The notes under the pieces: model-generated
The model's input: the letters and a program-made list of their open reading frames with translations, nothing else
What the model was told of the DNA's origin: nothing
Databases searched by the model: none
Assembly: GCA_016932505.1 (NCBI GenBank)
Contig: JAFGCT010000007.1
Span: 8,625-48,624, forward strand
Reading direction: 5' to 3'
Length of the DNA: 40,000 nt
Source of the DNA: Candidatus Peregrinibacteria bacterium
GTDB lineage: Bacteria > Patescibacteriota > Gracilibacteria > UM-FILTER-43-11
Position numbers and translations under genes: made by a program
In this document: positions 1-40,000 of the stretch, piece after piece
How positions within the stretch are numbered: position 1 is the first letter of the stretch
Layout of the letters: each line of letters opens with the position of its first letter

Positions 1-1
1 T

Positions 2-325
2 AAATCCAAATCACACATTAAACCTGTTGCGGTTATAGATGCTCACGGAAGCAGTAAAAAAATGATTAACGGTATTCCCGTTGTAGGAAAAATGAATTTA
101 TTTGAAAAAACAATTGCGGATCACGATATTGATATTATTTTACAAGTTGATAACCTAGAACAGAGCTTGAATATTATCAATTACGCTCTAGCTAACAATA
201 TTAAATACTTCATGCCACCGGAACTCTTAGGAATTTTTCAAGGTAATCAGATGCTGGAAGAAGTAGAAGGAATGCCTTTTTTGAAAGTTAATAGAGATAA
301 AAAATGGTGGCATTCCATATGGTAA
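2..325 (+). CDS. 3' end of a gene entering from the left edge. It resembles the pre-catalytic (Rossmann/CoA-binding-like) region of polyprenyl glycosylphosphotransferases (WbaP/WcaJ type), but no sugar-transferase domain follows.
   Basis: Frame 2 is open from base 2 (KSKSHIKPVAVIDAHGSSKKMINGIPVVG...HDIDIILQV...GMPFLKV), with stop TAA at 323-325. The family resemblance is by eye only. Confidence 0.4.
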   Translation, partial: KSKSHIKPVAVIDAHGSSKKMINGIPVVGKMNLFEKTIADHDIDIILQVDNLEQSLNIINYALANNIKYFMPPELLGIFQGNQMLEEVEGMPFLKVNRDKKWWHSIW

Positions 326-393
326 TTCCACTTGGTGATCCCATTGGTGAGCCACTCGGGGAGCCTATTGAAATTTAAATCGATTTCGTCTCT

Positions 394-429
394 CATTTGC
401 TCACCCATTTGCTCACCCATTTGCTCACC
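394..429. repeat. Perfect tandem repeat catttgctcacc x3
   Basis: Read directly from the sequence. It ends 10 nt before the ATG at 440 and is translated as ICSPICSPICSP in the over-extended ORF 332..1387. Confidence 0.95.
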
Positions 430-439
430 AATCCAAAAT

Positions 440-1387
440 ATGAAATGCATCATTCTCGCAGGCGGATTCGCAACTCGATTGTGGCCACTAACTGAAAACA
501 AAGCAAAGCCTCTACTTCATCTAAAGGACAAACCACTTATTTCTCATATTGTGGAAAAACTTCCAGATGAAGTTGAAATTATAGTATCCACAAACGCAGC
601 TTTTGAGGAAGAATTCAAGGAATGGGCAAAGGGATACCATGACAAAAAACTAGAGATATTTGTAGAAGATTCCGCATCTGATGAATTCAAAAAAGGAGCA
701 CTAGGTGCAACAGCATTTGTTATTGGTGAAAAGAAAATAGATGAAGATCTAATGTTACTTGCCGGTGATAACTATTTTGGGTTTGATATGTCAGATTTTT
801 TTGATAAATATGATGAAAATCCAATGCTCGCAGCTTATGATATTAAGGATTTGAATCAGGCAAAAAAATTCGGAGTAGTTGTTCAGCGAGAAGGCCATGT
901 TTATGAATTTCAGGAAAAACCGGAAAACCCAAAAAGCACATTAGTTAGCACTGGATGTTATGTTTTCCCCAAGAGGAATTTAAAAGATATAGTCGATTAC
1001 GCTAAACAACATAATGATGACTTAGGTGGTATTTTTGAATATTTACTGAAAAAAGGTGAACCGATTAAGGTGTTTAGATTTGATGAAAAATGGATAGATA
1101 TTGGCTCATTCGACGCATATTTAAAGGCGAACCGTGAGCTTATTGGCGATAATGTAATAAAGAAAAGTGAAGTAAATGAGCAAGGAGAAAATAAATACAT
1201 AGGTAGTGTGTATCTTGGTGAGGGTGTATCGATAAAAAACTCTATTATAGATAACACTATTGTGTTAAACGGATGCGACATAGACAACTGTGTAATAAGA
1301 AACTGTGTAATAGACGATAACTGCACGCTAAAAAACCTTGATTTAGAGCGTAAGATGATTCGGCAAGGTAGCAAGATTACAAAATAA
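440..1387 (+). CDS. Sugar-1-phosphate nucleotidylyltransferase (NTP_transferase fold with a C-terminal left-handed beta-helix)
   Basis: MKCIILAGGFATRLWPLT matches the GGxGTRLxPLT signature. The C-terminus has hexapeptide-like repeats (NSIIDNTIVLNGCDIDNCVIRNCVIDDNC). The start was moved to the internal ATG at 440, downstream of the tandem repeat. Confidence 0.85.
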   Translation: MKCIILAGGFATRLWPLTENKAKPLLHLKDKPLISHIVEKLPDEVEIIVSTNAAFEEEFKEWAKGYHDKKLEIFVEDSASDEFKKGALGATAFVIGEKKIDEDLMLLAGDNYFGFDMSDFFDKYDENPMLAAYDIKDLNQAKKFGVVVQREGHVYEFQEKPENPKSTLVSTGCYVFPKRNLKDIVDYAKQHNDDLGGIFEYLLKKGEPIKVFRFDEKWIDIGSFDAYLKANRELIGDNVIKKSEVNEQGENKYIGSVYLGEGVSIKNSIIDNTIVLNGCDIDNCVIRNCVIDDNCTLKNLDLERKMIRQGSKITK

Positions 1388-1410
1388 TAATACAACTTAA
1401 CATTTATCAA

Positions 1411-1782
1411 TTAATATTTATCATTTTCGATATTTGCCGTACACGTTGCAACAACTTTACCAAAAATTCTCATCAATTCATCTGACTCCTTAAAAAGATC
1501 CGCTAAGTTATTAATATCAAGATTATAATTTGCATGCATAATAAGCTCTAGCCAATATTTTGTCTCTTTGGCCTCTTTTAATACAATATTGATTTTATGC
1601 TTAAAATCTTTTTTTGACTCAGCAGCATTAGCTTCTCTATAATTTGCACCAATACTTGTTCCAGAGCCAATAGCCTGACCAGATAACTTATAATTTATCT
1701 GATTTCTCGGTAAAAGTTTTATTATAGATATTAAATTTTTACTGAACTTCAAAGTTCTTTCTTCTAATTCAATTTTATTCAT
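1411..1782 (-). CDS. Four-helix-bundle protein (23S rRNA intervening-sequence protein family)
   Basis: EERTLKFSKNLI...GTSIGANYREANAAESKKDFKHKINIVLKEAKETKYWLELI is the typical family signature. The ATG at 1780-1782 is preferred over the upstream TTG. Confidence 0.85.
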   Translation of the reverse strand: MNKIELEERTLKFSKNLISIIKLLPRNQINYKLSGQAIGSGTSIGANYREANAAESKKDFKHKINIVLKEAKETKYWLELIMHANYNLDINNLADLFKESDELMRIFGKVVATCTANIENDKY

Positions 1783-1861
1783 TTTTATATACAATTATCA
1801 ATTAAATACAAAATCAAGAAGTCATAATATCAATAGTTAACACATTTTGTAAATATTTAGT

Positions 1862-1924
1862 GATAAATGATAAATGTTAAATGTTAAATGATAATTGTTA
1901 AATGATAATTGTTAAATGATAAAT
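1862..1924. repeat. Run of 7-mer words g(a/t)taaat and gataattgttaaat
   Basis: gataaat gataaat gttaaat gttaaat gataattgttaaat gataattgttaaat gataaat, read directly. Lies in the divergent spacer between the four-helix-bundle gene and secD. Confidence 0.9.
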
Positions 1925-1987
1925 AAAAGATTCATTGCTTTTTAGCGCCTTTTCGTCTAAAATATCAAAGCTTGAATTATTTAAAAA

Positions 1988-2029
1988 CATAATAATTAAT
2001 TCGTAAATCATAATTATTAATTCGTAATT
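1988..2029. repeat. Two tandem copies of a 21-bp unit (cataataattaattcgtaaat / cataattattaattcgtaatt)
   Basis: Read directly. Ends 10 nt upstream of the secD ATG. Confidence 0.9.
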
Positions 2030-2039
2030 TAAAAAGGAC

Positions 2040-4094
2040 ATGAAAAGATTTTCAAAAAGCTTAATTGCAATCATTATCGCCACTATATTAATGGCAATTA
2101 TTTCTCTGCCGGATTCAGTTAAGTCAAAATTACCTGGTGACCCAGTTTCCGAATGGATAAAAGAGCAAAAGGTTACCCTTGGTCTTGATCTTCAGGGTGG
2201 TACTCAACTTGATTACAGAATTGACTTAAAAAGCGCAATTGCAAGAAATGAAGATGGTGACGATTCGAATGATGTACGTATTCAGGATGTTATAGAAGGA
2301 GTACGAACTACTATTGAACGTCGTGTTAATGGTCTTGGTGTATCAGAACCACAGATTTATCTTTCTAATGTTGCAGGTGAAGAACATATTATTGTGGAAT
2401 TAGCGGGTATTAAGGATATAAACGAAGCAAAAGCAGTTGTAGGTAAAACTATTCAGTTAGAATTTAAAGAAATGAAAACTGAACAAGATGCTGAAGATAT
2501 TACTGCTATTCAAACTAATGCAGATGAAATTCTTAAGAAGGCTTTAAAACCAGATGCTGATTTTATAAAAGTTGGTGAAAATGCAGTAACTAGCGATGGA
2601 AAAATTACCTTTGAACAGAATATTGAAAAATTTGAAAGCGAGCTTCCTGCACAATACAAAGGTTTATTCCCTAATATGACTGCCGGAGAAGTTTACAATA
2701 AAACAGTTCAGGGAAGCGGAGAATATATGATAGACGCAGGAGGGCAAGTAGCTGAAAAAAAGACAATTAAAATCGTTCAGTTTGTAAGTTCTGCAGAAAA
2801 AGAAAAGACTGAAACCACTGATGAACAAGTTCAAGCCAGTCACATTTTAATAAAATTCGCAGATGTAGACCCTGAAACTACTAGAACTAAGGAAGAAGCT
2901 CTTGCTCTAGCTACTGAAGTAATGGAAAAAGCAAAGGCAGCACCTGATAAATTCGCTGACCTTGCAATAGAATATTCAGAAGGTCCTACTGGGCCTAAAG
3001 GTGGAGACCTTGGTTTATTCGGACGTGGGCAAATGGTTGCAGCATTCGAAGATGCAGCATTTGGAATGGAAGTCGGACAAATATCTGACGTTGTAGAAAG
3101 TGAATTCGGATATCATATTATTATGCTAACCGATAGAGTTGAAGCTTCTGAAACTACAAAAATGGAAAAAAGTTATACCTATAACGAAATTTCATTAGAT
3201 GCTACACCTGACCCATGGAAACCAACTGGATTAGATGGCTCACACTTTAAATACGCAACTGTTACTTATACTCAAATAGGAACTCCACAAGTAAACATTC
3301 AATTTGATAGTGATGGTGGTGATTTATTTGAGCAAATAACAGAAAGGCTTACTGGCCAAAGACTAGCTATTTTCGTAGGTGGTGAACTTATCTCTGCCCC
3401 TAATGTAAATGAAAAGATTTCTGGAGGAAGTGCTGTTATTACTGGTGATTACACATTACAGGAAGCACTTCAGCTTGCTAACGACCTTAATACAGGTGCA
3501 ATCGATGCCCCTATCATTCTTAGTGGTCAGTACACAATAAGTGCTACACTTGGAGATAACGCACTTAGAGTCTCTCTTTTTGCAGGTATTGTAGGTCTTA
3601 TCGTTCTGATTCTATTTATGATTCTTTATTACAGATTACTTGGAATATTCGCAGTTCTTGCACTTATTGTTTACTCCATTATTTTTATCTTCATTCTTAA
3701 AACAATGCCAATTGTAATGACCTTAGCAGGTATAGCAGGTATTATTCTTTCTATAGGAATGGCGGTAGATGCGAATATACTGATATTTGAACGTACAAAA
3801 GAAGAACTTAATGAAGGAAAGAATTTCACAGCATCTATTCAAACAGGTTTTGAACGCGCATGGACTTCTATAAGAGACTCAAATATTTCATCTCTTATTA
3901 CTTGTGTGATTTTATGGTCATTCGGTAATTCTATTATCAAAGGATTCGCTCTTATGCTTGGTCTTGGTATTGCAGTTTCAATGTTTACAGCTATTACAGT
4001 TACACGCCAATTTATTCAAACTCTAACAGGAACTAAATTATCAAAGAATACATTCTTACTTGGAACAAAAGAGGTTAAGATTATTAATAAATAA
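2040..4094 (+). CDS. secD: Protein translocase subunit SecD carrying an inserted PrsA/PpiD-like region with a parvulin (PpiC) PPIase domain
   Basis: N-terminal TM helix then LGLDLQGGTQL. P1-domain motifs LAIFVGGELISAPNV...ISGGSAVITG. C-terminal TM bundle with GMAVDANILIFER. The parvulin signature (ASHILIKF...GGDLGLFGRGQMVAAFEDAAF...SEFGYHIIML) is embedded at aa 263-366. Confidence 0.9.
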   Translation: MKRFSKSLIAIIIATILMAIISLPDSVKSKLPGDPVSEWIKEQKVTLGLDLQGGTQLDYRIDLKSAIARNEDGDDSNDVRIQDVIEGVRTTIERRVNGLGVSEPQIYLSNVAGEEHIIVELAGIKDINEAKAVVGKTIQLEFKEMKTEQDAEDITAIQTNADEILKKALKPDADFIKVGENAVTSDGKITFEQNIEKFESELPAQYKGLFPNMTAGEVYNKTVQGSGEYMIDAGGQVAEKKTIKIVQFVSSAEKEKTETTDEQVQASHILIKFADVDPETTRTKEEALALATEVMEKAKAAPDKFADLAIEYSEGPTGPKGGDLGLFGRGQMVAAFEDAAFGMEVGQISDVVESEFGYHIIMLTDRVEASETTKMEKSYTYNEISLDATPDPWKPTGLDGSHFKYATVTYTQIGTPQVNIQFDSDGGDLFEQITERLTGQRLAIFVGGELISAPNVNEKISGGSAVITGDYTLQEALQLANDLNTGAIDAPIILSGQYTISATLGDNALRVSLFAGIVGLIVLILFMILYYRLLGIFAVLALIVYSIIFIFILKTMPIVMTLAGIAGIILSIGMAVDANILIFERTKEELNEGKNFTASIQTGFERAWTSIRDSNISSLITCVILWSFGNSIIKGFALMLGLGIAVSMFTAITVTRQFIQTLTGTKLSKNTFLLGTKEVKIINK

Positions 4095-4157
4095 AACTGA
4101 TTGTGGTCCAAATCGTAGACCCACTTCACGTTAACCATGTTCTAACTTCCACAACTT

Positions 4158-4190
4158 GGTCCACAACCCGGTCCACAACCCGGTCCACAA
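4158..4190. repeat. Tandem repeat ggtccacaaccc x2.75
   Basis: Read directly. Ends 7 nt before the rnhA ATG and is translated as VHNPVHNPVHN in the over-extended ORF 4156..4719. Confidence 0.95.
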
Positions 4191-4197
4191 TAGGAAT

Positions 4198-4719
4198 ATG
4201 AAAATAAGTGACAAGCACATCAAAGCAATCGAAGAACTCATTCCAAAAAAAGACCAGCAAAAGTTTGTTGATAATGCTATAGAAAAAGAACTGAAAAAAT
4301 ATAAGATTGAAAATTCAGAGATATTTGAAGTATATTGTGACGGAGGTTCAAGAGGAAACCCAGGTGCTGCAGGAGGCGGTTTTGGCTTATATAGAGGTGG
4401 AAAGTTAGTTCTAAAAGGTTCTGAGTTTTTTGGAGAAAGAACAAACAACCAAGCTGAATATTTATCTCTTAGATTAGCTCTTAGAGAAACCTACAGTAAG
4501 TTTGGAGATGTAAAACTGCACTGCTTTATGGATAGTGAATTTGTTGTTAAACAGATGAAAGGAGAATACAAAGTTAAAAATGCTAACATCAAACCGCTAT
4601 ACGATGAAGTCCGCCAAATAACAGAACAGTTCAGTAGTTTTAAAATCAGCCACGTCCGCCGAGAACAAAACCAATTAGCAGATATGATGGCCAATGAAGC
4701 AATGGACCGCCGAGCTTAA
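4198..4719 (+). CDS. rnhA: Ribonuclease HI (type 1 RNase H) with an N-terminal extension of about 40 aa
   Basis: The DEDD catalytic context is visible: VYCDGGSRGNPG, NNQAEYLSL, MDSEFVVKQ, NQLADMMAN. The ATG at 4198 is preceded by aggaa. Confidence 0.85.
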   Translation: MKISDKHIKAIEELIPKKDQQKFVDNAIEKELKKYKIENSEIFEVYCDGGSRGNPGAAGGGFGLYRGGKLVLKGSEFFGERTNNQAEYLSLRLALRETYSKFGDVKLHCFMDSEFVVKQMKGEYKVKNANIKPLYDEVRQITEQFSSFKISHVRREQNQLADMMANEAMDRRA

Positions 4720-4853
4720 GATTAATCTATAATAAGCGACCAACGAGCTTTTGAGCGGAGCTGAAAAAAGACCCCGAGGGGACATGTGCCCTGAGGGAAG
4801 CTTTTGACGCTAAGCGAAAAAGTAAGGTAGGGAGAACAAATATTTTGGAAGTA

Positions 4854-4878
4854 CTGAAACCTTTTTTAAAGGTTTCAG
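4854..4878. terminator. Bidirectional hairpin between the convergent rnhA and trxA genes
   Basis: ctgaaaccttt-ttt-aaaggtttcag, an 11-bp perfect stem rich in A/T runs on both sides. Confidence 0.6.
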
Positions 4879-4881
4879 AGC

Positions 4882-5205
4882 CTAGGAATTTTTCTCAATC
4901 ACTTCCATCAATTGTTCTTTTTGATGAACTCCGACCATCTCTTCAACAACTTCACCATTCTTAAAGACCTTAAGTGCAGGAATGCTCATAATCCCGTATT
5001 TTCCAGCTAGCTCATTATTATCATCAACATTAACTTTGCAAATTTTAGCCTTATCTCCAACTTCTCCAGCTAATTCATCAAGTATTGGCCCCTGCATCTG
5101 ACACGGCCCACACCATGGCGCCCAAAAGTCTACAATTACTGGTATATCCTTTACGTCGAGAACGTCATCTTTAAATGTTTCTCCACCTGTTTCAATTACT
5201 GCCAT
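4882..5205 (-). CDS. trxA: Thioredoxin
   Basis: WAPWCGPC active site, 107 aa, typical thioredoxin length and layout. Confidence 0.95.
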   Translation of the reverse strand: MAVIETGGETFKDDVLDVKDIPVIVDFWAPWCGPCQMQGPILDELAGEVGDKAKICKVNVDDNNELAGKYGIMSIPALKVFKNGEVVEEMVGVHQKEQLMEVIEKNS

Positions 5206-5270
5206 AATATTTTTTGTTATTATATAATTTGTAAATCAATACTACCAAATCATAACGCTGTTTGCAATAA

Positions 5271-5380
5271 TTGTCTGAACTGTAATTAACGATTCACGTT
5301 GTATGATTTAGAATTAACGATTATAAATATACATTTATCCGTTAAACATACAACGTTAATCATAAATCGTTAATCGCAAT
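5271..5380. repeat. Imperfect palindromic spacer starting with the ttgtctgaactgtaatt family terminus and built from taacgatt/aatcgtta words
   Basis: aattaacgattcacgttgtatg at about 5284-5305 pairs with catacaacgttaatcataaatcgttaat at about 5347-5374. The left end is 16/17 identical to the TTGTCTGAACTGTGATT motif seen elsewhere. Confidence 0.75.
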
Positions 5381-5393
5381 AATACATACAAAA

Positions 5394-5432
5394 AACCCGA
5401 CCCTCATCCGTTAGGACAGGAGGCCGGGTTTT
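5394..5432 (-). terminator. Rho-independent terminator of hup
   Basis: The minus strand reads aacccggcctcctgtcctaacggatgagggtcgggtt followed by a T-run. Confidence 0.7.
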
Positions 5433-5450
5433 AGTTATTAGCTAAGCTAA

Positions 5451-5726
5451 TTATCTAACTGCATCTTTAAGAGATTTTCCAGCTTTGAAAGCAGGAACGT
5501 TCATTGCAGGGATTTTAATCTTCTGAGATGGGTTTCTTGGGTTAACACCAGTTCTTGCAGCACGTTTGCTAACACGGAAAGTTCCGAAACCAGTAACAGT
5601 TACATTTTCACCTTTTTTAAGGCTTTTAGTGATAGATGCTAGAATAGCTTCTAGAGCTTCACCAGCTACTTTTTTGCTAACTCCAACAGAAGAAGCAACA
5701 GCAGCAACTAAATCTTGTTTAGTCAT
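5451..5726 (-). CDS. hup: DNA-binding protein HU
   Basis: MTKQDLVAAVA...GFGTFRVSKRAARTGVNPRNPSQKIKIPAMNVPAFKAGKSLKDAV, 91 aa. The start was moved to the internal ATG; the 39 codons upstream are AT-rich read-through. Confidence 0.95.
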   Translation of the reverse strand: MTKQDLVAAVASSVGVSKKVAGEALEAILASITKSLKKGENVTVTGFGTFRVSKRAARTGVNPRNPSQKIKIPAMNVPAFKAGKSLKDAVR

Positions 5727-5760
5727 AATAGTTATAATTAAGAAATAATAAACTACGCGA

Positions 5761-5789
5761 AGTATAAGGGGGTTTATAGGGGTAAGCAA
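5761..5789 (-). promoter_or_regulatory. Candidate sigma70-type promoter of hup
   Basis: The minus strand has TTGCTT, a 17-nt spacer, then TATACT, about 35 nt upstream of the hup ATG. Confidence 0.45.
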
Positions 5790-6088
5790 GAGAATTTGCC
5801 TTACATTAGCGAAAAAAGTCAGTTGTAAACAATTTTTATTCAAAATTAAGGGCTTATTTAAGCCATTTTATCGCCATTTGACCAAAAATTTTTTTTGATG
5901 TGTAAAATACTTCCTTTTTGGCTTATTATAGCTGAAAACTTGACATTTACCCATTGAGATTATACTTCAAAAAGTCAAGTATTTTTTTATTTTTTCATAT
6001 ACCTATATATAGGGAATTTTTATTTTTTAATTTTTAATTTCTAAAAAGTATTGTATCTTTGTTTCGTTAATCAATTAAAAAATAAAAC

Positions 6089-8320
6089 ATGAATCACGTA
6101 ATAATAGTAGAATCGCCTGCCAAAGCACGCACAATAAAAAAATTCCTTGGAGCTAAATATAATGTAAAAGCATCAATGGGTCACATCCGGGATCTTCCTA
6201 AAAAGGAATTATCGATAGATGTTGATAATGACTTTGAACCTAAATACGAAATAAGTCCTGATAAATTAAAAATTGTAAAAGAACTAAAAGACCTTATAAA
6301 TAAATATCCGGATACAATGGTATGGCTCGCACCCGATGAGGATCGCGAAGGAGAAAGTATTGCGTGGCATTTAGTTTATGCTCTTGGAATTAAGAAAGGT
6401 CATTTTAAAAGAATAGCTTTTCACGAGGTTACAAAAAATGCAATTTTGGAAGCCCTTGATAACCCAAGAGCTATTGATATTAACAGAGTACATGCACAAC
6501 AAGCTCGTAGAGTTTTGGATAGACTTGTAGGTTATAAGCTATCCCCTCTTCTTTGGACAAAAATACGTGCAGGGCTTAGTGCCGGTCGTGTTCAGAGTGT
6601 TGCTGTTAGATTGATTGTTGATAAAGAAAGAGAAATTGAAGCATTTATAAGTGAAGAATACTGGAATATTGACTGTGATTTGAAAGTTAAAAAAGGTGAA
6701 TTCAAAGCTGAGCTTAGTTCAATCAAAGGTAAAAAAGCAGAAGTAAAGAATAAAAAACAAGCGGACAAAATTGTTCAGGATTTAGATAAAGCTGATTATC
6801 AAATTGAGAAAATAGAAAAAAAAGGTTCAAAAAGACAACCATCAGCACCTTTTATAACTAGTACACTTCAGCAGGAAGCTTCACGCAAACTTGGGTTTTC
6901 AGTTAAACAAACAATGGTAGTTGCTCAGCAATTATATGAAGGTGTGGAACACGGAAAAGAGCATAGTGGTCTTATAACCTATATGCGTACCGATTCATAT
7001 AATCTTTCATTAGAATTCTTAAAGAAGGTTCCAAAAGTAATTGAAAATTTATACGGAAAGGAATATACCCTGGCAAAACCAAGAGTATTCACTAAAAAGG
7101 CAAAAGGCGCTCAGGAGGCTCATGAAGCAATAAGAATTACTCACCCAGAAAAAACTCCTAAAGATTTAAAAGCCCATTTAGATCCACAGCAATACAAACT
7201 ATATAAACTTATATGGGAAAGGACAATCGCCTGTCAGATGCCGGATGCAGAACTTGATGTTACAACTGTTACAGTACAAGCTGGGAAAGACTACACACTA
7301 AAAGCGAAAGGACAGGTTATTAGAAAAGCCGGTTTTATGAAGGTATATGTAGAAGGTACTGATAACCCAGAAGATGCTCTTTCTGATAAAGATAAACTTT
7401 TACCAGATATGGCAGAGGGTGAAAAATGCGACCTTATTAAAATAAACCCAGAGCAAAAGTTTACTCAGCCTCCACATAGATACACAGAAGCTAGTCTTGT
7501 TAAAAAACTCGAAGCCGAAGGTATTGGAAGACCATCTACTTACGCTCCGACAATATCTACCATTATCACTCGTGGGTATATTGAGAAAAAAGAGGATAAA
7601 AAACTATATCCAATGGAAATTGGAATGATAGTGAATGACTTTTTAGTAAAATACTTCCCGGATATTGTAGATTATCAATTTACTGCAACAATGGAAAAGA
7701 GTCTTGATGATATTGCAGAGGGTGAACTTAAATGGCAATCAGTAATTAAAGATTTCTATACTCCATTTATTAAAAATGTTGAAGAAAAGAAAAAGAGCGT
7801 AAAGAAAGAAGACTTAATTCACGAAAAAACCGATGAAAAATGTGATTTATGTGGAGCTCCTATGGTTGTAAAACTTGGACGCAACGGAAAATTCCTAAGC
7901 TGTTCAAAGTATCCTGACTGTAAAAATGCAAAACCAATGAAAGAAGACAGAGAAAGAGAAGAAGAAATTGCAAAAGAATACAAAGATGAAAAGTGTGATA
8001 AATGTGGCGGAAAAATGATTTTAAAAAATGGTAGATTTGGTGAGTTCCTTGCCTGCGAAAATTATCCAAAATGCAAAAGTACAAAAGCACTTAGCCATTC
8101 ATTAAATGTTAAATGTCCTGAATGCGGAGGGGAAATAGTTGAAAAAAGAACCAAACGCGGAAAGGTTTTCTACGGATGTGGTGAATATCCAAAATGCAAA
8201 TTCGCTACTTGGAAGAAACCAATTGAAAAGCCTTGTCCTGTTTGTGGAGGTCTGCAAGTAGAACAGAAAAAGGATTTAATTAAATGTGAAAAATGTGGAA
8301 AAGAGACGGAGAGTGAATAA
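6089..8320 (+). CDS. topA: DNA topoisomerase I with four C-terminal C4 zinc ribbons
   Basis: Toprim N-terminus (IIVESPAKARTIKKFLG, DEDREGE), the active-site region GLITYMRTDS, and repeated CxxC...CxxxxxC ribbons at the C-terminus. Confidence 0.97.
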   Translation: MNHVIIVESPAKARTIKKFLGAKYNVKASMGHIRDLPKKELSIDVDNDFEPKYEISPDKLKIVKELKDLINKYPDTMVWLAPDEDREGESIAWHLVYALGIKKGHFKRIAFHEVTKNAILEALDNPRAIDINRVHAQQARRVLDRLVGYKLSPLLWTKIRAGLSAGRVQSVAVRLIVDKEREIEAFISEEYWNIDCDLKVKKGEFKAELSSIKGKKAEVKNKKQADKIVQDLDKADYQIEKIEKKGSKRQPSAPFITSTLQQEASRKLGFSVKQTMVVAQQLYEGVEHGKEHSGLITYMRTDSYNLSLEFLKKVPKVIENLYGKEYTLAKPRVFTKKAKGAQEAHEAIRITHPEKTPKDLKAHLDPQQYKLYKLIWERTIACQMPDAELDVTTVTVQAGKDYTLKAKGQVIRKAGFMKVYVEGTDNPEDALSDKDKLLPDMAEGEKCDLIKINPEQKFTQPPHRYTEASLVKKLEAEGIGRPSTYAPTISTIITRGYIEKKEDKKLYPMEIGMIVNDFLVKYFPDIVDYQFTATMEKSLDDIAEGELKWQSVIKDFYTPFIKNVEEKKKSVKKEDLIHEKTDEKCDLCGAPMVVKLGRNGKFLSCSKYPDCKNAKPMKEDREREEEIAKEYKDEKCDKCGGKMILKNGRFGEFLACENYPKCKSTKALSHSLNVKCPECGGEIVEKRTKRGKVFYGCGEYPKCKFATWKKPIEKPCPVCGGLQVEQKKDLIKCEKCGKETESE

Positions 8321-8340
8321 AACGTAATAATTAATCAACT

Positions 8341-8368
8341 GTAGAGACGCGATTAATCGCGTCTCTAC
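8341..8368 (+). terminator. topA terminator, a perfect 28-nt palindrome
   Basis: gtagagacgcgattaatcgcgtctctac followed by ttttat. Confidence 0.8.
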
Positions 8369-8449
8369 TTTTATATATAATTAATTATTTCCACTTTTCA
8401 CATTTCTTCTACGGTATGATAAAATTACCTCACAATTAATCATACAAAG

Positions 8450-10126
8450 ATGTCCAAGAAAAACCTTTTACTGAAAAAAATTCAGAATTTAAGAAAAAAA
8501 CAAATGACCTTTAAAGATCGCATGCTATTGGCAGTGGCTTCTATTGGTGCAGTTTTATTGGTTTTCTTTATATGTTATTTAATCGTATATTCATATTCAC
8601 AAAGAAACATAGCTCATTTTCTTCCTGCAAAAGATACTGTTTCTTATATAGAATTTGAGAATTTTAATCTTCAGCCAAAATTAGAGTCTTCTGAAGAAAT
8701 GATTCAAACCATGATTCAGACAAGTCTTAAGAATTTATTGAATACTGAAAACTCAACCGATATAACAAGCTGGGCTAATGGAAGATTCGGCTTTGCATTA
8801 ATAGAATCTGATTCTGCTAATTCACCAGTTTATTTTATTCAAACAAAAAGCAGAAGTAAGGCACTTAAATTCTTTAATCAATTAGCTTTACCAAACGAAG
8901 AAATAATTAAGTCGGATAAAACAAGCTCAGCGATATATTCATACAGCCAAAGCCAACTTTTTCATTTCACATTCATAGGCCCTCATGCATTTATTTCAAT
9001 GGATCAAAAAGCACTTCAGAAAATTCAAGATGTTTATGCAAATAAGATTGGGATACTAAGTGAAGATGAAAAATATGAAAAATCTTGGGGTAATTTGCCT
9101 AGAAGCAGTTGGATGAGAGCATATGTAAATTTTCAGGCATTAAAATTCAAAAGCATTCAGGTAAATAATATTGTCGAGCCTCTTAAAAGTATTATTAATC
9201 ACTTTGCAATTACCGTACGTCAGAACCCAAATGGTTTTCATTTCAATGTATTTGCAAATTTAAATAAAGATGTTCTTGAATTGCAAGAGGGCTACAAGGG
9301 AAATAGCAAATTTGCTTACAATTTAACTGATTTCATTAGTTCAAAAGACCTTGCCCTATATATAGGAGGAGCAAATTTGAGTCAGGAATGGCAGAATACA
9401 CTTTCCACAATAAGTAATTTAAATCCTGCATACGGCATTATTCTGGAAAGCATAGTAAGAGCTCAGGTAAGCAATGTATTTGGAAGAGATGTTAGCCTAA
9501 GAAATGATTTCTATCCGCTTTTCGAAGGAGAATACGCACTTGCAATCGGTAATACAGAAGACGGACTTAAAGATGTAAGACTTATTCTTTCAAACAGCGA
9601 TAAATCTTTCGCTGAAAAAAAACTAGCAAAAATGATGGACGGATTTAAGGTACTTGCAGCAAGATTCGCACCTAAAATTCATAAAGTTTTGTTACCAGAC
9701 GGTACAGAAAGCATAGAGCTTATTGCAGATAATACAAAGCTTGAAGAAGGGAAAGAAACATACGAAGGTTATGATATTCATTGTATTGATATTCAAGGAA
9801 CAAGCTCTGGCTTCTGCTACACAGTTACAGATGAGTTGATTGTAATGACAAACAATAAAGAGGCTGTAATTAATACAATCGACATGACGATTTCCCCAGA
9901 ATTCACACTTTCTCAATATCAGCCATTCCGACAAACAATAAGCAATCTAAGTAAAATTAGTGACGAAATTACTTTCATGGATATTCAGAATTTTATTCCA
10001 TTTATTGAAACAAGTGATTACGGACTACTCGCAAAACCATTCCTAGAAAAATTCGATGCAGTAAGTTGGGTAAAACATTATTTTGATGATGGCGTAAGTG
10101 CTGAGGGATACGTTTTGATAAAATAG
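8450..10126 (+). CDS. Hypothetical membrane-anchored protein (single N-terminal TM helix, large extracytoplasmic part; possibly DUF3352-like)
   Basis: Long clean ORF of 558 aa. Hydrophobic segment LLAVASIGAVLLVFFICYLIVY near the N-terminus. The family guess is weak. Confidence 0.7.
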   Translation: MSKKNLLLKKIQNLRKKQMTFKDRMLLAVASIGAVLLVFFICYLIVYSYSQRNIAHFLPAKDTVSYIEFENFNLQPKLESSEEMIQTMIQTSLKNLLNTENSTDITSWANGRFGFALIESDSANSPVYFIQTKSRSKALKFFNQLALPNEEIIKSDKTSSAIYSYSQSQLFHFTFIGPHAFISMDQKALQKIQDVYANKIGILSEDEKYEKSWGNLPRSSWMRAYVNFQALKFKSIQVNNIVEPLKSIINHFAITVRQNPNGFHFNVFANLNKDVLELQEGYKGNSKFAYNLTDFISSKDLALYIGGANLSQEWQNTLSTISNLNPAYGIILESIVRAQVSNVFGRDVSLRNDFYPLFEGEYALAIGNTEDGLKDVRLILSNSDKSFAEKKLAKMMDGFKVLAARFAPKIHKVLLPDGTESIELIADNTKLEEGKETYEGYDIHCIDIQGTSSGFCYTVTDELIVMTNNKEAVINTIDMTISPEFTLSQYQPFRQTISNLSKISDEITFMDIQNFIPFIETSDYGLLAKPFLEKFDAVSWVKHYFDDGVSAEGYVLIK

Positions 10127-10128
10127 TA

Positions 10129-10305
10129 TTGTCTGAACTGTGATTTTTTATGATTATTTTTGATGGTCGTGATTTTTTTATTAAGTGAATTGGGATTACA
10201 ACAAATACACATTCAATCGTAGAGACGTCCCGCTAAGCGGGACGTCTCTACGGTGTATTTATCATAAGAAAATCATTATAATCAAAAAAATCACAGTTCA
10301 GACAA
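10129..10305. repeat. 177-bp palindromic intergenic element with 17-bp terminal inverted repeats and a GC-rich core hairpin (MITE/REP-like)
   Basis: ttgtctgaactgtgatt at 10129-10145 is the exact reverse complement of aatcacagttcagacaa at 10289-10305. The centre is cgtagagacgtcccgc-taa-gcgggacgtctctacg (10218-10252), a perfect 16-bp stem. Confidence 0.9.
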
Positions 10306-10310
10306 AAAAA

Positions 10311-10356
10311 ACCGGTAGCGAGGGACGAATGAAATAAATCATTGTCCCCCGCCGGT
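10311..10356 (-). terminator. Rho-independent terminator of the 10399..10803 gene
   Basis: The minus strand reads accggcgggggacaatgatttatttcattcgtccctcgctaccgg followed by tttttttt. Confidence 0.7.
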
Positions 10357-10398
10357 CAAATTTGAGCGTTGGAGCCAAAGATATTGACTCGCGAAACG

Positions 10399-10803
10399 CT
10401 ACTGGGGAGTGTCGGGCTGTGAATTGCGCAGCATGTCCAACAAAATTGCCCAATCAACATTTATTTTCAGATTGTCATTATTATGCCAAATAATGATTTC
10501 TACTTTTCCTGCGTTGCGATTGTAGTTAAATATTAGAATTGCATCTCCAGCTCTCCTGTCTTCAGAGGCCGGAGCAAGGGTGCCGGCATCTTTCTCTACT
10601 TGGTATTCAATCCAATTTGCGATGACACCCCGAGTAAAGAATGCAGAACCAAATTTGGCCTGCTTCCTACCAAGACTTGTCTCACCTTCAAGAACAATTT
10701 TGAGGTAGGTGTCGTCACCGTGCTCTTCACCGTCTGTAAAAACGGAAAGTTTTACTCCATTTGCCGTAAACGTACCATTCTCTTCATTAATTCTACATGT
10801 CAT
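10399..10803 (-). CDS. Hypothetical protein, 134 aa, GC-elevated, last gene of the small-protein cluster
   Basis: Clean ORF with a terminator downstream. I found no recognisable motif. Confidence 0.65.
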   Translation of the reverse strand: MTCRINEENGTFTANGVKLSVFTDGEEHGDDTYLKIVLEGETSLGRKQAKFGSAFFTRGVIANWIEYQVEKDAGTLAPASEDRRAGDAILIFNYNRNAGKVEIIIWHNNDNLKINVDWAILLDMLRNSQPDTPQ

Positions 10804-10933
10804 AACTTTTTCCCTTCACATTATTGCCTTAGTTTTTATTAAAACTCAGACAGTATTATTATTTAAATTCGAAACTTAGAAATTACTACCAAACTTTGTT
10901 TAATTCCATATTTTTCCTTTCGTTGATTGTTAA

Positions 10934-10998
10934 TTTTGTCTCCCCAAGCATATGCCAATGACTGATTGGTCATTCAGCAGACAGTTACGGAGACAAAA
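10934..10998 (-). promoter_or_regulatory. Leader/operator-like structure: a 10-bp stem enclosing an AATGAC-N6-GTCATT palindrome
   Basis: ttttgtctcc (10934-10943) pairs with ggagacaaaa (10989-10998). The inner palindrome aatgactgattggtcatt lies at 10957-10974 and is related to the TGACCA..TGGTCA boxes upstream of the paralog genes. Confidence 0.4.
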
Positions 10999-11099
10999 GA
11001 CTAATTGTAAAAGAACATTTGGGGATTTTGGGGGCGAAATGACGAATGCCAAGTGCCCCCGAAAATTTTACCGCTTTTCCCAGAATTGAGATAAACGGA

Positions 11100-11451
11100 T
11101 TAGGTGAGATGATACTTTACAACAAGATCGAGTTGGTATTTAACGCCGAAAACAATCTTTTGATACTGAGCAAATGGCATTTCATGCGAAATGGAACAGC
11201 TTTCATTACCAATTGTAACAACGACGTAACCTTCTATCTTTTCGCTTAGACCAATCCTAAGGCTACACACCGATATCAGAAGAGAATTTGATACTGCCAG
11301 ATACTAGAGAATTAAAAACAGTCTCATCAACAACATGCACTATCGTTCTTTTTTCAGCTCCACTGCATCGAGCCACTTCGCCCGTAACTCCAAAAGCAAC
11401 TTTCGTCATTTTGGGATCAAGGGCAAAAACAAAAAACGGTTTTTCTTTCAT
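11100..11451 (-). pseudogene. Frameshifted member of the small-protein paralog family
   Basis: The N-terminal 62 codons (MKEKPFFVFALDPKMTKVAFGVTGEVAR...) stop at TAG 11263-11265. A shifted frame continues ...LSEKIEGYVVVTIGNESCSISHEMPFAQYQKIVFGVKYQLDLVVKYHLT to TAA 11100-11102. This continuation aligns with the C-termini of the neighbouring paralogs. Confidence 0.7.
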
Positions 11452-11474
11452 ATTACTCCCCTTCTGACCGACTG

Positions 11475-11855
11475 TTATTCGTTTTCGTCTGCGCCGATGT
11501 ACTTGGCAACGAGCTCGGGTTGGTAAGTTATTGATTTCAAAAGCCGATTCAGTTCGTCCCGTTCAATCAAATGAGTCAGTCCGCCTTCTCTGACAATCGA
11601 AATTATAAAACCCAACTTACGCTTGTCTTTTTTGACAAGCTCAAGAACTGATTGAGCGACTGATGAATTCGGTGATCGATATTCCCCTCTCAGAAGATCA
11701 TTCACCACTATACTTGAGCAGGCGTAGACCAATTCCAATTTTTTCTTTCCCTTTGATCTGGTTACTTCGCCTGTAACAACGAAAGCGACCCTGGTGCATT
11801 CGGGATTAAGCCCAAACACCTGAAGTGTTGTTTCAATTCTTTGTGCATCAGCCAT
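11475..11855 (-). CDS. Small-protein paralog family member (126 aa)
   Basis: LQVFGLNPECTRVAFVVTGEVTR... at the N-terminus and ...GFIISIVREGGLTHLIERDELNRLLKSITYQPELVAKY at the C-terminus. RBS aaaggaaag lies upstream. Confidence 0.8.
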   Translation of the reverse strand: MADAQRIETTLQVFGLNPECTRVAFVVTGEVTRSKGKKKLELVYACSSIVVNDLLRGEYRSPNSSVAQSVLELVKKDKRKLGFIISIVREGGLTHLIERDELNRLLKSITYQPELVAKYIGADENE

Positions 11856-11878
11856 ATTCTTTCCTTTCTTTTTAAATG

Positions 11879-12205
11879 TTACCGAACATACTTCGCAACC
11901 ATTTCAGATTTGTATCTAAACGGGAAAAATTTCATAAGCTCGATTGAACTAATGAGATGACCGTGCCCTTCTTCTCCATTAAAAATTGTAACCTGAAGCA
12001 AAAGGGGTACGTTGGTATTGGAGATTGTCATTCTGGAATCTGTACCTTGAGAAGAAACTATTCTCCTCTCAAAAAGCTTTTCTGCTTCTGGTATATCACA
12101 TTTGTGAACGGCCAAAACCTCCTCTTGTGAGCTGTCTGTTATTACAAACACAACCTTTGCGTCCTTCCTATTGGAAGTACGAAAAACAAAAAGACACGTC
12201 TTCAT
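11879..12205 (-). CDS. Small-protein paralog family member (108 aa)
   Basis: MKTCLFVFRTSNRKDAKVVFVITD...LLLQVTIFNGEEGHGHLISSIELMKFFPFRYKSEMVAKYVR. The start was moved to the ATG at 12203-12205, which follows gaaagg plus 9 nt. This removes the overlap with the upstream gene. Confidence 0.75.
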   Translation of the reverse strand: MKTCLFVFRTSNRKDAKVVFVITDSSQEEVLAVHKCDIPEAEKLFERRIVSSQGTDSRMTISNTNVPLLLQVTIFNGEEGHGHLISSIELMKFFPFRYKSEMVAKYVR

Positions 12206-12207
12206 TT

Positions 12208-12256
12208 CTAAAACCTTTCTGACCAACTGGTCAAAAAAATGCTGTTTACTATCTCC
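12208..12256 (-). promoter_or_regulatory. Conserved leader block containing the TGACCA-NN-TGGTCA palindrome next to the RBS
   Basis: The minus strand reads aaaggagatagtaaacagcatttttttgaccagttggtcagaaaggttttagaaATG, with the palindrome at 12220-12233. It is nearly the same block as at 12600-12655. Confidence 0.5.
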
Positions 12257-12596
12257 TTTTAGAATAGGTTGGATATCTGCAAACAAGAGCTGAATCGTAC
12301 TTCAACCCAATTCCAATCCTATCGAACTCCTCACAAGTAAGCGAATGACTAATAACTCGTGTATCAGTCCTTCTAATCGATACAATTACATAGCCTTCAG
12401 AAATTTTTGTAACTTTAAGCACCGTAGCACCATTTTCAGATAAACCAGATACGTCCTTAAACATAGCTTTTACAGCATTCGGATCTGCCTCATGCATGGC
12501 GACAGGATCTCCCGTCTTCTCATCAGCAATCACAACTACAGCATTAGCCAAATTAGCATCCCTAGATGATAAAAAGGCATGCAATATATTACCCAT
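12249..12596 (-). CDS. Small-protein paralog family member (115 aa), first gene of the cluster
   Basis: MGNILHAFLSSRDANLANAVVVIADE...GYVIVSIRRTDTRVISHSLTCEEFDRIGIGLKYDSALVCRY. The start was moved to the ATG at 12594-12596, which follows gaaaggaac plus spacer. Confidence 0.75.
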   Translation of the reverse strand: MGNILHAFLSSRDANLANAVVVIADEKTGDPVAMHEADPNAVKAMFKDVSGLSENGATVLKVTKISEGYVIVSIRRTDTRVISHSLTCEEFDRIGIGLKYDSALVCRYPTYSKRR

Positions 12597-12599
12597 TGT

Positions 12600-12655
12600 A
12601 TTGTTCCTTTCTGACTCACTGGTCAAAAAAAAATTGTTGTAAATTATCTCCCCAA
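12600..12655 (-). promoter_or_regulatory. Conserved leader block with the TGACCAGTGAGTCA palindrome, second copy
   Basis: The minus strand reads ggggagataatttacaacaatttttttttgaccagtgagtcagaaaggaacaatacaATG, with the palindrome at 12612-12625. Confidence 0.5.
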
Positions 12656-12811
12656 CTATAAGCATTACAAATTTAATAGAAGCGTGAGTTCAAATAACAA
12701 ACACTATTGCTTATAGCAACGGAGATAATTGCTTTGTTGTAAAAGGACAACCCCATAGTTTGGAGGCAAAAATTTTAACAGATATTTTTTATTTTGTCAA
12801 AGCCTCTTTTC

Positions 12812-12839
12812 TTGACCAATGTCCAACATTTGATAGAAT
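12812..12839 (+). promoter_or_regulatory. groESL promoter (extended -10)
   Basis: TTGACC at 12812-12817, a 16-nt spacer, then tgaTAGAAT with the -10 hexamer at 12834-12839. Confidence 0.65.
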
Positions 12840-12842
12840 AAA

Positions 12843-12869
12843 TTAGCACTCTAAATTATAAAGTGCTAA
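12843..12869 (+). promoter_or_regulatory. CIRCE operator (HrcA-binding inverted repeat)
   Basis: ttagcactc-taaattata-aagtgctaa compared with the consensus TTAGCACTC-N9-GAGTGCTAA shows one mismatch. It sits directly after the -10 box. Confidence 0.85.
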
Positions 12870-12870
12870 A

Positions 12871-12962
12871 CGCACTTTACGCGTGATGCGCCTTGCGTAT
12901 TGCGCACTGCGAATTATCAGAATTCTCGCACATCGCACATCGCTAAGCGCACATCGCACATA
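12871..12962. repeat. groES leader built from cgcac-type words in both orientations
   Basis: cgcactttacgcgtgatgcgccttgcgtattgcgcactgcgaatt...ctcgcacatcgcacatcgctaagcgcacatcgcacat, read directly. Confidence 0.85.
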
Positions 12963-12987
12963 TTTTAATTCATAAAATTTTAAAAAA

Positions 12988-13278
12988 ATGAACATCAAGC
13001 CACTAAACGGTTATGTAGTTATAAAGCCCCTAGAGGCAGAAGAAGTAACTGCAAGCGGAATTGTTATTCCAGATACAGCTAATAAAGAAAAGCCACAAGA
13101 AGGCGAAGTTGTAGCAGTTGCAAAAACCAATATCAGCGATAAAGGAACTGAGCTACCTATTGAAGTAAAAATCGGTGACAAAGTTCTTTATGGCAGATAC
13201 AGCGGAGAAGATGTAAAAGTAGATGGTGTTGAATATAAAATTGTTGAAATGACATCCGTACGCGCTATTGTTGCTTAA
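12988..13278 (+). CDS. groES: Co-chaperonin GroES
   Basis: MNIKPLNGYVVIKPLEAEEVTASGIVIPDTA...GDKVLYGRYSG, 96 aa. Confidence 0.97.
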   Translation: MNIKPLNGYVVIKPLEAEEVTASGIVIPDTANKEKPQEGEVVAVAKTNISDKGTELPIEVKIGDKVLYGRYSGEDVKVDGVEYKIVEMTSVRAIVA

Positions 13279-13330
13279 CGCAACGTGCGAAGTGCAACGC
13301 ACAACGCACATCGCAAATCGCACTTCGCTC
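13279..13330. repeat. groES-groEL spacer reusing the same cgcac/cgcaa word set
   Basis: cgcaacgtgcgaagtgcaacgcacaacgcacatcgcaaatcgcacttcgc. Confidence 0.85.
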
Positions 13331-13360
13331 TCTCATATATATAATTAACCTCACAAAATC

Positions 13361-15034
13361 ATGTCAAAACAGTTAATGCACAGCGACGATGCTCGTCAAA
13401 AATTATTAGACGGTATCGAAAAGCTTTCAAACGCAGTTCGCGTAACAATGGGTCCAAAAGGCCGAAACGCTCTTATTGAAAAAAAATACGGAGCGCCAAC
13501 TATAACTAACGACGGTGTTTCCATCGCAAGAGAAATAGATCTTGAAGATCCGTTTGAAAACATGGGCGCACAGCTTGTAAAAGAAGTTGCAAACAAAACT
13601 AACGATGTAGCCGGTGACGGAACAACAACTGCAACCGTTCTTGCACATGCAATTATAAAAGAAGGCATGCACCACTTAACTACAAACAAGGTAAACCCTA
13701 TGCTTCTGAAAAAAGGTATAGAAATGGCCGTTAAAACCGTTGTAAAAGAACTGGATAAAATGAAGGAGGATATTACAACCAAAGAACAGATGTCTCAGGT
13801 TGCTACTATTAGTGCACAGAACGAAGAGGTTGGTGATTTGATTGCCGAAGTATTCGAAAAAGTAGGAGGAGACGGAGTTGTACAAGTAGAAGAAGGTCAA
13901 ACAATGGGGCTTTCTATAGATATGGTAGAAGGAATGCAATTCGATAACGGTTATATTTCTCCTTATATGGTTACAGACGCAGGTCGTATGGAAGCCGAAT
14001 ACGAAAACGCAATGATTCTTATCACCGATAAAAAAATCGGAAGCATACAGGAAATTCTTCCTCTATTAGAAGGTATGGCTCAAGCCGGTAAAAAGAACTT
14101 AGTTATTATTGCAGAAGATATTGAAGGCGACGCTCTTGCAACTTTGATAGTTAATAAACTAAAAGGAACATTCAATACACTTGCTGTAAAAGCTCCAGGT
14201 TTTGGAGATAGAAGAAAAGCAATGATGCAAGATATTGCCGTTTTAACCGGAGGTCGTGTAATTAGTCAGGAAGTCGGTTTAAAGCTAGAAAACGCAACTA
14301 TCGAAGATCTTGGACAAGCCCGCAAAGTTGTATCTAGCAAAGACAATACTACTATTGTGGAAGGTAAAGGACATGCAGATGCAATTAAAGACCGCATCGC
14401 TCAGATTAAAACTGAAATGAAGAACTCCACTTCCGACTTCGACAAAGACAAACTTGCTGAACGTCTTGCAAAACTTACAGGTGGCGTAGCTGTTATTAAA
14501 GTAGGTGCCGCAACGGAAGTTGAACTTAAAGAAAAGAAACACCGTATAGAAGACGCACTTAGCGCTACAAGAGCAGCAATGGAAGAAGGTGTTGTTATAG
14601 GTGGAGGTGCCGCACTTTTACAAGCTTCAAACGCTATCGACCCATCTAAATATGATTCTGAAGAAGAAAGACTAGGTGCCGAAATCGTTAAAAACGCACT
14701 TTCTTATCCTCTTAATCAGATTGGTGAAAACGCAGGTGTTGATGGCGCCGTTATTGCAAATGCACTTCAACAAGCTTGGGGTAAATCAAAAACAATGGGT
14801 TACGATGCAACTTCAGACATTAAACTTAAACCGGCTGACCAATTAAAAGATATGTTTAAAGCCGGAATCATCGATCCTAAAAAAGTAACTCGCAGTGCAC
14901 TAGAAAACGCCGCTTCCGTAGCCGCAATGTTCCTAACTACAGAAACTGCCATTACAGAAATTCCAAAGGACGAACCTGCTATGCCTCCAATGGGTGGTAT
15001 GCCGGGTATGGGTGGAATGGGGGGAATGATGTAA
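13361..15034 (+). CDS. groEL: Chaperonin GroEL
   Basis: [12 protein letters not shown] motif, 557 aa, GGM-type C-terminal tail [14 protein letters not shown]. Confidence 0.98.
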
Positions 15035-15037
15035 TAA

Positions 15038-15105
15038 ACTATAACTATAACTAAGACTATAACTAAGACTAATACTAGTACAAGTTATAGTAATAGTTAT
15101 AGTTT
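15038..15105. repeat. Palindromic spacer of ataact/agttat words
   Basis: actataactataactaagactataactaagactaatactagtacaagttatagtaatagttatagtt. Confidence 0.85.
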
Positions 15106-15122
15106 GAATCACTGAAATACTA

Positions 15123-15153
15123 AACCGTCACTCGTAAGGGGGGCGGTTTTTTT
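15123..15153. terminator. Hairpin plus T-run after groEL; it also lies just 3' of the convergent 15167 gene
   Basis: aaccgtcactcgtaaggggggcggttttttt. Confidence 0.6.
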
Positions 15154-15166
15154 GAATTATAGCTTT

Positions 15167-16189
15167 TTACTTATATTCATAAACTGTAAAAGTACACTTA
15201 CCAGCAAAATAGCCATGAATATAATATTCACCAGTTTTTCTGAATTCAACCGTATCACTTGTTCTATTTGAACCTTTTAGTGCCCAAATTCCGATTCCTT
15301 CAACCTCTCGTAGAAATGCTGTATCATTCTTGTTTTCACAATCATATTGAATTTTAAATCGTCCACTTGTTACATTAAAACTTCCATAACCCAATTGCCC
15401 AAATTCTTCGTTGGCATATTTTGCAATTTCTACATATCTTTGTGTTGGTGCTGCTGGCTTAATTGTTTCAATCGGTTTAGTTGGTATTTTTGGCTTAGTT
15501 AATTCAGTAGTTTTAGTTGGTACAGTAGACTTAATTGGTTCAGTTATTCTATTTTGAGTTACCTGTGTATTTTTCTCCAAAGCATTAGAAATAACACTAG
15601 GTATATCAGAGGTAACTTCATTTTGGGCTTTTTTATTAGCTGAAGTTGCAAGTATCAATAAAACAATAATAAAAATAATAAATTTTTGAAAAGCATGTGA
15701 CTGTTTTCCAAACCATTTGAGAGTTTTAATGATTTCTATAAATAGCTTATGTAACATTCCAAATAGCATACCAATTATTTCAAATATATTTATATTTTCC
15801 TTGGTAGTTTTTTCTTGTTGTACTTTTCTTGTTGGAAAAGGAATACCAGTAAACTCTTTAAATTGTCTTTCTAAGTGAAATTTAAAATTAGCCCTTCCGC
15901 CACCAAACCATAGTTCAATCACTTTTATATCATCTTGGTCATAAGCCAACTGCTTTTTCGCACGGTCTTTACTATATTTAGCACTTCCCCACATTCCATA
16001 CACTTCTATATACACATCATAACCAGGCAAATAAAAATCAGGATGAATAATAAGGCCATTAGACATTTTTAATGGATCCTCATAAATATACTCAACACCA
16101 TTATCATATAAATAATTAGCGACATCTTTTTCATAATTACTTTTAACAATTTCACCCTGCTTTGTTTTAATTTGTTTTGCGAAGTTCAT
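15167..16189 (-). CDS. Membrane protein with an N-terminal PD-(D/E)xK-like nuclease-fold domain, TM segments, a Thr/Pro/Lys-rich linker and an unknown C-terminal domain
   Basis: The N-terminus SNYEKDVANYLYDNGVEYIYEDP...IHPDFYLPGYDVYIEVYGMWG resembles the PDDEXK module found at the N-terminus of helicase IV-type proteins. Hydrophobic stretch FIIFIIVLLILATSA. Linker PIKSTVPTKTTELTKPKIPTKPIETIKPAAPTQ. Confidence 0.6.
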   Translation of the reverse strand: MNFAKQIKTKQGEIVKSNYEKDVANYLYDNGVEYIYEDPLKMSNGLIIHPDFYLPGYDVYIEVYGMWGSAKYSKDRAKKQLAYDQDDIKVIELWFGGGRANFKFHLERQFKEFTGIPFPTRKVQQEKTTKENINIFEIIGMLFGMLHKLFIEIIKTLKWFGKQSHAFQKFIIFIIVLLILATSANKKAQNEVTSDIPSVISNALEKNTQVTQNRITEPIKSTVPTKTTELTKPKIPTKPIETIKPAAPTQRYVEIAKYANEEFGQLGYGSFNVTSGRFKIQYDCENKNDTAFLREVEGIGIWALKGSNRTSDTVEFRKTGEYYIHGYFAGKCTFTVYEYK

Positions 16190-16328
16190 TAAATTTTTAT
16201 AATCTTATTATTATAGCATAAAATAAAGCAATAAGCAATGTAGCAATATAGAGTATCAATGAAATCCTTAATGTTTTTTGAAGTGTTTTGGTGTAAAATT
16301 GATTCAAGTAATTTAGAAATGAATTAAA

Positions 16329-17117
16329 ATGACTAAATTTAATGATATCAACATTAAAAAATGGAAAGAGTCAGATGTATGGACTGACAGCCTGTGGTTA
16401 ATTGATAAGAGGGTCAAAAGTGGTAAGCATAATAATAGTTATCACGGCAATTTTGTTCCACAAATTCCACATCAATTAATTTTAAGATATTCAAAAAAAG
16501 GTGACACAGTTTTTGATCCATTTTTAGGAAATGGTACAACAGCATACGAATGCGAAAATCTTGAAAGAAATTTAATAGGAATTGATATACAAAAAAAACT
16601 AATCACTCAGGTTCAAAATAATATTGATACAAATAAAAACTTTATTGAATTATTGAATGGTGATAGTACGGAGGAAAAAACATTCAATGAAGTTGAAAAT
16701 ATTTTAAAAAAATACAACAAAAAGAAAATACAATTTGCTATTTTGCATCCACCTTATGCCGATATAATTAAATTTAGCGACCTAAAATCTGATCTATCTA
16801 ATATAAAATCAACAAAAGAATTTTTAGACAAATTTTCAGTTGTATTAAAAAATACGATTGGAATTTTAGAAAAAGGAAGATACTTAGCAATTATTATAGG
16901 AGATAAATACGCTGATGGTAAATGGATACCATTAGGTTTTAATTGTTTAGATGAAGCTCAAAAGATAGGCCTAATACTAAAAAGTATTATAATTAAAAAT
17001 ATAGAAGGTAATCGCGCTAAACAAAACAAAGAACCAATCTGGAGATACAGGGCACTTGCTAGCGATTATTATATTTTTAAACACGAATATATATTAATTT
17101 TCAAAAATGATTACTAA
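16329..17117 (+). CDS. DNA amino-methyltransferase (N6-adenine or N4-cytosine type) of R-M module 1
   Basis: AdoMet motif VFDPFLGNGTT preceded by HGNFVPQIPHQLI, with the catalytic-type motif LHPPYADI placed downstream. Target base and specificity cannot be told from the sequence. Confidence 0.75.
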   Translation: MTKFNDINIKKWKESDVWTDSLWLIDKRVKSGKHNNSYHGNFVPQIPHQLILRYSKKGDTVFDPFLGNGTTAYECENLERNLIGIDIQKKLITQVQNNIDTNKNFIELLNGDSTEEKTFNEVENILKKYNKKKIQFAILHPPYADIIKFSDLKSDLSNIKSTKEFLDKFSVVLKNTIGILEKGRYLAIIIGDKYADGKWIPLGFNCLDEAQKIGLILKSIIIKNIEGNRAKQNKEPIWRYRALASDYYIFKHEYILIFKNDY

Positions 17118-17781
17118 TCCCTTCAAAGATACAACTGCATCCAACTACGATTTTAACATTATGAGTGACCTCAAATGGCATTGCACAAAATGTGAGTTGA
17201 AATCAGGCCAAGCAAAAACATGGCAAATATGGCGACATAACGGAATACAATTAGATACAGATGAAAAAGGCAATTTTTATAAAACTTTTTTATGCAAAAA
17301 ATGCAACAATAAGACAATTCATAGAAAATTAAAATCACTTACAATTCTAGAAGAAACAAAAACTAGATCTGGTCTATCAAGAAAATTAACTAAAAAAATA
17401 AAAAACATTTTAAAATGCGAAGAAGCATTATTCTTGAGGAAAATGGAAGAAAGGGAATTGGAAGTTGATCACAAATTTCCTCAAATAAGGTGGAATAAAA
17501 ACGAAGAAGAAAATAAAAATGATATGACCGAGAAAGAGATTGAACAAAAGTTTATCCTATTAACAAGAAGTAATAACCTCTTAAAATCAAGACATTGTGA
17601 AAAGTGCTTTAAGACTGGTAAGAGGGGTAATTTTCCTGGAATATATTATTGGTTTAAAGGAGGTAAGAATTGGGATAAAAAAATAGAAAAACATAATAAA
17701 AAAGGCTGTGAAGGCTGTTTTTGGAACGATCCTTACACTTGGAGAGAAAAGCTAAATAACTTAGTTAATAAAATAATTTAA
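17107..17781 (+). CDS. HNH-type endonuclease with Cys4 ribbons; candidate restriction enzyme of module 1
   Basis: ELEVDHKFPQIRW...LLTRSNNLLKSRHCEKC is HNH-like. CxxC pairs are CTKC...CKKC and CEKC...CEGC. It overlaps the methyltransferase stop by 11 nt. Confidence 0.65.
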   Translation: MITNPFKDTTASNYDFNIMSDLKWHCTKCELKSGQAKTWQIWRHNGIQLDTDEKGNFYKTFLCKKCNNKTIHRKLKSLTILEETKTRSGLSRKLTKKIKNILKCEEALFLRKMEERELEVDHKFPQIRWNKNEEENKNDMTEKEIEQKFILLTRSNNLLKSRHCEKCFKTGKRGNFPGIYYWFKGGKNWDKKIEKHNKKGCEGCFWNDPYTWREKLNNLVNKII

Positions 17782-17800
17782 CAATGTTAATAATTTACTT

Positions 17801-17810
17801 GTATATATAC
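17801..17810 (+). promoter_or_regulatory. Candidate C-box-like palindrome upstream of the controller gene
   Basis: gtatatatac is a perfect 10-bp palindrome 13 nt upstream of the ATG at 17823. It is AT-only, so it could arise by chance. Confidence 0.25.
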
Positions 17811-17822
17811 TTAAAATAGAAT

Positions 17823-18035
17823 ATGATAATTATAGATAAATACAAAGTTAAAGAAATAATGGCAAAAAGGAAAATAAACAATTATACTGAATTGGCTAAA
17901 ATGCTTGGCATTTCAAAAAATCAACTATCAAACATTTTATCAAATAGATTCAGACCGTTTAAAAGCAATGTTGAAGAAATCGCTGAATTTTTGAAAGTAA
18001 GCCCACTTGATATAATTAATGAAAAAAAGAAATAA
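17823..18035 (+). CDS. XRE-family helix-turn-helix protein, likely R-M controller (C) protein
   Basis: NNYTELAKMLGISKNQLSNILSN is an HTH motif. It is 70 aa and sits directly upstream of an endonuclease-methylase pair. Confidence 0.7.
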   Translation: MIIIDKYKVKEIMAKRKINNYTELAKMLGISKNQLSNILSNRFRPFKSNVEEIAEFLKVSPLDIINEKKK

Positions 18036-18038
18036 ATA

Positions 18039-19232
18039 ATGACCACACACGTATTTATAGTAGATTCAATAACATTTAAAATTCATTTGGAATACCTTTT
18101 TGCTGGTACTGGTGCTAAAAAAGGAAGCTCTCACAATAATGAAGGTTATTATGTAGATTTCAATAATAACCCAACAACAAATTATCATTATATAACTGAA
18201 AATATGTTATCAGGTATGATAGCGGATGGAAGCAGAATAAGATGTGGAGATAATATTTTATTTTATTTACAGCAAAATTACTCAAATAAAATTTTTGAAG
18301 GAAAATTTTATGGAATTTTTAAGGCTACACACGACTGGTCTTTTCTTGATAACTATGATAATAGTCAATTTCTTAATATTGAACTTGATAAATCATTAAC
18401 ATTTAGAACTCTTATTGAACCATACAGAGTTTATCCAGAAGGGGTAACAGAGTGGGAAGCTTTGGATGAAATTAGAAATATTCAATCTCCAAATCAAATG
18501 CTCTGGAGTTTGATTTATCGCAAACTCAAGGGGAATCGAGGTAATACAATGATTACTATGTATGAGTCAGAGAGATTATGCCAATTAATAAGGGATAAAA
18601 ACTTAAGACAAGAAATAAACACTAATAATCATAAGCTATCATTTGATCAAATTACGCAAAAAATCATAATTTTAAATGAAAATACCAATAATTATATTGG
18701 CAGAAAAGAGGAGATAAATTTACTTCCAAGATTAATCAGTAAATATAACGCAAATAAATCATTTGAGACGCATTTACAAGCATACATTGTCAAAAATATA
18801 GGTATAGGCATCAACCAAACTCTTGATAATTGCATTCTAATGGCTAATTCTGAAATTGAATGGCTCGGAAATGAGGTTTCCTGTGGTGTTGGTATGCAAA
18901 GAATCGACGTTATGCTTTCAGCCAATTTTAACGGACAGAGAACACTAATACCAATAGAATTAAAATCAGTTGAAGCTGATATAAACAATACAAAGCAAAT
19001 ACAAAGATATATCGATTGGATAGAACAGTACTATACTCCCAATAAGCAAAGCGATATTCAGCCCATCTTAATTTCTAAAAAGATTGATGATAAAAACACA
19101 GCAAAATATAAAAGCATTATATCTACTTTTAATGACTTTAATTTGCGTAATGCAACGAGATGTGAAAATCTTAAATATATTGAATACTATTTAGAAAATA
19201 ATAATTTAACCTTTAGTAAAATCACTTATTAA
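18039..19232 (+). CDS. Candidate type II restriction endonuclease of module 2
   Basis: Positioned between the C protein and a Dam-class methylase, with gaps of 3 and 2 nt. The C-terminal region contains a PD-(D/E)xK-like pattern (RIDVMLSA...IPIELKSVEA). The N-terminal domain of about 170 aa is unassigned. Confidence 0.55.
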   Translation: MTTHVFIVDSITFKIHLEYLFAGTGAKKGSSHNNEGYYVDFNNNPTTNYHYITENMLSGMIADGSRIRCGDNILFYLQQNYSNKIFEGKFYGIFKATHDWSFLDNYDNSQFLNIELDKSLTFRTLIEPYRVYPEGVTEWEALDEIRNIQSPNQMLWSLIYRKLKGNRGNTMITMYESERLCQLIRDKNLRQEINTNNHKLSFDQITQKIIILNENTNNYIGRKEEINLLPRLISKYNANKSFETHLQAYIVKNIGIGINQTLDNCILMANSEIEWLGNEVSCGVGMQRIDVMLSANFNGQRTLIPIELKSVEADINNTKQIQRYIDWIEQYYTPNKQSDIQPILISKKIDDKNTAKYKSIISTFNDFNLRNATRCENLKYIEYYLENNNLTFSKITY

Positions 19233-19234
19233 TT

Positions 19235-20302
19235 ATGAATTATATCGGTTCAAAGAAATCATTACTAAAATTTTTAGAAGAATCAATCTACAAAATTGTT
19301 GGAAAAAAAGATTTTGATTTTCTAGATTTATTTGCTGGTACAGGTATAGTTGGTCAACATTTTAAGGAGAGGGGGCATAAGATAATAGCAAATGACTTAC
19401 AATATTATAGCTATGTATTAAATAAAAATTATATAGAAAATCATAAAAGATTGGAATTCAAAGGGATAGAAAAGGAAATAAATAAAATTAAAAATATAAA
19501 TATTAATAATCGTGCAGAATTTGTGTGTGAATACCTAGATAACATTGATTATATTGAAGGTTTTATTTACAAAAATTACTGTCTAGGTGGCACTAAAAAT
19601 TCAAAATACGAAAGACAATATTTCTCCGATGATAATGGTAGAAAGACGGATGCGATTAGACAAAAAATTGAAGATTGGTACAAAAAAAATATTATTAATG
19701 ACAATGAATATTATTTTCTCCTAACAACACTTATTGAAAATATTGATAAAGTAGCAAACACTGCTTCAGTCTATGGTGCATTTTTAAAAAAATTAAAAAA
19801 ATCTGCCCACACAACATTTAATATGAAGCCAGCATATTTCCTACATAATGATAAAAAACATAACGTTTACAATGAAGATATTGAGGAACTAATTAATAAG
19901 GTCGAAGGGGATGTTTTATATTTAGATCCACCTTACAATCATCGCCAATATGCTCCAAATTATCATATATTGGAAACAATTGCCAAATATGACAACCCAA
20001 TAGTTAAGGGCAAAACTGGACTCAGAGATTACTCAAATCAGAAATCAAAATTCTCACAAAAAAAAGAGGTATTAAATTCATTTAATAATATAATCCAAAA
20101 CGCAAAAGTTAAATATATATTTCTTAGCTATAATAACGAGGGATTAATGACTGAGCAAGAAGTAAAAAATATTATGACGAAAAGAGGAGAATATGGAATT
20201 TTTAAAAAAGAATATAGTAGATTCAAAGCTGATTCTGATGACAACAGGGAGCATAAAGCAAATTCAGTAACTGAATATTTACACTATGTAATATGTAATT
20301 AG
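19235..20302 (+). CDS. D12-class (Dam-like) N6-adenine DNA methyltransferase of module 2
   Basis: MNYIGSKKSLL, DLFAGTG and LYLDPPYNHRQY motifs in the alpha-class order. Confidence 0.88.
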   Translation: MNYIGSKKSLLKFLEESIYKIVGKKDFDFLDLFAGTGIVGQHFKERGHKIIANDLQYYSYVLNKNYIENHKRLEFKGIEKEINKIKNININNRAEFVCEYLDNIDYIEGFIYKNYCLGGTKNSKYERQYFSDDNGRKTDAIRQKIEDWYKKNIINDNEYYFLLTTLIENIDKVANTASVYGAFLKKLKKSAHTTFNMKPAYFLHNDKKHNVYNEDIEELINKVEGDVLYLDPPYNHRQYAPNYHILETIAKYDNPIVKGKTGLRDYSNQKSKFSQKKEVLNSFNNIIQNAKVKYIFLSYNNEGLMTEQEVKNIMTKRGEYGIFKKEYSRFKADSDDNREHKANSVTEYLHYVICN

Positions 20303-20391
20303 AATAATGAAAATTGCATAAATACAACTATCACATTACTTCAAATTCTCGGCAACCAATTTCAAAACAAAGCAAAAATAATTAATAAATA

Positions 20392-21168
20392 GTGAATTAT
20401 ACCAAACAAATCATCGCCAAAAATGTTGCTAAGAGTATTGGAATCTTTTTAGTTTCAGGAATTATGTTTTATTTCGGAGTTAAGTATACTGCAAACGGCA
20501 TAAAAGCGGGAAAATGGACTAATGCATACATATTACAAATGATGTTAATGACTGCTGGGTTAATCTTAGGAATTTTATTAGTAAAAATGAATACTTGGTT
20601 TGAAAGATTTTCGGATAAAATTCTTGATTCAATAGAGTATGCGTTAATAGGGAATAGTGGAGAAAAACAAGTTAAAGCAGAGCTGGATAAATTTCTTGAT
20701 ATAAATGAATATAAAATTTATCGAAATATTGTATTACCAAAGAGGAAATTTGATATTGATATTATAGTACTGGGTCCAAAAGGATTAACGATATTTGAAG
20801 TAAAAAAATGGAAGGATAAAGTTATTTTTTATGAGAATGAAAAATACTTTGAGAAGATAAAACAAAAATCAGAATATAAAACAGAGATAACAAAGTGGTA
20901 TAAGAGAGATCCAAGAGAAAAGTTAGGTTGGTCATGCAATAATTTGAAGAAATATTTGGAGGAAATGGGTATTAATACAACAAATTTGCCAATTCACAAA
21001 AGCCTTGTATTCCCTAATGCCGTAGCTGAATGGAAAGGAAGCCCTGGTGTTTTTATTATTTCTGGACTAGAAGGACTAAAGAAATATTTTGTTGATGATA
21101 ATCGCAAAAAAATTTCAACTGATGATTATATAAAGTTAAAGGAGATATTTGATACATTAATAAAATAA
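20392..21168 (+). CDS. Membrane-anchored NERD (nuclease-related domain) protein
   Basis: Two N-terminal hydrophobic helices, then GNSGEKQVKAELDKFL...YKIYRNIVLP...DIDIIVLGPKGLTIFEVKKW, the NERD signature. GTG start as in the ORF track. Confidence 0.75.
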   Translation: MNYTKQIIAKNVAKSIGIFLVSGIMFYFGVKYTANGIKAGKWTNAYILQMMLMTAGLILGILLVKMNTWFERFSDKILDSIEYALIGNSGEKQVKAELDKFLDINEYKIYRNIVLPKRKFDIDIIVLGPKGLTIFEVKKWKDKVIFYENEKYFEKIKQKSEYKTEITKWYKRDPREKLGWSCNNLKKYLEEMGINTTNLPIHKSLVFPNAVAEWKGSPGVFIISGLEGLKKYFVDDNRKKISTDDYIKLKEIFDTLIK

Positions 21169-21192
21169 GCAATTTTAAAAACCTCTCCCATA

Positions 21193-21498
21193 GTGACCAA
21201 ATCCAACCACCTAAAAACCAAACCATATCAAATAGTCCTATTGATTATTCTACTATTAATAATAGTAGGTGGTGCGTTTTATATGAATTCTTGGTTAAAA
21301 GAGACAAACGCTCTAAGAGCAGAGGCAGAACTTAGAATTGAAAAAGCTAAAAAGTTTGACGTTCTCTCAGTTAATTTGGAAAGAGAATTTGGAAATTGCC
21401 AAAGTATTATCGCAAAAAACGAAATAAATCCAAAGTGGGAAATTAATGAACTTGAATATTGTAAAAAGTATGTAAGGTGGTACGAAATGTATAATTAA
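21193..21498 (+). CDS. Small single-pass membrane protein (hypothetical)
   Basis: GTG start, TM segment IVLLIILLLIIVGGAFY, 24 nt downstream of the NERD gene. Confidence 0.45.
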   Translation: MTKSNHLKTKPYQIVLLIILLLIIVGGAFYMNSWLKETNALRAEAELRIEKAKKFDVLSVNLEREFGNCQSIIAKNEINPKWEINELEYCKKYVRWYEMYN

Positions 21499-21508
21499 AC
21501 ACTTCCCC

Positions 21509-22102
21509 TTACTCAGCACTCTCTCTTAAATGTTTATGCTCTTCAAGAAATTTCTCATCACCTATTACTATCCCATCACCCAAAAGAACTTTTAAAAAAG
21601 TAACAGTTTGAGCGGCAATGTGCCCTTCTGTAATTTCACCACTTCGAGGATTTAAAACACCTCTGCCTTTTTTTGACGATAAACCCAAATGCCTTATTTC
21701 TTTTGGCAAACATTCCTTGGGTAAATAATAAACGTAACCTACACCTTGTTTAAGTTCTGGTTTTGGAACCAGAGACAATTCAGCAATTCTCTGCATAGCC
21801 TCCTCTCTAGTATTTGGAATTGTGCCATCTTCTATTGCATTAGCCCTTCCATTAGAATATTCATAAAAATGTAACCCCATTTGAGCAAGAGCAAATTCTT
21901 GTGTAATATCAGTAGTTAAATCAGGTTCCTCTGAAAGTTTAACTTCAGCAAAAACCGCAGAAACCCTTGCACGACATTCGGAACAAAAAAGCACAATCCT
22001 TTCTGACGCAAGTTCATAGCGACAATATTTATCATATATTAGCTTGGCTAATTCTAATGATTGATCCTTATCTAAATGCTTGTGTTCTGTTTTTTCAGAC
22101 AT
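21509..22102 (-). CDS. Hypothetical protein (197 aa)
   Basis: Clean ORF. The start was moved to MSEKTEHKH (ATG at 22100-22102). It contains CRYE...CSEC cysteines but no family that I recognise. Confidence 0.6.
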   Translation of the reverse strand: MSEKTEHKHLDKDQSLELAKLIYDKYCRYELASERIVLFCSECRARVSAVFAEVKLSEEPDLTTDITQEFALAQMGLHFYEYSNGRANAIEDGTIPNTREEAMQRIAELSLVPKPELKQGVGYVYYLPKECLPKEIRHLGLSSKKGRGVLNPRSGEITEGHIAAQTVTFLKVLLGDGIVIGDEKFLEEHKHLRESAE

Positions 22103-22177
22103 ATATTGTTTATTTAATTGTAGTTGAAACAAAATTGGGGCATATAATAACATATAAGCCTTTAAAGTCCAACCTTT

Positions 22178-22278
22178 AATATTGAGTTAATAATCGAATT
22201 GAAATCATTTGAACTAATCAGTTAAATCATAAGAAATCACAGTTCAGACAACTAATCATTAAATCACAGTTCAGACAA
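22178..22278. repeat. Half-copy of the palindromic element family plus a duplicated aatcacagttcagacaa terminus
   Basis: 22178-22253 is about 87 percent identical to 23399-23473 by hand alignment. The 17-mer occurs at 22235-22251 and again at 22262-22278. Confidence 0.85.
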
Positions 22279-22303
22279 TAATTTTTTATGATAAAATAAA
22301 CTC

Positions 22304-22807
22304 ATGAAAAAGAAAGTGGTCGTAAATGACCTTATGCAAAAAAATTATGTGTATTATCTAACAGAACCTGTTGGAAAGAATTTTCATCCTGAATTTAAAC
22401 CGGAACTTTCACCGAAACAAATGTTGGAACTGGGTGTTTTTGGTGGTAAATATATGACAGATTGTAAAAAAGAATTTCCGAAAGATTGGTACGCAAAAGC
22501 AAAGTTATGTCATGAGTTTCACGACCCAAAACTAAATTTTTTCGAAATAAATGCTTCTCAACCTCTTTCCGTTTGGCAAAAAAAAGACTGGATATATCAC
22601 GAGGATCCAAGAGGGTGGTTTCAATGGTATTGCAGGTATTATATGGGCAGAAGGTGTGATGATGATGAGAGACAAATTAAAAGGTGGAAGGCAATAGTCA
22701 GACATATTGCGCAAATTAAAAAGAACTGTTCACCAAGAGAACTGGTTTGCAGAAGAAAACAAAGGCAAGCTGTTTTACACTGGGCGTATGACAGCAGAAA
22801 GATTTGA
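22304..22807 (+). CDS. Conserved hypothetical protein (167 aa)
   Basis: Clean ORF with the distinctive motifs GVFGGKYMTDC and DPRGWFQWYCRYYMGRR. I believe this motif pattern recurs in uncharacterised proteins but cannot name a family. Confidence 0.7.
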   Translation: MKKKVVVNDLMQKNYVYYLTEPVGKNFHPEFKPELSPKQMLELGVFGGKYMTDCKKEFPKDWYAKAKLCHEFHDPKLNFFEINASQPLSVWQKKDWIYHEDPRGWFQWYCRYYMGRRCDDDERQIKRWKAIVRHIAQIKKNCSPRELVCRRKQRQAVLHWAYDSRKI

Positions 22808-22856
22808 CAACTTCTTCTTCTCCATTTAATATTACGCACCTTTAATCAATTAAAAT

Positions 22857-23339
22857 ATGAGTGATATAATTGGAAGAAAAGGCCCAAGAATTTATACAGA
22901 TTTAATGGTGCCAGGTGAAACCTATGCAGAATTTGATACAACACAAGAGCTTGAAGATCTTCATTCAAAAATACGTTTAGCTTTGCAAGATATTGAAGCT
23001 AAAGAAACAATATATGACGAAGATGCCACCGCCTACGGTGAAAAAGGGAAAAGATATCGAAGAAGAATGGAACCGGTTATGCTACATAGGTTTGTAGCTC
23101 AATTCGAAAAACCTGAAAAAAGAAGCCCAAAAGGCGAAAATCCTGTTGATAAAATTGGACTTCGAGTAATATTAAAAGGCTGTGGAGAAATTAGAGATAT
23201 GGTAGAAGCATTGATGCTTACAAAAGGTCATGAGCTTATTGATGTAAATGAAGAAGCACCAACAGGGGATAAAAAAATAACAATGTACGATTATTTTGCT
23301 AATAAATCAGGTGTTGTAAGAAGTGAATCAGAACTGTGA
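22857..23339 (+). CDS. Hypothetical protein (160 aa)
   Basis: Clean ORF. Its stop TGA (23337-23339) lies inside the left inverted repeat. Confidence 0.6.
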   Translation: MSDIIGRKGPRIYTDLMVPGETYAEFDTTQELEDLHSKIRLALQDIEAKETIYDEDATAYGEKGKRYRRRMEPVMLHRFVAQFEKPEKRSPKGENPVDKIGLRVILKGCGEIRDMVEALMLTKGHELIDVNEEAPTGDKKITMYDYFANKSGVVRSESEL

Positions 23340-23473
23340 TTTATGTGATTGAATTGATTCTGTCTATGATTATCAACAATCCATATATTCCAACTTGTAA
23401 TATTCAGTTAATAAAATGATTAAAATCATTTGAATTAATCAGTTAAATCAAAAAAATCACAGTTCAGACAACT
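23328..23473. repeat. Palindromic intergenic element, about 145 bp, same family as 10129-10305
   Basis: The left end tcagaactgtgatt... and the right end ...aatcacagttcagacaa (23455-23471) are inverted. The left 87 bp equals the reverse complement of 25133-25219 (84/87). Confidence 0.9.
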
Positions 23474-23490
23474 GATAATTAATCACACAA

Positions 23491-23534
23491 AAATCCCCCG
23501 ACGCACTGCTAGTCAAACTAACAAGCGCCGGGGT
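23491..23534 (-). terminator. Rho-independent terminator of the acidic protein gene
   Basis: The minus strand reads aaccccggcgcttgttagtttgactagcagtgcgtcgggggattttt. Confidence 0.7.
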
Positions 23535-23560
23535 TTTCTGTTCAATTTTAAAAATAGTTT

Positions 23561-24847
23561 TCAGGCAGGAGTGGGAGCTTCTGGAGCAGGAGCTTCTGGG
23601 GCGGGAGGAGCTACCGCGTCGTCATTGTAAGGCTCTTCGGGCACGTCGCCCTCATCATCTTCAGCCTCTGTCTCTTCGTCCGGCTCGTCATCGGTTAGTT
23701 CAAATTTAGCGGTCTTTGACCTCCTTTCCAATGCTTTTTTTTGTTGTTTGAGCTCGTTTGTAAGCTGCTTATTTTCCTCAAGAGTGTCTTTAAAAGCCTT
23801 GATGAGTACGGGCAATCCTTCAACCATTATTTGATTCGGCTGATTGACTTCCCGAAGTTCATCGAGGAACTGCTCGTTGGTCTTCCGGGTTTTAAGCTCA
23901 TCTCTGAGCTTTTCAATCTCGGCGCCAGCCCTAGTAAGCGATTCCGTCAACTCGGCATTGTCGTTGATGAGATTAGTCTTCTCTTTGTTGAACCTCTGTT
24001 TTTCGATAAACGAAAGATAGAAAAGAACTCCGTAACAAATGACAAAAAGAGTGGCTATTGCAGCAAACAACGATCTTCTTTCGCGAAGCCGACTTTGTAA
24101 GGAAGCTGCCGCAATACACGGCCGACCAATATAATAACAATTGCCGTCATCATTCAAGGCATTACCAGACTCTGGAGGAGCTTTTTCCTCCACGTTTACT
24201 GAGGCGAACAAACCCTTATCAAGTGGTGGTTTATCATGTCCCATATCTTCAAAAGTACCACCAGTTCCAACGTGTCCATGCCTGTAATCAGTGGTTTCCC
24301 TTCCAGCATCGTCGTCGACATCTTCGTCGTCTGAGCTTTCGTTTTCCACATCCTCATCCACAGGCTCCAAGGTAATTCTTTGACCACCCGCCCCCTCTAC
24401 TGTATCGTCCTCAACATGGTCTAAAATATTTGGACCCTGCGCTCTCTCCTCAGCAAAAAAGTAGCGTTCATCATTTGACATCTGCCCGTCATCGTCGCAA
24501 CCAGGAAGTAGTTTTTCAAAATCAGGAAGAGCATGAGTATTAACAAACAATCCATCAAAATCAGGGGCACCAGCTCCTGCTCCTTCAGCAGCAGCTCTCT
24601 CCGCGGCAACATCCACCTTCGCAGTATCATCTTCTCTTTCATCTCCACCATCGGTTTTACCGTCAGGTTCAGCATCAGGCTCATCATCAGGTTCGCCATC
24701 GGTTTTACCGTCAGGTTCAGCATCAGGCTCATCATCACCTAAATCCAAATTCCAATTCTCAAACGTTGCTCCTATTCCTTCTTCTCCATTTCCTCCATCA
24801 GTTGTTACACCGCCTTGTCCTTTTTTTCCATCGTTTTGTTCTGACAT
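23561..24847 (-). CDS. GC-rich acidic low-complexity protein with one TM helix, a coiled-coil region and a Pro/Ala/Glu tail (428 aa)
   Basis: Repeats DAEPDGKTDGEPDDEPDAEPDGKTDG, TM segment LFAAIATLFVICYGVLFYLSFI, heptad-like region NLINDNAELTESLTRAGAEIEKLRDELK, and tail APPAPEAPAPEAPTPA. Confidence 0.8.
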   Translation of the reverse strand: MSEQNDGKKGQGGVTTDGGNGEEGIGATFENWNLDLGDDEPDAEPDGKTDGEPDDEPDAEPDGKTDGGDEREDDTAKVDVAAERAAAEGAGAGAPDFDGLFVNTHALPDFEKLLPGCDDDGQMSNDERYFFAEERAQGPNILDHVEDDTVEGAGGQRITLEPVDEDVENESSDDEDVDDDAGRETTDYRHGHVGTGGTFEDMGHDKPPLDKGLFASVNVEEKAPPESGNALNDDGNCYYIGRPCIAAASLQSRLRERRSLFAAIATLFVICYGVLFYLSFIEKQRFNKEKTNLINDNAELTESLTRAGAEIEKLRDELKTRKTNEQFLDELREVNQPNQIMVEGLPVLIKAFKDTLEENKQLTNELKQQKKALERRSKTAKFELTDDEPDEETEAEDDEGDVPEEPYNDDAVAPPAPEAPAPEAPTPA

Positions 24848-25084
24848 TTACTTCTCCCTTTCAATACATGTGCTTAAACACATTTGGTTATTTTTTCACA
24901 CACTTACGTGTATTTGTTTACTACCTATATATACCTATTCAAAATTGAACAGGGTAAGTTTTAAATAGAACACTGTAAACAGATTCTATTCAAAATCAAT
25001 CCCTGTTCACCCGTACATGTAAAAGAGCATTAGGAGGGGAATTTTACAGCTTTTTGGGGTAAAAAGTCAAATTGTATGGTTATC

Positions 25085-25222
25085 TTAACTGTAATTTATG
25101 TAATTACTGTTATGAAAATTATTTTAATACGATTATTAACTGAACATTACAAGTTGGAATTTATGGATTGTTGATAATCATAGACAGAATCAATTCAATC
25201 ACATAAATCACAGTTCAGACAA
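25085..25222. repeat. Palindromic intergenic element, about 138 bp, same family
   Basis: The degenerate left terminus tcttaactgtaatttatgtaatt faces the right terminus aatcacataaatcacagttcagacaa (17-mer at 25206-25222). Confidence 0.85.
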
Positions 25223-25306
25223 AAGAATCTCAAATCACAAATGAAAAATTCTCTTGACTTTTGTGTACCAACGTATTAACATATTAACACATTAAAACAC
25301 TTTGAT

Positions 25307-25630
25307 ATGAAATTGGAAAGGGACCTTACAAAAAATCCGGGATTCAAAAAGCTCTGCAAAGGGTTTGCATCATTGAATGATGAAAAGTCAGTCGCTGCAC
25401 TATTACGCGACGTTTGCACTATAAATGAACTTATAGAAATGAGTGGAAGAATTGAGGCAGCAAGCTTAATTAAACAGGGGCTTTCTTATCGTGTAATAAA
25501 TAAAAAAACAGGCGTAAGTACTACAACAATAACACGTATAGCTAATTGGATGAATCATGGAATGGGCGGTTATGAATTAGCCCTTGGTCACCATCACCAT
25601 AACTCAAAAAGTCTGACAGCAAGAAGTTAG
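25307..25630 (+). CDS. TrpR-like YerC/YecD-family DNA-binding protein
   Basis: LLRDVCTINELIEMSGRIEAASLIKQGLSYRVINKKTGVSTTTITRIANWMNHGMGGYELAL matches the YerC/YecD pattern. Confidence 0.85.
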   Translation: MKLERDLTKNPGFKKLCKGFASLNDEKSVAALLRDVCTINELIEMSGRIEAASLIKQGLSYRVINKKTGVSTTTITRIANWMNHGMGGYELALGHHHHNSKSLTARS

Positions 25631-25654
25631 TCATTTATTATTAATAGTTTAACT

Positions 25655-25684
25655 CCTTCCTGTCAGTCAGGAAGGGGCTTTTTT
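25655..25684 (+). terminator. Rho-independent terminator
   Basis: ccttcctg-tcagt-caggaagg followed by ggctttttt. Confidence 0.8.
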
Positions 25685-25764
25685 GTTCGGTATATTACCG
25701 AATCAAGATCCGTTATTACGGATTTCCATAATGGAAAAGCTATTAACACAATCGGAGAAATAAA

Positions 25765-26019
25765 ATGGACAGATATGATGAACTACTACAACGCATCGAA
25801 GAAAATAGGCAATTGGAAGTCAACATTATAAACAACAGCACCGTATTGCTGACTCAGAACAGAATAGCAGTTTTTGCCTGCTGTATAAAAGGACGCGAAC
25901 AAGAGTTTAATAAGTTCATAACCGGAAAACGCATGGTCAGCTCCGGTCCCCTTGGAATAATGACAATGGGGATAAGAAACGCCGATATCATTATCAATGA
26001 AGCAAAACTATACCCCTGA
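25765..26019 (+). CDS. Hypothetical protein (84 aa)
   Basis: ORF with ggaga 8 nt upstream of the ATG. No recognisable motif. Confidence 0.55.
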   Translation: MDRYDELLQRIEENRQLEVNIINNSTVLLTQNRIAVFACCIKGREQEFNKFITGKRMVSSGPLGIMTMGIRNADIIINEAKLYP

Positions 26020-26134
26020 ATCCATCTTTTTTCCTCCGAACCCCCTCCCCCACAAGACCCTTACGACATATATCGTTTGGGTCTTCGTTCTATCTATCAG
26101 TTTTATTGTAGTATTACTAATCGTCGTATAAAAT

Positions 26135-26167
26135 AATCTTGTAATCTTGTAATAGATAATCTTGTAA
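26135..26167. repeat. Three copies of aatcttgta(a) upstream of the 26179 gene
   Basis: aatcttgtaatcttgtaatagataatcttgtaa, read directly. Confidence 0.85.
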
Positions 26168-26178
26168 TAAATATTGCT

Positions 26179-26514
26179 ATGAAGAAAATAATTCCTAGTA
26201 CCAGCGAACTTATAAAAAAGCATAATAATTATATCGCTAAGTTTAAGAATGATAAGAATTTTGAGAAAGCCCATGCAAAAGCACTCAAAACTTTAAAACA
26301 TGAAAGACTCGTTCATTTGATTGTTACAATAGCAGTTACCGTTTTCTGTTTAACATTCTTTGCGCTTTATCTATTCTTTGCGATATTTATGCTGTTAGTA
26401 ACATTTATAATACTTGTAATCCTTACACTCGCTTACTACATATATTATTTCAAACTGGAAAATACAGTGATTAAATGGGAAAAGATTGAATATGATAAAA
26501 CAAAGAAAAAGTAA
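26179..26514 (+). CDS. Small membrane protein with two TM helices (hypothetical)
   Basis: LVHLIVTIAVTVFCLTFFALYLFFAIFMLLVTFIILVILTLAYYIYY. Confidence 0.55.
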   Translation: MKKIIPSTSELIKKHNNYIAKFKNDKNFEKAHAKALKTLKHERLVHLIVTIAVTVFCLTFFALYLFFAIFMLLVTFIILVILTLAYYIYYFKLENTVIKWEKIEYDKTKKK

Positions 26515-26575
26515 TTTGACGTACTTCATAAAACATAATATAATTACCTCTAATTTAAATTATCATTAAATTAAT

Positions 26576-26845
26576 ATGGTAGAAAAAGAACAACAAAAAG
26601 TTGAAGTTGATGTAAAACCAGCAGAACAGCCAACTAGAGAAAATGGAATTTCGGATTTAGTAATAGCGTACAGAAATAGATATCCTCGTATGCATGGGAA
26701 TGATCCTGAAGAAATCATTTCTAAAGAAAGACCATTCTTTGCGTGGAACCCGTTACCAGATGATGAAGGAGATGAAAATAAAGAAGGAGAAGATGAGGGG
26801 GTAGATGATTTACCTTACCCAGGATATGTTCAGATATTAGACTAA
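26576..26845 (+). CDS. Hypothetical small acidic protein (89 aa)
   Basis: ORF only. The C-terminal half is acidic (DDEGDENKEGEDEGVDD). Confidence 0.45.
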   Translation: MVEKEQQKVEVDVKPAEQPTRENGISDLVIAYRNRYPRMHGNDPEEIISKERPFFAWNPLPDDEGDENKEGEDEGVDDLPYPGYVQILD

Positions 26846-26853
26846 AACCCTAA

Positions 26854-27765
26854 TTAGCCAAGCATTTTCCTTACTTTATACACAAAAAACCAAAAAGGAC
26901 GTAAGACCAACTCCTTTGCTTTTGGGTAATTTACCACTTCGCCACCGAATTTCTTTTTAAAACTTGTAACCCCAAGCCATGGATGACTTTTTGCTCCTTC
27001 GGGCGCAATCCCAAGGAAGTCATAGTATTTGCACCCTCTTTTTTTCGCTTCTTTCATAGCTGTCCACTGAACAAGATAAGAAGCCATTACATTTCGATAG
27101 TTATATTCGGAAGCACCATAGTAATAAATCCCCCACTCGTCTAAATATACAAAAATACCACCCGCTATAACTCTATCTTCATAGGTGGCGAGTAGTAATT
27201 GAGCATTTTCGCCCAATGTTTCCATCATTGTTTTATAATATGACTTTGGATGCACTCCGAATCCATCACGATTAGCAGTTTTTGCAAGAACTTCATAAAA
27301 AGCGTCTATATTGTCACTTGGCTCTACGCTGACATTATGACGCTCTGCGACCTTTATATTATACCGCCCCTTTTGTTTCATTGCTTCAAGAATAGCCTCC
27401 TCATCAAGGGTTAAATCCATTATGAGTGAAGTTTCAGGGTGATAATCAGATGAAGCATCCTTTAAACGAGCATCTTTTAAATTCATTTCATCATAAGGCG
27501 AAAAACGAACGAATACCGATTGCTCTTTTACCGCTAACTCTTCAATTTTCTTTACAATATCAGCAAAATTCTTCTGATCCTTACATAATGGCCCCCTTGG
27601 AACCTCAAGCCAGTTAAGTTTAAAAGGCATTTCATGTTTAACAACGAGCGCAGATGCAAAATCCGTTTCAATCATCCAGGTCTTACGACCATTTGCTTTT
27701 TGTAGCTTATCCCAAAGCGGATGTTGCCACAAACTTCTACGTTTAAAATTGTTCCAGTTATTCAT
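26854..27765 (-). CDS. FemAB-family peptidoglycan interpeptide-bridge aminoacyltransferase (FemX-like)
   Basis: WQHPLW...LEVPRGP...GGIFVYLDEWGIYYYGAS...YLVQWTAMKEAKKRGCKYYDFLGI is the typical FemAB pattern. The start is either the ATG at 27780 or, preferred here, the ATG at 27765. Confidence 0.85.
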   Translation of the reverse strand: MNNWNNFKRRSLWQHPLWDKLQKANGRKTWMIETDFASALVVKHEMPFKLNWLEVPRGPLCKDQKNFADIVKKIEELAVKEQSVFVRFSPYDEMNLKDARLKDASSDYHPETSLIMDLTLDEEAILEAMKQKGRYNIKVAERHNVSVEPSDNIDAFYEVLAKTANRDGFGVHPKSYYKTMMETLGENAQLLLATYEDRVIAGGIFVYLDEWGIYYYGASEYNYRNVMASYLVQWTAMKEAKKRGCKYYDFLGIAPEGAKSHPWLGVTSFKKKFGGEVVNYPKAKELVLRPFWFFVYKVRKMLG

Positions 27766-27872
27766 AACACAACATAGCATAATGCTATGAAAAATATTTT
27801 ACAACTTGTTTTTTACCAGACATCAAATACACCTATATTCAAGCGCTACAATCACAAATCAAAAAACACAAA

Positions 27873-28460
27873 TCACAATTTTACTTCCCCATCCGCAAAC
27901 ATCTGAATCACCTTCGGATACCACTCTTTTTCAAGCGTTTGGACTTTTGCTTTTAAGGTTTCTGGCGTATCTTCGGGGCTAACCTCAACTGATTTTTGGA
28001 CAACAATAGGACCGGCATCCAAATCATCCGTTACGATATGTATTGTCATTCCACTTTCCTTTTCACCGGCATCTATTACAGCCTTATGAACATCTAAATT
28101 CATACCCCCTGCATATTTTGGAAGTAAACTAGGATGAACATTAATTATTCGATTTTTAAATTCTTTTACTGTTTCTGAACCAATTATCTTCATATAACCG
28201 CCAAGAACGACCAAATCAACTTCAAAATACTTTAAAGTATCCAAAACGGACCGCTCATATGCCTCAGGAGTAAGTTCCTTTGCATTATAAAAATAAACTT
28301 TGATTCCATTATCTCTGGCTTTCTGCGCCGCTCCGCAATCGGCTTTATTCGTTATAAGGCAGGTGATTTCAACATTAGAAAGTTCTCCTCGTGCCTTAGC
28401 ATCGAGTATTGATTGAAAATTTGTCCCATTTGTAGATGAAAGGACTGCAATTTTAAACAT
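27873..28460 (-). CDS. purN: Phosphoribosylglycinamide formyltransferase
   Basis: IAVLSSTNGTNFQSI...INVHPSLLPKYAGG...GMTIHIVTDDLDAGPI. Confidence 0.93.
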   Translation of the reverse strand: MFKIAVLSSTNGTNFQSILDAKARGELSNVEITCLITNKADCGAAQKARDNGIKVYFYNAKELTPEAYERSVLDTLKYFEVDLVVLGGYMKIIGSETVKEFKNRIINVHPSLLPKYAGGMNLDVHKAVIDAGEKESGMTIHIVTDDLDAGPIVVQKSVEVSPEDTPETLKAKVQTLEKEWYPKVIQMFADGEVKL

Positions 28461-28555
28461 AATAACTAAATTAAATTACATATTCATTCTAAATCACAAT
28501 TCAAAAATCACAAATCACAAATTCAAAGTTTTTTCGCTTTTTGTAATGGTATATT

Positions 28556-31500
28556 TTAAGCTACCTGATTTAATGGGAATAAAATGCCTGCTATTTCCAA
28601 CATGGTATCAGGGCCATGTCTATTTTCTCCTGTTGATCTTCGACCAACTACCCTGCTTATAAATCCAATTCCGCCTCCATACATTCCAAAATTCATTGCC
28701 TGAAATTCCTTAAAGGTCATACTTAATAAATCCTCTCTAGTGTAAATACCATTTTCATTCATATACATAACATATTTTTGTTTTTGCTCCTCAGGCGATA
28801 AAATTTTAATTCCGCACTTTTTAATAAAATCTTCAAGCACTATATGATTAAGCTTTTCCTTAACTTTTTCACCTGTTACATATTTAACAAAATCCCTTCC
28901 TTTTCCAATATTATCAAAAGTGGTATTTTTAAACCACTCTGTGCCAAAAGTTCTTAAATCATCATCATCATTTACTCCAACTTTGGACAATGCCTTTTGA
29001 ACAAAGTTATAAGAAAGCTCTTGCATACTTAATTCCTCAGCAACCTTTTCTAGATCAGACACAAGCATAGTGGCATGTATTGGAAAACCAAGCGCCTTTG
29101 AAACATCACGTCCCGTACCAAAGGGTTCAAATGTAGCACCAGCAAACCAGTTTACACCTTTATGCATAAGCATCTTTTTATCGTAAACACTGCAAATTCT
29201 AAGTCCTGCTCTCATTCTAATCTTTACTTCACGCATTGTAATCTCAGGAAAATCCAATTGATTTCCAATAAGAGTAAGTACGCCTTTCGTTGAACTATGA
29301 GCCACCCCTGTCACCGCCTTAGCAAATCTCTTCCATGTTTTATACTTACCAAAGTTCTGTTCTTTAAAATATCCAACCCCTCTATAAATCAAATCAATTC
29401 TGTCATTGATATTAATACTCTTAAGAATATCCTTAAACTCTAATTTTTGATCCTGAGTTAATTCTATAAGGCTAAATCTACTTTCACCATCATCTAATTT
29501 TTCCATAAATTTTACCGATTCATCATCCTCAGAAAAACCAAGCTGATCAGCAATTAAAATAAGAGTACTTCTTGCAACACGTTTAAAAGAAATACCTGTA
29601 ACCGCTTTAGCAAATGCAGTAGATTTTCCATATTTACCAAAATTCTGTCTTTTAAAATACATAACCTCCTTATTAAGAAAATCAGACCTGCGATTAAAAC
29701 CAATAGCACTAAGAATTCCTCTAAATTCCTCAATTTGTTCAGGGGTTAATTCAATTCTCTTATTAGGCTCTTCAATTTTTCTTCTAACCGCCTCCCACTT
29801 TTCACCGTCAGAAGAAAAATTCAACTGATCAGCAACCAGAAAAAGAGCTTTTCTACTAACATCCCTAAAGCTAACACCTGTAACAGCCTTGATAAACGCC
29901 CTTGCCTTACCATATTTACCAAAATCCTGTTCCTCAAAATATTCGATACCTTTGCCGATAAGATCAGCTCTATCTTCAATACCTACATTTATAAGGATTC
30001 CTCTAAATTCCTCAATTTGTTCAGGAGTTAATTCAATTATTTGATTACGCTCATCTATCGTTCTTCTATATTTTTTCTGTTGCATTGCCATTGATATATC
30101 CGCTAAATGCAAATCTAAGATTTCAAATAATTCATACAAGTTCACTAGATTAACAACACCCTCAATATTTCTGTTTAAAACAAAACTTGCGAATTGAGTC
30201 GGATTTTCAAAAGGAGGAAAATCACTATGAAGAAATTCATTATAAGATTCCATTGGGGTCATCTCTTTGCTAACTTTCATATTATTCAACAAAATTCTCC
30301 TACAAATTTCATTTTGTTTTTCTGAATCATTCAATTCAATTTCATCTTCAATTAATTTTGAATGCTCTTCCAAAAAAGCAGATCTGAAATCTAAGCTACA
30401 TTCATTTTCTTCTTCAGAGTTTTGAGTTCTTTTAAGATTACTTAAAATCTCTTCTACTTCATTATATAAATCCTCATGAAGTTCAACCTCCAATACTCTT
30501 AATATCTCTGCAAGCTCAGACTTTTTAACTGTATTATAGATAGTCCTTCCTAATACAAAACTAGCAAAGGTAATAGGGTCTCCATATGGATCAAAATTAC
30601 TATTCAGAAACAAACTTCTTATATCGGTCAGCCTCTTGCATTCTTGTAACTCCATATTGCTAAGCAAAACATCTCTATAAAAAATTGTTTGTCTTTTCGG
30701 ATTCTCATCCAAACCAATTTCATCACTAATAATTTCCATATCATCTTCACCCAATTTTGTATCAAAACCAAATATTGATTCTCCAAAATCTTTAAAACTA
30801 GCATTTAAAGGCAAATTAGCTTCTTCTTTTCTATGAATCCAAAAATATCTTCTAAGAGCTTTCCAGTGATACACCCCTCTCTCATTAAACCATGATTTAT
30901 AAATATCCATTTCTAAATCAATTGTAAGAGGGTCCATACCAACATATTCAGCAATTTTATTTAAAGAACCTTTAAAATTTATTGGGTTTAAATTAGGAAT
31001 AACCTCCTGAAAAAAAGTTGTTTCCTGAAGCATTTTAGTTCCTTTTGTATACAATGAATTTGTATCAAATATTCCATAAGACTCTAATACCTCCAAACAC
31101 CTAACGCGCTTTTCATGAGATTGATCAGGAATGGGCAAAAGATCTACGACATCCTGAAATTTAGAATCAGAAATTTTCTTAACTTCCTTTCCTAATACAG
31201 CTGTAGCCAAGTGATGTGGTGATTCAAAAGGAGAATAATCACCTTCTAAAAAACCCTCCACACCACCGTTAAGCACATCAATCTTATTCGCATTAGGATA
31301 ATTAACATGCATTATATCAATCAAAAGTTGTCTTATATTGAATACCTCATCTGCAAATTGACCTACAAGCTTTTCCATCTCCTCAACAACCTCTGGATAA
31401 ACATCAATTAAGTGGGAATCCCCCAAGGTAATATTAATAGCACTTCTAAAATCCTCACTAACAATTTCCATACCATTTACCTTATAATAATGCTCAACAA

Positions 31501-31633
31501 CGGTAGAAAGTCTCTTTCTAAACTTATCCACAAAGAAATTTACCCCTTTCGGATTAACCTCTGAGGCAACGTATTGTTCAAAATCAGAGAGATAGCTATC
31601 TTGTATCGATTTTATGGAAAAAGGGATAGACAA
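28556..31633 (-). CDS. Large cytoplasmic repeat protein (1025 aa) with at least 9 copies of an unassigned F-x-P-[YF]-G-x-G...[LT]-G module
   Basis: Module cores are FDPYGDPITFASFVLG, FPPFENPTQFASFVLN, FGKYGKARAFIKAVTG, FGKYGKSTAFAKAVTG, FEPFGTGRDVSKALG, FDNIGKGRDFVKYVTG and FGMYGGGIGFISRVVG. No signal peptide or TM helix. Confidence 0.85.
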   Translation of the reverse strand: MSIPFSIKSIQDSYLSDFEQYVASEVNPKGVNFFVDKFRKRLSTVVEHYYKVNGMEIVSEDFRSAINITLGDSHLIDVYPEVVEEMEKLVGQFADEVFNIRQLLIDIMHVNYPNANKIDVLNGGVEGFLEGDYSPFESPHHLATAVLGKEVKKISDSKFQDVVDLLPIPDQSHEKRVRCLEVLESYGIFDTNSLYTKGTKMLQETTFFQEVIPNLNPINFKGSLNKIAEYVGMDPLTIDLEMDIYKSWFNERGVYHWKALRRYFWIHRKEEANLPLNASFKDFGESIFGFDTKLGEDDMEIISDEIGLDENPKRQTIFYRDVLLSNMELQECKRLTDIRSLFLNSNFDPYGDPITFASFVLGRTIYNTVKKSELAEILRVLEVELHEDLYNEVEEILSNLKRTQNSEEENECSLDFRSAFLEEHSKLIEDEIELNDSEKQNEICRRILLNNMKVSKEMTPMESYNEFLHSDFPPFENPTQFASFVLNRNIEGVVNLVNLYELFEILDLHLADISMAMQQKKYRRTIDERNQIIELTPEQIEEFRGILINVGIEDRADLIGKGIEYFEEQDFGKYGKARAFIKAVTGVSFRDVSRKALFLVADQLNFSSDGEKWEAVRRKIEEPNKRIELTPEQIEEFRGILSAIGFNRRSDFLNKEVMYFKRQNFGKYGKSTAFAKAVTGISFKRVARSTLILIADQLGFSEDDESVKFMEKLDDGESRFSLIELTQDQKLEFKDILKSININDRIDLIYRGVGYFKEQNFGKYKTWKRFAKAVTGVAHSSTKGVLTLIGNQLDFPEITMREVKIRMRAGLRICSVYDKKMLMHKGVNWFAGATFEPFGTGRDVSKALGFPIHATMLVSDLEKVAEELSMQELSYNFVQKALSKVGVNDDDDLRTFGTEWFKNTTFDNIGKGRDFVKYVTGEKVKEKLNHIVLEDFIKKCGIKILSPEEQKQKYVMYMNENGIYTREDLLSMTFKEFQAMNFGMYGGGIGFISRVVGRRSTGENRHGPDTMLEIAGILFPLNQVA
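29182..30037 (-). repeat. Three tandem intragenic repeats of 282-288 bp (94-96 aa)
   Basis: The modules begin IELTPEQIEEFRGIL (30037), IELTPEQIEEFRGIL (29755) and IELTQDQKLEFKDIL (29467). DNA-level identity is visible, for example ttcctctaaattcctcaatttgttcagg. Confidence 0.9.
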
Positions 31634-31751
31634 TAGAAAAACAGATAAAAATTAGGGTATATAATATACTAATTATAAAATTATGCAAGAATAATTTGAC
31701 ATAATAAGAAAATAGATATAAAATAACCCCCTAATTTTTAATAATAAAGTT

Positions 31752-32045
31752 ATGCCCGAAAATTTTGATACAAATGGTGTGGTCTCATTATTGGATCAGA
31801 ACGATACCATATATGTTCAATTTCCAAAAAGATTAGTTGAAGGACTTAATCCAGAAACATTTGTTAATTTAAGGAAATCATTAGCCAAAGCTCTTGATAA
31901 TCGCACAATACCGCATTTAGATGCTGACTTGATTACTTTAGAAGAAGGCATTTCTGTTAATCGGAGTTTAACAAAATTCGCGCCTGCAATTATCGCATTA
32001 CTAAAAGGTGAAATTTCCAGTATTGACGAATACAGACAAAATTAA
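31752..32045 (+). CDS. Hypothetical protein (97 aa) on the opposite strand, between the two repeat-protein genes
   Basis: ORF only. It exactly fills the gap between the paralogs. Confidence 0.5.
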   Translation: MPENFDTNGVVSLLDQNDTIYVQFPKRLVEGLNPETFVNLRKSLAKALDNRTIPHLDADLITLEEGISVNRSLTKFAPAIIALLKGEISSIDEYRQN

Positions 32046-32055
32046 TCATCATCTC

Positions 32056-33555
32056 CTAAACAAACAAATACTCAGATATCTCGCTTAAAACAGCAAGGTT
32101 TACTGTTGGAAATTTTTTTCCTAATATTTCGCGGGCAAATCGGATTCCCTTTCCATATGGAGGGAATCCAGTACGTCTAAACCATCTGGTTCCTTTTTTA
32201 AACAATTCTTCAGAGCTAAAAACTCCTGCATTAGCTAGCACTTCTAAATAAGAAGTCTTTCTATCAGGATACTCCAGCTTATCGGCTACCTCGTGAAGAA
32301 GTGAATATGTTATATCCCCACAGGCTTGTCCCAGAATAAGTGCAAACAATGCCCTGCCTTTTCCATATGGCGGAAAGTCAGTATCTGTATACCAAGTTGT
32401 TGTTTTAGACATAAGGGTATTTCTATCCACAATGCCAAATGAGCTCAAAATATTTCTGTACTTTTGAAAAATTTCTTGTTTGTCCGGTTTTTTAAAACCC
32501 ATTTTAACCGCGACTTTTTCCAAAGTCGGGATTAATATAGAACCACATGGTTCACCTAATATAACCGCAAAAAACATACCTGCTTTTCCGATAGGGCTGA
32601 AATCCGCATCTGAACTCCTGTACCAATTAACAGGTTTTGCCATAAGGGTTTCATAGTTAAAAATACCGTGTCTGGCAAAAAGCAATTCATAATATTCCAA
32701 AGAATTTGCTGTTTCATTTATATCATCTTTATTATAAACATCAGGCAGATCCAATTCATCAGCTATTATATTAAGATCATACACATCCAGCCCATTCACA
32801 CCACCGGCAGGTCGCTCGCCAAGTGCCACCGATGCAATACTAAGTCCGCTTCCAAAAGGTGGAAATTGCATTTCGGCAAATCCTTTTATTGTTAACTGCT
32901 TTAAAGTTTTTTTATCGACTATACCTTTTTGCATTAAAGCTAAACGTAATCTTCTTTTTGTCTCTTCCGAAAAATCAGGAAATTGCAAAACCTTCATCAT
33001 CTCATCTATATGGAGTAAAGAAAGTTTTTTTATTCTACATCCCAAAACTTTTGAAACAAATTCTGTACCATTTTCATAAGGAGGAATCGGCTCATTCCTA
33101 AATTGGCCTAAGAATTTTTTTGGATCCCTCATTAACAGCAATGTCCTTTTATCAAAAATGAAATATTTATCAGCTAATAATTTCCTATATCCAGCTAGAA
33201 CTTCATTCTTTAAAAGTACTTCAGTTTGCCTGTTTTTATGCAACCCAAAAAACTCTCTTTGAAATTGTTCACGAATAATATCAATTACAACAAAGGCGTC
33301 TTCGTATATTTCACGAAAAGGAGAAACAGGTAAAGAAGACTCCAAGCCAACACTAAAAGAATCATAATCAACAGAATTCCCATTTATCTTATTCACCTCA
33401 CTCGTTACTTTTTGAACAATATTGCGAAAATGCGGTATAAGTATATTGGATACACGACTGTGATCAGTTTCATCAGGATAAACTTCAGAAAGACCACTTA
33501 GAAGGGCCTCTTCATATTTTTTTAAGATAACCGAATAAGAAGTAGAGGGTTGCAT
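32056..33555 (-). CDS. Shorter paralog of the repeat protein (499 aa, 5 modules)
   Basis: Module cores are IPPYENGTEFVSKVLG, FPPFGSGLSIASVALG, FSPIGKAGMFFAVILG, FPPYGKGRALFALILG and FPPYGKGIRFAREILG. The N-terminal region of about 110 aa has the same layout as in the 1025-aa protein. Confidence 0.85.
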   Translation of the reverse strand: MQPSTSYSVILKKYEEALLSGLSEVYPDETDHSRVSNILIPHFRNIVQKVTSEVNKINGNSVDYDSFSVGLESSLPVSPFREIYEDAFVVIDIIREQFQREFFGLHKNRQTEVLLKNEVLAGYRKLLADKYFIFDKRTLLLMRDPKKFLGQFRNEPIPPYENGTEFVSKVLGCRIKKLSLLHIDEMMKVLQFPDFSEETKRRLRLALMQKGIVDKKTLKQLTIKGFAEMQFPPFGSGLSIASVALGERPAGGVNGLDVYDLNIIADELDLPDVYNKDDINETANSLEYYELLFARHGIFNYETLMAKPVNWYRSSDADFSPIGKAGMFFAVILGEPCGSILIPTLEKVAVKMGFKKPDKQEIFQKYRNILSSFGIVDRNTLMSKTTTWYTDTDFPPYGKGRALFALILGQACGDITYSLLHEVADKLEYPDRKTSYLEVLANAGVFSSEELFKKGTRWFRRTGFPPYGKGIRFAREILGKKFPTVNLAVLSEISEYLFV

Positions 33556-33613
33556 AACAAAAAATTAGGTCTAATTATCACATAATTAAAACAATTAAGC
33601 AAGGCCAATAGAA

Positions 33614-34339
33614 CTACAACCCCTTTAAACGATCATTGTAAAAATTTCTATATATACACTCTTTTGGGCTGATGAAATAATCATCTTCTGTAAATTCCTC
33701 ATCGGTAAACTTTGCTTTAAAATCACGAACAATAACAAATGGAACAGAAGCATTAGTTTCACCCATTTCAAGATTAGCTGCGCTGGACAGATTATCCGCA
33801 ACAGCTATTTTAGTATATTTCATCGGTCGGCGAAAAAGGTCTTTTGAGCCCACTTCATCCTGAACACCATAAAAACCAGCCCAGCCAATTGCAATACCAG
33901 AAGTACCCATACGAAGAGGCTGACAATGTGAATCACTAATTACAATTCCAAGTTTTTTAAGTTTAAACTTTTTCATCAACGTATCCCTAATCTGATCTGC
34001 AAAAACAAAAGGTTTCTCCGGCCATAATATTGCTTTGCCTTTCGGAACATTGGAGTTATCGATACCTGCATTAGGAATAAGTATTTTGTTTTTCAAAGTA
34101 ATGACCATTTCACCTTCATCCAAAACAGAATCTGCTTCCTTTTTTATAAGTGCAACAAACTCTTCTCTATTTGCTGAATCAACAAGTCTCCCCTGACTAT
34201 AAGCAAGAACCTTTGAGGCTATTACCAAAATATCCTTATTTTTAATCTCTTCTTTTTTAGAGCTCAGGGCGTCTAACAACTTTTGGATTAAGTCGTTTTC
34301 GAATTGGACCCGTTCGCTTTTTAGGGGTATCAGTTCCAT
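33614..34339 (-). CDS. CofE-like protein (F420-0:gamma-glutamyl ligase family)
   Basis: ILVIASKVLAYSQGR...IPNAGIDNSN...GIVISDSHCQPLRMGTSGIAIGWAG...NLSSAANLEMGETNASVPFVIVR. Confidence 0.8.
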   Translation of the reverse strand: MELIPLKSERVQFENDLIQKLLDALSSKKEEIKNKDILVIASKVLAYSQGRLVDSANREEFVALIKKEADSVLDEGEMVITLKNKILIPNAGIDNSNVPKGKAILWPEKPFVFADQIRDTLMKKFKLKKLGIVISDSHCQPLRMGTSGIAIGWAGFYGVQDEVGSKDLFRRPMKYTKIAVADNLSSAANLEMGETNASVPFVIVRDFKAKFTDEEFTEDDYFISPKECIYRNFYNDRLKGL

Positions 34340-35570
34340 ATGTTTGTAAAATTACAATGCTTCCAAGAATTAACCAAAATATCATAGAGAGATCATTCTT
34401 CCAAAAAGGTGTATCAAAAATTCCATGAATAATTATTCCCCAAAATGCTATTAAAGGATAAGTAAATTTTCGGTGAACTAAAATCAAAAATAAAATCAGT
34501 ACAGAAAGACCAAGTAAACCGGCATTAAGCCAGAACGCGAAAAATATATTATGGGGATGAGGAATATTCCATTCCATTGGAACATGTCCAAGATTCTCAC
34601 GACCACGGGTTTGGTATTCAGCCTGAAATAATCCAGGACCAATTCCTGTTAATGGTTCTTCATTAATAAGACCCCAGGCAATTTCATATACTTCTAATCG
34701 CACTGAAGTACTGGATCTATTTTCCCAATCTAAAAATTGTTTGAATTTTGGTGTATTAATTTGTGTTAAAAGAACGATTGAAAAAGTTAGCACCAATAGT
34801 CCAAAAGCAATTAAAGCTGCTTTCTTTTTCTTTGTTTTCCAAATTATCAAATACAAAACATAAAGACCAATTGAACCAAATACACCGATAATTGCCGCAT
34901 AGGATTGTGTAAAAAACAATGCATGTGCCATTATTGCCAAAGAAGAGACGTCCAAATAATCTGCAATTTCCGGCTTGCCCCTTCTTTGAAATAAAAAATA
35001 AACACTAATAAGTAATGGTGGAACTAAAAACAAAGAAAGATAATTTGCTGATTCATAGAAACCACTCAAACGAAAATCATAAGTTATTCCGCTATCTAAT
35101 ATCGCATATCCATATGAAATCAATGCCACTAATGCACCTGCATATACAAAAGAACGTAGAAGTTTTTTTAAATCTACAGAAGAAGTAATGGACTGCGTAA
35201 GTACAACAAAATAAAGAATCGGAGCAATAATCCACCCCTTCCAAACACCTAATGCAGTACGCTGAGCATCAAGCACTTCCCCGCTTGGTAGATTTATATA
35301 ATGAGGAGCTGTAAGTACACCAATTGTCGCACCTATTATCAAAACAAATGCCAATATCCAATAGTATCTAAGCGGTTTTTGCCAATTTACAGGTATATGT
35401 CTTAAGATTATCGCAAGTAACCAAAGTGAAAAAATCAAATAACAAAAAACCTCAAGAACTGTCATTGGAATTCCGAATAACTGAAAATGCAAAAGATACA
35501 AAGGAAAAACAAAAGGAGAAATCAAAAGAAGTTTTTGTACTATCCCCTGTAATAAATTATTTTTTTTCAT
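34257..35570 (-). CDS. O-antigen ligase/polymerase-family (Wzy_C) polytopic membrane protein
   Basis: At least 10 hydrophobic helices, a periplasmic-loop region with NIPHPHNIFFAFWLNAGLLG, and a basic tail that overlaps the next gene by 83 nt. Confidence 0.8.
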   Translation of the reverse strand: MKKNNLLQGIVQKLLLISPFVFPLYLLHFQLFGIPMTVLEVFCYLIFSLWLLAIILRHIPVNWQKPLRYYWILAFVLIIGATIGVLTAPHYINLPSGEVLDAQRTALGVWKGWIIAPILYFVVLTQSITSSVDLKKLLRSFVYAGALVALISYGYAILDSGITYDFRLSGFYESANYLSLFLVPPLLISVYFLFQRRGKPEIADYLDVSSLAIMAHALFFTQSYAAIIGVFGSIGLYVLYLIIWKTKKKKAALIAFGLLVLTFSIVLLTQINTPKFKQFLDWENRSSTSVRLEVYEIAWGLINEEPLTGIGPGLFQAEYQTRGRENLGHVPMEWNIPHPHNIFFAFWLNAGLLGLSVLILFLILVHRKFTYPLIAFWGIIIHGIFDTPFWKNDLSMIFWLILGSIVILQTYGTDTPKKRTGPIRKRLNPKVVRRPEL

Positions 35571-35617
35571 GGTTTAAGTTGGTATTCGAATTGGTAATCG
35601 TATTGGAGTTAAACCAT

Positions 35618-35663
35618 TCTATTCGATCCTCCATCCGATCCTCTATTCGATCCTCCATCCGAT
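35618..35663. repeat. Tandem tctattcgatcc/tccatccgatcc words (4 x 12 nt)
   Basis: tctattcgatcctccatccgatcctctattcgatcctccatccgat, abutting the hpf stop codon. Confidence 0.9.
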
Positions 35664-35990
35664 TTATTTATGCTCACTAATATGCTGAGTTTTATCTTTG
35701 TAACGTTCAATTTGTCCTTTGATTTTTTCAACAGTATCATCAACTACATTTCTAAGTGAACCATCTAAGGCTTCAGCACGTAATGTATCACCAGGTACAA
35801 AAAGAGTAAGGCTACATGAATAAGAATCTTCTGGTGATTTTGAATTTTTATAGCCTATATCAACTTTAATTTCAGTAGATTCATCGGATATACGAACTGC
35901 ATAAGTGGATAGTTTTTCCACTTTTTCTGTAATCATAGCCTCCTGCTCATCACTTAAAGTAATATTCTGTGAAATAATTCTTATTTGCAT
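35664..35990 (-). CDS. hpf: Ribosome hibernation promoting factor / RaiA family (short form, 108 aa)
   Basis: MQIRIISQNITLSDEQEAMITEKVEKL...VDDTVEKIKGQIERYKDK. The start was moved to the internal ATG at 35988-35990; the upstream 82 codons run through a palindromic spacer. Confidence 0.88.
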   Translation of the reverse strand: MQIRIISQNITLSDEQEAMITEKVEKLSTYAVRISDESTEIKVDIGYKNSKSPEDSYSCSLTLFVPGDTLRAEALDGSLRNVVDDTVEKIKGQIERYKDKTQHISEHK

Positions 35991-36083
35991 ATCTGTCTTT
36001 TTGTTAATTATAAAATCATTTAAAAGTATAGATTGAAAACAGCTCTCAATCAATAGTGAATATGCTTTTTTGAAATGAATAGG

Positions 36084-36155
36084 ATAGATAAGATGAATGG
36101 GATTGGCTAGAACGTGATTAGTTTTCATCACATTCATCCCATTCATCTTATCTAT
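36084..36155. repeat. Long hairpin in the hpf / 36238 divergent spacer
   Basis: atagataagatgaatgggat (36084-36103) is the exact reverse complement of atcccattcatcttatctat (36136-36155), with a 32-nt loop. Confidence 0.85.
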
Positions 36156-36237
36156 TCCACAAAATCCCACAAAAATTCTGGTTTTCAAGTTTTTAATCTT
36201 ATGATACGATAAAACGAGAATTACTAATAAAAACAAA

Positions 36238-38103
36238 ATGTCATTTAAATATCTAGCTGATACATTTTCAGTAGCTCGTGACTCAGATCACTTTATTCAA
36301 TTAAAGTCGCTTAAAAAGCCAAGAATTGATGATCAAGTCTGGATTGCTTTTGAAATTGTCGGTGATTCAAAATTCGCACGTTCAACTGTTCAAAGTATAA
36401 TCGATACTATTGAGGAGGTTTATTTTGAGAATCTTGAACTCGACGCATATGAAAGATTTGAACAAACTTTGAAGGAAATAAATATCATCTACAAAAACAT
36501 CAAAGAAAAAAGAGGTGTTAAATCCCTTGGCACTATTAGTGCCATAATTGCTGTTTTTGCAGGTAGTGAACTATTTCTTACACAATCAAAAAACGCTGAG
36601 GCTTATCTTATAAGAAAAGGAAAGCTCTCACTTGTTAGCGAAGGATTATCTGCAAGGTCAGAAGATTTATTTGTAAATATTGCCGCAGGTGAACTTCTTC
36701 CTGAAGACAAAGTTCTATTCAGTACATCAAGACTTCTTCGCTTAGCAACTCATTCCCAAATAGCACAATTATGCGAAGATGGCATAACTGAAGCATTGGA
36801 TTCAATACGTGAATTAGTACTTTCCGATAACGATTTAAGTATTGGAGTAACCTGTGTTCATGCAAAATTACCTCAACGTGGTGGCGCAAGAACATCATCG
36901 GAAGGAAATAAATATTTAGCAAAAATAAAAGATAAAATATTTTCAGTTTTTAAATCATTAAGTGAAAAATTCGGAGGAAAAATCAATAAAAAAATGGGGC
37001 TGAAAACAGATATGAATAAGAATACAATTTTAGCAATCATACTTTTCATTATTCTTATACTTATTATAAGTGTTTCTTTATTGATAGATGGTCGCAGAGA
37101 CAGCGCCCTAAGAGAAGAATACAGATTACGAATTGAGGCAATGAATCAGGATTTAAATACGGCGAATACTAAAGGTTATGCAAACGATAAAGAAACAGCA
37201 AATGCGATTCTTACAAAAGTTGAAGGTGAAGCCAGAGAAATACTTGAAACAAACTTTTTCCGCGCTGAAACGCTTGCCTTAATTGATAAAATTCAGGAAT
37301 CACGAGACAGTATTAATAATACTGTACGACTTTCCAACGTTACTCCTTACGTAGATCTTAGTACTAAAAACGAAAATATTAAAGCACTTGGACTGCTTAA
37401 TCTGGATGATAATTTCTTCGCATATGAATATAACAACCTATATGAAGTAATTCTGGATCAAGTACTGGACCCAAAAACAATAGACAATACAGAAGTTGTA
37501 ACAACAGGTTCAGCAATGGAAGACATGGGTCTGCTCGTATTCCTTACTCAATCGGGTAGAATTATTGAATATGATGAGGGGCAATTCAGATTTGCCAGTA
37601 CAGAAGATGAAAGCTGGAAACCGGGCAATGCTGTAGCTGCTTATGGTAAATACATCTATATGTTAAGCCCTACTACTAATCAGATTTATAAATACTCAAG
37701 ACTTCGCTCAGATTATTCAAGTGCAACAGAATATAATTCTGATGCTGAATTACAAGATGCTATTTCACTTGCGATTGACGGTAATATATATGTTCTAAAA
37801 AAAGGCGGAGAAATTATTCAACTATTCAAAGGCAAAAAACAACCATTTGAGATTGAAGATCTTGCAACAGACATCACCGAAGCAACTAAAATCTTCACTT
37901 CACCTGATTTGGATGGTCTTTATATTCTTGACCCTGTTAATAAGCGTGTAATTATTATACAAAAGGATTCAGGACCAGGAGGAAGATACCAAGGACAGGT
38001 TTACTTTGAAGATCTTGATAATGTTCAGGATATATATGTTGAAAAAGGTGAAAACAAGCTCTATTTACTGACACAAACAGGAATATTTGCTGTAGATATT
38101 TAA
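36238..38103 (+). CDS. Hypothetical bitopic membrane protein (621 aa)
   Basis: The cytoplasmic N-terminal domain of about 250 aa has a pattern faintly like a degenerate PP2C/SpoIIE fold (ELFLTQSKNAEAYLIRKGKL). TM segment ILAIILFIILILIISVSLLI. The C-terminal half is beta-rich. Confidence 0.75.
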   Translation: MSFKYLADTFSVARDSDHFIQLKSLKKPRIDDQVWIAFEIVGDSKFARSTVQSIIDTIEEVYFENLELDAYERFEQTLKEINIIYKNIKEKRGVKSLGTISAIIAVFAGSELFLTQSKNAEAYLIRKGKLSLVSEGLSARSEDLFVNIAAGELLPEDKVLFSTSRLLRLATHSQIAQLCEDGITEALDSIRELVLSDNDLSIGVTCVHAKLPQRGGARTSSEGNKYLAKIKDKIFSVFKSLSEKFGGKINKKMGLKTDMNKNTILAIILFIILILIISVSLLIDGRRDSALREEYRLRIEAMNQDLNTANTKGYANDKETANAILTKVEGEAREILETNFFRAETLALIDKIQESRDSINNTVRLSNVTPYVDLSTKNENIKALGLLNLDDNFFAYEYNNLYEVILDQVLDPKTIDNTEVVTTGSAMEDMGLLVFLTQSGRIIEYDEGQFRFASTEDESWKPGNAVAAYGKYIYMLSPTTNQIYKYSRLRSDYSSATEYNSDAELQDAISLAIDGNIYVLKKGGEIIQLFKGKKQPFEIEDLATDITEATKIFTSPDLDGLYILDPVNKRVIIIQKDSGPGGRYQGQVYFEDLDNVQDIYVEKGENKLYLLTQTGIFAVDI

Positions 38104-38190
38104 AATTAAAATTACATATAATAAACTGTAAAGACAAGCCATGGCTTGTCTTTACTTGTTTATGGATTACCTTTGTCATACAATAGGCAC

Positions 38191-39390
38191 ATGCTATCCA
38201 CAATAAATTCTGCAATCACAGACCTTAAGAAAGGTAAAATGATAATAGTCATTGATGATGAAGATCGTGAAAACGAAGGCGATTTGGTAATGTCTGCTGA
38301 TTTCATAACACCAAAAGCAGTAAATTTCATGGCAAAAGAAGGCAGAGGTCTTATTTGTGTGCCTATGGAAGAAGAGCTTGCATATAGATTGAATTTTCAC
38401 CCTATGATTACTAATCCGGATGGAAACTGCAATTTTTCAGTATCAGTGGATGCGAAAGAAGGTACAACAACAGGTATATCTGCAACAGATAGAGCTTTAA
38501 CCATCAAAAAAATCACTGATAATAAATCAACTGCAAATGATTTTATAAGACCTGGTCACATGTTTCCTTTGATTGCCAAAAGAGGAGGAGTTTTGGTGCG
38601 AGCAGGACACACAGAAGCTTCTGCGGATTTGATGAAAATTGCTGGGCTTTCCCCTATCGGGGTTATTTGCGAAATAATGAATGATGACGGAACAATGGCA
38701 CGTCTTCCTGATTTGGAAATTTTTGCAAAAAAACACAATTTAAAAATTATTACTATTCAGGATTTAATTAAATTTAGAAGCAATTCTGAAAAACTGATTA
38801 AAAAAGAAGCTGAATCGATTTTAAATACAGAATATGGGGAATTTAAAGTACATATATATAAAAGTTTAATAGATTTTAAGGAACATGTAGCATTAACTAT
38901 TGGGGAGATAAAAAACAGTAAAAATGCGCTTGTTAGGGTGCATTCCGAATGCTTAACGGGAGATATTTTCAGCTCAAAACATTGCGACTGCGGTCAGCAA
39001 CTGGATAAGGCAATGAAAATGATAAGTAAATCTGGATGCGGAGTACTTTTATACATGAGACAAGAAGGGCGAGGTATTGGATTAGCAAACAAAATTAAGG
39101 CTTATAACTTGCAATCAAAAGGCTTTGATACGGTAGAGGCAAATCACAAATTGGGCTTTAAATCAGATTTAAGAGATTACGGAATCGGAGCACAAATACT
39201 CGCGGACTTAGGACTTAAAGAGATAAAACTTCTAACAAACAATCCAAAAAAAGTTATTGGACTTAAGGGTTATGGCCTTAAAATAAACAAAAGAGTAGCT
39301 ATTGAAATCAAACCCAACAACGTTAATTTTAAGTATCTGGAAGTTAAAAAAAGGAAGATGGGGCACCTGCTTAAAAATTTAAACACATAA
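38191..39390 (+). CDS. ribBA: Bifunctional 3,4-dihydroxy-2-butanone-4-phosphate synthase / GTP cyclohydrolase II
   Basis: [12 protein letters not shown] and RAGHTEAS are the RibB motifs. [19 protein letters not shown] and RQEGRGIGL are the RibA motifs. The start was moved to the ATG at 38191. Confidence 0.93.
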
Positions 39391-39459
39391 AGATTTTTCA
39401 GATATTTATTTCTGATTTCTTTACCGTTTCGTAATATTGTCATTTAGCTGTTTATAGAC

Positions 39460-39488
39460 TTGCTTTTTTGGCATTTTTTTGCTATAAT
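39460..39488 (+). promoter_or_regulatory. Candidate sigma70-type promoter
   Basis: TTGCTT, a 17-nt spacer, then TATAAT, 24 nt upstream of the ATG at 39512. Confidence 0.5.
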
Positions 39489-39511
39489 ATTTAGATAAAT
39501 AAATAAAAACC

Positions 39512-39898
39512 ATGCAGAATATTTACGAACAACATAAAGATGCAGTTATAGATCCAAATACTCAGCAAATGCTAAATGAACCCTTGGTAGACAAAACAGG
39601 TTTTAACGAAGGGCATGAAGAGTTCATCAAGATGCTTAAAGCCAAATTGGAAAGCGGTGAACTTGAAACGCATACTCCCGACACGCTTTATAATCACGAA
39701 GTATACGATAGATTGAGTGAAGAAGATCAAGAAAAAGCTTCTCTTACTGCAATTAATTTAATGAGTACTATTCGCCAACTAGAAACTCTTTGGAAATTAG
39801 GACAAAGCGCTACATTCCAAATACAGAATCTTGTTGAAACAGTTTTTCAGATGAAATCAAAATTCGAAGAACAGCACGGCGACGTTTATATAATTTAA
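39512..39898 (+). CDS. Hypothetical protein (128 aa)
   Basis: Clean ORF with a promoter-like sequence upstream. No recognised family. Confidence 0.6.
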   Translation: MQNIYEQHKDAVIDPNTQQMLNEPLVDKTGFNEGHEEFIKMLKAKLESGELETHTPDTLYNHEVYDRLSEEDQEKASLTAINLMSTIRQLETLWKLGQSATFQIQNLVETVFQMKSKFEEQHGDVYII

Positions 39899-39973
39899 CT
39901 TTAAGTGTCTCACGTATTTCGTACCCACGAATCACGAGTCACGAATCACAAAACTATGGGAGAAGGAGATTTT

Positions 39974-40000
39974 ATGCCAATCGGCGGACATCGTAGGAAA
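39974..40000 (+). CDS. 5' end of a gene running off the right edge
   Basis: aaggaga, 6 nt, then ATG, reading MPIGGHRRK. Only 9 codons are visible. Confidence 0.3.

Follow-up and report, generated by a model that had tools for sequence, protein, structure and literature searches.

Our analysis points to a lineage-specific, self-contained accessory cassette of about 2.5 kb (~10304-12811, minus strand) that separates a DUF3352 gene from the groES promoter in a Candidatus Peregrinibacteria MAG. We put the probability of this reading at roughly 65%, a figure that covers cassette architecture, regulation, fold and role taken together. The cassette, flanked by the DUF3352 gene and groES, contains four tandem paralogs (A-D) and an unrelated gene E, all on the minus strand of the analysed DNA stretch of 40,000 nucleotides (the window). 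The gene order topA-DUF3352-groES-groEL was kept in all seven relatives examined, and the gap between DUF3352 and groES measures 2861 bp here versus 80-990 bp in these syntenic genomes. Since the spacer is short in all seven, the 2.86-kb gap represents a lineage-specific insertion. Homology of the window to the closest relative, L001, which is without the cassette, breaks off at position 10124 and picks up again at 12827, and a version of the cassette is found in the more distant relative L002. The same spacer carries different inserts in two genomes, namely an inverted-repeat-rich element of ~370 bp in L001, set between copies of a 16-nt direct repeat encompassing the groES -35 box, and an ORF for a 242-aa secreted-type protein in L004. 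The latter was considered as a relative of A-D and rejected, as a single z-score of 4.6 (against B) found no support from BLASTP or hhalign.

We detected no integrase, transposase, terminal inverted repeats or clear target-site duplication in the cassette. Doubtful, too, is a clean target-site duplication formed by AAAGATATTGAC / TTGAC at the two edges: its position relative to L001 is suggestive, the recurrence of AAAGATATTGAC at window positions 10377-10388 is statistically weak (a 12-nt match alone has E ~0.5), and the boundary is contradicted by the terminator of gene E, which lies outside it. The palindrome at 10129-10305 gave only chance-level matches to Rfam. The surroundings of groESL are variable and defence-rich, with an island of restriction-modification, PD-(D/E)XK and NERD genes on the far side of groESL here, and toxin-like or DUF3800 genes in relatives.

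An elevated GC content of 45-47% had been proposed for this region from the sequence. The enrichment is real but modest (39% vs 34%) and the proposed value was overstated: positions 10399-12700 have a GC content of 0.392, the rest of the window 0.338, and groEL itself 0.409, which places the cassette at the 93rd percentile among windows of equal size. The compositional signal is clearer in GC3 than in overall GC, with 0.30-0.42 in the cassette versus 0.18-0.28 in most neighbouring housekeeping genes. The suggestion of an accessory locus is borne out by this atypical GC3 and by the insertion itself, seven syntenic relatives having only a short spacer at that place. The five genes of the cassette are as follows.

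12249..12596, minus strand: paralog A, 115 aa, NCBI JW758_01385, AF2 model with pLDDT 75
11879..12205, minus strand: paralog B, 108 aa from the ATG at 12205
11475..11855, minus strand: paralog C, 126 aa, JW758_01375, AF2 model with pLDDT 66
11100..11451, minus strand: paralog D, frameshifted at (GT)3 11265-11270, fragments of 62 aa and 56 aa
10399..10803, minus strand: gene E, 134 aa, acidic (pI 4.9), JW758_01365, orphan

All five ORFs of the original prediction were recovered at these coordinates. Each is preceded by a Shine-Dalgarno (SD)-like sequence at proper distance, and the ORFs show the GC1>GC2 periodicity typical of coding sequence. The NCBI call for paralog B, 135 aa from a TTG at 12286, is probably too long, because the N-termini of the paralogs align only from the ATG at 12205 and a conserved SD hairpin lies directly upstream of it. 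The frameshift that had been read in paralog D was confirmed, and it is identical in an independent Logan assembly. Frame 1 of D meets a stop at 11263-11265 and reading goes on in the +1 frame; one GT added to the (GT)3 run restores a protein of 117 aa. A (GT)3 run is the sole repeat at this frameshift, too little to make a case for the phase-variable family that had been suggested from the sequence. The products of A-D are predicted to be soluble proteins of about 110-125 aa with no transmembrane segment.

Sequence comparison shows that A-D are genuine tandem paralogs, strongly diverged, and make up a single orphan family. BLASTP linked C with D (8e-15), A with D (2.5e-7), B with C (9e-5) and, more weakly, A with B (0.03), and Smith-Waterman z-scores against shuffled sequences were 3.8-21 for all six pairs. 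The similarity is limited to the annotated frame, as illustrated by C and D with a score of 131 in that frame and at most 60 in the others, so that the fourfold paralogy claimed earlier holds. The three intact paralogs have diverged to 17-30% identity, and the hydrophobic-strand patterns of the family are conserved. Of the motifs originally described, the C-terminal [LM]V[ACV][KR]Y and hhV[ST]I block is present, with a spacing of 7-9 residues between Ile and His and not the fixed six that had been given, and in the N-terminal motif the conserved Thr is replaced by Ala in paralog A. Gene E was correctly set apart from the others: the possibility of a hidden fifth member of the family was rejected at Smith-Waterman z<1 and an hhalign E-value of 0.19.

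No family match was obtained for A-D, nor for the 134-aa protein, in Pfam, PHROGs, PADLOC, NCBIfam or a PDB sequence profile search. A profile of the four paralogs, run with full HMMER against 5.8e9 clustered proteins and 1.84e9 representatives, returned self matches only, as did the 134-aa protein of gene E in the same large searches. The view that A-D belong to no known family thus withstood database and billion-scale profile searches, which gave no housekeeping assignment either. For the five cassette proteins, PADLOC models yielded no matched family, and at E<=1 Pfam, NCBIfam and PADLOC gave nothing beyond chance level, with no described immunity family among the matches. A viral origin was addressed with PHROGs, viral contigs, phage DNA and phage tblastn, all of which gave only chance-level matches at E>=0.1.

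At the same site, L002 carries a single-gene version of the cassette with homologous promoter and leader, the homology at the promoter spanning 99 nt. The encoded protein, here termed X, returned itself alone in protein searches. X and C gave a Smith-Waterman z-score of 4.7 and, with BLOSUM45, an E-value of 1e-3 over 92 columns; this is the sole significant pair, and comparison of X with the family by hmmsearch and hhalign was not significant. On these alignments X is a barely recognisable homolog of the A-D family, which is known from two genomes only, the present one and L002.

Structure prediction with AF2 gave one of five models per protein of usable confidence, and the models of A and C share the same topology. 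A-D are predicted to adopt a small beta-rich fold of beta-beta-beta-alpha, followed by three or four strands and then two C-terminal helices, and would most likely work through partner binding and not catalysis. Foldseek gave no match at E<1e-3 for either model. Both matched the uncharacterised Bacillus-phage proteins W5QUN3 and A0A222Z2Z6 (TM 0.44-0.61), with E-values of 4e-3 to 6e-2, probabilities up to 1.0, 6-13% identity and modest model confidence. Small proteins of this kind from large Bacillus phages (BPS10C W5QUN3 and W5QUH6, PPIsBest A0A222Z2Z6, W.Ph. gp208 and gp212) resemble A-D in size (about 120-145 aa) and in multiplicity, with several copies per phage genome, but have no link to A-D at the sequence level. 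As these phage proteins are without known function, the resemblance explains nothing yet. The best TM values in the PDB came from PH-like beta-sandwiches (Ran-binding domain 2y8f, USP37 PH domain 3u12), which likewise have seven antiparallel strands and then a helix at the C-terminus, yet these matches were not significant (TM 0.36-0.39, E 0.3-0.5) and the A-D model differs by an additional helix between strands 3 and 4. The top Foldseek match in the PDB was an Hsp70 substrate-binding domain (E 0.12, TM 0.24), and none was confident. An identity as small heat-shock protein (sHSP) or GroES-like protein was ruled out by profile scan and Foldseek PDB search: for Hsp20/alpha-crystallin, PF00011 was not found at E<=1 and no sHSP was among the Foldseek PDB matches.

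The regulatory elements of the cassette listed below, which like the L002 homolog had escaped the earlier reading of the sequence, are all in silico predictions.

12772..12800, minus strand: predicted promoter P_A, TTGACA-17-TAAAAT with upstream TG, 11/12 consensus matches
12737..12749, minus strand: pyrimidine box of leader A, TGTCCTTTTACAA, complementary to the SD of gene A
12642..12730, minus strand: long hairpin of leader A, base helix AAUUAUCUCC/GGAGAUAAUU, leader z-score -3.75
12604..12633, minus strand: predicted SD-occluding hairpin before A, U9 + GAC paired with GUC + AGAAAGGAA
12213..12240, minus strand: predicted SD-occluding hairpin before B, U7 + GACC paired with GGUC + AGAAAGG
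11459..11474, minus strand: 3'-half remnant of the SD hairpin element, before D, CAGTCGGTCAGAAGGG
11025..11052, minus strand: predicted promoter P_E, TTGGCA-16-CAAAAT, a duplicated, weaker copy of P_A
11005..11017, minus strand: pyrimidine box of leader E, TGTTCTTTTACAA, paired with the SD region of E in the minimum free energy (MFE) fold
10934..10998, minus strand: long hairpin of leader E, base helix UUUUGUCUCC/GGAGACAAAA, leader z-score -3.90
10886..10909, minus strand: SD-like sequence and 7-codon mini-ORF MELNKVW, read from the sequence in parallel with leader A
10304..10355, minus strand: intrinsic terminator of E, formed by a GC-rich hairpin and a U8 run behind it

The predicted cassette is organised in two transcription units, A-B-C-D and E, each opened by a duplicated module of sigma-70-type promoter, pyrimidine box and hairpin. 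This module was found at three sites only, namely leader A, leader E and L002, and the three leader folds have z-scores of -3.75, -3.90 and -3.08, respectively. P_A is divergent from the groES promoter, with 11 bp between the -35 boxes and CIRCE 43 bp away; the L002 promoter is homologous to P_A and has the same geometry, the divergent arrangement being kept. The base helix of the leader A hairpin is kept in leader E and in L002, with one compensatory change from A-U to G-C. Leader DNA is 85% conserved versus about 50% for coding DNA, a comparison based on three copies and one compensatory pair, and so wide a difference speaks for selection acting on the leader. The leaders had no match in Rfam, and the leader pattern TTGACCAGTNNGTCAGAAAGG gave 17 matches in metagenome contigs, all in unrelated coding sequence with no ORF of the family nearby. 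By analogy with leader A, the mini-ORF behind the duplicated leader may be what remains of the beginning of a paralog since lost. The cassette closes with the E terminator, a strong one whose fold has -43.4 kcal/mol over a 105-nt stretch (z -6.7).

Translation of the cassette would be gated by RNA, since each of the three leaders allows the box to pair, across the clamp hairpin, with the SD that follows. In leader A, the alternative fold with this pairing has -44.5 kcal/mol compared with -47.8 kcal/mol for the MFE fold. For A and B a further conserved local hairpin is predicted, in which a U-run would pair with AGAAAGG. The element before A comprises 33 nt and is 85% identical to the copy before B, and the predicted probability of the SD being paired is 0.98 for A at 37 °C and 0.94 at 45 °C, and for B it is 0.92 and 0.88, respectively. 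Such hairpins are present at two of the five genes and absent from C, D and E; the SD of D is predicted to be mostly open.

The most likely function class, at odds that we hold to be well short of even, is a conflict-related or niche-specific accessory role, favoured because of the fast divergence, the tandem expansion, the one decaying copy, the atypical GC3 and the variable, defence-rich neighbourhood. A rival reading, which had been suggested from the sequence and is in our view rather unlikely, is an orphan immunity or anti-defence array. Here every paralog would bind and neutralise a distinct toxin or defence effector, with duplication and divergence tracking an arms race. Orphan immunity arrays of polymorphic toxin systems, e.g. 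CdiI or Imm arrays and acquired interbacterial-defence clusters, likewise consist of small soluble tandem paralogs, diverged to near-unrecognisability, on accessory islands of atypical composition and with some copies decaying. The cassette shares these traits, including its pseudogenised copy, and the restriction-modification/PD-(D/E)XK/NERD island, the toxin-like or DUF3800 genes of relatives and the weak likeness in fold to multi-copy phage proteins are also consistent with an array of this kind. However, Pfam and PADLOC scans of the neighbours revealed no toxin (cognate or remnant), secretion, effector or defence genes inside or directly beside the cassette, no Pfam immunity family, PADLOC or PHROG model was matched, and relatives were absent from viral contigs and phage genomes. 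Immunity families usually have a widespread, scattered distribution, whereas this one is confined to two genomes. The cassette might alternatively be what is left of a mobile element or prophage ('moron'-type) that had landed in the groES promoter region as an insertion hot spot; it would now be decaying and drifting to loss, with hardly any or no use to its host. The frameshift in D, the mini-ORF relic behind leader E, the atypical GC3, the other inserts in the spacer of L001 and L004, the repeated AAAGATATTGAC and the likeness in fold to phage proteins only would agree with this, but neither mobile-element hallmarks nor viral relatives were found and the 12-nt match by itself is statistically weak (E ~0.5). 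Moreover, the intact paralogs at 17-30% identity, the frame-specific conservation and the well-kept leaders indicate long-term purifying selection and not neutral decay, and we judge such a remnant to be unlikely.

Proximity to the chaperonin operon raises the possibility, to our mind quite unlikely, of stress-gated proteins tied to groESL, with the U-run/SD hairpins acting as fourU-like thermometers so that A and B would be translated only under structure-melting stress, heat or other. The cassette and the CIRCE-controlled groESL have a bidirectional promoter region in common, in which 11 bp separate P_A from the groES -35 box and 43 bp from CIRCE, and L002 keeps the divergent arrangement. 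Consecutive U residues paired with the SD in a stem are the defining trait of the fourU class (PMC10586365, PMC3185406), examples of which are Salmonella agsA and B. subtilis SPbeta blyA (PMC3185406, PMC10586365). As in these thermometers, a U-run is paired in silico with the SD in a 5'-UTR hairpin before A and B, with 7-9 consecutive U where at least four are required, and the cassette adjoins a heat-shock operon. It differs in that the 7-9 U lie in a 12-bp stem predicted to be closed at 45-55 °C, which may lie well above physiological temperatures, that only two of five genes have the hairpin and that a second, long-range anti-SD box exists as well. Rfam gave no FourU or ROSE match (E<=1 in 10000-13000; gathering score in the whole window), and the proteins are not Hsp20-like, with no confident Foldseek PDB match. 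Most relatives carry groESL without the cassette, which is thus not part of a conserved heat-shock regulon. Comparably improbable in our estimate is an undescribed self-regulated Peregrinibacteria module, combining a new beta-sandwich family with a new leader RNA and repeatedly inserted at the groES promoter, whose products, binders in conflict or stress, would be made only once heat, a trans-acting factor or a helicase has opened the leader; box and clamp hairpin would occlude the SD, and the U-run/SD hairpins would form a second lock. That the ORFs are spurious, i.e. duplicated non-coding DNA that is open by chance, appears extremely unlikely. The lack of homologs in protein searches and the low-to-moderate confidence of the structure models could be taken in its favour, but paralog similarity in the annotated frame only, the well-placed SD-like sequences, the codon periodicity, the conserved hydrophobic-strand patterns and the shared topology of two independent models speak against it.

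The genomes of CPR bacteria are full of orphan, lineage-only families, and the immediate impact of one more is therefore small. The cassette nevertheless illustrates, in one cleanly delimited locus, how lineage-only genes are acquired and multiplied in episymbiotic CPR bacteria: the conserved housekeeping spacer between DUF3352 and groESL acts as landing pad, and the insert arrives with a promoter, leader and terminator of its own. Should the leader module prove functional, it would represent a new element of translational control, and should A-D turn out to act as binders in phage or host conflict, the defence and anti-defence repertoire known from CPR bacteria, so far poorly charted, would grow by one family.

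The original prediction placed five minus-strand genes between the palindrome at 10129-10305 and the groES promoter, and ORF list and sequence agree on all of them. Together with their control elements the genes form a cassette (~10304-12811) between a DUF3352 gene and the groES promoter, consisting of four tandem paralogs (A-D) and a fifth gene (E).

Features of the cassette and its groES border. Genes are from the ORF list and the minus-strand sequence.
12812-12839: groES promoter, back to back with P_A and followed by CIRCE (12843-12869)
12800-12772, minus: P_A, predicted promoter of unit A-B-C-D, 11/12 sigma-70 consensus matches, extended -10
12249-12596, minus: paralog A, 115 aa
11879-12205, minus: paralog B, 108 aa
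11475-11855, minus: paralog C, 126 aa
11100-11451, minus: paralog D, split into 62-aa and 56-aa pieces
11052-11025, minus: P_E, predicted promoter of E between D and E, a second, weaker copy of P_A
10399-10803, minus: gene E, 134 aa
10304-10355, minus: predicted terminator of E, strong hairpin and U8

All five genes carry a purine-rich SD-like sequence 6-10 nt 5′ of the start codon. NCBI annotates them as hypothetical proteins JW758_01365-01385 on a 149-kb contig from a Candidatus Peregrinibacteria MAG, with a 135-aa product of B from TTG 12286 (11879-12286, minus) that overlaps the end of A. This product is probably too long, as the paralog alignment favours ATG 12205, which has a conserved SD hairpin directly 5′. 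The first frame of D stops at 11263-11265, within GGTGTGTAG, and one extra GT in the (GT)3 run would yield a 117-aa protein aligning end to end with the other paralogs. The frameshift is not an assembler quirk, since run SRR13394437 as assembled independently by Logan shows it too, with 100% identity along 5619 bp.

The fourfold paralogy held up in pairwise BLASTP (E values of 8e-15 for C-D, 2.5e-7 for A-D, 9e-5 for B-C and 0.03 for A-B) and in Smith-Waterman comparisons against 500 shuffles, where all six pairs reached z = 3.8-21.2. E showed no relatedness to any of A-D by the latter measure (z<1). C and D score 131 in the annotated frame and at most 60 in the five others. Similarity confined in this way to the annotated frame points to constraint at the protein level; that these are spurious ORFs is very unlikely. 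Of the motifs originally proposed, the C-terminal one is present in the alignment (Y-x3-[LM]V[ACV][KR]Y, the hhV[ST]I strand and a conserved His), but its spacing between I and H is 7-9 residues rather than six, and the N-terminal one deviates in A, which has Ala where the other paralogs have Thr. The claimed GC elevation is likewise real (0.392 in 10399-12700 vs 0.338 in the remaining window, 93rd percentile among equal-sized windows), while the figure of 45-47% was too high; groEL has 0.409. GC3 is the clearer compositional signal, with 0.30-0.42 in the five genes vs 0.18-0.28 in most neighbouring housekeeping genes. Elsewhere, the GC maximum of the window (0.469; GC1 0.646) falls in a 428-aa ORF (23561-24847, minus), which may be another foreign gene; its Pfam search was empty and PADLOC gave only a weak PDC-S06 match.

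As originally suggested, the paralogs match no known family. A four-paralog profile retrieved only A-D themselves from 5.8 billion clustered proteins and, by exhaustive HMMER, from 1.84 billion representatives, and E matched only itself. Pfam, PHROGs, PADLOC, NCBIfam and PDB sequences gave chance-level matches at most, and viral contigs, phage genomes (DNA and tblastn) and Rfam nothing relevant. A-D are soluble (maximum 19-residue hydropathy ≤1.03, no signal peptide, pI 7.7-8.6), and E is acidic (pI 4.9). AlphaFold2, given the four-sequence alignment, produced usable models for A (one of five, pLDDT 75) and C (one, pLDDT 66) with identical element order, namely three strands, a helix, three to four strands and two C-terminal helices. 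Foldseek found no match with E<0.1 in the PDB, the best TM scores (0.36-0.39) being to PH-like domains. In BFVD both models independently retrieved W5QUN3, A0A222Z2Z6 and relatives, uncharacterised Bacillus-phage proteins (E 4e-3 to 6e-2, TM 0.44-0.61), a resemblance between predicted folds that is a reproducible lead, neither significant nor informative on function.

With the DUF3352 protein as probe we recovered seven related genomes, all of which keep the order topA-DUF3352-groES-groEL. The DUF3352-to-groES gap measures about 80, 114, 194, 630, 705, 850 and 986 bp in these relatives vs 2861 bp in the window, and the spacer is a variable site. Nucleotide homology to the closest relative, L001 (DUF3352 78% identical, groEL 90%), ends at 10124 and restarts at 12827 at the CIRCE operator. 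The cassette is thus an insertion into the spacer. L001 instead holds a ~370-bp element rich in nested inverted repeats, lying between the copies of a 16-nt direct repeat, CAAAAAGATATTGACC, which takes in the groES -35 (L001 7688-8089 in all). In the window, AAAGATATTGAC adjoins the stop codon of E (10377-10388), and together these repeats may point to a hot spot for repeated insertion at the groES promoter, on weak statistics. Another relative, L004, has in its spacer (5226-5954, minus) a 242-aa ORF with a signal-peptide-like N-terminus, unrelated to the cassette proteins and situated behind a divergent TTGACA promoter adjoining the groES -35. The palindrome at 10129-10305 (177 bp, nested, perfect 21-nt outer arms) lies between the convergent DUF3352 gene and E, with a perfect 17-bp GC-rich hairpin (10218-10252) at its centre, where the Logan contig also ends (10237). 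It gave only chance-level Rfam matches and may act as a bidirectional terminator or represent a MITE-like element. The groES 5′ UTR 3′ of CIRCE (12870-12987) is ~118 nt long vs ~70 nt in L001, with GC-rich repeats (two copies of CGCACATCGCACAT at 12927-12961) along with small palindromes that the relatives lack.

P_A and P_E are each followed by a pyrimidine box, TGYYCTTTTACAA, and a long hairpin with a conserved base (AUCUCC/GGAGAU in leader A, GUCUCC/GGAGAC in leader E and in L002, another of the related loci; one compensatory pair). In the window and the loci of all seven relatives, promoter, box and hairpin occur together only in these three leaders, whose folding z-scores are -3.75 (A), -3.90 (E) and -3.08 (L002). 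In the predicted MFE folds of the latter two the box reaches across the hairpin to pair with the downstream gene's SD; in leader A this pairing is a predicted near-optimal alternative (-44.5 vs -47.8 kcal/mol). With its two promoters, its leaders and its terminator, all of them predicted, the cassette would form a full expression unit. Directly 3′ of the leader-E hairpin, a mini-ORF of seven codons with a good SD (MELNKVW, 10886-10909, minus) parallels the start of A in position and may be what is left of a lost fifth paralog, or else a leader peptide.

The L002 spacer holds X, a 122-aa minus-strand ORF. Homology between window and L002 (12771-12869, 79% identity, E 9e-20) reaches 56 nt beyond the left end seen with all other relatives, and this additional stretch covers the minus-strand promoter (TTGACA-17-TAAAAT in L002 as in P_A, spaced from the groES -35 as in the window); L002 also shares the box and has a small hairpin right next to the SD. 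X is colinear with C (z 4.7, equalled by 0/500 shuffles; BLASTP with BLOSUM45, E 1e-3 over 92 columns). The family profile was not significant against X in hmmsearch or hhalign, the C-terminal motif is absent, and X retrieved only itself. X is probably a very diverged family member, for which position and regulatory homology are stronger support than protein sequence, and the family is known from these two genomes only. Since L001 is closer to the window yet has no cassette, whereas L002 has a homolog, the history of the cassette involves loss, transfer or repeated insertion.

A 33-nt element 5′ of A and B has 85% identity, against only ~50% for the coding DNA, and half of it survives 5′ of D. 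It is predicted to form a 12-bp hairpin that pairs 7-9 U with AGAAAGG(AA). Predicted SD occupancy at 37 °C is 0.98 for A, 0.92 for B and 0.24-0.36 for C, D and E, and translation may be gated by SD occlusion. FourU thermometers are defined structurally by consecutive U paired with the SD in a stem (PMC10586365, PMC3185406). The predicted A and B hairpins fit this definition. Rfam gave no FourU or ROSE match at E≤1, and the stems as predicted seem more stable than a clear physiological switch would allow. A stress or thermometer function is improbable.

The genes upstream of the cassette encode a SecD/PPIase fusion, RNase H, topoisomerase I and DUF3352. The first (2040-4094, plus) is unusual in that a PPIC-type peptidyl-prolyl isomerase domain is inserted into a SecD/SecF-type protein, separating the SecD P1 subdomains. 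Directly 3′ of groEL lies a defence island (15167-21168) of low GC (0.25-0.30).

Genes of the island 3′ of groEL.
within 15167-21168: PD-(D/E)XK-like protein, 340 aa
16329-17781: type II methyltransferase and restriction enzyme
within 15167-21168: NucS-like protein, 397 aa
19235-20302: second methyltransferase, D12-class
20392-21168: NERD nuclease

Relatives carry different accessory genes at this position, for instance in L001 a DUF3800 gene followed by a DUF3800-IX sRNA (L001 10284-10993; Rfam RF02968, 64 bits). Given this island and the other genes in the relatives, the groESL neighbourhood is a variable, defence-rich region, which lends circumstantial support to a conflict-related role. 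The cassette proteins would act as binders, possibly in such conflicts; a specific immunity or anti-defence function is rather unlikely, as is, at still lower probability, a decaying mobile remnant. It also seems doubtful that the cassette represents a new leader-gated accessory module targeting the groES promoter. It is well supported that the cassette is a real, lineage-specific and self-contained accessory unit, in which an orphan family that has grown by tandem duplication, with one copy broken, accompanies an unrelated orphan, and that a promoter-leader module present in duplicate drives it. Both protein family and leader module are previously undescribed. Orphan tandem paralogs are commonplace in CPR genomes, and the cassette is a kind of lineage-specific accessory small-protein array.

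Follow-up and report, generated by a model that had tools for sequence, protein, structure and literature searches.

A nearly perfect inverted repeat around a lineage-specific gene probably reflects two opposite copies of a dispersed, multi-phylum palindromic repeat

The inverted repeat that encloses a 428-aa gene in the 40-kb stretch of DNA analysed here (the window) is best read as two copies of an interspersed repeat family, lying in opposite orientation, that chance to bracket one gene. We hold with good confidence that these copies (elements C and D) belong to a palindromic repeat of ~145 bp found in many phyla, and that the gene between them, an ordinary lineage-specific one, does not belong to the repeat. 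At the level of the locus the result is deflationary: the inverted repeat would have arisen incidentally from a densely interspersed repeat, would not be a switch, and should be annotated accordingly. The repeat family is the more interesting result.

Direct counting upheld the first-pass annotation, which had described 23328-23414 as complementary to 25133-25219 at 84 of 87 positions. On extension, a repeat search gave arms of 104 nt (23328-23431 on the plus strand and 25116-25219 on the minus strand) that are 92% complementary and have 1684 nt between them. Each arm makes up most of a palindromic, non-coding element of ~145 bp, the left copy comprising the left arm and centre of element C and the right copy the centre and right arm of element D, in agreement with the earlier placement of the arms within palindromic elements. 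Element C (23326-23471, ~146 bp) has a degenerate left arm (23326-23362, terminus GAATCAGAACTGTGATT, nhmmer match at 23331-23362 with E 7e-5) and a right arm with a perfect terminus (23432-23471, AAATCACAGTTCAGACAA, E 1e-7). Element D (25080-25222) is of the same subfamily and runs in the reverse orientation relative to C. Its right arm (25186-25222) is perfect (E 3e-8), and in its left arm (25080-25115), which the nhmmer arm profile does not detect, the G of every TGATT motif is changed to A or missing.

These repeats are not confined to the locus. The ends of the elements consist of TGATT motifs at 9-bp spacing and a terminal 17-mer, TTGTCTGAACTGTGATT, and the window contains eight occurrences of the end motif where 0.15 would be expected. 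An nhmmer profile made solely from the arms of other genomes likewise found eight arms. We recognise five elements (A to E), every one of them intergenic. Element A (10129-10305) is complete, with two perfect termini and a central hairpin, GTAGAGACG...CGTCTCTAC, while element B (22163-22278) is partial, consisting of centre and right arm in the orientation of C; its terminal motif occurs twice, 27 bp apart (22235-22251 and 22262-22278). Element E (5271-5392, right boundary approximate) is divergent and has one recognisable terminus, TTGTCTGAACTGTAATT (nhmmer E 0.056). B, C and D are three copies inside 3 kb, amid further orphan genes. With five elements and ~35 intergenic regions, we estimate that about 0.7 genes per window would be flanked on both sides by chance, and the geometry of C and D is not special. 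Short-read contigs from SRR13394437, 100% identical to the window, terminate inside elements A and D, as expected of multi-copy repeats. Rfam searches matched no relevant family in the whole window (gathering thresholds) or for 22100-25400 (E <= 10), the window has no tRNA or tmRNA genes, BLAST found no match to the locus among phage records, and a search of plasmids with the consensus element returned AT-rich noise only.

The exact 17-mer is present at at least 120 loci, in ten phyla or more: Chloroflexota, Bacteroidota, Poribacteria, Patescibacteria, Ignavibacteria and Desulfobacterota, and further Gammaproteobacteria, Armatimonadota, Planctomycetota, Spirochaetota and others. Base for base, the family ends are conserved all the way from Chloroflexota and Bacteroidota to Poribacteria and Patescibacteria. 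Across 151 unique arms, AATCA is repeated at positions -9, -18 and -27, and conservation stops abruptly past the 17-mer. Complete elements elsewhere are mostly palindromes of 85-116 bp, present in many near-identical copies per genome (one Poribacteria assembly, for example, has six loci) at positions that are not conserved, and they also form tandem arrays without genes (L056, L062). Genes bracketed by two elements occur in other genomes too (L065, L089), and where we sought a transposase between ends 0.45-4 kb apart, we found these ordinary genes only. No consistent target-site duplication was seen at 72 short elements or at 23 gene-bearing units, and no presence/absence polymorphism of copies was found. 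The identity between the two arms at spacer positions does not exceed that expected for independent arms (e.g. 0.18 vs 0.31). Since the spacers show no covariation between arms, a hairpin RNA is not supported, and we reject a hairpin reading, whether as RNA or as single-stranded DNA. Integron attC sites were also rejected on inspection: GTCTGAAC/GTTCAGAC is one base longer than RYYYAAC/GTTRRRY, the arrays hold no ORFs, and no integrase was seen. None of the DnaA-box, IHF-site, parS and omega-heptad motifs is known to match both the 9-bp spacing and the motif. A full-text literature search with the end sequences returned unrelated eukaryotic primers only, and searches of the literature on MITEs in Patescibacteria, on GxxExxY/PDDEXK_3 and IVS proteins and on restriction-modification operons yielded nothing on TGATT-array repeats. 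Hairpins of the form GTAG...CTAC are a separate repeat, at times nested within the elements.

The family has a larger relative that carries a gene. An all-against-all comparison of the ORFs near the motif gave only one small family bracketed by arms, PF13366/TIGR04256: two family ends tightly enclose a ~130-aa GxxExxY/PDDEXK_3 gene of the PD-(D/E)XK type, forming a unit of ~470 bp that usually sits within a restriction-modification operon. The association holds in an independent test of 80 metagenome loci picked by protein similarity alone, 69 of which could be evaluated. An arm lies within 120 bp of the nuclease gene at 56 of these (81%), against a calculated chance rate of about 0.2% per side, and the canonical bracket of left arm and right arm is present at 31 of the 69. 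In such units the upstream gene takes its stop codon from the left arm, and the start codon of the downstream gene follows 1-3 nt beyond the right end. The simplest reading of the short palindromes, given their shared ends, is that they are gene-less and MITE-like and related to the nuclease-gene unit. Classified by the arms of this unit, they carry one arm of each type in 37 cases (LR and RL together), two right arms in 28 and two left arms in 16. There is no GxxExxY gene in the 40-kb window. The GxxExxY/PDDEXK_3 family has been listed as 'unknown' (PMC3424549).

The single enclosed gene of the first-pass annotation is the ORF at 23561-24847 on the minus strand. Its N-terminal 255 residues are acidic (net charge -51) and predicted to be disordered, and are followed by one hydrophobic segment (~260-282), long helices up to residue 383 and an acidic, proline-rich tail; the gene contains internal repeats of 12/48 nt at 24622-24729. 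AlphaFold, run from the single sequence, gave a pLDDT of 51. The protein matched only itself among 5.8 G proteins and 1.84 G representatives, no contig on record encodes it, and a PDB sequence search had no match for it or for the GxxExxY profile. The intrinsic terminator noted earlier at 23491-23534, on the minus strand, holds up, with a hairpin of -34.1 kcal/mol (z -4.97) followed by a U-run (UUUUUGUGUG). A putative promoter, TTGACT-18-TAAAAT (25070-25041, minus strand), lies just inside element D and agrees with the consensus at 10 of 12 positions, which is a consensus match only. Between it and the gene we recovered both of the reported upstream repeats, the direct repeat ctattcaaaat (24935-24945 and 24986-24996) and the inverted repeat tgaacaggg/ccctgttca (24946-24954/25001-25009), and this region (24935-25009) may be an operator of the 428-aa gene. 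The description of the gene as GC-rich stands in part: its GC content is 0.40-0.48, compared with ~0.33 around it, and its GC3 is 0.37, compared with 0.18-0.32 in the neighbours, but the high GC results mostly from the first codon position (GC1 0.65), owing to the acidic, Gly/Ala-rich composition of the protein.

The 160-aa orphan gene upstream (22857-23339, plus strand), the protein of which matches only itself, ends inside element C, so that its final codons and stop (TCA GAA CTG TGA, SEL*) come from the left arm of C, as had been noted of its stop codon; upstream ORFs with a ..SEL* end inside an arm recur in other genomes. Downstream of D, and outside the element, is a TrpR-family gene (25307-25630, plus strand; PF01371, E 1e-19). 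Exact-protein look-ups of four local genes gave no match, and the local-protein look-ups that did have matches were all to SRR13394437, at 100% identity and on contigs ending in repeats. An alternative genetic code with TGA as a sense codon was rejected, as the window has long ORFs under table 11 and each of TAA, TAG and TGA serves as the stop codon of well-supported genes.

The identity of C and D is patchy, with 84 of 92 positions matching over 23326-23414 (about 91-96%) and 37 of 59 over 23415-23473 (63%). In this second part, C is nearer to copy B (52 of 59). The heterogeneity (p = 4e-5) indicates that the identity of C and D is a mosaic and not a uniform divergence, which shows that the two copies interacted or have an unusual shared history, and which supports the earlier suggestion of recombination or gene conversion. 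The copies may be of independent origin, with their 104-nt inverted homologies giving rise to RecA-type exchange, gene conversion and an occasional neutral inversion of the gene. We regard this as a real possibility, somewhat short of an even chance, and one that is compatible with, and adds to, our preferred explanation. It draws on the mosaic identity of C to D and B, but there is no direct evidence of the opposite orientation, and the same mosaic may stem from the decay of one D arm, in whose TGATT motifs the G is changed to A or missing, or from a chimeric founder copy.

Neither of the two structures proposed in the first-pass annotation, a phase-variable segment that inverts and a mobile composite cassette, was borne out. 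That a site-specific recombinase flips 23415-25132, and so causes phase variation of the acidic membrane protein, is suggested by the presence of a single gene between long, nearly identical inverted repeats and by its strand, opposite to that of the neighbours at 22304, 22857, 25307 and 25765. Against this, Pfam scans covering the sizeable ORFs of the 40-kb window found no domain of a recombinase, invertase or transposase. The repeats of known inversion switches are short and specific to their own recombinase, whereas the C and D repeats come from a dispersed, multi-phylum family whose copies adjoin unrelated genes, which is one of the two observations that the annotation itself had named as jointly contrary to inversion. 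In addition, the putative promoter, the entire ORF and the terminator all lie within the segment, so inversion would not change the expression of the 428-aa gene. We consider such a programmed switch highly improbable. Only slightly better placed, and still very unlikely, is the idea that C and D, through their outer ends at 23326 and 25222, moved or brought in the orphan gene as a single unit of 1.9 kb. In its favour, these ends show the family's geometry of left arm ... right arm, no homologue of the gene was found anywhere we searched, its GC3 (0.37) is above that of its neighbours, and three copies (B, C and D) are crowded into 3 kb where other orphan genes also lie. Yet C and D encode nothing and the scanned ORFs of the window include no mobilising enzyme, the outer left end, in C, is the degenerate one, the raised GC comes mostly from amino-acid composition, and the arrangement of C, gene and D was found nowhere else in the protein sets and contig records searched. 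The sequence leading up to 23326 (...AGAAGTGA) and that following 25222 (AAGAATCT) share no duplication, which is a weak test because the family as a whole shows none.

The elements could instead be immobile, functional host signals maintained in place by selection, for example sites between cistrons where proteins bind or RNA is processed. The conservation of the ends across phyla would agree with this, as would the precise fit of the gene-bearing unit between an upstream stop and a downstream start codon. The many near-identical copies per genome, including the gene-less tandem arrays, the positions that are not conserved, the spacers without arm-to-arm covariation and the lack of a match in Rfam all speak against it, and we judge it unlikely.

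We thus return to two opposite copies of a dispersed repeat as the preferred explanation. C and D would occupy the intergenic regions on either side of the 428-aa gene, which would be served by its own promoter and terminator, separate from the elements. The elements would be mobile, or have been so in the past, and a protein, probably the GxxExxY nuclease, would recognise the TGATT arrays on double-stranded DNA. The partial near-identity of C and D would then reflect recent copying or gene conversion between copies and not a dedicated inversion system. It is possible that homologous recombination between C and D inverted the segment in the past, and also possible, given the raised GC3 and the lack of a homologue, that the gene was acquired together with its flanking copies.

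More tentatively, and as a proposal that we think less likely than not, the TGATT-array ends could define an undescribed, minimal class of mobile element, in which the ~130-aa GxxExxY nuclease mobilises the ~470-bp unit and gene-less derivatives spread horizontally through more than ten phyla. Such a unit would settle precisely where two cistrons meet, most of all in restriction-modification operons, where its left arm would end the upstream gene (..V* or ..SEL*) and the downstream start codon would follow 1-3 nt past its right end. The gene-less palindromes would have spread by horizontal transfer, including into the small-genome bacterium of the window. A tiny unit can in this way sit between restriction-modification cistrons, with the upstream gene still provided with a stop codon and the start codon downstream undisturbed, and the large GxxExxY/PDDEXK_3 family gains a testable role, the binding or cutting of TGATT-array ends. 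In many metagenome-assembled genomes the repeat family further accounts for breaks in the assembly and for the short tags (..SEL*, ..V*) at the C-termini of unrelated proteins.

Among known systems, bacterial MITEs (Correia/NEMIS of Neisseria and RUP of Streptococcus pneumoniae) are similar in their small size (85-180 bp), their inverted termini and their lack of coding sequence, in having many intergenic copies per genome that can overlap gene ends and break short-read assemblies, and in having a larger relative with matching ends that carries a gene. In contrast to them, the TGATT family showed no target-site duplication, its termini are conserved at 17 of 17 positions across phyla and not just inside a genus, its arms repeat a 5-nt motif every 9 bp, and the gene of the larger relative encodes a PD-(D/E)XK-family protein and no known transposase. 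The REP/REPIN-RAYT system shares the ~100-bp palindromic doublets, intergenic, dispersed and without target duplication, and a small single-gene partner between the same repeats. However, REPs are species-specific whereas the ends described here are common to many phyla, the TGATT arrays and 17-mer lack the REP hairpin, an imperfect palindrome of 20-40 nt headed by GTAG, and spacer positions show no complementarity between the arms. Moreover, no family like the Y1 (IS200-like) transposases recurs beside the elements among the 120 loci listed, where PDDEXK_3 is the sole small recurrent family. Inversion switches (Hin/Gin-type, FimB/E and Bacteroides invertons) likewise place a DNA segment between inverted repeats, but the ORFs scanned in the window include no recombinase, the repeats of C and D are long and belong to a dispersed family, and the segment is a complete transcription unit with no on/off logic.

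The IVS elements of 23S rRNA genes consist of inverted terminal sequences around one ORF of ~120 aa (PF05635, a 'four-helix-bundle' protein). Like the nuclease-gene unit, they are tiny, with one ORF and inverted ends, and the sets of phyla overlap; in contrast, they differ in ORF family and in terminal sequences, and the elements described here lie outside rRNA genes. The window itself contains a PF05635 gene (1411-1794), which has inverted arrays of a short motif of its own on its two sides.

The repeat search of the window places the inverted repeat at 23328-23431 and 25116-25219, with 104-nt arms that are 92% complementary and 1684 nt apart. By direct count, 84 of 87 positions agree between 23328-23414 and 25133-25219, as reported in the first-pass annotation. 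The other elements described there were also found: the 428-aa ORF between the repeats (23561-24847, minus strand); its terminator, a strong hairpin (-34.1 kcal/mol, z = -5) followed by a U-run; and, read from the sequence, the direct repeat ctattcaaaat (24935-24945 and 24986-24996) and the inverted pair tgaacaggg/ccctgttca (24946-24954 and 25001-25009). The arms make up the larger part of two palindromic, non-coding elements of about 145 bp each. These elements, C (23326-23471) and D (25080-25222), have the ends TTGTCTGAACTGTGATT ... AATCACAGTTCAGACAA and align in opposite orientation over their full length with 125/145 identities. The window holds three more copies: A (10129-10305), which is complete, B (22163-22278), which is partial with a doubled terminus, and E (about 5271-5392), which is divergent. 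All five are intergenic. The terminal 17-mer, allowing up to three mismatches, occurs eight times in the window, against 0.15 expected, and a profile built from the arms of other genomes only recovered eight window arms (E 3e-8 to 0.06), missing the decayed left arm of D. A-rich AATCACAAATCA-type repeats in three intergenic regions (25223-25264, 27850-27881 and 28492-28544) are similar to the AATCA arrays of the arms but end without the 17-mer; they are possibly eroded arms.

The near-perfect inverted repeats around a single gene had been read as an invertible segment or a composite mobile cassette. Pfam scans of the sizeable ORFs in the window revealed no recombinase, invertase or transposase; the content is housekeeping (SecD-PPIase, RNase H, thioredoxin, HU, TopA, GroES/EL, PurN, FemAB, RibBA and others), plus a methylase island. 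The segment also holds a complete transcription unit: the entire ORF lies in it together with its terminator and a promoter-like site (25070-25041, minus strand), so that flipping the segment would not turn expression on or off. Copies of the repeat are dispersed, and genes flanked by two of them occur elsewhere as well. In protein database searches, the 428-aa protein and the 160-aa protein encoded upstream each match only themselves. The sole other assemblies of the organism, the SRR13394437 short-read contigs, match the window at 100% identity and break off within elements A (L212, window 10237) and D (L121, window 25192). Copy C cannot account for the latter break, which falls exactly 31 nt within the right end of D; this is a hint that the sample contains more C/D-type copies elsewhere. 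We consider it probable that neither a dedicated inversion switch nor a cassette is present here. What the sequence shows is an ordinary gene with one copy of a dispersed palindromic repeat on each side. The suggestion that the near-identity of the repeats reflects recombination or gene conversion stands, since the C-D identity is a mosaic: C and D agree at 84/92 positions within 23326-23414 and at 37/59 within 23415-23473, a stretch in which C and B agree at 52/59 (heterogeneity p = 4e-5). This pattern fits gene conversion or a chimeric copy, and the decay of one arm of D, in which the G of each TGATT motif is changed to A or lost, may also contribute.

The locus as posed is ordinary, and the repeat family is the interesting part. 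Scanning one genome per species for the exact 17-mer gave at least 120 loci, and nearly all of those listed share further structure, despite the calculated chance expectation of about 70 matches for one 17-mer in 2 x 596 Gb. Across 151 unique arms, AATCA is repeated with a 9-bp period, at -9, -18 and -27, and conservation stops sharply past the 17-mer. The hosts include Dehalococcoidia, Caldilineaceae, many Bacteroidota, Poribacteria, Patescibacteria, Ignavibacteria, Desulfobacterota, Thiotrichaceae, Chthonomonadaceae, Planctomycetaceae, Leptospiraceae and others. Most complete elements measure 85-116 bp, and single arms and gene-free tandem arrays are also present. The spacers between TGATT motifs are no more alike in the two arms of one element than in independent arms (for example, 0.18 against 0.31 expected), which makes the motif array of each arm, and not a hairpin, the conserved feature. 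This arrangement points to recognition of the TGATT arrays by a protein on duplex DNA. Neither Rfam nor a literature search returned a family or paper matching the repeat. A 26-kb viral-classed contig, IMGVR_UViG_3300023179_000445 (L123/L128/L129), carries seven exact 17-mer copies and is either a host fragment or an element-colonised phage.

An all-against-all comparison of the ORFs in the 120 loci listed identified one small family tightly bracketed by arms, in six loci from Bacteroidales, Saprospiraceae, Chitinophagaceae and Dehalococcoidia. This family is PF13366 PDDEXK_3 (TIGR04256, 'GxxExxY protein'); the six proteins are 61-77% identical, and the predicted catalytic residues E32, D71, E81 and K83 are invariant in all of them. 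The 474-bp unit of locus L003 (1663-2136) consists of left arm, ORF and right arm, with the ATG of the ORF within the last TGATT motif of the left arm and the tail and stop codon of the protein encoded by the right arm. As an independent test, 80 metagenome loci were chosen by GxxExxY protein similarity alone, 69 of which had enough flank. An arm core lies within 120 bp of the gene in 56 of these (81%), and the canonical bracket, left arm upstream and right arm downstream, is found in 31 (45%), while the calculated chance rate is about 0.2% per side. The 40-kb window itself contains no GxxExxY gene.

The gene-bearing units are located in operons, mostly of restriction-modification systems, and lie exactly at the cistron junctions of these (L132-L207, for example L145 1463-1957, L170 and L174, as well as the L003 unit). 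The downstream gene starts 1-3 nt past the right end and, where identifiable, encodes HsdS, HsdM, HsdR or a ResIII helicase. Among 23 units, 14 have an upstream ORF that continues into the left arm and terminates at either of two TGA triplets, ending in ..V* or ..SEL*. Across the 120 genome loci listed, the stops of ORFs of at least 80 aa concentrate at the same two triplets, arm positions +5 and +12; the two sites account for 17 and 13 stops, where any other position has about 0.6. Unrelated long ORFs, the longest with 1041 aa, have ..LSEL* or ..(I/V)V* as their last residues (for example L034, L109, L111 and L120), encoded by TTG TCT GAA CTG TGA or GTC TGA of the arm. In the window, the 160-aa ORF (22857-23339) ends in ..SESEL* within the left arm of C, so the stop codon inside the left repeat, already remarked on in the first-pass annotation, is a family trait.

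Conserved across phyla, the family ends are found bracketing GxxExxY genes. We propose that they are protein-binding arrays, with the GxxExxY nuclease as the best candidate for the protein acting on them; the short palindromes would have spread as gene-less derivatives, and C and D would have exchanged sequence afterwards. Such an element would work like a MITE or REPIN, but no target-site duplication, as expected of a MITE, is visible in the short elements or gene-bearing units examined, the GTAG hairpin, complementary arms and RAYT of REPINs are lacking, and no known transposase is encoded by the partner gene. With its inverted ends around one tiny ORF, the unit is also reminiscent of the ORF-bearing intervening sequences in 23S rRNA genes.

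The window carries a 127-aa PF05635 '23S rRNA-intervening sequence protein' gene (1411-1794, minus strand, E 5e-17) in a 23%-GC patch (1397-1894), bordered by inverted arrays of another short motif, TTAACATTTATCA... / ...TGATAAATGTTAA (1397-1436 and 1841-1894). It shares the architecture of the GxxExxY units, a tiny unit with inverted arrays and one small ORF, and relatives of its protein occur in loci L060 and L095. A second window repeat, GTAG-headed REP-like hairpins GTAGAGACG-loop-CGTCTCTAC, is found at 8341-8368 and 10219-10251, and also in L037, L068, L089 and L092. One hairpin lies directly past topA and is followed by a T-run. The second sits within the centre of element A, forming an arms-plus-hairpin composite that is also present in the Patescibacteria MAG JAHJBZ01.

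The enclosed 428-aa gene has a good Shine-Dalgarno sequence, read from the DNA. Its product (pI 4.1) has an acidic N-terminal region of 255 aa, predicted to be disordered (net charge -51), a single hydrophobic segment (about 260-282), and predicted long helices to residue 383, followed by an acidic Pro-rich tail. The topology resembles that of a bitopic membrane protein with a coiled-coil domain. The sole Pfam/NCBIfam matches are far below curated cut-offs, and the PDB gave no significant match. The high GC is mainly GC1 (0.65), from Asp, Glu, Gly and Ala codons, and GC3 is a modest anomaly (0.37 against 0.18-0.32 in neighbours). In-frame 12/48-nt repeats at 24622-24729, encoding (E/D)PDAEPDGKTDG repeats, may explain why the intact gene is missing from all short-read contigs on record. 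A low-GC island (25-29%, 16329-20302) holds two DNA methyltransferase genes, N6_N4_Mtase (16329-17117) and D12-class (19235-20302), and a 397-aa ORF that weakly matches a NucS-like nuclease; together with the NERD-domain gene that follows (20392-21168), it is probably a restriction-modification or defence islet. SecD (2040-4094) contains an inserted PPIC-type peptidyl-prolyl isomerase domain, with the Rotamase domain (residues 256-366) between the SecD P1 subdomains. Just past groEL, a 30-nt AT-rich inverted repeat of CTATAA-like units lies at 15036-15105, and three tandem 36-nt repeats (15444-15551) are found within the 340-aa ORF at 15167-16189 (minus strand).

Follow-up and report, generated by a model that had tools for sequence, protein, structure and literature searches.

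A lineage-restricted repeat module in two paralogous proteins of Candidatus Peregrinibacteria, possibly a tandem DNA tether

Introduction

Two neighbouring genes of a Candidatus Peregrinibacteria bacterium, here called A and B, code for proteins built from many copies of a module of about 72 residues, and the question they raise is what kind of domain this is and what it could do when used in series. They lie in a window of 40,000 nucleotides (the whole stretch of DNA that was analysed). Many proteins of CPR bacteria are lineage-specific and have no known role; among them the family of A and B is unusually tractable, since its repeat unit is sharply delimited and its fold, though unmatched, is predicted with confidence.

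The two genes and their surroundings

Gene A (28556..31633) and gene B (32056..33555) are both on the minus strand, and the coordinates, strand and lengths given for them in the initial annotation were correct. The product of A (1025 aa, TTG start) consists of a diverged N-terminal helical domain, ten module copies detected by HMM and degenerate spacers, and that of B (499 aa, pI 7.6) of the canonical N-terminal domain of the family and five modules. The TTG start is backed by an independent assembly in which A is also called as a 1025-aa gene, and the N-termini of two relatives (P0126 and P0070) are collinear with that of A; an alternative gene call begins at a GTG at codon 35 (P0006, 991 aa). 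The pair is flanked by purN (Formyl_trans_N, E 1.9e-53) and, on the other side, by a CofE-like gene (F420_ligase, E 1.1e-46), and a 97-aa ORF on the opposite strand (31752..32045, plus) separates A from B, all of them neighbours that had been reported before. This ORF has no family match and is missing from the syntenic slot in relatives, for which reason it is probably outside the A/B system. A promoter-like site of near-consensus sigma-70 type (TTGACA-17-TAAAAT; 31696..31724, plus strand), recognised by its consensus match alone, is found 5' of the ORF, inside the divergent intergenic region that it shares with A. Both A and B are long, intact ORFs in a genome of 33% GC. Hydropathy gave no signal-peptide- or TM-like segment in either, in agreement with the earlier reading, and they are soluble cytoplasmic chains, A acidic (pI 5.2, net charge -34) and B near neutral.

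A and B are paralogues that have diverged from each other and belong to a small family restricted to Peregrinibacteria/CPR bacteria. Their proposed paralogy was borne out by the N-terminal domains (A, aa 1-98, 31340..31633; B, aa 1-115, 33211..33555; both on the minus strand): the alignment of residues 6-98 of A with 10-103 of B had a Smith-Waterman score of 70, against 28.9 +/- 5.4 for shuffled sequences, and 0 of 2000 shuffles reached that value. The shared domain is real, but its two copies are less similar than had been claimed, the one in A being very diverged. An N-domain HMM built from the family without A or B matched B at E 2e-12 and A at E 1.2 only. The domain of B is of the family type (..YExxLLxxLxEVYPDExDxxxVxxILIPHFR..), while that of A, though related, is far from the family consensus. 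In B it is predicted to form three to four long helices with a disordered loop at residues 59-83 (AF2 pLDDT about 50-77), and no PDB sequence matched it below E 0.013.

The module and its copies

The family consensus of the module is ..YRxALAxHGIxDRxSLLxKGxxWFxxTDFPPYGKGxAFAxxILGxxxxxVSLxxLExIADxLGLP, with which the flanking motifs described at first (GIxDRxxL, WF and LxxIADxL) are consistent. The length of 70-95 aa proposed for the unit holds for the core, of about 72 aa, but the wider spacings within A are linkers or degenerate copies. Similarly, the core motif as literally written matches only two copies, although a relaxed version matches nine. The two sequences quoted as examples were found at residue 394 of B (FPPYGKGRALFALILG) and 571 of A (FGKYGKARAFIKAVTG). 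The number of copies detected by HMM, five in B and ten in A (nine full-length and one N-terminal half, residues 172-209), agrees with the claimed five and at least nine.

All the copies are on the minus strand. Those of B are modules 1 (aa 116-193, 32977..33210), 2 (aa 196-271, 32743..32970), 3 (aa 282-355, 32491..32712), 4 (aa 359-430, 32266..32481), the closest to the family consensus, and 5 (aa 429-498, 32062..32271). Module 1 of A (aa 95-169, 31127..31351) is degenerate, with E-S-P in place of the G-K-G turn and a net charge of -6. It is followed by a partial or interrupted module (aa 172-245, 30899..31120), of which the first half alone was detected and which probably runs on, with an insertion, to about residue 245; residues 245-305 may be one further degenerate copy. 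Then come the HMM-detected modules at aa 312-383 (30485..30700) and 437-509 (30107..30325), one of the FGKYGKARAF type at 536-607 (29813..30028), two basic ones at 630-701 (29531..29746; +6) and 726-796 (29246..29458; +5), and three more at 800-871 (29021..29236), 871-943 (28805..29023; HMM-detected) and 947-1018 (28580..28795). The copies at 800-871 and 947-1018 were outside the seed alignment and were found independently, with first-pass E-values of 1.6e-9 and 5.2e-9, respectively.

Across the family the mean net charge per module is +2.1, with conserved basic positions at 8, 19, 40 and 51 (R/K8, R19, K40, R/K51), and it is alike in helicase-fused (+2.6) and stand-alone (+2.25) arrays. The scored modules of A have a mean charge of +0.25, and three of eight keep the lysine of the G-K-G turn. 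Protein A, whose N-terminal modules are acidic and have lost this turn, has probably degenerated in part or shifted in function. No tandem repeats were found at the DNA level at A/B, an indication that the module copies are old and maintained.

Predicted fold

The structure prediction that the initial annotation had suggested gave a confident model. For two consecutive modules, each folded into five helices, AlphaFold reached a pLDDT of 95.7. In the models a first helix-turn/hairpin-helix element is made of helix 1, the G-I-x-D-R turn (a six-residue G-I-x-D loop) and helix 2, and a second one of helix 3, the F-P-P-Y-G-K-G turn and helix 4; the fifth helix (L-x-x-I-A-D-x-L) is joined to the next module by a G-L-P-x-L-S linker. 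In the full-length model of B the modules have a pLDDT of about 85-97 and the pTM is 0.49, a combination of high local and low global scores that, as far as models go, indicates separate beads on a string and no rigid solenoid.

Foldseek searches of the PDB with the two-module and full-length B models retrieved no alpha-CTD, (HhH)2 or other neighbour (best E 2.3 and 0.6, TM-scores <=0.24), and a search of BFVD with the confident models was also empty, TM-scores being <=0.27 over all Foldseek searches. We also considered the known alpha-solenoid repeats (TPR, HEAT/ARM, PUF, ankyrin, pentapeptide and others, with units of 20-50 aa), and they were discarded on the period of about 72 aa, the five helices and the lack of any Pfam repeat match. 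A solenoid fold for B was rejected as well, given the pTM of the model and solenoid matches with TM-scores <=0.13 in Foldseek.

Distribution, genomic slot and fusions

No model of Pfam, NCBIfam, PHROG or PADLOC and no PDB sequence matched A or B, so that the module is indeed unassigned, as had been stated; the module profile had no PDB match at E <= 10. When 1.84 billion representatives were searched exhaustively by profile, only 145 proteins were found, with 504 modules and pI values from 4.6 to 10.5. The named genomes that carry them are all Ca. Peregrinibacteria/Patescibacteria MAGs, and the expected restriction to CPR bacteria holds as far as these go. There was no sign of a phage link (best PHROG E-value 0.0099, with no passing stretch) or of a viral origin, no relative being found in IMG/VR and no fold in BFVD. 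In PADLOC-DB the helicase-fused relatives were matched at generic SF2 cores only.

The genomic slot has a conserved order: Wzy_C, CofE, one to five module genes, purN and FemAB. There is one module gene in four loci (L004, L007, L020 and L021), two in the window and five in L001, with 3 to 29 modules in total, and some paralogues are chimeric, with a second N-domain at the C-terminus. Between genomes the module genes are <=35% identical (35% for A and a collinear orthologue) and the flanking genes 47-72%; judged from these identities, the module genes diverge faster than their neighbours. The genes of the slot (Wzy_C, CofE, purN, FemAB) show no functional link to DNA transactions.

In several relatives the modules are fused to recognisable domains. 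ResIII and Helicase_C are N-terminal to the modules in seven proteins (P0015, P0037, P0049, P0053, P0086, P0101 and P0118), Sigma70_r2/r4 occur together with modules in P0131, P0112 and P0146 and Sigma70_r3 in P0133, and other arrays are joined to HTH-like units. These domain arrangements suggest that the module tethers proteins to DNA. The helicase and sigma fusions fit a protein-protein docking module equally well.

Similarity to helix-hairpin-helix and helix-turn-helix domains

The initial annotation had pointed to helix-hairpin-helix (HhH) motifs and nucleic-acid binding, and here the results are divided. In favour, besides the fusions, the whole-library search matched the family profile to P0139, a protein with eight RNA_pol_A_CTD domains, at E 3e-5; this was the sole recognisable foreign family in the exhaustive search. 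By hhalign the profile of 504 modules scored 19.8 against alpha-CTDs (P 2e-4; 0 of 300 column shuffles reached it) and 15.5, in the same register, against only three independent canonical alpha-CTDs (P 0.003; 0 of 200 shuffles), and another run against an HhH domain gave P 0.004, every one of these scores lying above all the shuffled controls. However, the hhalign probability was only 9-46% and just module positions 9-34 were aligned, i.e., about 25 residues of the first hairpin. Thus the significant similarity sits in the GIxDRxxL hairpin and not in the F-x-P-Y-G-K-G core, where the likeness had been placed. Weak Pfam matches among 78 members were to HTH_26 (19 members), PsbU (12) and, in a few, Sigma70_r4, Rho_N and HTH_8, all of them small helical nucleic-acid-binding domains.

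Against this, neither A nor B nor any module taken singly reached the threshold of an HhH or HTH model of Pfam, and no HhH family appeared in A and B at E <= 1. Among the 78 members, matches to HhH models were limited to sub-threshold PsbU matches summed over repeats (12 members) and to P0129 (POLH-Rev1_HhH/IMS_HHH_1, with no passing stretch). The helix 2-turn-helix 3 core of HTH_26/HTH_3 was unmatched at threshold; the weak matches of the 19 members cover profile positions 31-53 (module 49-70), and A and B have none. The empty Foldseek searches and the net charge of A also count against the idea.

Possible functions

The reading that we prefer, though we put it slightly short of an even chance, is that of a new lineage-restricted HhH-like domain whose tandem copies together form a multivalent tether to DNA; the caution is due to the acidity of protein A and the absence of a structural match. 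As a novel HhH-like domain contacting nucleic acid, each copy would make a weak and largely sequence-independent contact with the backbone through its glycine-rich turns and R/K8, R19, K40 and R/K51, and 4-13 copies in series would provide attachment of high avidity. The arrays on SF2 helicases, sigma-70 factors and HTH-like units would be the tethers of these proteins. In stand-alone proteins such as A and B the N-terminal helical domain would allow the chain to self-associate or to bind a partner, and the proteins would serve as scaffolds that bridge or coat DNA in the manner of nucleoid-associated proteins, with only the central modules of A (aa 630-870) still competent.

The same architecture could serve protein-protein interaction, like SAM-like domains or the activator surface of the alpha-CTD, with arrays acting as scaffolds or adaptors to which a common partner is recruited, and helicases, sigma factors and HTH proteins docking on it or on each other rather than on DNA. 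We consider this unlikely but worth keeping in mind. The charges of A and B and the wide pI range of the family fit it, as do the many conserved module positions that are hydrophobic or acidic (D18, D34, E63, D66), a helical domain at the N-terminus that is typical of oligomerisation modules, the independence of the modules as beads and the fact that HhH family membership could not be demonstrated. However, the fusion partners that can be recognised are all either enzymes acting on nucleic acids or factors that bind DNA, the weak similarities all point toward DNA-binding helical motifs, the mean module charge is positive with conserved basic positions, and no conserved candidate partner gene accompanies the family. 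The variation of the slot (1, 2 or 5 genes), the divergence of its genes relative to their flanks, the chimeric paralogues and the extremely narrow distribution would also be expected of a fast-evolving locus of conflict or host interaction, whose paralogues were decoys, effectors or parts of defence or anti-defence systems with copy and repeat number under diversifying selection, the biochemistry of the module being secondary. Some fused helicases do resemble the helicase cores of restriction or defence proteins. We find this improbable: A and B have no PADLOC match and the helicases match as generic SF2 cores, no relative was found on viral contigs, the stand-alone proteins have no nuclease, toxin or other effector domain and A/B no signal peptide for export, the flanks are housekeeping genes and not island-like, and repeat proteins in general also evolve rapidly. 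That A and B are decaying or non-functional products of repeat expansion, with no selected function, is very hard to believe; the degenerate modules and long spacers of A and its drifted N-terminal domain are set against intact reading frames, a collinear orthologue of A elsewhere, module cores that are conserved over about 500 copies in 145 proteins and whose fold is predicted with confidence, and copies that are old and maintained.

A wider form of the DNA-tether reading would see the 72-residue module, a new domain for which no structural neighbour is detectable, as a modular DNA anchor of Peregrinibacteria common to scaffolds, SF2 helicases and sigma factors, which would give the organisation of the nucleoid or the targeting of transcription a CPR-specific layer, tuned by the variable paralogues between Wzy_C/CofE and purN; this we regard as a rather doubtful extension. 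Should the module prove to be a DNA tether, it would offer a new element from which avidity for DNA can be built, and a first handle on how bacteria with reduced genomes arrange or direct the machinery of their DNA transactions. Should it serve protein docking, an unknown hub that links sigma factors and helicases would be implied. Under either reading, a family of such narrow phyletic range (145 clusters in the searched set) that is tied by fusions to helicases and sigma factors merits a Pfam entry and a structure.

Comparison with known systems

A close parallel at the level of sequence is the C-terminal domain of the RNA polymerase alpha subunit (RNA_pol_A_CTD, PF03118), a double HhH domain that is, like the module, small, all-helical and of similar size. 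Their elements follow one another in the same order, i.e., helix, G-I-x-[DT] hairpin and helix, and then helix, G-K/R-containing turn and helix, and the L-x-x-x-G-I-x-D-x-x-x-L of the module aligns on L-K-R-A-G-I-N-T-V-Q-E-L of the alpha-CTD in one register with or without the P0139 repeats. However, the alignment is limited to about 25 residues and PF03118 matches no module; the second turn of the module (F-P-P-Y-G-K-G) is longer and contains a small beta bridge, and there is a fifth helix. Many alpha-CTD structures are in the PDB and Foldseek retrieves none of them from the module models, and the alpha-CTD is found once per chain, the module 4-13 times. With the PsbU/ComEA-type (HhH)2 (PF06514) the best E-value was 5e-7, summed over repeats, for a segment of helix, L-P-x-L-S turn and helix, but the match straddles the junction of two modules and covers no module, no single stretch passes and A and B are unmatched. 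The lambda-repressor-like HTH of Cro/C1 type (HTH_26, PF13443) also has five helices in about 65-70 aa, and the tail of the module (L-G-x-x-x-x-x-V-x-x-x-x-L-x-x-I-A-D-x-L-G) resembles its recognition-helix end, loop and helix 4; here about 22 residues match, without a structural match.

For the architecture as a whole there is an analogue in topoisomerase V of Methanopyrus kandleri, in which 12 (HhH)2 domains form a DNA-binding tail that gives processivity and salt tolerance and has been used to engineer processive polymerases. No likeness in sequence was detected, topoisomerase V structures being among the PDB entries that the module profile did not match. Its repeat is of about 50 aa, against about 72 aa and five helices in the module, and A and B, unlike topoisomerase V, have no catalytic domain. 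Under the DNA-tether reading the concept is the same: small, hairpin-containing helical domains placed in series on a DNA enzyme, in the relatives of A and B an SF2 helicase, as a non-specific multivalent tether.

Two paralogous genes built from one repeated module

Gene A (28556-31633, minus strand, 1025 aa, with a TTG start) and its paralogue B (32056-33555, minus strand, 499 aa) flank a 97-aa ORF of the opposite strand (31752-32045, plus). The ORF listing and Pfam agree with the initial annotation in placing the pair between purN (Formyl_trans_N, 27873-28460, E 1.9e-53) and a gene coding for a CofE-like F420-0:gamma-glutamyl ligase (33614-34339, E 1.1e-46). Further out, Pfam identified FemAB (26854-27780) and Wzy_C, an O-antigen-ligase-type membrane protein (34257-35570). 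No usable match to Pfam, NCBIfam or PHROGs was obtained for A, B or the 97-aa ORF. The hydropathy scan detected neither an N-terminal hydrophobic segment nor a convincing transmembrane (TM) helix in A or B, bearing out the earlier statement that both lack a signal peptide and TM helices. For this reason a link to the envelope-related neighbors (Wzy_C, FemAB) was dropped, and these are regarded as merely conserved flanks. The TTG start of A is backed by the A-like N-termini present in P0070 and P0126, two other module proteins, and by an independent assembly in which the gene is likewise called at 1025 aa. The A-orf97-B arrangement, with the 97-aa ORF called as a gene, recurs in the independent assembly SRR13394437, and a near-consensus promoter-like site (TTGACA-17-TAAAAT, by consensus match) is located upstream of this ORF; it has no counterpart at any syntenic locus examined and is therefore not regarded as part of the system.

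The alignment of A against B by BLASTP gave eight mutually offset matches (E 3e-18 to 4e-6), a pattern typical of proteins that have internal repeats in common. An HMM seeded with ten hand-anchored copies retrieved at the first pass 15 copies in A and B, four of them outside the seed (E 2e-7 to 5e-9), indicating that the repeat proposed in the initial annotation is real. The example sequences and flanking motifs given there were correct, and only the literal core pattern was too strict, matching just two copies. Once homologues were added, the unit settled at ca. 72 residues (EEQKEKYRDALASHGIVDRESLLKKGVKKFKETDFPPYGKGRAFASAVLGETVKNVSLSDLEEIADKLGL(P)). B has five copies. A has nine complete ones and half of a tenth (aa 172-209), which probably runs on across an insertion, and a further copy, degenerate in sequence, may lie at A 245-305. 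TRF found no DNA-level tandem repeats in either gene, so the copies are old and a recent duplication is ruled out as their origin.

Structure prediction gave a confident helical model of the module. The di-module model (B 359-498, MSA of 24 adjacent module pairs) had a pLDDT of 95.7 and a pTM of 0.66, with predicted helices at about positions 2-13, 20-25, 28-33, 42-50 and 59-68 of each module and a two-residue bridge flanking P-P-Y on either side. In the full-length model of B the modules had a pLDDT of about 85-97 at a pTM of 0.49, i.e., the domains are well defined and their mutual arrangement is not. Foldseek searches of the PDB (di-module and full-length B) and of BFVD (di-module) gave nothing better than E 0.6 or TM 0.27, with no credible match, and the module profile had no match among PDB sequences at E <= 10.

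The N-termini of A and B are also homologous, since residues 6-98 of A and 10-103 of B are collinear with a Smith-Waterman score of 70, far above that of shuffled sequences (28.9 +/- 5.4, with none of 2000 reaching 70). A family HMM of this N-domain, built with A and B left out, recovered B at E 2e-12 and A only at E 1.2; the copy in A has drifted. The AF2 model of B has three or four long helices in this domain and disorder in the loop at 59-83, at only moderate pLDDT (about 50-77). The N-domain profile had no significant match among PDB sequences; the best one, a Pumilio protein (E 0.013), was judged to be due to chance.

Size, distribution and domain fusions of the family

The word-indexed homologue search was nearly blind to the module family: it returned four relatives of B and nothing for either A or the N-domain profile, so that an exhaustive HMM search was needed. 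Over 1.84 billion cluster representatives it yielded 145 proteins at E <= 1e-3 (123 of them at E <= 1e-10), with 1-13 modules per protein and 504 scorable modules in all. No member carried a meaningful name at its source, a single "protoheme ferro-lyase" label being evidently wrong, and we found no prior description of the family in the literature. A scan confined to the exact pattern DFPP[FY]GKG, whose counts are thus a lower bound, detected at least four loci among 185,579 species-representative genomes and at least ten further metagenomic loci. Within that scan the restriction to CPR raised in the initial annotation holds, all four named genomes being MAGs whose labels read Candidatus Peregrinibacteria or Patescibacteria group.

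In many relatives Pfam places ResIII and Helicase_C N-terminal to the module array, while Sigma70_r2/r4 precede or follow the modules in P0131, P0112 and P0146, and Sigma70_r3 accompanies them in P0133. About 16 relatives begin with a short unit (W-A-E-Y..T-I-R-x-R-L) that had only sub-threshold HTH matches and is not counted as an established DNA-binding partner. As separate observations, the helicase core of P0053 is separated from its modules by a match to the "integrase repeat unit" INT_rpt (PF14882, aa 652-688, E 1.2e-8), and linkers judged by eye to resemble it are found in the helicase fusions P0047, P0055, P0082 and P0092. P0109 and P0121 combine the family N-domain and one module with several copies of a different repeat of ca. 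90 aa (...MDxxYF..V..DL..YA...G..V.G.TYL.RA..ALG...), which has no Pfam match.

Conservation and variation at the locus

The order orf621, orf190, Wzy_C, CofE, module gene(s), purN, FemAB is kept in loci L004, L007, L020 and L021 from other genomes and metagenomes, and more loosely in L001. The slot itself is occupied by one gene of 310 aa with three modules in L021, one of 476 aa with five modules in L007 and L020, one A-like gene of 619 aa in L004, the two genes A and B in the window, and five co-oriented, overlapping paralogues (595, 838, 502, 491 and 412 aa, together holding 29 modules) in L001, from the Peregrinibacteria MAG GCA_003154375.1. Adjacent pairs of module genes were also found in L008, L013/14, L017 and L018. 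Two proteins, the 838-aa paralogue (L001 4508-7024) and P0008, carry a second N-domain at the C-terminal end, an arrangement that points to fusion of neighboring tandem paralogues or to unequal recombination between them. As for the flanks, orf621 (36238-38103, plus strand) has no informative Pfam assignment and, being 65-68% identical in L007 and L021, is a conserved, uncharacterised CPR protein.

Other features of the window

A 684-aa protein (2040-4094, plus strand) is a chaperone-translocon fusion, in which a PPIC-type rotamase (PPIase) domain at aa 256-366 is joined to the SecD/SecF P1-head and C-terminal membrane domains. The stretch at ca. 16000-21000 has a low GC content (26-29%, vs. 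about 34% elsewhere in the window), includes a D12-class N6-adenine DNA methyltransferase (19235-20302) and also holds Pfam-less ORFs at 15167-16189 (minus) and 18039-19232 (plus); possibly it represents a mobile or restriction-modification island. Besides orf621, large ORFs are located at 23561-24847 (minus) and 8450-10126 (plus); two of the three have no Pfam match and one matches DUF3352. A 7-bp tandem repeat (AAATCAC x 4.6, 28491-28522) lies in the short intergenic gap between the stop of A and the start of purN. Rfam had no match over the whole window.

Interpretation and similarity to known systems

Our preferred reading, as the best supported, takes the module to be a small, helix-hairpin-helix (HhH)-like helical domain with no earlier description, strung together in several copies to tether nucleic acids multivalently and without regard to sequence. 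The arrays would bind DNA by avidity and act as scaffolds. Some Peregrinibacteria proteins would carry them attached to helicases and sigma factors; A and B have the array by itself, preceded by a helical N-terminal domain that may oligomerise. The main rival is that the module serves for protein docking. Modules carry a net charge of +2.1 on average, the basic residues at positions 8, 19, 40 and 51 being conserved, and the values are similar in all architectures; A is the exception, with a net charge of -34 overall and N-terminal modules devoid of the G-K-G turn. The second rival is a fast-evolving conflict locus. Identity to the window is 47-72% for the flanking proteins and at most 35% for the module proteins; A and B had no match in PADLOC, and the viral-contig scan found no relatives on viral contigs. 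There is also a real, if minor, chance that we are dealing with a new domain that marks out a system specific to CPR.

As to the nucleic-acid tether, the only foreign family drawn in by the module profile in the exhaustive search was P0139 (E 3e-5), a 528-aa protein of eight tandem RNA_pol_A_CTD domains (Pfam E 3.6e-62, 8 stretches), an architecture unusual in its own right. In hhalign comparisons with an alpha-CTD alignment, the module stretch L-x-x-x-G-I-x-D-R-x-x-L... falls on the first alpha-CTD hairpin, with P 0.004 for 37 modules and P 2e-4 for 504 (none of 300 column shuffles reaching the score). Because this leaned partly on the P0139 repeats, picked by the module profile itself, the comparison was repeated with three canonical alpha-CTDs, none profile-selected, giving P 0.003 in the same register (0 of 200 shuffles). 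The resemblance in sequence is reproducible but weak and short, about 25 residues. Among 78 members scanned, the commonest Pfam families at E <= 0.1 were HTH_26 (in 19), falling on the module tail, and PsbU (in 12), on the inter-module junction.

No assignment of the module to an HhH or HTH family could be established: it stayed below the family-model thresholds and structural similarity was not found. For this reason we place the arrays of A and B with tandem small helical domains of nucleic-acid-binding type. At the level of the motif the closest likeness is the alpha-CTD. Functionally, the module arrays would most closely resemble, by analogy, tails made of (HhH)2 domains in tandem, as in topoisomerase V.
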